From the NCBI GenBank assembly GCA_042577605.1, contig JBHPDY010000003.1, forward strand, positions 1 through 32,880: 32,880 bases of DNA, given 5' to 3'. The notes beneath the pieces are model-generated. The model saw nothing but the letters and a program-made list of their open reading frames with translations. It searched no databases and had not been told where the DNA came from. Below, in pieces: positions 1 through 32,880 of this stretch. Position 1 is the stretch's first letter; each line of letters begins with the position of its first letter. Origin of the DNA: Candidatus Margulisiibacteriota bacterium (lineage in GTDB: Bacteria; Margulisbacteria; Marinamargulisbacteria; JBHPDY01). A program made the position numbers and the translations under genes.

Positions 1-126
1 TTTGCTGTTAGCTGAGGCTAGCAACAAATTATTTAGAAGAAAAATGCCGCAAAATATTACTCGCTATAAATTCTCCCGGCATTTCGCAACAGCCCCATTA
101 ATGATCTGCAAAAAAAGCACAAAAAA

Positions 127-1200
127 CTAATCAAAAACATAGAGATATTCTTCATCAAACCCAATCCCCACAAATTCATTTTCTCCGAAAAAAACCAAAC
201 CAGATACTTTAACAATAATATCCTGCCCAACACCAACATTTATATAAACAAGACTATCACTACCCTGGCAGCTGACCATAACTACTTTCCCCTTTAAAAT
301 ACCTTTGTCCGGCTGGGTGAGATGCAAGTTCGAAGGCCGGATACCCAAAGTAGTTTTTTCAGGAGCAACTTTAGAAAAAGCAGGATATTTTTTCTGGATT
401 TGAACCAGCAAACTACTGTCCAAAATATTTATCGGCGGAGAACCTACAAACCTAGCGACAAACTCATTTTTAGGCTGATTATATATTTCAGATGGAGTAC
501 CTGTTTGGATGATTTGGCCTTGGTCTAAGACAGCTATTTTGTCACCAAGCGATAGGGCCTCAGTTTGATCATGGGTTACATATACAGTAGTAATCCCCAA
601 TTCCCTTTGTAATTTTTTAAGCTCGCTTTGCATACGGACCCGTAAAAGCGCATCCAAATTAGATAAAGGTTCATCTAAAAGTAAAATTTTGGGCTCCCTT
701 ACAATAGCCCTGCCTAAGGCAGTCCGTTGTCGCTGGCCTCCGGAAAGTTCTGCTGGTTTTCTATCTAAAAGATGAGAGATATGAAGGATTTCTGCTGCAA
801 TATGAACCTTGCTTTTGATCTTGTCGTTTTGTGTTTTAGCGATCCTTAACGGAAAAGCAATATTTTCAAAAACTGTTAGATGAGGGTATAAAGCATAGCT
901 TTGAAATACCATGGCTACATCTCTTTGGCGTGGAGAAAAAAATATATTTTTTGTTTTGGAAGCAACCAGATCTTGACCAATCCATAGTTCGCCAGCATCA
1001 TTTTTTTCTGTTCCGGCAATGATATTTAAAAGAGTTGATTTACCGCAGCCGCTAGGCCCTAGAAGCACGAAAAAACACCCGGGCTCTATTTCCAGGTCAA
1101 TGTTCTCCAGAGCTTTAACCTTTTTCCTAGAAAGAGTCATAAACTCTTTAAACAGATTTTGGATTTTTATACTATTTGCTTTGCGGGTTTGTTTGTTCAT
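127..1200 (-). CDS. Sugar ABC transporter ATP-binding subunit (MalK/UgpC/SugC family)
   Basis: Walker A GPSGCGKST, VFQSYALYPHLTV, signature LSGGQRQR, Walker B LLLDEPLSNLDA, H-loop VTHDQ, C-terminal TOBE-like region. Confidence 0.95.
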   Translation of the reverse strand: MNKQTRKANSIKIQNLFKEFMTLSRKKVKALENIDLEIEPGCFFVLLGPSGCGKSTLLNIIAGTEKNDAGELWIGQDLVASKTKNIFFSPRQRDVAMVFQSYALYPHLTVFENIAFPLRIAKTQNDKIKSKVHIAAEILHISHLLDRKPAELSGGQRQRTALGRAIVREPKILLLDEPLSNLDALLRVRMQSELKKLQRELGITTVYVTHDQTEALSLGDKIAVLDQGQIIQTGTPSEIYNQPKNEFVARFVGSPPINILDSSLLVQIQKKYPAFSKVAPEKTTLGIRPSNLHLTQPDKGILKGKVVMVSCQGSDSLVYINVGVGQDIIVKVSGLVFFGENEFVGIGFDEEYLYVFD

Positions 1201-1222
1201 TTTTAATGCTCCAATTTTCCTT

Positions 1223-2050
1223 TCATTCTTTTAAGGCCCCATAAGTTAGACCTTGAATAACATAGCGTTGCATAAATCCGACTAGTACAAAAACAGGTAG
1301 TATGGCTAGTACAGACGCTGCCATAATCTGTCCCCAAGGGATTTGGCCATGCAATCCCTCAAATAATGCTATCGCCACCGGGATGGTACGTGCTTTAGTA
1401 TCAATAGTCAGAATTAAAGCAAACAAAAACTCATTAAAAGAAAAAATAAAAGTCAAAATTAAAGTGCTGATAATCCCGGGTAAAGCCACAGGAATTATAA
1501 TCTTAGTCAATACTTGGAACCTGCTTGCCCCATCAATTAACGCAGATTTATCTAAATCCAAAGGAATTTTTTTAAAATAGGTTAACATTATCCAGAAAGC
1601 CAGGGGCAGGGCTAGGGCAGTATAAGGAAAAACCAGCCCAGGATAGGTATTAATAAGCCGCAATCCAGTCATCATCTTAAAAAGAAAGCCCATAATACTG
1701 ATTTGCGGGAACATGGATAATGCTAAAACCAGAACCGCAAGAAATATCTTGCCCCTAAACTCAAACCTCGTAAAAGCATAGGCTGACAAAGAACTGCAAA
1801 AAGTAGCAATCACTGCTGAAATAAATGAAATAAATAAACTGTTCTTTAGATAAGAAAAAAAGCTCAAAGATGAAGAAGAGAGAACCGCTTGATAATTAGC
1901 AAAAGAAAAACCAGTATTTTTTCCTATCATAAGAAAATCAGGTTCTCTGACCAGCGAAACAATGATCATCCAAATAAAAGGAAAAAGACAGTAAACGACC
2001 AAAAATAAAATTAACAGGGATTTAAAAGAATATTTTAGATATTTATTCAT
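1223..2050 (-). CDS. Carbohydrate ABC transporter permease (MalG/SugB-like)
   Basis: About 6 TM helices; EAA-like loop LDKSALIDGASRFQ; FNEFLFAL and TIPVAI motifs. Confidence 0.93.
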   Translation of the reverse strand: MNKYLKYSFKSLLILFLVVYCLFPFIWMIIVSLVREPDFLMIGKNTGFSFANYQAVLSSSSLSFFSYLKNSLFISFISAVIATFCSSLSAYAFTRFEFRGKIFLAVLVLALSMFPQISIMGFLFKMMTGLRLINTYPGLVFPYTALALPLAFWIMLTYFKKIPLDLDKSALIDGASRFQVLTKIIIPVALPGIISTLILTFIFSFNEFLFALILTIDTKARTIPVAIALFEGLHGQIPWGQIMAASVLAILPVFVLVGFMQRYVIQGLTYGALKE

Positions 2051-2981
2051 TTAAACTCTCTTTAAACCTACCGAACTTTATATATAAAACAGCAAAAAGC
2101 CCGGCTATAAAAAATATGACCATTGAGACCGCAGATCCATAACCAAAATCGCCTCCGATATATTGCTTAAAGGCAAAAACAGACAATGATGTGGTAGCAC
2201 CGCCAGGCCCGCCGCCGGTCAAAACATAGATCAGGTCAAAGATCCGTACCGCATCAATAGTCCTAAAAAGCAAAGCTACAACGATAATGGGCTTTAATAA
2301 CGGAAGGGTGATTTTCAGGAATTGCTGCCTAAAGGTAGCGCCGTCAATTTGGGCTTGTTTATATATGTCTAGGGGAATTGTTGACAGACCAGCTAGCAAA
2401 ATAATGGTCATAAAAGGTGTGGTTTTCCATACATCACTTATGACAATAGAAATAAAAGCCTTGAATGGTGAGCCCAGCCAATTGATGTTAGATCCTATAA
2501 TTTTTAGTTTTATCAATAAAAAATTCAAGATCCCAAAGTCAAAACTATACATCAACTCCCAGATGCGGGCTGAGATAACTATGGGTATTAACCAGGGGAT
2601 TAGCAATACTAATCTCAGAAGACCTCGAGCAGGCATTGTCTTATTCAAGAATATAGCAAATAGCAAGCCAATTAATAATTCCAACGCAACAGAAACAACT
2701 ACAAAAGCTAATGTAAAAAATACTGACTGCCAAAAATTGGGGTCTGTAAATAAACGCGTGTAATTAGTTATTCCTAAAAATTTGATATTTAGAAAACTGA
2801 CATCTCGAAAAAAACTAGTAATAAAAGTGCCCATAGAGGGGATCAAGATGAAAACGCCTACTACAGCAATTATAGGAAGATTAAATAATACCAATGGCTT
2901 GAAATCCGGATTGGTCTTTAACTCTTTAGTCCATTTAGTGATTGATAACAAATATATTTTTACCAGACTATTATTTTGCAT
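2043..2981 (-). CDS. Carbohydrate ABC transporter permease (MalF/SugA-like)
   Basis: FLGITNY, DVWKTTPF, AQIDGA EAA loop and FDLIYVLTGGGPGGAT motifs; exact start uncertain. Confidence 0.93.
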   Translation of the reverse strand: MQNNSLVKIYLLSITKWTKELKTNPDFKPLVLFNLPIIAVVGVFILIPSMGTFITSFFRDVSFLNIKFLGITNYTRLFTDPNFWQSVFFTLAFVVVSVALELLIGLLFAIFLNKTMPARGLLRLVLLIPWLIPIVISARIWELMYSFDFGILNFLLIKLKIIGSNINWLGSPFKAFISIVISDVWKTTPFMTIILLAGLSTIPLDIYKQAQIDGATFRQQFLKITLPLLKPIIVVALLFRTIDAVRIFDLIYVLTGGGPGGATTSLSVFAFKQYIGGDFGYGSAVSMVIFFIAGLFAVLYIKFGRFKESLNE

Positions 2982-4380
2982 AAAAACCTATTATTTTATC
3001 GATTTCCCTCTGCATTTTTAATAAAGCTTCTTGAGGAGTGATCTTATTTGCCAGGCATTTATTTCCATAAAGCTGTATTACTTGAGACATCTGTTGATAA
3101 TAAGCTGCATTAGGCCTGGTAACAATATTTTTTGTAAAGGTATCTGTTATTAAATCAAGATGCGGGACAGCTTTAATGACCTCTTTATCATTATAAATAT
3201 CTGTTCTAGCTGGAAACCAGCCAACATTTAACACCAGTTTTTTTTGGGATTCATAAGATAGAATAAACTGTATTAATTTCCAAGCAGCTGCTTTTTTGTT
3301 TGAATATGTAGAAATACCTACATGCCACCCCCCTAGCGTAGAAGCTGAACGGCTGGTTTTTAGGTGTGGTATGGAACATACTCCGACTTTATCTTTAACA
3401 AGCGAACCCGGCTGATTATGCAGTTTCCATGCATAAAGCCAATTGCGCTCAAAAACAGCCTGGCCTCTTTGAAAAGAACGCCTGGCTTCTTCTTCTTTCA
3501 TTTCCGTATATACGTTTTTAGGTGTGATTCCAGAAGTGTGGATAAGATTTTGGATAAACTGTAAAGCCCTGGCATTTTGTGGCTGGTCTAATAATATCTG
3601 GCTGTCTTTAGTAAAACCACCACCAAAGGAGGACACGAATTCCAATAAACAGCACACCAGGCCTTCATATTGAACGCCTTGCCAGACATATCCGTTTAAG
3701 TTGGGATTATTTTTCCTTTCTTTTCTCAGAATTGTGGAAACACATTTTTCCCAGGCTGGCCAAGTTTGGGGCGCATTTTTATAGCCATATTTTTTAAGCA
3801 GGTCTTTCCTATAATACATAAGCGCAATATCGTTAAAGACCGGTAGCGCAAAGGTTCTTCCTTGATATTGATCAACACTTTTAACTATTTTCGGAAAAAA
3901 ATCAGATAAATTAAAATTAGATCTTTCAAAGTAAGGATCCAGGGATTGAAGCCACTTGGATTTAATAAAATGTTTTAACCAGACTACATCCATTAAGAAC
4001 ACGTCCGGATCTTCCTGTTTTCCTTTTAAAGAAATTATCAAGCTCTGAAGCCTTTGGTCAGTATCACTTGGCTGCCTGACAAGATCAACCTTAATGCCGG
4101 ACGACACTTCGAAATCTTTAATAAGCTTTTCCCAATAATTAATCTCAGTGGGTGCGCCACCAACCCAAAAAGTAAGCTTTTGTTCTGGTTTGGGTGCATA
4201 AAAAAAATAAGCAAGAATAAAAATAAACAAGATGGAGAATAATAGTAGAAATATAGATTTGTGTTCGTTCCATTGCCTGAAGTAAACGCGGGATTCAAAG
4301 GGCGGCAGCCCTTTGAAAACCATTTTCTTCAGGGTTTGAAGTGTGTAGCACTTCAAACAACTGAAATATTTAGCTTTCAT
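2971..4380 (-). CDS. Sugar ABC substrate-binding protein, trehalose/maltose-binding (TMBP/LpqY-like) type, N-terminally membrane anchored
   Basis: DVFLMDVVW, QYEGLVC, FERNWLYAW and STLGGW motifs; hydrophobic anchor SIFLLLFSILFIFILAYFF. Start uncertain (4395, 4380 or 4323) because a repeat lies in the 5' region. Confidence 0.88.
   Translation of the reverse strand: MKAKYFSCLKCYTLQTLKKMVFKGLPPFESRVYFRQWNEHKSIFLLLFSILFIFILAYFFYAPKPEQKLTFWVGGAPTEINYWEKLIKDFEVSSGIKVDLVRQPSDTDQRLQSLIISLKGKQEDPDVFLMDVVWLKHFIKSKWLQSLDPYFERSNFNLSDFFPKIVKSVDQYQGRTFALPVFNDIALMYYRKDLLKKYGYKNAPQTWPAWEKCVSTILRKERKNNPNLNGYVWQGVQYEGLVCCLLEFVSSFGGGFTKDSQILLDQPQNARALQFIQNLIHTSGITPKNVYTEMKEEEARRSFQRGQAVFERNWLYAWKLHNQPGSLVKDKVGVCSIPHLKTSRSASTLGGWHVGISTYSNKKAAAWKLIQFILSYESQKKLVLNVGWFPARTDIYNDKEVIKAVPHLDLITDTFTKNIVTRPNAAYYQQMSQVIQLYGNKCLANKITPQEALLKMQREIDKIIGFYAK
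4286..4358. repeat. Dispersed double-hairpin repeat, copy A
   Basis: GGATT-caaAGGGC-ggca-GCCCTttgaa ... gttTGAAGtg-tgtag-caCTTCAaac; same layout as 12178-12246 and 28746-28817. Confidence 0.8.
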
Positions 4381-4415
4381 ATATCCATTTTTCATTTTAT
4401 CATTGAATTAAAATA

Positions 4416-6140
4416 ATGATTGAATTGTTAATAATATATTTGAGTTGGTTCCTCTTATTTGCGGCCATAACCGGATTAGGTTTTTGGAGTCATTTATTAT
4501 TTAAAATCCGAAATAAAAGTATAGAATCAGGTTTTTCTGGATTCTGGATCGGATGGGTGATTCTGGTTGCCTGTTTACAGGTCATCCATTTATTTATGCC
4601 GCTTAATCTTTCTGTTTTTGTAGTTATTATTTTTTTAGGTCTAGTAGGTTTTTTTATCAACAGCAGAGAGCTATTTTACATTATTAAAAAACAATCCCTG
4701 ACTAAGATAATTATTATTACAATTGTCTGTCTCTTTTTTAGTATCTGGATTTCCAACCAGGCGCTTGCGCCCATAACCAGGCATGGCAATGCCGGCTTTT
4801 ATCATCTTCAAACCTTAAAATGGATTTCTACTTATAAAACTGTTCCGGGACTAGGTAATCTGGATGCCCTTCTTGGGTATAACCAATCCCATTTCTTATA
4901 CCAGGCATTATTAAACAACGGTTATTTACTAAATAAGGTGCATCATTTTGGCAATGGGCTGTTGTTATGGGTAATGATGATGCAGATATTATTCAGTTTA
5001 ACTAAAATATTTTCCGATAGAAATTATTTAAAGCGCGATATTTTTAGAGCATTATTTTTTCCTGCTGTAATATATAAATGTTTTTATTATGCCTCCAGCT
5101 TAACTCCTGACCTGCCTTTGTTTATTCTAGGAATTATTATTTCTAGCGAATTATGTTTCCTGTTTTTAGACAAGGATTCCCCAGATTCCAAGCGCTATTC
5201 AACGTTGTATATCTGTATCCTGTCTTTACTGGCAGTAACAATTAAGCTCAGTTTTGCTGTTTATGCCTTTTTTAGCATAGCTTTAAGTTTCTTTTATTAT
5301 ATTTATAAATTAACTGATCCAAAGGATAGAAAAAGTTCCTTCTTAAAATTATCTTTTTTCATTTTTTTGTGTTTTCTATTAATAGACATTCCTTGGATTA
5401 TTAGAAATATTATTCTTAGCGGGTATTTGCTCTATCCTATTAGTAGTTTCAGCCTACCGGTTGTCTGGAAAATGCCAGCTGAAAACGTAAAATTTGTGGC
5501 CCAGGCGTTTAAGAACATGAGCTTTTATTCTGATATAGGCTTAACCAAGAAAATACCTATTGATATGCAATGGCTTAAAATTTGGGGTTTATATTGGGCT
5601 AAAAGGTTCCGCTATGACATTCTTTTATTACCAGCCTTATTTTTATTAATGCCTTTAGGAATTAAATATTATAAAAAACAAAAAGTATATCAATTATTGT
5701 TTTTGCTGCCGGCTTTTGCTTCCGTGGTATTCTTGTTTTTTTATGCGCCAACGCCAAGGTTTATGGGCTCTGCTCCGTTCCAGTTATGGCTTGGTTCTTT
5801 TGTGTTTTTTATCACAGGATCTAAGCTATTCAACCAGTTTAATTTAAAAGAACTGTTTGCTATTTTTATTGTTTGTTCCCTATTGCTGGCCGGCACCAGA
5901 TCAACTTTTATCCGCCCCACCCATAATGCGTTTTTTGATATCCCCAAGATTAAAACGAAAAAGGTTATCACCCAAACCGGATTAGTGGTTAATGTGCCGG
6001 TTTCACCTAAAACTTATTGCTGGAATTCATCACTCCCTTGTACTATGTTACCGGACCCAAGATTAGGCACTCTGGAAAAAGGAAAGATGGAAAGCGGTTT
6101 TAAAATTTATAATGAATTAATGCCTATAAATAAGGAATAA
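4416..6140 (+). CDS. Large polytopic membrane protein (LIC_10190-like; possible GT-C-fold glycosyltransferase)
   Basis: 574 aa, about 13-14 hydrophobic segments; motifs GFYHLQTLKWI..PGLGNL and RNIILSGYLLYP; C-terminal CWNSSLPCT. Confidence 0.6.
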   Translation: MIELLIIYLSWFLLFAAITGLGFWSHLLFKIRNKSIESGFSGFWIGWVILVACLQVIHLFMPLNLSVFVVIIFLGLVGFFINSRELFYIIKKQSLTKIIIITIVCLFFSIWISNQALAPITRHGNAGFYHLQTLKWISTYKTVPGLGNLDALLGYNQSHFLYQALLNNGYLLNKVHHFGNGLLLWVMMMQILFSLTKIFSDRNYLKRDIFRALFFPAVIYKCFYYASSLTPDLPLFILGIIISSELCFLFLDKDSPDSKRYSTLYICILSLLAVTIKLSFAVYAFFSIALSFFYYIYKLTDPKDRKSSFLKLSFFIFLCFLLIDIPWIIRNIILSGYLLYPISSFSLPVVWKMPAENVKFVAQAFKNMSFYSDIGLTKKIPIDMQWLKIWGLYWAKRFRYDILLLPALFLLMPLGIKYYKKQKVYQLLFLLPAFASVVFLFFYAPTPRFMGSAPFQLWLGSFVFFITGSKLFNQFNLKELFAIFIVCSLLLAGTRSTFIRPTHNAFFDIPKIKTKKVITQTGLVVNVPVSPKTYCWNSSLPCTMLPDPRLGTLEKGKMESGFKIYNELMPINKE

Positions 6141-6143
6141 ATA

Positions 6144-7259
6144 ATGTCTGTGAACAAAATCATTACTAATATTATTAAGTTCATTCAAAGTAAAAACAAA
6201 AAAATCCTTTTGCAAAAGATATTCCAGAGAACAGTGCTAGCTATAATTACACCTAAAAAGTATAAAAAACTTCCTAAAAATTACCATGTTGAAATATCAA
6301 CTCATTGCAATCTACAGTGCGAGTACTGCATGTTAAAAGTAAACAATACCAAGCCGGAGCTCATGTCTTTTGAAAAGTTTAAAGAACATATTGCGCCTTA
6401 CCTGAAATATGCCCATTGCGTTGGTCTATCCGGTTTAGCAGAGCCTTTATTAAACAAAGATTTTTTTAAATTTGTAGAGCACATTAATTCAATTAATAAA
6501 AACTGCTGCATTTCCATTTTTACAAATGCCCTTCTGCTTAATGAAAAAACCAGTGAAAAGCTAGTTGAGGCAAAACTTGACCAGCTTTTGTTTTCCATAG
6601 ACACTCCAGATCAAGAGTTAAATGATAAAATACGAAAAGGCTCTGACCTAAATAAAATAATCCAAAATATCAAAAAGCTGCAAGAAATAAAACAAGCTAA
6701 TAAAGCTGAGCAGCCTTACATTTATGCCACCACAGTTCTCCAAAAAAAGAATTACCAACACTTACCAGATCTAATTCAGTTACTGTCAGACCTAAAAATA
6801 AACAAGCTCTTTGTCAATTCTTTAGAACCATACCAGAAAGATAATTTGCCAGAGATTCTTTTCCTCCCTTCTGACCGCCCAGCTGATCTAGACCAGGTAA
6901 TAAACAAAGCCCAAAAATTGGCAGAAGAAAAAAACATAGATCTAAAGATAGCCAGCCAAACAGCTTTGCCGGCAAGTTGTGATCCGGGAACACCGTTTAT
7001 TTTGCCGAATGGCGACATTACAGTATGTGCTGTCTTAGCTTATGCCAGGGATTATTTTTTCACGGTTGATAAGTCATTAACAGTCTATAAAGATCAGGGA
7101 AAAACCACACCGGTAATTTTCGGAAACATTTTTCAGCAGGATTTTGAGAAGATCTGGTTTGATGACAAATATCAGGATTTTAGGGAAAAGGTTAGGAATA
7201 ATAATTTCCCGCCTGAGTGCCAGGCTTGCTTGATAAAACATAATATCATTTGTGCGTGA
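6144..7259 (+). CDS. Radical SAM protein with C-terminal SPASM/twitch domain
   Basis: CxxxCxxC (CNLQCEYC), GLAEPLL motif, C-terminal C..PNGDITVC..FGNI..IW..CQAC..C. Confidence 0.9.
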   Translation: MSVNKIITNIIKFIQSKNKKILLQKIFQRTVLAIITPKKYKKLPKNYHVEISTHCNLQCEYCMLKVNNTKPELMSFEKFKEHIAPYLKYAHCVGLSGLAEPLLNKDFFKFVEHINSINKNCCISIFTNALLLNEKTSEKLVEAKLDQLLFSIDTPDQELNDKIRKGSDLNKIIQNIKKLQEIKQANKAEQPYIYATTVLQKKNYQHLPDLIQLLSDLKINKLFVNSLEPYQKDNLPEILFLPSDRPADLDQVINKAQKLAEEKNIDLKIASQTALPASCDPGTPFILPNGDITVCAVLAYARDYFFTVDKSLTVYKDQGKTTPVIFGNIFQQDFEKIWFDDKYQDFREKVRNNNFPPECQACLIKHNIICA

Positions 7260-7290
7260 TTATTCCGTAATTATAAATAAGTTGAATGGA

Positions 7291-7554
7291 TTAGTACTCA
7301 ATCATATCCTCAATTGTTATTGTATACTTTTTCTCAAGAGGTATAAACTCTAAAACAACTATATTAGTTCTTGTTTTTTTTACGATAGCATTTCCTACTG
7401 TTATAAATGATGAAAATTCGTGATTTTTATTACGCCGAACAACTCTATATTTATCACCCACACGTATTTTTTCGTTGTCAGAAATATTAATACTAAAGTA
7501 ATAATTCCTAATAGTTTGAATTTTTAGATATTTCAAAGGCACGTTGTCTAACAA
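7291..7554 (-). CDS. Hypothetical small beta-rich protein (pattern reminiscent of FlgT C-terminal domain); may be a fragment
   Basis: 87-aa ORF with IN..D..IRVGDKYRV....VGNAIVK pattern; TTG start, weak RBS. Confidence 0.4.
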   Translation of the reverse strand: MLDNVPLKYLKIQTIRNYYFSINISDNEKIRVGDKYRVVRRNKNHEFSSFITVGNAIVKKTRTNIVVLEFIPLEKKYTITIEDMIEY

Positions 7555-7617
7555 CCTTTATTGCCATCTGCATTAGTTTTGTAAATTTAGCTAAAAGCAA
7601 CAGCATTTGCCCCTCAA

Positions 7618-7724
7618 TGTCATCCTGAGCCCCTCCGGACTTAAAAATAAAGTCTTATGTTTGCCATAATTTATGCAAATGATATGCACATACAAAATGA
7701 TGGGGCGTGAGGATCTTTGATACT
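7618..7724 (+). repeat. Left bipartite inverted repeat (REP-like) of the GIY-YIG cassette
   Basis: TGTCATCCTGAGCCCCTC (7618-7635) and AATGATGGGGCGTGAGGATCTTTGATACT (7696-7724); both are exact reverse complements of segments within 8066-8170. Confidence 0.9.
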
Positions 7725-7728
7725 CTGC

Positions 7729-8031
7729 TTAATCCACTACGGAGCTAAATAAGTCTTTCCATTCGGGATTAACACTTTTTATTAATCCTATCTTCTTTTT
7801 CCGTTTAAACTTTTTTATCTGTTTTTCTCTTTCTATTGCGTAGAAAATGTCGTCTATTTCTTCGTAGTACACTAGTTTTGTTAAGTTATATCTACTGGAA
7901 AAACCTTTATTGATTTTATTCTTATGCTCCAATACTCTTCTATATAAATCATTAGTTACGCCTGTGTATAAAACTGAATTATAAAAATTTGTGATAATGT
8001 AAACATAGTATTGTTTGTTATAGTAATGCAT
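7729..8031 (-). CDS. Stand-alone GIY-YIG nuclease family protein (YhbQ/UPF0213-like)
   Basis: YYVYI..N...VLYTGVTNDLYRRVLEHK..FSSRYNLTKLVYYE..AIEREKQIK..NPEWKDL; likely ATG at 8031 (100 aa). Confidence 0.92.
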   Translation of the reverse strand: MHYYNKQYYVYIITNFYNSVLYTGVTNDLYRRVLEHKNKINKGFSSRYNLTKLVYYEEIDDIFYAIEREKQIKKFKRKKKIGLIKSVNPEWKDLFSSVVD

Positions 8032-8065
8032 TATATTTATTCTAGCCCCGAAGAATATATGGCAT

Positions 8066-8170
8066 AGTATCAAAGATCCTCACGCCCCATCATTACGTCA
8101 CATTTGTTTCCTTTTGGAATTATCTCTATAAACACCATTTATACACACATCCGAGGGGCTCAGGATGACA
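8066..8170 (-). repeat. Right bipartite inverted repeat of the GIY-YIG cassette
   Basis: AGTATCAAAGATCCTCACGCCCCATCATT (8066-8094) and GAGGGGCTCAGGATGACA (8153-8170). Confidence 0.9.
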
Positions 8171-8325
8171 GTAGAGGCTTGGGGCAGTAGTTTTAGCAAA
8201 AACATCAATAATTCTTATGAATTTCAGCGCACACGTTCGCTGAATAAATGGGCGCGAAGCGCCCCAAAAAAACACCCGCAGGAGCGAAAAACTAAGTTGA
8301 ACTTCTATTTGCCGAAGCAAATAGG

Positions 8326-8355
8326 TAATTAAAAGGAGCACGCTCCTTTTAATTA
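8326..8355 (-). terminator. Intrinsic terminator after MOSC-mog
   Basis: TAATTAAAAGGAGC-AC-GCTCCTTTTAATTA palindrome at the stop codon, with T-runs on both strands. Confidence 0.7.
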
Positions 8356-9273
8356 ATGCCCATCAACATCCCAGATCATAAAAAACAGATGCCCTAGCAT
8401 CGGCATAATCTCATCCATATACTCACTAACAGCTTTCACACTTCCAGGTAAACAGCAGATAATGGTTTTATCATTAACACCAACCAGGCTTCTGCTGGCA
8501 AGCGCATTTTTATTATCTTGGCCGTATTTTATCCTGATATGTTCGGTTATGCCGGACAATTCTTTTTTAATAAACCTTTTGGCAATCTCCACCGTAATGT
8601 CCTTTTTAGAAACTCCGGTACCCCCCGTAGTAATAATCAAATCATATTTTCGGGATATAAACTTAAAAAAGGTCATCCATAATTTTATTTTTGAATCCGG
8701 GATAACTAGTTTAGTTAACTCCCATTCCCGATTAAGTGAAGAAAAATAAGTATCCAGCTTTTGCTTAATCTGCTCACCGCTCTTATCCGCATACACGTTT
8801 TGTGAGGCCCTATCAGACAAGGTAATAATAGCGACTTTATATTTTTTCGGTAAAAATACTCCTTTTTCTCCTTGCGATATCTTACCGCCTTTAATTACTT
8901 TACAGAAAACTCCCTTTTTAGGCATGATGCAGTCGCCAATGCTCTTATATATATGACATCTGTCATGACACTCTTTTCCAATCTTGGAAACCTGTAACAA
9001 GACATTATTGATCTGAAGATAATCCAATAGTTTGATATTATTCAAATCCAAGCCCAAAGTTGTCAGGTTTTCAGCAAAAGAACCATTTACTAATTCAGAA
9101 TTAAATTGATCAATCTCTTCTCTGGATAATAAGCTTAATTCCCGGTTCTTCATTCCTTTATGGGCATCATCAACTATCCCCACATTTCTTTTTAGACAAA
9201 CGTTTTTTACAGGAAATTTTTTAGTGCCTTTTTCTTTGGAGGTATTAATGGAAAGCAGTTCAAATTCAGACAT
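8353..9273 (-). CDS. mog: MOSC domain - molybdopterin adenylyltransferase (Mog/MoaB) fusion
   Basis: N-term MOSC: GIVDDAH, FAENLTT, LQVSKIGKECH..C......GDCIMPKKGVF; C-term ITLSDRAS..YADKSG, ITTGGTG, D.TVE, LPGS. Likely ATG at 9273 overlapping the end of moaC. Confidence 0.88.
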   Translation of the reverse strand: MSEFELLSINTSKEKGTKKFPVKNVCLKRNVGIVDDAHKGMKNRELSLLSREEIDQFNSELVNGSFAENLTTLGLDLNNIKLLDYLQINNVLLQVSKIGKECHDRCHIYKSIGDCIMPKKGVFCKVIKGGKISQGEKGVFLPKKYKVAIITLSDRASQNVYADKSGEQIKQKLDTYFSSLNREWELTKLVIPDSKIKLWMTFFKFISRKYDLIITTGGTGVSKKDITVEIAKRFIKKELSGITEHIRIKYGQDNKNALASRSLVGVNDKTIICCLPGSVKAVSEYMDEIMPMLGHLFFMIWDVDGH

Positions 9274-9718
9274 CAATTTTTTCCTTTTTGTCCAGTTTGA
9301 TTTCACTTATGACCATTGTTTTATCCACAGCCTTGCACATATCATAAATTGTTAAAAGAGCTGTTGAGACCGCAGTTAGCGCTTCCATCTCCACACCTGT
9401 AACATCCACAGCTATGGCCTGAGATTGGCAGGTTATTTTTGTTTCCTGAATATCAAAATTTATATCAACCTGGCTTAAAGCAATATTATGGCAAAGAGGT
9501 ATAAGGTTTGGAGTTTGCTTGGCAGCTTGGATGCCAGCGATTTTGGCAGTGGTTAGTACGTTTCCTTTTGCTATTTCATTGTTGATAATTTTCTGAATAG
9601 TTTCCTGATTAAGATGTATTTCACCGCTAGCTGTGGCAATGCGTTTTTGCCTGTGTTTAGCTGAAACATCTACCATTTTAGCCTGGCCTTGGTCATCTAT
9701 ATGTGAAAAATTTTTCAT
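9266..9718 (-). CDS. moaC: Cyclic pyranopterin monophosphate synthase MoaC
   Basis: FSHIDDQGQAKMVDVSAK, KGNVL..AKIAGIQAAK, LIPLCH, TGVEMEALTAVS, IYDMCKAVDK. Confidence 0.97.
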   Translation of the reverse strand: MKNFSHIDDQGQAKMVDVSAKHRQKRIATASGEIHLNQETIQKIINNEIAKGNVLTTAKIAGIQAAKQTPNLIPLCHNIALSQVDINFDIQETKITCQSQAIAVDVTGVEMEALTAVSTALLTIYDMCKAVDKTMVISEIKLDKKEKIDV

Positions 9719-9915
9719 GCTGAAACAATATTATGCCCTAAAAAGGTTAAATAATAAATAATCAGCACAGTTTTATTTATTAAATAACACCACTTTATCT
9801 TATTGGAATGAAATACTACAATAAATAAGCAGAAATAAATTCAATCTATATTTTTATAGGTAAGAAATAGGAAAAATTATAGATGTTTTTGTTTGGGGGG
9901 CTATATAGAATGATT

Positions 9916-11091
9916 TTAGGATATTAAGACATCCACTATCATTTTATTTCTTAGTACGGAACAATTATTAGGAACTACTAAAAAAGCATTACACTCATCC
10001 AAGGCAAACAAATGCCCAGAACCATGATATTCCGGAAAATCAATATGCTCACCATCAAAAATAACAGGTAAAAAATGTTCCCGAGAGCTAGGTTTTTTAA
10101 TATGAATATCTTTTTTAAGCTGTGTTTTTATGATTTCAAATTCTGGTAAAAAATTCCGCATCCTATGAATCGCAGGTAAAACAAAGAGATAAAAAGAAAG
10201 GTAAACAGATACCGGATTTCCTGGCAGAGCAAAGATCGGCTTATCCTGATATTTGAAAAAGGCAACAGGTTTTCCCGGTTTTATATCAATCTTATGAAAT
10301 ATTTCTTTAGCTCCGATTTGCTCCAAAACAGTTTTAGTGAAATCAAATTCACCAACCGATATGCCTCCGGTCATTACTACCAGATCATTTTCAGCCAATG
10401 CAGTTTTTAGAGTACTGGAAAGCCCTTTGATATTATCATCAGCCATATAGGAATTAACTTCATTTATCCCATTCTTTAATAATACGTTTTGTAATAACGG
10501 ACCATTAGAATTATAGATTTTACCCGCAGTATAGGTTGAGCCTGGCTCCAATAGTTCATCACCGGTAACTATAATTCCTACTGACGGTTTTCTATAGACT
10601 TTAACTTTACTTATGCCTGAGGAAATAATATTAGCCAGGGCAATAGGATTTATTGTCTTTCCCTGACGATATATAATCTGGCCTTTTTTAACGTCCTCAC
10701 CTTTGTAACAGATATTAGTTTTATGGCTGCGATTTATAATTTTAATATTGGAACTGTCCAAAGCTTGAACATTTTCTTTCATAATTACTTTACCGGTATT
10801 TTTAGGAATAGGCGCCCCGGTCATAATTTTTATGGATTTTCCAGCGATAATTTTGTTTTTAGGCAGCTGTCCGGCTTGTACAGTTTCAATAACCTCTAAT
10901 TCATCTGCTGATTCATTATCAGCAACTGCATAGCCATCCATTGCAGATTTATCAAAAGGTGGAAGGTCTAGTTTAGATACAAGGTCTTCTGCTAGCACAT
11001 AATCCAGGCAATCTAAAACATCTTTGTTTGTTATGCCCAGGATAGAAATAGAATCTGAAATTAATTTTTGAGCTTCAGTTCTCGAGATCAT
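9916..11091 (-). CDS. moeA: Molybdopterin molybdo/tungstotransferase MoeA
   Basis: PPFDKSAMDGYA, IMTGAPIP, TGDEL, IYNSN, TGGISVGEFDF, IKPGKP, LPGNPVS; start placed at ATG 11091 (AAGGAA RBS) because the longer start lies in a terminator. Confidence 0.96.
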   Translation of the reverse strand: MISRTEAQKLISDSISILGITNKDVLDCLDYVLAEDLVSKLDLPPFDKSAMDGYAVADNESADELEVIETVQAGQLPKNKIIAGKSIKIMTGAPIPKNTGKVIMKENVQALDSSNIKIINRSHKTNICYKGEDVKKGQIIYRQGKTINPIALANIISSGISKVKVYRKPSVGIIVTGDELLEPGSTYTAGKIYNSNGPLLQNVLLKNGINEVNSYMADDNIKGLSSTLKTALAENDLVVMTGGISVGEFDFTKTVLEQIGAKEIFHKIDIKPGKPVAFFKYQDKPIFALPGNPVSVYLSFYLFVLPAIHRMRNFLPEFEIIKTQLKKDIHIKKPSSREHFLPVIFDGEHIDFPEYHGSGHLFALDECNAFLVVPNNCSVLRNKMIVDVLIS

Positions 11092-11109
11092 TGCATTTCC
11101 TTTTTCTGT

Positions 11110-11143
11110 AAAAAAGAATCCCCGCATTTAGCGGGGATTCTTT
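11110..11143 (-). terminator. Intrinsic terminator after the formate channel gene
   Basis: AAAGAATCCCCGC-ATTTA-GCGGGGATTCTTT 13-bp stem with U-tract on - strand. Confidence 0.85.
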
Positions 11144-11165
11144 AATAATTCAAAAAACTAAGTTA

Positions 11166-11993
11166 TTAGTCTCTTAGGTAAACAAAGAAATAAGCAGTAC
11201 CTACAAATACAGCACCACCAATAATGTTTCCAAGAGAAACTGCTAAGATATTGTTAGTAAAAGCTCCAACCCAAGTTAGGTTACCTAATTGAGAAAGAGT
11301 TAAACCTGCAGTTTCTAATACTTGTGGCTGGTTCTTTAAAAGAACGCCCATAGGAATGAAGAACATATTTGCAATACTGTGCTCATAGCCGCATGCAACA
11401 AAAGTCATGATTGGGAAAAAACAAGACCAGATTTTACCGGTAACATCTTTAGCCGCAATGCAAAGCCAAACAGCCAGACACACAAGCCAGTTGCAAAGTA
11501 TACCTCTGAAAAAAGCAGCTGCAAACGAAAGGTTTACTTTAGCATTGGCAATTTTTAAAGCAGTTGCACCAAGTTCGTTCCCAGCAGATGCGTATAGACC
11601 TCCTAGGTAAACAATGAATACAACTATAAGAGAGCCAATGAAGTTTGCGATATAAATAATAACCCAACTCTTCACTAATTGCGCCCAAGTAACCTCACCT
11701 TTTAAAACTGCTTTAACGATCAAGTTGTTTCCAGTGAAAAGTTCTGCGCCAGCAATAACTACTAACATTAGTCCTACACTAAATACTGAACCTGCTAGAA
11801 ATTTAGAAATTCCAAAACCTAAAAACTTTGATGTAGTTGTAGAAACAGTAGTGGCTATTTGTGCACCAAAACCTATGTAAACTCCTGCTAAGATTCCCAG
11901 TACTGAAGCTGCTAAGAATGGCATGCTTACTTTTTTCTTGCCTATGCTAACCATCGCCTCCGCTACTTCTTTAGGGGTATTAAATCCACTCAT
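11166..11993 (-). CDS. fdhC: Formate/nitrite transporter (FNT family, FdhC/FocA-like formate channel)
   Basis: LAGVYIGFG, GAELFTGN, NFIGS, GILCNWLVCLAVW, GYEHSIANM, GNIIGG; located in an FDH island. Confidence 0.92.
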   Translation of the reverse strand: MSGFNTPKEVAEAMVSIGKKKVSMPFLAASVLGILAGVYIGFGAQIATTVSTTTSKFLGFGISKFLAGSVFSVGLMLVVIAGAELFTGNNLIVKAVLKGEVTWAQLVKSWVIIYIANFIGSLIVVFIVYLGGLYASAGNELGATALKIANAKVNLSFAAAFFRGILCNWLVCLAVWLCIAAKDVTGKIWSCFFPIMTFVACGYEHSIANMFFIPMGVLLKNQPQVLETAGLTLSQLGNLTWVGAFTNNILAVSLGNIIGGAVFVGTAYFFVYLRD

Positions 11994-12109
11994 ATTTTTT
12001 CTTTCTCCTTTCATTTTCTTCGATATTTATTATTCTTCACCTTGACCCAAGTATTAATAGTTATTATTTTAATATATTTTTCTGGATAAAGGTTTGAATG
12101 TTAGTAATA

Positions 12110-12139
12110 ATTTTAGCTAGTTTTAATTATAATTGTCAA
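12110..12139 (-). promoter_or_regulatory. Sigma70-type promoter for the formate channel gene
   Basis: On - strand TTGACA-N18-TAAAAT, about 115 nt upstream of the ATG. Confidence 0.6.
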
Positions 12140-12177
12140 CAGGATTATCCGTAATTGTTCAGTTGTTTGAAATTAAT

Positions 12178-12246
12178 ACAGGATTTGAAGGGCAAAGCCC
12201 TTAAAAAAACTTGTTCCCAGACTGTGAAGCGCGCTGCGCTTCAAAA
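12178..12246. repeat. Dispersed double-hairpin repeat, copy B (just after moaA stop)
   Basis: GGATTtgAAGGGC-aaa-GCCCTTaaa...cagactgTGAAGCGC-gct-GCGCTTCAaaa. Confidence 0.85.
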
Positions 12247-12262
12247 GACTAAAAGATTACGC

Positions 12263-13066
12263 TTATCCCCCTATTTGGACCATATAATCAAGAGCATTTG
12301 CAGTGCCGAATTCAGGTTTATTATGTAGAGCTTGCTCCAGAGCCTTTTCTAATGATATTTTCCTGATATCTATTGCATAATCTGAGAAAAGACAAGGCTT
12401 CAATCTGCCGTCGCAAGTTAGCCTGAGGCGGTTACAAATTTCGCATTGGCCTGCTTCTGCATTTTCAATAACATAGCGGGTGCCTTTTTTTAAGTTCATT
12501 TCTTTAATAAGTCGAAGTATGAGCTTGTTCTCCTTACAGAACTGCTTAATATCATCTATATCGTCTTCATTAAAATCTTTGAGTACCACTGTATTTATTT
12601 TTATGGGATAAAAGCCAACATCTTGGGCTGCTTTAATGCCCTTAATAACATCCCCTAATTCCCCTCCGCGGGTTAAAAATTTAAATTTATCCGGGTTTAA
12701 AGTATCTAAACTGATATTTATTCTTTTTAGGCCTGCGCTATATAAACTTTCTGCAAAATGAGAAAGAAGAGAGCCGTTTGTGGTAAGCCCAAAATCTTTC
12801 AAACCGGGTAGCGCAGCTATGTTTTTGACTAAAAAAATAATATTTTTCCTAACTAAAGGTTCGCCGCCTGTTAACCTGACCTTTTCAAATCCGGCTTGAA
12901 CAAAAAATTTTACAATATCATATATTTCTTCCAGGGATAATATGTCTTTATGGTTTTTTAACGGTACGCCCTCAGCTGGCCTGCAATACTGGCAGCGGTA
13001 ATTACATTTATCTGTAACAGATACCCGTAAATAATTTATTTTTCGCTTATAAGTGTCAATTGGCAT
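12263..13066 (-). CDS. moaA: GTP 3',8-cyclase MoaA (short form)
   Basis: YLRVSVTDKCNYRCQYC, RLTGGEPL, INISLDTL, CEICNRLRLTCDGRLKPCL, C-terminal IGG. Confidence 0.96.
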   Translation of the reverse strand: MPIDTYKRKINYLRVSVTDKCNYRCQYCRPAEGVPLKNHKDILSLEEIYDIVKFFVQAGFEKVRLTGGEPLVRKNIIFLVKNIAALPGLKDFGLTTNGSLLSHFAESLYSAGLKRINISLDTLNPDKFKFLTRGGELGDVIKGIKAAQDVGFYPIKINTVVLKDFNEDDIDDIKQFCKENKLILRLIKEMNLKKGTRYVIENAEAGQCEICNRLRLTCDGRLKPCLFSDYAIDIRKISLEKALEQALHNKPEFGTANALDYMVQIGG

Positions 13067-13081
13067 AATATTAAAATTAGA

Positions 13082-13672
13082 TTACTCCACTTTTTGGATA
13101 GATACCAAATCTTCCTTTGTATTTATATTAATAAAAGTTTTTTCTTGCTTATCAAAAGAAGCAACCTCTTTATCAGGTAGATATTTTACCTTTACTCTGT
13201 CTAAAAATCCTCTGATTTTTCTTTGTCCATTATTAAAAGAATCCTCAATTGCAGGAATACAATTCTTAGAATAATAAGCAAATAAAGGCTGTAATATACC
13301 CTTTCTTTCCGGAATTACCACATCGAATTCAGAGATGAATCCAGCCAGATAATCAAAAAGCTGTTGATTAAAAAAAGGCATATCAACAGCTGTAAGGAAA
13401 TTATATTTTGTATTGCTGTGCTTCAATCCGCTTAATAAACCCATTAAAGGACCTTTTTCTTTGATGCTGTCTCTGACTACTTGAAATTCAGTGCTTTCTT
13501 TATATAATTCAGGAGAATTAGTAACTACCATTAATTCTTTTATGTATTTTTTTAGTGAACTGATTTTTATTTGCAGAAGAGTTTGATGACCTATTTTTAT
13601 AAAGGCTTTTTCTACACCGCCTAAGCGAGTGCCTTTACCGCCGGATAATATAATGCCGGTTATGTTATTCAT
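13082..13672 (-). CDS. mobA: Molybdenum cofactor guanylyltransferase MobA
   Basis: ILSGGKGTRLGGVEKA, GPLMGL, AVDMPF, QPLFAYY, FININTKEDL. Confidence 0.95.
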   Translation of the reverse strand: MNNITGIILSGGKGTRLGGVEKAFIKIGHQTLLQIKISSLKKYIKELMVVTNSPELYKESTEFQVVRDSIKEKGPLMGLLSGLKHSNTKYNFLTAVDMPFFNQQLFDYLAGFISEFDVVIPERKGILQPLFAYYSKNCIPAIEDSFNNGQRKIRGFLDRVKVKYLPDKEVASFDKQEKTFININTKEDLVSIQKVE

Positions 13673-13678
13673 AACATA
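13661..13678. promoter_or_regulatory. Candidate ModE-type operator (TATGTT-N6-AACATA) overlapping mobA start codon
   Basis: TATGTTAT-TC-ATAACATA palindrome; same core at 14993-15010 and 19158-19175. Confidence 0.65.
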
Positions 13679-13917
13679 GACAATTTATCATAAGTGCAAG
13701 TGAATTGCACTTATGTGATGGCGCCGCACCAAAAAAACTTCCAGATTTTTAAGGATAAGGAATAAGGTGCATTAAGGTTGGATTATATGATTATATTATA
13801 GGATTTTTTTGATGAGTTTGTTTCTTAGACATTAAGAAAAAAGATTTTTCCTTAAGAATCTTTACATTTCTGGATATCATATGTAAAAGTGTAAAGCTTT
13901 TCTAAGTTTAAGATTTT

Positions 13918-14175
13918 CTACTTTATCTCCCAGTCACGATTATTCAAGAATCTAGGCAACTCTTTTCGAGAAAAATAATGAGATACTTCTTTATCGAGGT
14001 CCAAAAAGGCATCCAAGCTTTCATCCATTTGCTCAGGAGTAAATTTTCCCCCCTTTTTCTTCTCAGCCCAAGTTACCGCGTCTTTTAATTTTTTCTTTAT
14101 CCTTTTTTCCTCTTTTATTGATTTGTTTTTAAAATTTTCCAAAACAACTTCTAACTTGTGGCCTAAGTTTCTCAT
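13918..14175 (-). CDS. Hypothetical protein (possibly the C-terminal half of 14129-14758)
   Basis: 85-aa Lys-rich helical ORF overlapping the upstream ORF by 47 nt, no clear RBS. Confidence 0.4.
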   Translation of the reverse strand: MRNLGHKLEVVLENFKNKSIKEEKRIKKKLKDAVTWAEKKKGGKFTPEQMDESLDAFLDLDKEVSHYFSRKELPRFLNNRDWEIK

Positions 14176-14758
14176 TACTAAGCATAGGCAAACATTCAGA
14201 CATAGTAGTCACAAAATTGGATATAGAGCTAAAAGGATGTTCAGACTCCATAAAAAAAATGGTTAACTGATTTTCGATCTCTTGTCTTTCGCTATTTCCT
14301 ATCTGACCTATAGACGAGAATTGAGAATCCAATTGCTGCATACAATAAATACCAAGCCTTGTACCTTGGCTAACCTCGACATCTTGATAAGATGGTGCAG
14401 TACGCGGAGGATTTACCTCAAGAAATCTTTTACTTAACCTTTGCGTAAAATCATCCATTCTTTTATCCAAATATTTTTCAGTGAACTTTTGTAACATTGG
14501 ACTATTGAATTTAGCTTTAGCCACTTCATTTTTAAGCATTGTCAATCCTTCGAGCTCTCGATCTGTTTTACTACTATAGCCCTTCGTGCTTCCACCTTTG
14601 TACTTCTGCAACGCTTTTTCAATATTCTTTTTCTGATTTCCACTCAAATCAGGAATATTCGAATTAGCCAACTTTTTGACACAATTATCAAAAGGCCCTC
14701 CTCCTTTCCTCTTGAAAATTCCTCCAAATACTTTTCCAACGCTTAAAGTCATAATCAT
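14129..14758 (-). CDS. Hypothetical protein (orphan-like)
   Basis: 209-aa ORF with AGGAG RBS upstream; no recognisable motif. Confidence 0.6.
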   Translation of the reverse strand: MIMTLSVGKVFGGIFKRKGGGPFDNCVKKLANSNIPDLSGNQKKNIEKALQKYKGGSTKGYSSKTDRELEGLTMLKNEVAKAKFNSPMLQKFTEKYLDKRMDDFTQRLSKRFLEVNPPRTAPSYQDVEVSQGTRLGIYCMQQLDSQFSSIGQIGNSERQEIENQLTIFFMESEHPFSSISNFVTTMSECLPMLSNEKLRPQVRSCFGKF

Positions 14759-14975
14759 CCACTCCTATCTTATGAATATTAATTATTTCTAATTAAAAAC
14801 TAAGTGGTCAATAAGGATTAACTCCCTAAAATAAACAAAAAGGAGACCCATAACAATGAAATATCAGAATACTATATTTAGTCAACTATTAAATATGCAA
14901 CAAAATCATCATTATCACTTAGGAATAAATCCCGGACACCATAGGCTGGCGCCCCTTTATAATTTTTTAAAAAGC

Positions 14976-15010
14976 TTGACGAGATTTTAATATATGTTTA
15001 TTTTAACATA
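14976..15010 (+). promoter_or_regulatory. wtpABC promoter with overlapping candidate ModE-type operator
   Basis: TTGACG (14976-14981)-N17-TATTTT; palindrome TATGTT-tatttt-AACATA (14993-15010) covers the -10. Confidence 0.65.
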
Positions 15011-15047
15011 AATAAAATATTTATTTAGGAAAAGAGGTAATTAGAAA

Positions 15048-15989
15048 ATGAAAAAACTCATTTTAGGAGTATGTTTATTTGCTTTAGTTTTAACAGGATG
15101 TACTGCTAAAAAACAGGAGAGTTTAACGATTTTCCATGCAGGAAGTTTGAGTATTCCTTTAAAGAAGATGACAGCGCAATTTAATAAGAAATTTCCAAAT
15201 GTAAAAGTGTTTTTAGAAGGTGCTGGAAGCAGGACCTGTGCCAGAAAAATAACTGATTTAAAAAAGAAAGCAGATGTTATGTTTTCTGCCGATAGTTCAG
15301 TTATTCAAACTTTGCTAATCCCTGAATATGCGGATTGGAACATTAATTTTGCCACCAACGAGATGGCTATTATGTTTACACCGAAGAGTAAATACGCCAA
15401 CGAAATAAATTCAAAAAATTGGCCTGATATCTTATTAAGGCCGGATGTAAACTATGGGCATTCAGACCCAAATGCAGATCCCTGTGGATACAGATCGCAG
15501 TTAGTATGGCAATTAGCTGAAAAATATTACAAGATAGGCTCTCTATATCAAAAGCTAAAAAACAAAAAACATTTTATTAGGCCTAAAGAAACGGATCTTT
15601 TAGCTTTGTTAGAATCTCATACAATGGATTATCTGTTTATTTATAGATCTGTTGCTGAGCAACATCATAGCAAATACATTTTGCTGCCTGACCAAATTAA
15701 CCTAAAAACAAAGCGATATGCAAAATTCTATAAGGGCGCCAAATTAAAAATCACTGGTAAAAAACCCGGCGCTTGGGTTACAAAAATAGGGAAGCCAATG
15801 GTATATGGATTAACAATACCTAAAAACGCACCCAACAGAAAAATGGCGGTAGAATATGTGAACTTTGTATTAAGTAAACAGGGGCAGGACGTGCTTAGAG
15901 GTAATGGGCAACCACCGATTATACCGCCAACGAGCCAAGAAAAATTAAAAATACCAAGCGAAATAAACAATACTGTAAAACAAATATAA
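15048..15989 (+). CDS. wtpA: Tungstate/molybdate ABC transporter substrate-binding lipoprotein WtpA
   Basis: Lipobox LTGC; FHAGSLSIP, EGAGSR, SAD, SDPNADPCGYR, RPKETDL, DYLFIYRSVA, YGLTIP motifs of WtpA. Confidence 0.92.
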   Translation: MKKLILGVCLFALVLTGCTAKKQESLTIFHAGSLSIPLKKMTAQFNKKFPNVKVFLEGAGSRTCARKITDLKKKADVMFSADSSVIQTLLIPEYADWNINFATNEMAIMFTPKSKYANEINSKNWPDILLRPDVNYGHSDPNADPCGYRSQLVWQLAEKYYKIGSLYQKLKNKKHFIRPKETDLLALLESHTMDYLFIYRSVAEQHHSKYILLPDQINLKTKRYAKFYKGAKLKITGKKPGAWVTKIGKPMVYGLTIPKNAPNRKMAVEYVNFVLSKQGQDVLRGNGQPPIIPPTSQEKLKIPSEINNTVKQI

Positions 15990-16037
15990 ATGTTATTAAG
16001 AAAATTTAAGTTTTGAGGCAGCGCAGAAAAAACAAAC

Positions 16038-16820
16038 ATGAAAAAAAACACTGTTAGCATTATTTTATTGTGGGCTTTAGGAGCAATAATTTTTTTATTC
16101 TTGATCCTACCGATTATACGAATAATAGCTAGCTCAGATATTGGGATATTCTTCCAGGCTGCCCAGGATAAAAAAGTTCTTACTTCAATTTTTATTACGC
16201 TCGAATGTGCTGCTTATGCGACCATATTTTCTGCGATTTTTGGCGTGGCCTTGGCTTATATAATTGCCAGATATGATTTCTGGGGTAAGTCTTTTATGGA
16301 ATCTGCCATAAATATCCCGGTCATTATTCCTCATACTGCTGCCGGGATTGCACTTTTATCAATTTTTTCAAAAGAGTTTTTTATTGGCAGATGGTTAGGT
16401 TTATTTAACATTTCAGTTGTTGATTCCAAGCTTGGTATTGTTATTGGGATGTTTTTTGTTAGCGCACCTTTTCTGATCAATGCCAGTATAAACGCTTTTC
16501 GAGCCATAGATGAGAAACTGGAAAAAACAGCCCGAACTCTGGGCGCAAACTTTGGGCAGACATTTTTTAAAATATCATTGCCTTTGGCAAAAAATGGCAT
16601 TCTTAAAGGTATGCTGATGATGTGGGCCAGAGGTATTTCAGAGTTTGGAGCGGTAGTGGTATTAGCCTATCATCCAATGGTTGCTCCGGTTTTAATTTTT
16701 GAAAATTTTGAGGCTTATGGATTAAAGTATTCCAAACCCCTTGCCGCCTTACTAATTATTATTTGCTTGGTGATTTTTTTCATTTTAACTGCCATAGGAA
16801 GAAAAAATGCTGAAAGCTGA
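16038..16820 (+). CDS. wtpB: Tungstate/molybdate ABC transporter permease WtpB
   Basis: PVIIPHTAAGIALL, FVSAPF, LEKTARTLGA, WARGISEFGAVVVLAYHP. Confidence 0.92.
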   Translation: MKKNTVSIILLWALGAIIFLFLILPIIRIIASSDIGIFFQAAQDKKVLTSIFITLECAAYATIFSAIFGVALAYIIARYDFWGKSFMESAINIPVIIPHTAAGIALLSIFSKEFFIGRWLGLFNISVVDSKLGIVIGMFFVSAPFLINASINAFRAIDEKLEKTARTLGANFGQTFFKISLPLAKNGILKGMLMMWARGISEFGAVVVLAYHPMVAPVLIFENFEAYGLKYSKPLAALLIIICLVIFFILTAIGRKNAES

Positions 16821-17865
16821 GAATATTTGCAAACAATTTAAGAATTTCTCATTGAAAAATCTTTCTATAGAAGTTGCTCAGGGCGAATATATGGCTTTGA
16901 TCGGCCCATCCGGTTCAGGTAAAACCATATTTTTAGAAATATTAGCCGGAGTTCAAAAAGAGGACAGCGGTAAAATATTTCTTTCAGGCAATGAAATCAC
17001 TAACCATTTGCCGGAAAACAGAAATATAGGGCTTCTATATCAGAATTTTATGCTTTTTAATCATTTGACTGTGTTTGATAATATTGCGTTTAGTTTGAAA
17101 ATCAAAAAAGAACCGCCTATAAAATTGGCTGAATCAGTCAAAAAAATAGCAGCTTTACTAAGAATAGAGGATTTATTAGAAAGGTATCCGAAAAATCTAA
17201 GCGGAGGGGAAAAGCAAAGGGTAGCCCTGGCCAGATCATTAATAATGGAGCCGAAAATATTGCTCTTGGACGAGCCCTTTTCCGCCATTGACGCCCATCT
17301 GCGCAAAACCGTTGTTAGTGAGATTAAAAAACTACATAAGTCTCTTAACTTAACCGTTATTCATGTTACACATGATATAGATGAAGCTTTATATTTAGCT
17401 GATAGCATCAGCATTATCAATAAAGGAAAAATAATCCAAAAAGGAAATAAAGAACAAGTTTTTAAAGATCCCCAAAATAAATTCGCAGCAGATTTTTTAG
17501 GATACAAAAACATATTTAAAGGCAGGATCCGAAATAATAATGAGTTTATAATTGATCTTAATGCTACAGGTAACAAAGAAATTGCGATTACTTTGGATTC
17601 TACACACCATCATCAGGAAGCTTATTTATTAATTCCACCCGAGAGTATTATTGTTTCCAAGTCCGCTAATCCATCCAGCGCCCGTAATCAGTTTAAAGGA
17701 GTAGTATCGGAAGTCATTCAAAAAAAGGGTTTTTATGAAATCATTATTGATCTGGGTGTGATGATTTCGGTCTATATTACATCAGAATCTTTAACTAAAC
17801 TAAATTTAGAAGAATCATCCAATTGCTTTATATCTTTCAAAGCAACTGCACTAAAACTTTTTTAA
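16807..17865 (+). CDS. wtpC: Tungstate/molybdate ABC transporter ATPase WtpC with C-terminal TOBE domain
   Basis: GPSGSGKT, LSGGEKQR, LLLDEPFS, HVTHD; C-terminal SSARNQF..ITSES...L.L....FKATA molybdate-binding TOBE motif. Confidence 0.92.
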   Translation: MLKAENICKQFKNFSLKNLSIEVAQGEYMALIGPSGSGKTIFLEILAGVQKEDSGKIFLSGNEITNHLPENRNIGLLYQNFMLFNHLTVFDNIAFSLKIKKEPPIKLAESVKKIAALLRIEDLLERYPKNLSGGEKQRVALARSLIMEPKILLLDEPFSAIDAHLRKTVVSEIKKLHKSLNLTVIHVTHDIDEALYLADSISIINKGKIIQKGNKEQVFKDPQNKFAADFLGYKNIFKGRIRNNNEFIIDLNATGNKEIAITLDSTHHHQEAYLLIPPESIIVSKSANPSSARNQFKGVVSEVIQKKGFYEIIIDLGVMISVYITSESLTKLNLEESSNCFISFKATALKLF

Positions 17866-17925
17866 TTAAAGGGTGCTAACGCGCCCTTTAAAACAACCTG
17901 AGGGCGCGTCCAGCGCCCTCAAAAA
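17866..17925. terminator. Double hairpin between convergent wtpC and porin (bidirectional terminator; resembles the dispersed repeat)
   Basis: TTAAAGGGTGC-TAAC-GCGCCCTTTAA and TGAGGGCGC-GTCCA-GCGCCCTCA followed by an A-run. Confidence 0.7.
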
Positions 17926-17926
17926 A

Positions 17927-18853
17927 TTAAAACACTACTTGCCACTGAGCAGTTAACTGATTGTTATCAACCTCATTAGTTTCTTCTTTCATCATCAAAT
18001 AGTTTACTTGCAGCTTGGTTTTCTTTGTTACAAACCAGTTCCAACCCAAGGTTAAACTATCTTGTCTATCACCAGATATGCCAGCGTCAGGATCATAAGA
18101 ATCGACCATCACTATTGCTTGTTGATCTGGTAAAAGTTTGTAGCCGACTAAAACAAATCCACCCTGTTCTTTTACCACAGAATTTGACATAAGCATTAAT
18201 TCCGAATGAATATCCAACGCATCTTTTTTGTATCTAATATTTAAAGCCCCGCCTTTTTTGTTTTTATTATTTGTATTGTCTTTACCTAAAAAACCGCTGC
18301 CACCTATTTCAAAACCTGGAATTGGATTCACTATATCTACTCTTCCTATAATATCCTTACTGTCATTACTATCCGCGGTATTTCTACCAGCGCCATTAAA
18401 TAAGCCAACAGCATATTTGAAAATGTTGTATTGACCCATGACTTGTACGCCGATGTCATATTTATGAGCAATATTATCAATGGAATTCGGCAAGTTAATA
18501 GTATTCCAGGTATGAGCTACGGGCAGGTAAGTTTTACTAAAAGGTGATTTAAATTGCCCGCCCCGTAGGGTCAAAAACTCATTAATAGTCATATTTAAAT
18601 GCGCGACCCAAAGAGCTGGTGAAGTTACTCCATCGGCCAAAATATTATAGTAAACATTCTCATCCAAATAACCCTTAAATCTAAACCTGGCTTTTGCGAT
18701 TTTAAATTGATCTATAGTGCTATCTGATTGTGTGAATTGAGTTTGTAAAAATCCTTCGATTATTAAAGGTTTTTTTTCAGTAGCCGCAAAACTATTAATC
18801 CTAAAAATGCATATAACAATCAACAACAGGAACATATATTTCTTGAATTTCAT
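17927..18853 (-). CDS. Outer-membrane porin (OprO/OprP-like anion-selective porin family)
   Basis: Signal peptide; F.IAKARFRFKG, GQFKSPFS, DIGVQ, GLFNGAG, TLGWNWF, KLQVNY; alternating beta-strands and C-terminal Phe. Confidence 0.8.
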   Translation of the reverse strand: MKFKKYMFLLLIVICIFRINSFAATEKKPLIIEGFLQTQFTQSDSTIDQFKIAKARFRFKGYLDENVYYNILADGVTSPALWVAHLNMTINEFLTLRGGQFKSPFSKTYLPVAHTWNTINLPNSIDNIAHKYDIGVQVMGQYNIFKYAVGLFNGAGRNTADSNDSKDIIGRVDIVNPIPGFEIGGSGFLGKDNTNNKNKKGGALNIRYKKDALDIHSELMLMSNSVVKEQGGFVLVGYKLLPDQQAIVMVDSYDPDAGISGDRQDSLTLGWNWFVTKKTKLQVNYLMMKEETNEVDNNQLTAQWQVVF

Positions 18854-18858
18854 TGGTT

Positions 18859-19053
18859 TTACTCTTTATTCTCTCTTTTTATTTTTACAATTATTTCTTG
18901 TGCTTTTTCAGCATTTTTCAGAGAACATACCATTCCATTAATAGCTGAACCAAAGACATTTTGCACAAAATTATTAATGCCAACCGGCTTTCCGTTTACT
19001 TCCAGCTGGACTTTAAACTGGCATTGATGATCACAAGATTTACTCATAGACAT
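18859..19053 (-). CDS. Small protein resembling the C-terminal domain of MobB-type proteins
   Basis: GGAGG RBS; VQLEVNGKPVGINNFVQNVFGSAINGMVCSLK pattern recalled from MobB C-termini and Moco clusters. Confidence 0.6.
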   Translation of the reverse strand: MSMSKSCDHQCQFKVQLEVNGKPVGINNFVQNVFGSAINGMVCSLKNAEKAQEIIVKIKRENKE

Positions 19054-19078
19054 ACCTCCGTTATCTTTAATTTATTTA

Positions 19079-19110
19079 TTAATCAGTGCGGCATTCGCCG
19101 CACTGATTAA
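19079..19110. terminator. Perfect 14-bp hairpin between the ModE-like gene and the small gene
   Basis: TTAATCAGTGCGGC-ATTC-GCCGCACTGATTAA; terminator, RNA-stabiliser or REP role not distinguishable. Confidence 0.5.
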
Positions 19111-19152
19111 AGAAAAAAACTTGGCTACGCCGACTTTTTAGTCAGCTTCAAA

Positions 19153-19186
19153 TAGATTATGTTCTGGTGAACATAATACAGTAAGG
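19153..19186 (-). promoter_or_regulatory. Promoter and candidate ModE-type operator upstream of the small gene-porin unit
   Basis: ATTATGTTC-TGGT-GAACATAAT perfect palindrome (19156-19177), within a - strand TTACTG-N17-CATAAT promoter-like arrangement. Confidence 0.65.
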
Positions 19187-19204
19187 GATGGGTATTTAAA
19201 AGGA

Positions 19205-19963
19205 TTAAATGTTAGGTTTGATATTCTCTATCTCGTGCTCATATTTTGAGATTAAGGCTTTAGCTAAAGCTGTCAAGTCTGAACCGGAATTCTTCTTGTT
19301 TTCCACCTTTAAGCACAATACTTTCTGCCCCAGGCGTTCTTCCATAGTTTTAATATATGCCCAGGCATGCCTATAAGACATCTTTAGTTCTTTTGCGGCT
19401 TTATTAAGTGAATTAGTTTTCCGGATCATTTTTAGCAGTTCATATTTCCCTGGACCAAAAACCATTTTATTATCTTTATCAAGCCAGATTTTCACCTTTA
19501 CTGCCAATTGCTGCAAAATAAAATCTGCCTGAAATTCTTCAATGATATTTATAATCTCAGCTTTCGTGTCAGGATCAAAAAAACTTATACCATCTATTTT
19601 TTCTTTTACTGGTAAAATATCCATCCCTTCTGAAAACAAAATATCTGCTTTTTGTATAGCTGTCCCAGCAGAGGCTTTAGCTTCCTTAGTGGTACTGTTA
19701 ACAAAAAAACAGAGGTCAGGTTTCAGGTGGTCCAAAATTTGGTTGCTTTCTATTATTAAAAAAGTATATTGCTGATTTTTGGTTGCGTTTTTTATGAAGT
19801 CCAGGGCTTCCTTAATATCATTTATTAATAATTCAGGCTTGTTTTTAACATGACCATGCCCGATTTTTAGGATCATAGATTTTGGTAATAAGCTTAATAA
19901 TTTTCGAGCTAGAGTTGTCTTACCAATATTACTATGAGAACCGGAAATAACAATTATTTTCAT
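19205..19963 (-). CDS. ModE-family winged-helix regulator fused to an N-terminal P-loop (MobB-like) domain
   Basis: N-term IIVISGSHSNIGKTT (Walker A) and FLIIESN; C-term VKIWL..FGPGKYELL..I....SLNKAAKELKMSYRHAWAYIKTMEERLG..GSDLT (ModE wHTH); no TOBE domains. Confidence 0.85.
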   Translation of the reverse strand: MKIIVISGSHSNIGKTTLARKLLSLLPKSMILKIGHGHVKNKPELLINDIKEALDFIKNATKNQQYTFLIIESNQILDHLKPDLCFFVNSTTKEAKASAGTAIQKADILFSEGMDILPVKEKIDGISFFDPDTKAEIINIIEEFQADFILQQLAVKVKIWLDKDNKMVFGPGKYELLKMIRKTNSLNKAAKELKMSYRHAWAYIKTMEERLGQKVLCLKVENKKNSGSDLTALAKALISKYEHEIENIKPNI

Positions 19964-20778
19964 AAGCCCAAAATTCTTTCTTCGCCAGTGTAAATATTAG
20001 CTTTTGTCCCTCGCACATACCCTAAAAGGGTAATATTAAATTTTTGAGCCATTTCTACAACCGCAGCTGTTGGGGCAGACCTGGAAACCACAATCGGAAC
20101 TTTAAGTCGCAAACATTTAATTAGAATTTCAGAAGAAACTCTGCCGCTGGTAATGATAAGACTTTCTTTTGTATAGTCTAGTTTATCTTCTTTAAGAAGG
20201 ATACCGGCAATCTTGTCCACGCAATTATGCCTACCGATATCTTCATTGAAAACAGAAAAATTATCATTGTAAAAATTAACACTATGAACACCCCCGATAT
20301 TTCTATACAACTCAGACTGTTTATTAAAATCCTGCATAAGTTCCCAGATTTTAGTAATAGGTACTTGGAAATCACTATCAACTTTGCCAAACTTTTCTAG
20401 TTTTAAAGGATTAATATAGGTTAGGCCTTTTCCGCATCCGGAGGTTACACTTCTGACGGTTTCTTTGGGAATGACTGCTTTATTACTTTTGGTGTTAATT
20501 ATGACGGCCATTAATTGTTCATTAAAACTAACGTCTTTAATATCCTGCATTGAATCAATCATAGCTTCCGTAAACAAAAAACCAAGGGCTAGTTCTTCCT
20601 GATATTCGTTGAGACACAATAAAGAAACAAAATCCATATTGTTTAGAATGACTTTTAAAGATATTTCAGAGATGATTTGTTTTTGGATCTTTTCTGTGAT
20701 GATTTTGTCTTCGGTTTTGGAGACTTGGATTACCGGAAACTCAGAGGTTAGATTGGCATTAAATTGATTATTGATCAT
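19960..20778 (-). CDS. fdhD: Formate dehydrogenase accessory sulfurtransferase FdhD
   Basis: ELALGFLFTE, TSGCG, GGVHS, EDIGRHNCVDKIAG, SGRVSSE, SRSAPT..A..FNITLLGYVRG; likely ATG at 20778. Confidence 0.95.
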   Translation of the reverse strand: MINNQFNANLTSEFPVIQVSKTEDKIITEKIQKQIISEISLKVILNNMDFVSLLCLNEYQEELALGFLFTEAMIDSMQDIKDVSFNEQLMAVIINTKSNKAVIPKETVRSVTSGCGKGLTYINPLKLEKFGKVDSDFQVPITKIWELMQDFNKQSELYRNIGGVHSVNFYNDNFSVFNEDIGRHNCVDKIAGILLKEDKLDYTKESLIITSGRVSSEILIKCLRLKVPIVVSRSAPTAAVVEMAQKFNITLLGYVRGTKANIYTGEERILGL

Positions 20779-20841
20779 ACTTACTTGCGAATATAGTGGA
20801 AAACCGCAAGTAAGACAAGCAATTTTCCATCCCATAAATTT

Positions 20842-20960
20842 CTAACTGGCCTACTTTAGTGTTGGTGATTTAGCTTGAAATGGTGCCTAAGAAAATGGGC
20901 ATCTCAAAACTAGAGTATTGAGCTAGCTTCATTTCACCAACACTAAAGTAGGCCAGTTAG
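20842..20960. mobile_element. 119-bp MITE-like element with 27-bp perfect terminal inverted repeats
   Basis: CTAACTGGCCTACTTTAGTGTTGGTGA (20842-20868) with exact reverse complement at 20934-20960; flanked by CATAAATTT / CATAAATTG (8/9 direct repeat). Confidence 0.8.
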
Positions 20961-20982
20961 CATAAATTGCACAACAGCCCTC

Positions 20983-22008
20983 TTATACAGCTATACGCGG
21001 TAATCCTTTGCCCACACTTCCTATAATTGAAGCATCCTGCATTCCAGAACTATGAAGCTTTTGCAAAACCTTATCCGCCAATGACTCATCCACAGCCATC
21101 AATATCCCCCCGGAAGTAATAGCATCCAACATAATCATCTTAAGATTATTATCCAAATCCCCGGAAAACTCTGCTTTTCCCTCAACAAACTCCAAATTTC
21201 TCCGCATAACACAGCTCACACAACCAGCCTCTACCAGATCATAAACCCCATCAATAACCGGAACCTTTCCACTATCAATTCTAATAGAAACCTTACTAGC
21301 CTCAGCCAATTTCAGAGTATGACCCAATAAACCAAAGCCTGTAATATCCGTAGCAGACTTAACATTAAATTCCTGCATAATTTCCGCGGCTTTTTTGTTC
21401 AAGGTTTTCATGGTTGTTACAGCTTTTTGATATAACGCATCATTTGCTTCGCCCACCTTTTTAGCAGCAATAATTACTCCAGTACCTAATGGTTTGGTTA
21501 GGATCAGAACATCACCTGGTTTGGCATTTGAGTTGGTAATTATCCTGTCCGGATGGACAGTGCCTGTAACTGCCAGCCCATATTTTGGTACATCATCGGT
21601 TATGGTGTGCCCGCCTGTGATCACAGCCCCGCTTTCTTTGACTTTATCCATGCCACCGGCCAGTATTTCTTTCAAGATATCCAAAGATAGATTTTTTTTG
21701 GGGAACATTACAATATTCAAGGCATTTATTGGTGTGCCGCCCATAGCATAAACATCACTAAGGGCATTTGCCGCAGCCACCTGACCGAAATCATAAGGAT
21801 CAGAGCAGACAGGTGGGAAAAAATCCGTGGTTTGGATAAGGGCTATTTCATCAGTCAGCTGATATACTCCTGCATCATCATGGGTATCAATATCAACTAA
21901 AAGTCTCTTGTCTGTGTTTTTGGGTAGACCGGACAAAGCTTTTTCCAGTTCATTGGCCGGAAGTTTTGCAGAGCAGCCGCCGCTTTCTATTAGTTGAAGT
22001 AAATCCAT
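20983..22008 (-). CDS. selD: Selenide, water dikinase (selenophosphate synthetase), Cys-type
   Basis: GGCSAK, DDAGVY, QTTDFFPP, FGQVAAANALSDVYAMGG, GGHT, LTKPLGTG, TDITGFGLLGH, TSGG; GGAGG RBS before ATG 22008. Confidence 0.97.
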   Translation of the reverse strand: MDLLQLIESGGCSAKLPANELEKALSGLPKNTDKRLLVDIDTHDDAGVYQLTDEIALIQTTDFFPPVCSDPYDFGQVAAANALSDVYAMGGTPINALNIVMFPKKNLSLDILKEILAGGMDKVKESGAVITGGHTITDDVPKYGLAVTGTVHPDRIITNSNAKPGDVLILTKPLGTGVIIAAKKVGEANDALYQKAVTTMKTLNKKAAEIMQEFNVKSATDITGFGLLGHTLKLAEASKVSIRIDSGKVPVIDGVYDLVEAGCVSCVMRRNLEFVEGKAEFSGDLDNNLKMIMLDAITSGGILMAVDESLADKVLQKLHSSGMQDASIIGSVGKGLPRIAV

Positions 22009-22034
22009 ATGTTGTCCTCCCATTAAAAGATATG

Positions 22035-23183
22035 TTATTTCCTGATAATCTTTTCCAGAACACCAATTAAACAATCAATTTCTTCTTTATTGTTAAAATA
22101 ACTCAAACTAATCCTTAAAGTTCCTTCCGGAAAAGTATTTATTGTTTTATGAGCAGATGGGGCACACTGCAATCCAGGTCTGGTCAAAATTCCGTATTCT
22201 TTATCTAGAATATGAGCAATCTCAGCTGGTGATCTATCTCTAATATTAAAGCTAATAATACCAGGACAGCACTTATCTGAGTTATATATTTCTATTTCCT
22301 TGAAATTTCTTAAACCATCCAACATGGTTTTTGATAGTTTTTGCTTGTGATTATATATGGTATCAAAGCCCGTCTTAAGTATAAACTCAATGCCAGCTCG
22401 TAAACCGGTAATGCCAGGCGTATTAGGCGTGCCAGCTTCCAATTTGTCCGGCAAAAACTCCGGCTGCTCTTCATGCTCTGATCTGCTGCCTGTCCCACCC
22501 TGCGCCAGTGATTCTATATCAGTTCTATTATTTATACACAGACCTCCGGTACCTTGCGGGCCAAAAAGGCCTTTATGGCCGGTAAAGGTTAATAGATCTA
22601 TCTTATCCTTTTGCATATCAATTGGTAACACACCGGCTGTTTGAGCGCAATCAACCAGAAAAACAATCCTTTTTTCCATACATATTTTCCCTATTTCCTT
22701 AATTGGTAAAATCTGGCCAGTAACATTTGAGGCATGCGTTAAAACCACTAATCTTGTTTCAGGCCTAATACTAGTTTGAAAGGATGCCTTATCAAATCCT
22801 TGGACATCTTTATTTTTGATTTGGGTAAAGTTAATACTCTTATGTTTAGCCAGCCAATTCAAAGGACGCATTACAGCATTATGTTCCCAGGAACTGGTAA
22901 TAACATGATCTCCTGATTTCAATATCCCTTTCAGGGCAATATTCAAAGCATGCGTAGCGTTTAATGTAAAAACAACATTGTCAGAATTTCCCACATTAAA
23001 AAACGAAGAAATCAATTCTCTGGTTTCAAATAATACACGTCCTGCGTCAACAGATAGGCTGTGGCCTGATCGTCCTGGATTGGCGCCGATGTTTCGCATG
23101 AAATTCTGCATAGCAGAAATTACCTGGGGTGGTTTTGGGTATGATGTGGCAGCGTTATCAAAATAAATATATTTATTTTTCAT
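22035..23183 (-). CDS. Class-V PLP aminotransferase: cysteine desulfurase / selenocysteine lyase family
   Basis: YFDNAATSYPKP, EHNAV, HASNVTG, VDCAQTAG, FTGHKGLFGPQGTG, EAGTPN, RPGLQCAP; lies between selB and selD. Confidence 0.9.
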   Translation of the reverse strand: MKNKYIYFDNAATSYPKPPQVISAMQNFMRNIGANPGRSGHSLSVDAGRVLFETRELISSFFNVGNSDNVVFTLNATHALNIALKGILKSGDHVITSSWEHNAVMRPLNWLAKHKSINFTQIKNKDVQGFDKASFQTSIRPETRLVVLTHASNVTGQILPIKEIGKICMEKRIVFLVDCAQTAGVLPIDMQKDKIDLLTFTGHKGLFGPQGTGGLCINNRTDIESLAQGGTGSRSEHEEQPEFLPDKLEAGTPNTPGITGLRAGIEFILKTGFDTIYNHKQKLSKTMLDGLRNFKEIEIYNSDKCCPGIISFNIRDRSPAEIAHILDKEYGILTRPGLQCAPSAHKTINTFPEGTLRISLSYFNNKEEIDCLIGVLEKIIRK

Positions 23184-23207
23184 GGTGTTTTTTATAATTC
23201 CGATCGT

Positions 23208-25163
23208 TTAACCAATTTGATTTTCCAAAAAAGCCCGCCCAAAATCCGTTATTTTCCTATGATCCCCAACCCTAACCGTAACACCTTCCCCATCAAACAA
23301 AGAAATCAACAACAAACAAATCTTCCGATTCCCCTGCACAATATCCCGAAACTGGGCAATGGTCACCCCATCTTTCTGCCTAACCAATTCCTTTAATAAT
23401 TTTTCCCTGCAACCATCAACAATCGAAGCATGGATATAATTACCGTCAATGACATAGGCTTTTTTGGCCCTTATCTGATAATGCAGGAATTTTTTTAATT
23501 CCTCTTCAAACATCCCTTGCGGCTTTATTTTTGGCAGTAGTTCTGACATTAACGGTGTTTGCATGCCACAACTTTTCAGATAATTATCCAGCCAGGCAAT
23601 ATTTTTTTTGGTTTTTTCATCCAGGCGCACATTATGCTCAGCCAAACACCAGGTATGGGCAGTTTTTTTTAATTTATTATCTTTTTGCAGGCCGAGGAGC
23701 ATTGAATTGAGCAACAGCTCTCCTGCGGTATTTTTCTTTAATCCAAACCTGCCTAATAATTCCTGAAAGGTTAGGCCATTAGGATCAATAATATTTTTTC
23801 TGTGATAAGAAGCAATACTTTCTATTATTCTTTTTTCCAGGGCAGCTGCTTTTTCTTTTATGATCAACACAGTTTTATTTTCCAGAGAATATCGAATAAT
23901 ATCTTCCGGAAATCCGTTTTGCACTGCTTTAATAGCTTCGGCTTCTGAAATATTTAGGGCCTGACAAATATCACTTAAGAACACAGCCTCATAACGCTTT
24001 TTAGTTTCCAGGGCGATCAATTTGCCAACATCTCCGGAAACCAGATCTTGCATTTGTTTTATCAATTTCAGAGGCCTGCGTCTATGGTGTAGGGGAGTAG
24101 GATCAATAATAATTCCACCGCCTATTGTAGAATCACAAGAAGTATTTCTAATAACAAACCTATCCCCTTGTCTTAAAACACAAGGATATTCCAAATGGAT
24201 TTGAGTTAATGCTGTTTCCCCGCTGGTTATTTCATTTTTATCAATTAAATGGATCCTTGCCTGTGCTTCAAAAGTACCGCAATGAAAAATAGCCTGGGTC
24301 CAGATGGAAAGGTTCCGGCTATAATCAAATATCTCTAAACTGGCATCTAATTGCTGGGTAGGAGTAAGCTCTTGGTCAGAAAGCAGTAACCCGCGTTTAA
24401 AATCATTTTTTTCCAGACCTACCAGGTTTATTGATGCCCGGTCTCCAGCCCTTATTTCAGATACTTCTTTTCCATGCCGTTCCAACCGTCTGATTCGAAG
24501 CGGTTTTTTATCTCCCGGAAGCAGAAATAGATTCTGTTCTTTTGCTATGCAACCACTGATAACCGAACCTGTAACAACAGTCCCAAATCCAGCAACACTG
24601 AATATCCGGTCAATATACATTCTAAAAATATCTTGAGAATTTCTTTCCGGAATAGTTTTCGACAGCGCAATAATATTTGCTTTCAAAGCATCAATGCCTG
24701 CCATAGTTTTGGAGGAAACCGGAATAATATCAGCATTTTCCAGGAAAGAACCTTTTACCAAGTCTTGTATTTCTTCCTTAGCTAGTTCTAAGATTTCCTC
24801 GTCCACCAAATCGGATTTTGTTAATACAATTAATCCGGTTTTTATGCCCAATAAATCCATGATTTTCAGATGTTCACGTGTCTGGGGCATAACTCCGCTA
24901 TCAGCAGCAACCACAAATAAAACAAAGTCTATACCGCTAGCCCCGCCCACCATTGTGTGGATAAAATCTTTATGGCCGGGAACATCCACAATACCAATAC
25001 TGTTCCCATCAGGTAAATCCAGATAAGTAAAGCCAAGATTAATGGTAATCCCACGCTTTTTTTCTTCTTTATGAGTATCACAATCAATATTAGTCAGAGC
25101 TTTGATCAAGGCAGTCTTTCCATGATCAATATGCCCGGCAGTACCCATTATCAAATGTTTCAT
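23208..25163 (-). CDS. selB: Selenocysteine-specific elongation factor SelB
   Basis: GTAGHIDHGKT, EEKKRGITINLGF, DVPGH, MPQTREH, TKSD, RMYIDRIFSVAGFGTVVTG; C-terminal winged-helix region (FRD....RK). Confidence 0.97.
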   Translation of the reverse strand: MKHLIMGTAGHIDHGKTALIKALTNIDCDTHKEEKKRGITINLGFTYLDLPDGNSIGIVDVPGHKDFIHTMVGGASGIDFVLFVVAADSGVMPQTREHLKIMDLLGIKTGLIVLTKSDLVDEEILELAKEEIQDLVKGSFLENADIIPVSSKTMAGIDALKANIIALSKTIPERNSQDIFRMYIDRIFSVAGFGTVVTGSVISGCIAKEQNLFLLPGDKKPLRIRRLERHGKEVSEIRAGDRASINLVGLEKNDFKRGLLLSDQELTPTQQLDASLEIFDYSRNLSIWTQAIFHCGTFEAQARIHLIDKNEITSGETALTQIHLEYPCVLRQGDRFVIRNTSCDSTIGGGIIIDPTPLHHRRRPLKLIKQMQDLVSGDVGKLIALETKKRYEAVFLSDICQALNISEAEAIKAVQNGFPEDIIRYSLENKTVLIIKEKAAALEKRIIESIASYHRKNIIDPNGLTFQELLGRFGLKKNTAGELLLNSMLLGLQKDNKLKKTAHTWCLAEHNVRLDEKTKKNIAWLDNYLKSCGMQTPLMSELLPKIKPQGMFEEELKKFLHYQIRAKKAYVIDGNYIHASIVDGCREKLLKELVRQKDGVTIAQFRDIVQGNRKICLLLISLFDGEGVTVRVGDHRKITDFGRAFLENQIG

Positions 25164-25164
25164 A

Positions 25165-26598
25165 TCAGTTTATTTTTGTAGAGACGCGATGAATCGCGTG
25201 GCTACAAACAATGGAAATATAAGGAATATCTTCCTTATTCAAAGTCAAAACATCAAAAACCAAATTCCCCTGCCGTAAAATACCGAGCACAGGTTTATCC
25301 AAATTTAATAATTCCTGATAAAGCTTTTCCGCAAATAAAACGTTTTCCTTGCGTTTTTTATCTTTTAAGCTGATTTTCACCCCAAAGCTATCTATCTTTA
25401 GCTCAGGCAAGGTGCCTCCCCCGCATTGTCCCTGGCTTTTAATAACTTCAGAAACAAAGCCTTTTGCCTCAAACTCAGCTTTTAATTTCTCAGCCAAAGA
25501 CAGAAGTTCTTTTTCAGTACGCTCCAGAAAATTAAAAATAGGTGTGTTTTCTGCTAAAAGGTTATCGGTCAGATAGTTCTCACAAGCAGCAGCTAAAGCA
25601 GCAATGGTTAATTTCCCAACTCTTAAGGCTCTCATCATAGGCGCTTTAGCCAGTTTGCGGATAAGTTCTTTCTTCCCGCAAATAATTCCAGCTTGAGGCC
25701 CCCCTAGTAATTTATCGCCGCTAAAACAAACCAGGTCAGCCCCTTGTTTAACCGCACTTCGAACATCAGGCTCTTCAGATAATGATAGGTTTTTTGGTTT
25801 TCTTAAAAGGCCGGAACCAATGTCATATACAACCGGGATATTTTTCTTTTTTCCTAGTTCAACCAAAGCTTTCAGGCCTGCTTCTTCCGTAAAACCTTTG
25901 ATAGCAAAATTTGATTGATGAGCTTTGAAAAGCAAAGCGGTTTTTTCATTGATGGTTTTTTCATAATCAGAAATCCTGGTGCGGTTCGTAGTCCCTGTTT
26001 CACGCATTACAGCCCCAGCTGCGCTCATAATTTCCGGTATCCTAAACGATCCTCCGATCTCAATTAGTTCCCCTCGGGAAACAATTGTTTCTTTATCTTT
26101 GGAAAAGGTATTTAAGATCAGAATAATGGCAGCAGCATTATTATTAACTACAATAGCGTCTTCTGCTTGGGTCAGGAATTTTAAAATTTCTGATAAATGC
26201 CCGTTCCTATGACCCCGTTTAGCAGTTTTAAGATTAAATTCCAGGTTACAATAACCTGAAGCGCTTTCTAGTGCGTTTTTTAAAACATTATTTCCTAATG
26301 GCGCTCTGCCTAGGTTTGTATGGATAACGACTCCAGTGGCATTTATCATTGGTTTTAAGGCAGGTTTGGTTAGCGCTGAAATCAAATCCTTAATTTGGGA
26401 GATTAATTCATTTTTATCAGGATTTTTGTTGTTTTTCTGTATATCTGCACGGGCTTTATCTAGAATACTTCTAATAGAATATACTACCAGCTCTTGGCTG
26501 AATTTTTGGATTAAATCTTTGATAGGAGTTTCTGTTAATAGGGTGTCTACTCCTGGAAGTTTTCTCATAATATATTTTTTTAAATGTTCTTTTTTCAT
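25165..26598 (-). CDS. selA: L-seryl-tRNA(Sec) selenium transferase SelA
   Basis: INATGVVIHTNLGRAPL, VNNNAAA, SRGELIEIGGSFRIPEIM, GTTNRT, FSGDKLLGGPQAG, RALRVGK, GGGTLP. Confidence 0.97.
   Translation of the reverse strand: MKKEHLKKYIMRKLPGVDTLLTETPIKDLIQKFSQELVVYSIRSILDKARADIQKNNKNPDKNELISQIKDLISALTKPALKPMINATGVVIHTNLGRAPLGNNVLKNALESASGYCNLEFNLKTAKRGHRNGHLSEILKFLTQAEDAIVVNNNAAAIILILNTFSKDKETIVSRGELIEIGGSFRIPEIMSAAGAVMRETGTTNRTRISDYEKTINEKTALLFKAHQSNFAIKGFTEEAGLKALVELGKKKNIPVVYDIGSGLLRKPKNLSLSEEPDVRSAVKQGADLVCFSGDKLLGGPQAGIICGKKELIRKLAKAPMMRALRVGKLTIAALAAACENYLTDNLLAENTPIFNFLERTEKELLSLAEKLKAEFEAKGFVSEVIKSQGQCGGGTLPELKIDSFGVKISLKDKKRKENVLFAEKLYQELLNLDKPVLGILRQGNLVFDVLTLNKEDIPYISIVCSHAIHRVSTKIN
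25177..25206. repeat. GTAG-type REP palindrome inside the selA 3' end
   Basis: TGTAG-AG-ACGCGAT-GA-ATCGCGT-GG-CTACA; translated as CSHAIHRVST in SelA. Confidence 0.7.
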
Positions 26599-26599
26599 T

Positions 26600-26935
26600 T
26601 TATTTGATGAGTTTTGAGATCATTTTTGATAATTCTTCTAATAACGCATAATGCTTATAATATACTTTTTCTTCTATTAGTTCCTGATTTTTAAGTATTT
26701 GTAGAATAGCAACGCATTCATAAATTGAACCTCTGGAATAAATATAAAAATTATTCTTGCTTTTTTGAGTATAACGTCCAGAGCCTTCTGCTATATTTAA
26801 AACAATCGAAGTGCTAGCTCGATAAAGCTGATCTTTCAAGTTGCTGTTAATATTATCATTGACCAAAAGTTCTAATATTTCTTGGCAATAATTAAGGGCT
26901 TTTTTATAGATATCTAATTTTTCGAATAAGAACAT
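26600..26935 (-). CDS. Four-helix-bundle protein (23S rRNA intervening-sequence protein family)
   Basis: FEKLDIYKKA, LKDQLYRASTSIVLNIAEGSGR, F...SRGSIYEC motifs. Confidence 0.92.
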   Translation of the reverse strand: MFLFEKLDIYKKALNYCQEILELLVNDNINSNLKDQLYRASTSIVLNIAEGSGRYTQKSKNNFYIYSRGSIYECVAILQILKNQELIEEKVYYKHYALLEELSKMISKLIK

Positions 26936-26958
26936 ATTTAAATCCTAGTAATTTTATA

Positions 26959-27087
26959 CTAATAGCAACCGAACCGGTTGCGATCTAATAATAAGCGCAG
27001 CTTATGATCTAATCTCTATTCACTTGCCAAAAATAGTTCAAGTAATTAGAGAGTAGAAATTAGATCGTCGGTTTCACCGACTATTAG
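26959..27087. repeat. Modular CTAATA-[hairpin]-GATCTAAT repeats upstream of the four-helix-bundle gene
   Basis: Three units with different internal hairpins: two direct (26959-27013) and one inverted (27059-27087). Confidence 0.75.
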
Positions 27088-27106
27088 GGGCCAAAAATAT
27101 CATTTT

Positions 27107-27201
27107 TGGCAGAGAGAGCAGGAATCGAACCTGCCACAGCCGGTATTATCCGTCCGCTACTGGTTTTGAAGACCAGTTGAAACACCAGTTTCTTCCTCTC
27201 T
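27107..27201 (-). tRNA. selC: tRNA-Sec (anticodon UCA), 95 nt, 12-bp acceptor+T branch
   Basis: AGAGAGG AA GAAAC TGGT GTTTC A ACTGGT CTTCAAA ACCAGT [long variable arm] GCAGG TTCGATT CCTGC TCTCTCT G CCA; next to selA/selB. Confidence 0.96.
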
Positions 27202-27396
27202 ATAATCAGTCGCAAAATCTACTAGCTTTGCAACTGCTTTTTCCTTAAAAGAACTTTTCTGTACCCTGATCGCTGACCCGCAGTCTGATGAATATTCCCT
27301 TGGTGTAGGTATAATTTCATATTGAATTTCATTATTTTTCAATATCTTTTCTGCTTTTAATAAATGGTTCAACGATTCAAAGAGCAAAATAATCAT
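27157..27396 (-). CDS. DUF3343 family protein (putative Se/S carrier)
   Basis: LLFESLNHLLKAEKILK..IIPTPREYSSDCGSAIR; ATGA-coupled to yedF; last 15 codons overlap selC. Confidence 0.85.
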   Translation of the reverse strand: MIILLFESLNHLLKAEKILKNNEIQYEIIPTPREYSSDCGSAIRVQKSSFKEKAVAKLVDFATDYREEETGVSTGLQNQ

Positions 27397-27611
27397 TTTG
27401 TACCAATATTTATAACATAATTTCCTTGTTCTCGCTCAATAGATATTATTTTTCCGTTTCTTTCCTCTGCTGTTCTGCAGACATTTTCTTTGGCAGTATC
27501 ATTATCTACAATGATACTGAATTCACCATTCTCAATAGATTTCAATTTTTTTACCATCAGCATCACAGGCTTAGGACAAGAAAGGCCGGTAGCATCAATA
27601 ACTTCAGACAT
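27393..27611 (-). CDS. yedF: TusA/SirA-family sulfurtransferase (selenium metabolism protein YedF-like)
   Basis: IDATGLSCPKPV, IIVDN.TAKENV.R; adjacent to yedE. Confidence 0.9.
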   Translation of the reverse strand: MSEVIDATGLSCPKPVMLMVKKLKSIENGEFSIIVDNDTAKENVCRTAEERNGKIISIEREQGNYVINIGTK

Positions 27612-28703
27612 TTAAACTTCCTCCTTATTAAAGAAACCGATAAGAACCAGTACCGCTAAACCAAAGATGACTGCAAAAGCGCTGTGGGCTCCTATTCCTT
27701 TTGGTGACGCAGTAAGCAGAAAATTATGCGCTACTCCAGCCCCAGTAAGCATTCCCAAAGAAAACATAGCTGCATCAGTATCGCCTTCACCAGCTAAAAC
27801 CAATTGCCTGCCAGGACATCCCCCTGCCAGTGCAAAAGCTAATCCCGCCAACACCATACCTAAAAAGTTCCATGCCCAGCTTGAATGAGCAACAGGCTGT
27901 CCCTCAAAGCCCAAATTAAATGTCCCAAGCAGAAGATTTAAAACAAATACTGTTAGCAAAAGTGAAACAGCGCCGGAAATTAAATGGAATTGTTTGAAAA
28001 GGAATAGGTCACGAAAACCGCCGATAGTACAGAACCTGCTTCTCTGGGCAATGATTCCAACAATCAGCCCCACAGCCAGAGAAATTAAGACCGGAGCATG
28101 CATTGCGCCAGGCCCTTTGGTACTGTAAAAAAGAATTCCGCTTTTAATTATTCCGCTTACTTGAGGAAAAACAATAATCAAGGCCAATAATCCAATCATA
28201 ATACCAGGAAATATCAGTCCGGCAGTAGCTTTCATTTTCCTGCTTCTACCCAGGTCATAACCGCCTTTTAAGAAAATAGTTCCCAAATAAATACCGGCCA
28301 TTAAACCGCCAATACCGAAAATGGCATTTAAGTCTCCCCCTCCTAAACGAAGGATTGCTCTCCAGGGGCAACCTAAGAACACCAAAGACCCGATAATAGC
28401 AAACATCCCCAGCAAAAATCTTATAATCGGAGAAGAACCGCCGCGAGGTTTAAATTCCCGGGTTAATACAGCAATCAAAAACGAACCAAGTACAATAGCA
28501 ATAATCTCCGGCCTTAAATATTGAGCAACACCTGCCCGGTGCAGGCCGATTGCCCCGGCAATATCCCGAGTGAAACAGGCAATACAAAAGCCCATGTTTT
28601 TGGGATTTCCAAAATACTGAAGTGCTATGGCGGCCAATCCAATAATTATCCCAGTTACTATTATCCCCCATTTACCAGCAAAAAAGTTTTTAATCCTATT
28701 CAT
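27612..28703 (-). CDS. yedE: YedE/YeeE-family putative selenium transporter
   Basis: GNPKNMGFCIACFTRDIAGA, QYLRPEI, FLGCPWR, QRSRFCTIGG, GGCPGRQL; AAGGAG RBS before ATG 28703. Confidence 0.93.
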   Translation of the reverse strand: MNRIKNFFAGKWGIIVTGIIIGLAAIALQYFGNPKNMGFCIACFTRDIAGAIGLHRAGVAQYLRPEIIAIVLGSFLIAVLTREFKPRGGSSPIIRFLLGMFAIIGSLVFLGCPWRAILRLGGGDLNAIFGIGGLMAGIYLGTIFLKGGYDLGRSRKMKATAGLIFPGIMIGLLALIIVFPQVSGIIKSGILFYSTKGPGAMHAPVLISLAVGLIVGIIAQRSRFCTIGGFRDLFLFKQFHLISGAVSLLLTVFVLNLLLGTFNLGFEGQPVAHSSWAWNFLGMVLAGLAFALAGGCPGRQLVLAGEGDTDAAMFSLGMLTGAGVAHNFLLTASPKGIGAHSAFAVIFGLAVLVLIGFFNKEEV

Positions 28704-28745
28704 AAATACTCCTTTCCATAACAACCATAAAGGGTGTTGATTTTA

Positions 28746-28817
28746 ACACGGGATTTTAAGGGCATAGCCCTTAAACAAATCTCATTCTCAGTCTGTGAAG
28801 TGCGCAGCGCTTCAAAA
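28746..28817. repeat. Dispersed double-hairpin repeat, copy C (upstream of yedE)
   Basis: GGATTttAAGGGC-ata-GCCCTTaaa...cagtctgTGAAGTGC-gca-GCGCTTCAaaa. Confidence 0.85.
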
Positions 28818-29006
28818 CTTGAAGTTAAAAAGATTAAATCATTAAGGAATATATTTTTGAATAAAATGAAGAAAATGAATTGAATTATAAAAAACAAAAT
28901 GTAAATATTCATATTAAATCTTTCTTCCTACGCTTCAACAATCCGACCGATCATCAAAACTTTGGTTATTTCAGTCTTTTACTCCTTAATAAAATTTTTA
29001 TCAACC

Positions 29007-29044
29007 ATAACAATAAGTGCGGGATTTCCCGCACTTATTGTTAT
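29007..29044 (-). terminator. Terminator hairpin after the FDH catalytic subunit
   Basis: ATAACAATAAGTGCGGG-ATTT-CCCGCACTTATTGTTAT 17-bp perfect stem, 7 nt past the stop. Confidence 0.8.
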
Positions 29045-29051
29045 TAAAAAA

Positions 29052-31790
29052 TTAACTAAAGGCTACTTCCTTTTCTTTTGTTTTAGCTTGACCTTTAGTC
29101 CTTATTTTTGTTACTTGTGCAGAACAAGCTTTATATTCTGGTATATTTGCTACCGGATCAAATACCGGATTAGTCAGAATATTAGCAGCGGCTTCTTTGA
29201 AATGGAAAGGAATGAAAATAGTTCCTTTTCCTATTCTCTTAGTAACAAAAGCCGGAGCTTCTATTTCGCCTCTGCGGGTACTTATTTTCACAGTTTCACT
29301 GTTTTGGATTCCTAGAGCTTCAGCATCTTCTACGGAAATCATTACATGTGGTCCGGAAAGATTATTTAACTCTTGAGTTTTTCTGGTCATAGTACCTGTA
29401 TGGAAATGCTCAAGTACCCTTCCGGTAGTCATGATAAAAGGATAGCTCTTATCAGGAAGTTCAGCCGGCTCTCTGAAATGAATTCCTTTCATTAAACCTT
29501 TACCTCTGGCAAAAGTGCCTTTGTGAAGGAAAGCTGTGCCAGGGTGAGTAGCATTTGGACATGGCCATTGAAGACCGCTGTCAGCAACTCTTTTCCAGGA
29601 AATACCGCCATATTGCGGAGTCAATTCAGATATTTCCTTAGAAATATCAAGCGCTGATTTATATTTCCAATTAGCACCCATAGCTTTGGCAATATTCTGG
29701 ATTATCACCCAGTCATCCTTTGCTTGGCCAGGCGCATTAATAGCTTTTCTAACCCTCTGGGCACGACGTTCGGTGTTAGTGAATAGACCATCTTTTTCTG
29801 CAAAACTTGCTGCCGGAAGAACGATATCAGCTAATTCAGCGGTTTCAGTTAAAAAGATATCCTGAACGATTAACAGTTTTACCTTTTTAAGAGCTTCCCT
29901 GACGTGATTTATGTCAGGATCGCTGAGCATAGGGTTTTCACCCATACAATAAAGGGCTTTTACATTACCTTTATCACAACCTTCAATCATTCCATTAACG
30001 GTTAGGCCTGGTTTTTCTGCCATCTTAACGCCCCAAGCTTTAGAGAACTTGTCGCGTGCTTTCTCGTCAATTACTTTTTGATATCCAGGGAAAACAACAG
30101 GTAAAGCACCCATATCACAGGCACCTTGAACATTTGACTGTCCCCGTAAAGGATTTACACCACCGCCGTTTTTACCGAGGTTACCGCAAAGCATTTGTAA
30201 ATTAGCTGTAGACCAGACATTATCCGTACCTGAAGTATGTTGAGTAATACCCATAGCATAGAATAAAGCAGCTGTTTCTGCTGTCCCAAAAAGCTCGGCA
30301 ATTTCTTCTATGGTTTTGGCTGGAATGCCGGTAATCTTTTCTACTTTCTGAGGAGTATATTCAGCCACAACTGACTTTAACTCTTCAAATCCTTCAACAC
30401 GTTCTTTAATGTATGCTTTATCATGCCAATTATTCTTGATAATGACATGCATTATCCCATTTAGAACTGCAACGTCTGTCCCGCAGCGCTGCTGGGCGTA
30501 GATAGTAGCATATTTAGCCATGTCAATTTCTTTAGGATCAATAACAATAAGTTTGGTTTTTCCAGCCCTTACAGCTTGTTTGATCTTACTGGCAATTACC
30601 GGGTGGGCTATTGCTGTAGCAGAACCGGTAATAAGTATTACATTTGCATTATCTATACCAGCGATATCGTTTGTCATTGCTCCGGAACCTAGTGAAGCGG
30701 CCAGACCGGCCACTGTGGCGCTATGTCACAACCTAGCGCAGTGGTCGACATTATGGTTGCCGACCACCTGCCTAAAAAATTTCTGAAAAGCAAAGTTTTC
30801 CTCATTTGTAACCTTTGCAGAAGCCAGGCCGGCAATAGCGTCCGGGCCGTTTTTCTTTTTTATTTCTATAAATGATTTAGAAATAGTGGAAATAACTTCT
30901 TCCCAGGTTGCTTCTCTTAGTTCTCCACCCTTTTTATCTCTCATAAGGGGAGTTGTTAACCGTTCAGAGCTGTTTACAAAATCATATCCGTAACGGCCTT
31001 TTACACAAAGCATTCCATCATTGGTAGGTGCGCCTTCAACTCCGGTTACTTTTACAATCTTATTATCCGCTTTATTAATATGTAAGGTAACAGAACAACC
31101 CACTCCGCAGTAAGAACAAATTGTATTAACTTTTTCCAATTCCCAAGGGCGGCCTTTACCAATTGATTTCTTATCAACAATGGCTCCAACCGGGCAAAGC
31201 TGGGAACATTCACCGCATTGAACGCAGGATGATTCTCCCATTTGAAGATTATTATCGCAAATAACCTTGGTATCATGGTTGCGATAACCAAAATTTAAAA
31301 CCTCATGCACAACAGTTTTGTTGTCAGCTTCAACGCAGCGACCGCATTGAATACATTTGCTGTGGTCCATTACGATCATTTCAGATGAATCGTCAACTTC
31401 TTTTTTGTCGGGAATTTCAAAAGCAGGGACTTCTATGCCTAGTTTGTAAGCAGCTTCCTGCAATTCACATTCTCCGTTTTGTTCACAAGATAAACAATTA
31501 TGCTGTCCGTTTGCCAGAAGAAGATTTACAATCATTTTTCTAGCTTCGATAATCTGCTCTGTTTCTGTTTTTATATCCATGCTATTTTGAGCTTGGACCG
31601 AACAAGCTGTTTGTAAGCCGTTCATGCCTTCTATTTCTACTACACATATTCTACATTTGTTGGCCTGTCCTGTTTTGGGGTGATAGCAAAGAGTAGGAAT
31701 ATAGATATTGTTCTCTTTTGCTACGTCAAGTATTGTTTGACCTTCGGTAAAGTTTATTTCTCTTCCATTTATTATTAATTTAGAACTCAT
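29052..31790 (-). CDS. fdhF: Selenocysteine-containing formate dehydrogenase alpha subunit (W/Mo-bisPGD; N-terminal NuoG-like Fe-S domains), about 912 aa
   Basis: ORFs 30726-31796 and 29052-30713 are in frame, joined through TGA at 30726-30728 giving DHCARL-U-HSATVAGL..GSGAMTN; CSYCGVGC, LCVKGRYG, PLRGQSNVQGACDMG, GLFTNTERR, PEYKAC. Confidence 0.96.
30696..30714 (-). promoter_or_regulatory. Bacterial SECIS hairpin
   Basis: UGA + 11 nt (CAUAGCGCCAC) + AGUGGCC-GGUCU-GGCCGCU stem-loop with G-led apical loop. Confidence 0.85.
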
Positions 31791-31804
31791 AATCACCTCA
31801 CTCC

Positions 31805-32880
31805 TTATTTTTTAATTAATGCTTCAAATTCATTTCTGAATTTTAATATCATTGCTTCAATAGGCATTGCAAAAGCATCTCCGGTTGGACAAAGGGTTAA
31901 TCCTTTAATGTTCTTGCACATACTGAGTATCTGATCGATAGCCGCAGGCCCCTCCTTCCCTCTCAATAATTTCTTTAATAAGGTCGCAATAGCACGCGAG
32001 CCTTCACGGCACGGGATACATTGTCCGCAAGATTCATGATCATAAAATTTGATGGTTCTTAAAGCCAATTTAGGTATTGAAATAGAATCATTAATAACAA
32101 TAATTCCCCCTGATCCCAACATTGTGCCTGCTTTGGCACAAGAATCAAAGTCCATATTTAAGTTCTTTACATCAGCTGCGGTTAGGATCGGAACAGATAG
32201 TCCGCCGACAATCACAGCTTTCAAATTGCCCTGTATGCCACCGGCAGCTTTTAAGATCTGTGTCAGAGGTGTTCCTAGAGGAAACTCATAAACACCAGGT
32301 TTATTTACATGCCCGCTGACGCCAAATAATTTCGGGCCATAATTATTTTCAGTTCCGAATTTTTTAAATGCTTTTGCGCCATTTTCGATAATATAAGGTA
32401 CGCTGGCTAAGGTTTCTACATTGTTAATGATAGTAGGGCAGTTATAAAGGCCGATATTGGCTGGAAAAGGAGGTTTGTTTCTGGGATTCCCTCTTTTTCC
32501 CTCTATAGACTCAATCAGCGCAGTTTCTTCTCCACAAACATATGATCCGGCGCCCCGGTGAACAATAATTTCAACATGTTTTAATAGGCCTGCTTTTCCT
32601 GCCTGCTGTACAGCATTTTCCAGAATATCAGCGATCCATTTGAATTCCCCTCTTATATATATGAAAGCTTTTTTGGCATTTAAAGCATAAGCTGAAATAG
32701 CCATGCCCTCTATTAAAAGATGAGGATCATATTCCATTATCTGCCTGTCTTTAAATGTGCCTGGCTCCCCTTCATCTGCATTACAGACAAGATAAACCGG
32801 CCGCGGATCATTTTTCGGAAGGAAACCCCATTTGACACCAGCTGGAAAGCCGGCGCCGCCTCTTCCTCGTACGGCAGCAT
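31805..32880 (-). CDS. NuoF-like NAD(H)/FMN-binding FDH beta subunit (5'-truncated by window edge)
   Basis: Frame is open to the window end: RGRGGAGFPAGVKW, CNADEGEPGTFKDR, YIRGEF, GAGSYVCGEETALIESIEG, NNVETLA, ESCGQCIPCREG..C; no C-terminal ferredoxin domain. Confidence 0.93.
   Translation of the reverse strand, partial: AAVRGRGGAGFPAGVKWGFLPKNDPRPVYLVCNADEGEPGTFKDRQIMEYDPHLLIEGMAISAYALNAKKAFIYIRGEFKWIADILENAVQQAGKAGLLKHVEIIVHRGAGSYVCGEETALIESIEGKRGNPRNKPPFPANIGLYNCPTIINNVETLASVPYIIENGAKAFKKFGTENNYGPKLFGVSGHVNKPGVYEFPLGTPLTQILKAAGGIQGNLKAVIVGGLSVPILTAADVKNLNMDFDSCAKAGTMLGSGGIIVINDSISIPKLALRTIKFYDHESCGQCIPCREGSRAIATLLKKLLRGKEGPAAIDQILSMCKNIKGLTLCPTGDAFAMPIEAMILKFRNEFEALIKK

Follow-up and report, generated by a model that had tools for sequence, protein, structure and literature searches.

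The stretch of DNA analysed here (called the window throughout; 32,880 nucleotides, positions 1 to 32,880 of contig JBHPDY010000003.1 in the Candidatus Margulisiibacteriota assembly GCA_042577605.1) is a tungsten/selenium formate-dehydrogenase island. The alpha subunit of its formate dehydrogenase (FDH) has an in-frame TGA within the motif CARLUH, and the selenium genes comprise selA, selB, a selD-like gene of the AIR-synthase family, a class-V aminotransferase, YedE and tRNA-Sec, the latter being the only Rfam match in the window at gathering thresholds, with no Moco riboswitch among them. On the molybdenum/tungsten (Mo/W) side, a mobA-moaA operon occupies 12263..13672 on the minus strand (NTP_transf_3, E 2e-32; Radical_SAM and Mob_synth_C; NCBIfam matches to MobA and MoaA), and the tungstate ABC transporter genes wtpABC lie at 15048..17865 on the plus strand. 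WtpA reaches 390.7 bits with NF003196 (cut-off 355); WtpB and WtpC are best matches, but under cut-off (NCBIfam). Further Mo/W genes in the window are moeA, moaC, a MOSC-MoaB gene and a formate/nitrite transporter gene (Pfam Form_Nir_trans). The minus strand also carries a gene for a Porin_O_P-like outer-membrane porin (17927..18853; PF07396, E 7e-10), a 64-aa ORF (18859..19053), the regulator gene on which we focus (19205..19963) and fdhD (19960..20835), encoding the formate dehydrogenase sulfurtransferase (Pfam FdhD-NarQ, E 8e-68; TIGR00129, 173.6 bits, cut-off 140.9). The MAG to which the window belongs has 1.71 Mb at 63% completeness, which leaves room for another ModE, a Mop protein or a canonical MobB in the unassembled part; a canonical MobB was not found in the assembled one.

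Architecture and predicted fold of the regulator

At 19205..19963 the original prediction had placed an atypical ModE regulator, in which a P-loop domain precedes a ModE wHTH and molybdate-binding TOBE domains are missing, translationally coupled to fdhD. The locus indeed holds an ORF of 252 aa, on the minus strand (the strand had not been given), with its stop codon at 19205-19207 and its ATG (19963-19961) overlapping the TGA of fdhD (19962-19960) in the sequence ATGA. In the public annotation the ORF (P0001) has only 223 aa and starts at Met30, by which the Walker A motif is hidden; the long start at Met1 is supported by the conservation of residues 1-29 in five homologues of 249-253 aa. Databases give these proteins only the name 'molybdate transport system regulatory protein'.

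Residues 1-152 (19508..19963, minus strand) form a P-loop domain with the Walker-A-like motif GSHSNIGKTT at residues 8-17, an hhhhE strand (FLIIES, residues 68-73, with E72 at its end), the pair K33-x-G35 and a long C-terminal helix, 131-152. We name the family of this domain mini-MobB, since it is a remote MobB relative and tied to the MGD pathway through its fusion partners, yet stays below the curated threshold of Pfam MobB. Residues 154-252 (19208..19504, minus strand) are the ModE-type wHTH; its N-terminal beta strand, which belongs to this part, undergoes pairing in the predicted dimer. This part matches NCBIfam ModE_repress TIGR00637 over residues 170-243 (E 1.5e-14; 53.8 bits, under the 98.5-bit cut-off) as well as Pfam HTH_1 (E 2.8e-6), and a PDB sequence search returned the ModE-N-only protein 2ijl (E 1.8e-9) and E. 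coli ModE (E 4.5e-4). An oxyanion-binding Mop/TOBE domain is absent from the regulator: Pfam gives none at E<=1, and all 252 residues fall to the two domains in the AF2 model. In a genome search, the sole TOBE domain found in the MAG was the C-terminus of WtpC.

The full-length AF2 model (86-row alignment; pLDDT 92.7, pTM 0.86) consists of a beta-alpha P-loop core (1-111), two helices, the long helix 131-152 and then the wHTH, the helix leading directly into the first wHTH strand with no spacer. Modelled separately, the N-domain has a pLDDT of 96.1, and its best 50 VIA matches are P-loop folds only, as the original prediction required. As modelled, the fold is certainly P-loop; structure alone does not single out MobB, which in the structural comparison is merely level with other SIMIBI-type NTPases and kinases. 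Foldseek with the same model returned generic P-loop kinases, MobB not being among the top 50.

Recurrence of the fusion and the mini-MobB family

Sixteen distinct mini-MobB::ModE-wHTH fusion proteins were found: the window's own, five at 44-52% identity, one common to the loci L089 and L090, five from further 50%-identity clusters, and four at 24-29% identity, the most distant ones, from MAGs labelled Planctomycetia, Planctomycetota, Phycisphaerales and Deltaproteobacteria. The domain order is the same throughout, and G14, K15, T/S16, K33, G35 and E72 are kept in all sixteen; judged by these residues, the mini-MobB of the regulator keeps an intact nucleotide-binding site, which may bind GTP and support the weak GTPase activity expected of a MobB. 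A search of 40 class-level relatives with the protein did not recover the fusion, the only other match being weak (46 residues, with internal stops); a single-protein search of genome contigs gave no relative, but an alignment query did retrieve relatives. We regard it as scarcely credible that two genes have been misread as one through an assembly or gene-call artefact. The public gene call beginning at Met30 might be taken as a sign of this; the reading frame is, however, uninterrupted, AF2 models one continuous chain with high confidence, and the sharing of the architecture by sixteen distinct proteins from independent assemblies already refutes it. From these comparisons the fusion is recurrent and not, as the original prediction had allowed for, a peculiarity of one contig.

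A quick maximum-likelihood tree (IQ-TREE; SH-aLRT support only, the careful search being unfinished) was calculated from 121 N-domains, 30 of 151 rows having been dropped for covering fewer than 85 HMM positions. Its deepest split with 100% SH-aLRT separates nine fusions from the other seven, and both groups are interspersed with domains that stand alone or are fused to MobA or FdhD. The starred branches force at least four label changes, some 'stand-alone' rows possibly being fragments, and these changes therefore point to repeated fusion or repeated fission.

A survey of neighbourhoods, as proposed with the original prediction, placed the fusion gene among genes for FDH, fdhD, mobA, moeA, moaA, moaC or transporters in four of the five loci examined; the fifth, L014, lacks a Mo/W context. 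The fusion gene lies immediately 5' of moeA in three Planctomycetota-type loci, in two of which (L008, L015) mobA is located one or two genes upstream. Relatives consisting of the wHTH only are common (105-130 aa), so this wHTH subfamily apparently can work without a fused sensor; in some wHTH-only loci (L013, L091/L092, L098) MobB-like genes adjoin the regulator, and in L012 a homologue of the porin does.

The mini-MobB family itself is sizeable. A phmmer search with residues 1-150 against 1.84 billion representatives retrieved 138 proteins at E<=1e-3, 38 of them at E<=1e-10, and the family comprises at least 138 clusters at 50% identity. A Pfam scan covered 134 of these proteins (the other four are fragments of 52-64 aa): most are stand-alone, about 140-160 aa long and without any Pfam family, while the fusions involve MobA (NTP_transf_3; 26 proteins), HTH_1/ModE wHTH (6), MoeA (3) and FdhD (1). 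In L015, an N-terminal extension of FdhD of 150 aa was considered as another mini-MobB and rejected, as the HMM of the stand-alone members (profile A4) gave no match at E<=1e-4. Pfam MobB is found at E<=0.01 in 22 of the 134, lower-scoring proteins of about 200 aa, and seven of these exceed the cut-off.

The 'MobB-like GTPase' of the original prediction holds with a qualification. In its favour are the fusion partners and a profile-profile link: 38 stand-alone members (A4) aligned with 14 MobB-scoring relatives (profile A5) by hhalign with a probability of 99.8% (E 1.7e-29). Against it, the 252-aa protein reaches just 12.5 bits with Pfam MobB PF03205 (E 0.14; cut-off 26.6; residues 9-29 only), and the target family lacks the insertion PGKDT..RLK.AGA..VVWV, which the MobB-scoring relatives carry. 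A PDB profile search gave nothing significant with A4, and with A5 MobB (1p9n/1np6) appeared only at E ~0.05; the ESM Atlas returned 'hypothetical protein' clusters only, plus one lower-ranked cluster with MobB in 31% of its members, which is a lead only. By sequence, mini-MobB is a remote relative of MobB and not a Pfam MobB member by the curated threshold. Its fusion partners and gene neighbourhoods tie it functionally to MobA, MoeA and the MGD pathway, and it probably fills the role of MobB in many genomes annotated without mobB.

Published data fit such a pathway adaptor. According to excerpts of a study on Methylorubrum extorquens (PMC13197769), MobB is required for the maturation of W-FDH; in two-hybrid assays, the signal of MoeA1 with MobA and MobB was high, and that of FdhD with the same two proteins was above background. 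The role of MobB still carries question marks in the excerpts of this 2026 study (PMC13197769).

The 64-aa ORF beside the regulator also leads to this family. It is homologous to a C-terminal domain fused to mini-MobB in the protein P0011 (BLASTP: 35% identity over 51 aa, E 3e-10), by eye also in P0024, and it resembles the C-terminus of NCBIfam PRK14494 'MobB/FeS domain' (E 1.2e-7, under cut-off). As its homologue is fused to mini-MobB, the 64-aa protein may be a partner of the N-domain of the regulator (a Rosetta-stone hint). A word search for homologues of near length found only the ORF itself, Pfam gave no match even at E 10, and tblastn did not find it conserved in the orthologous loci, barring a weak match in L046.

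It is conceivable, if rather doubtful, that the fusion joins two independent functions, with a ModE-N repressor which is constitutive or otherwise controlled and a mini-MobB which simply does the job of MobB, fusion ensuring co-expression only and the two halves having no allosteric connection. Widespread wHTH-only relatives would fit this, as would the many Moco proteins to which mini-MobB is fused, as expected of a promiscuous adaptor, and the position of the fusion gene directly 5' of moeA in the three Planctomycetota-type loci, with mobA near in two. In excerpts of PMC12327845, moreover, Mop-truncated E. coli ModE is described to bind DNA without Mo. On the other hand, the deepest supported split has fusions to either side, they are spread over several labelled phyla, and their domain order is constant, the mini-MobB helix passing into the first ModE strand without a spacer.

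Boxes, predicted dimer and possible mode of action

The original prediction had further reported three palindromic operators. The exact pattern TATGTT-N6-AACATA occurs three times in the window and in none of 100 shuffles, which places the boxes far beyond chance; the same three sites are the sole exact matches in the entire 1.71-Mb MAG, and a reversed-pattern control gave none. Box 1, TATGTTattcatAACATA (13661..13678), spans the start codon of mobA (13672-13670); box 2, TATGTTtattttAACATA (14993..15010), ends 38 nt 5' of the wtpA start codon; box 3, TATGTTctggtgAACATA (19158..19175; extended ATTATGTT-N6-AACATAAT), lies 30 nt beyond the stop codon of the regulator, ahead of both the 64-aa ORF and the porin gene. 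The extended consensus is aTTATGTT-N6-AACATAAt. Box 2 overlaps a promoter-like TTGACG-17-TATTTT (14976-15004) and box 3 a promoter-like -10 on the minus strand (19200-19173), in a scan whose promoter-like hits are not enriched over shuffles (41 found, 34.9 expected).

The boxes are conserved in two orthologous loci: in L088, an exact box overlaps the stop codon of the orthologous regulator, ahead of a signal-peptide ORF, and in L089/L090 an exact box is found 11-28 nt before the ATG of wtpA. None of the four distant fusion loci has the exact box. Relaxed TTATGY-N8-GCATAA-like sites are present in L009 (intergenic, 5' of the operon) and inside mobA in L008 and L015; they were not counted as evidence, because one 10/12 match per 12-17 kb is about what chance would give (own estimate).

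For ModE of Methanosarcina acetivorans, excerpts of PMC12327845 give the EMSA-validated motif RTTATGT-N8-RCATAAY. Box 3, as ATTATGTTCTGGTGAACATAAT, fits this motif fully, boxes 1 and 2 with one or two mismatches in the flanks. The E. coli ModE consensus, in the excerpts of PMC545781, has the same 6-N6-6 geometry. The boxes do not form a new motif; they match the archaeal-type ModE box already known.

It seems very improbable to us that another regulator, encoded perhaps in an unassembled part of the genome, binds the boxes and that the fusion protein has other targets. The MAG, at 63% completeness, leaves room for such a protein; but the fusion protein is the only ModE-type HTH found in it, all three boxes of the genome lie within about 5.5 kb of its gene, in L088 and L089 the box again accompanies the orthologous regulator, and its type is the ModE type validated in the excerpts of PMC12327845.

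A two-copy complex prediction (six-row alignment) gave an ipSAE of 0.66 (runs 0.67, 0.66 and 0.66), the best of three controls reaching 0.00, a score that may reflect the model's memory of the ModE dimer 1b9m, as ModE dimers have already been solved. Among proteins solved as homodimers, 20 of 30 reach the mark applied to such predictions, and among those solved as single chains, 1 of 23 does. Contacts are at least 95% alike between runs, with a partner pLDDT of 86. The predicted interface comprises residues 112-116, 139-150, 152-163, 167-169, 211-214 and 231-248. It is built from strand 153-163, which pairs in antiparallel fashion, together with the C-terminal helix 231-248 and helix 139-150 of mini-MobB. 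Residues 1-111, the P-loop core, stay outside it, as would suit two independent functions; the contribution of helix 131-152 to the interface argues against them, and so does the consideration that an uptake repressor without Mop needs some input signal in order to be useful.

Our preferred reading, to which we give somewhat better than even chances, is that the protein is a homodimeric ModE-type repressor of wtpABC, mobA-moaA and the ORF64-porin genes, in which a MobB-like adaptor replaces the Mop sensor and its state is relayed via helix 131-152. The wHTH pair most likely would bind the three aTTATGTT-N6-AACATAAt boxes, and this binding would govern the import of tungstate (wtpABC), the final step in making bis-MGD (mobA-moaA) and the operon of the 64-aa protein and the porin. 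Since its relatives are fused to MobA, MoeA and FdhD, the mini-MobB would most likely also serve the nearby selenocysteine FDH by working in its W/Mo-bis-MGD assembly line. Its nucleotide state, or its occupancy by a partner, may then pass to the wHTH pair via helix 131-152 in the dimer interface, so that the genes for uptake and cofactor synthesis would track the state of the cofactor pathway rather than the free oxyanion. The architecture, the fold, the recurrence of the fusion, its conserved Walker A and the boxes with their conservation are what the analysis shows; we infer DNA binding to the boxes, repression and, above all, the coupling of P-loop and DNA binding, the last of these from the architecture, the conserved Walker A residues and the predicted dimer geometry.

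A further step, which we offer tentatively and hold to be rather less likely true than false, would make the protein a transcription factor whose input is the occupancy of the W/Mo-bis-MGD assembly line instead of free metal. Mini-MobB would cycle between a maturation complex with MoeA, MobA and FdhD (or the 64-aa partner) and a free, nucleotide-bound state, and only one of the two states would let the wHTH pair clamp the boxes. It would then be the demand for cofactor that sets tungstate import, porin and MGD synthesis.

P-loops bind tetrahedral oxyanions, and it might be proposed that the P-loop of the fusion takes tungstate or molybdate as a phosphate mimic, replacing Mop directly as the metal sensor. 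A regulon centred on the tungstate transporter WtpABC, the lack of any Mop/TOBE sensor found apart from the WtpC C-terminus, and a Walker A strictly conserved in all sixteen fusions are what such a sensor would lead one to expect. We nevertheless judge direct oxyanion sensing to be improbable, as an ordinary NTP site would account for E72 and the other conserved residues and the fusion of the same domain to MobA, MoeA and FdhD suggests a pathway adaptor, not a metal sensor.

No description of the mini-MobB::ModE-wHTH fusion was found in the literature searched. What is new is the companion domain for the ModE-family DNA-binding domain, as well as a sizeable family without Pfam assignment. Sensing by ModE-type regulators without Mop has been called unclear since 2004, in the excerpts of PMC545781; the recurrent covalent link between a MobB-like adaptor and ModE connects this problem with that of the role of MobB. 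The exchange of the usual metal-sensing domain for a nucleotide-binding domain of cofactor assembly hints that the supply of metal or cofactor is sensed in a different manner, and if the regulator does read the occupancy of the assembly line, this would be a general answer to how ModE proteins lacking Mop sense their signal. The predicted regulon, with three boxes, is small and clean, so that one protein and three DNA probes would suffice for a direct test.

Relation to known systems

In E. coli ModE (1b9m, 1o7l) the wHTH is N-terminal and is accompanied by Mop/TOBE domains, whereas here it is C-terminal, following the P-loop domain, and Mop/TOBE domains are missing; the half-sites differ as well, being TATATA for E. 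coli ModE and TATGTT here. ModE of M. acetivorans shares the box type with our regulator, but consists, according to the excerpts of PMC12327845, of a wHTH and then one Mop subdomain, without a P-loop domain. Single-domain ModE-N proteins (2ijl of A. tumefaciens; genes of Desulfovibrio and D. psychrophila, Rodionov et al. 2004) are stand-alone and about 105-135 aa long, whereas the wHTH here is preceded by a fused P-loop domain of 152 aa.

In comparison to MobB (1np6/1p9n of E. coli; 1xjc of Bacillus stearothermophilus), the N-domain of the regulator falls below the Pfam threshold, is without the PGKDT..RLK.AGA..VVWV insertion of the MobB-scoring relatives, and is a putative GTP binder only. 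The same logic, a small P-loop adaptor joined to a partner from its pathway, underlies the MobA-MobB and MoeA-MobB fusions; bifunctional MobA/MobB models exist in NCBIfam, and MoeA-MobB fusions are mentioned in the excerpts of PMC13197769. The partner in those fusions is an enzyme, in contrast to the transcription-factor domain of the protein described here. A 'ModE-like protein' of C. jejuni is reportedly the title subject of a published study.

The tungstate-responsive regulators TunR/TaoR of sulfate reducers are an alternative W/Mo-responsive regulation built, as here, from shuffled ModE parts. They keep a Mop-like effector domain and replace the DNA-binding domain, and the fusion protein described here is the opposite. 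Of the two, TaoR is mentioned in the excerpts of PMC12327845.

Start of the regulator gene

The regulator investigated here combines an N-terminal mini-MobB domain (a MobB-like P-loop domain scoring below the Pfam MobB threshold) with a C-terminal ModE-type wHTH. The public gene call for this protein, P0001 (223 aa), starts only at Met30 and omits window positions 19877-19963, thereby leaving out the Walker A motif; because of this start, the P-loop domain is hidden in database annotation.

Formate dehydrogenase, selenium genes and structured intergenic elements

A formate dehydrogenase alpha subunit is encoded on the minus strand at 29052-31796, when read through an in-frame TGA within the motif CARLUH, and it is adjoined by a full selenium set (20983-28724) comprising selA, selB, a selD-like gene, a class-V aminotransferase, a YedE selenium transporter and tRNA-Sec. 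A near-perfect 27-bp stem enclosing about 70 nt occupies the stretch that separates fdhD from the selD-like gene (20850-20965, minus strand). RNA folding gave -62.1 kcal/mol with a z-score of -7.8, none of 200 shuffled sequences being equally stable, and an Rfam search of the window returned no match at this position; the stem could terminate transcription or act as an insulator, function as a regulatory RNA, or be a small mobile repeat. Perfect or near-perfect GC-rich hairpins with similar cores (AGTGCGG/CCGCACT-like) are also found in untranslated regions: at 19071-19118 near box 3 (the palindrome upstream of the 64-aa ORF and porin gene), at 13689-13714 near box 1 (the palindrome at the mobA start), and at 29007-29044 downstream of the formate dehydrogenase gene. 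These may be terminators or copies of one short repeated element.

Two ORFs near the boxes

Divergent from wtpA, between box 2 (the palindrome preceding that gene) and the mobA operon, lies a 209-aa ORF (14129-14758, minus strand), for which neither Pfam nor NCBIfam gave a match and no homologue was found in the related loci retrieved for comparison. The 64-aa ORF (18859-19053, minus strand) belongs to no Pfam family. It shares homology with the domain that P0011 carries C-terminally of its mini-MobB part and, judged by eye, with the counterpart in P0024; a further match is to the C-terminal part of NCBIfam 'MobB/FeS domain' proteins. The cysteines of the ORF are kept in neither P0011 nor P0024.

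Porin and MobB-like genes beside wHTH-only ModE

Downstream of box 3, a Porin_O_P-like porin is encoded at 17927-18853 (minus strand). A homologue in an Omnitrophota MAG (L012, 6658-7611; 28% identity) is encoded directly upstream of a gene for a wHTH-only ModE. We regard the porin as a candidate for the passage of oxyanions (tungstate/molybdate) and for regulation of the ModE type. In three further metagenomic or MAG loci, wHTH-only ModE genes are directly adjoined by MobB-like ORFs (L013, 1093-2253; L091, 1371-2612; L098, 1979-2614), which the A4 HMM, a profile of stand-alone mini-MobB proteins, matches in two stretches; this adjacency suggests that the MobB-ModE association also occurs as separate neighbouring genes.
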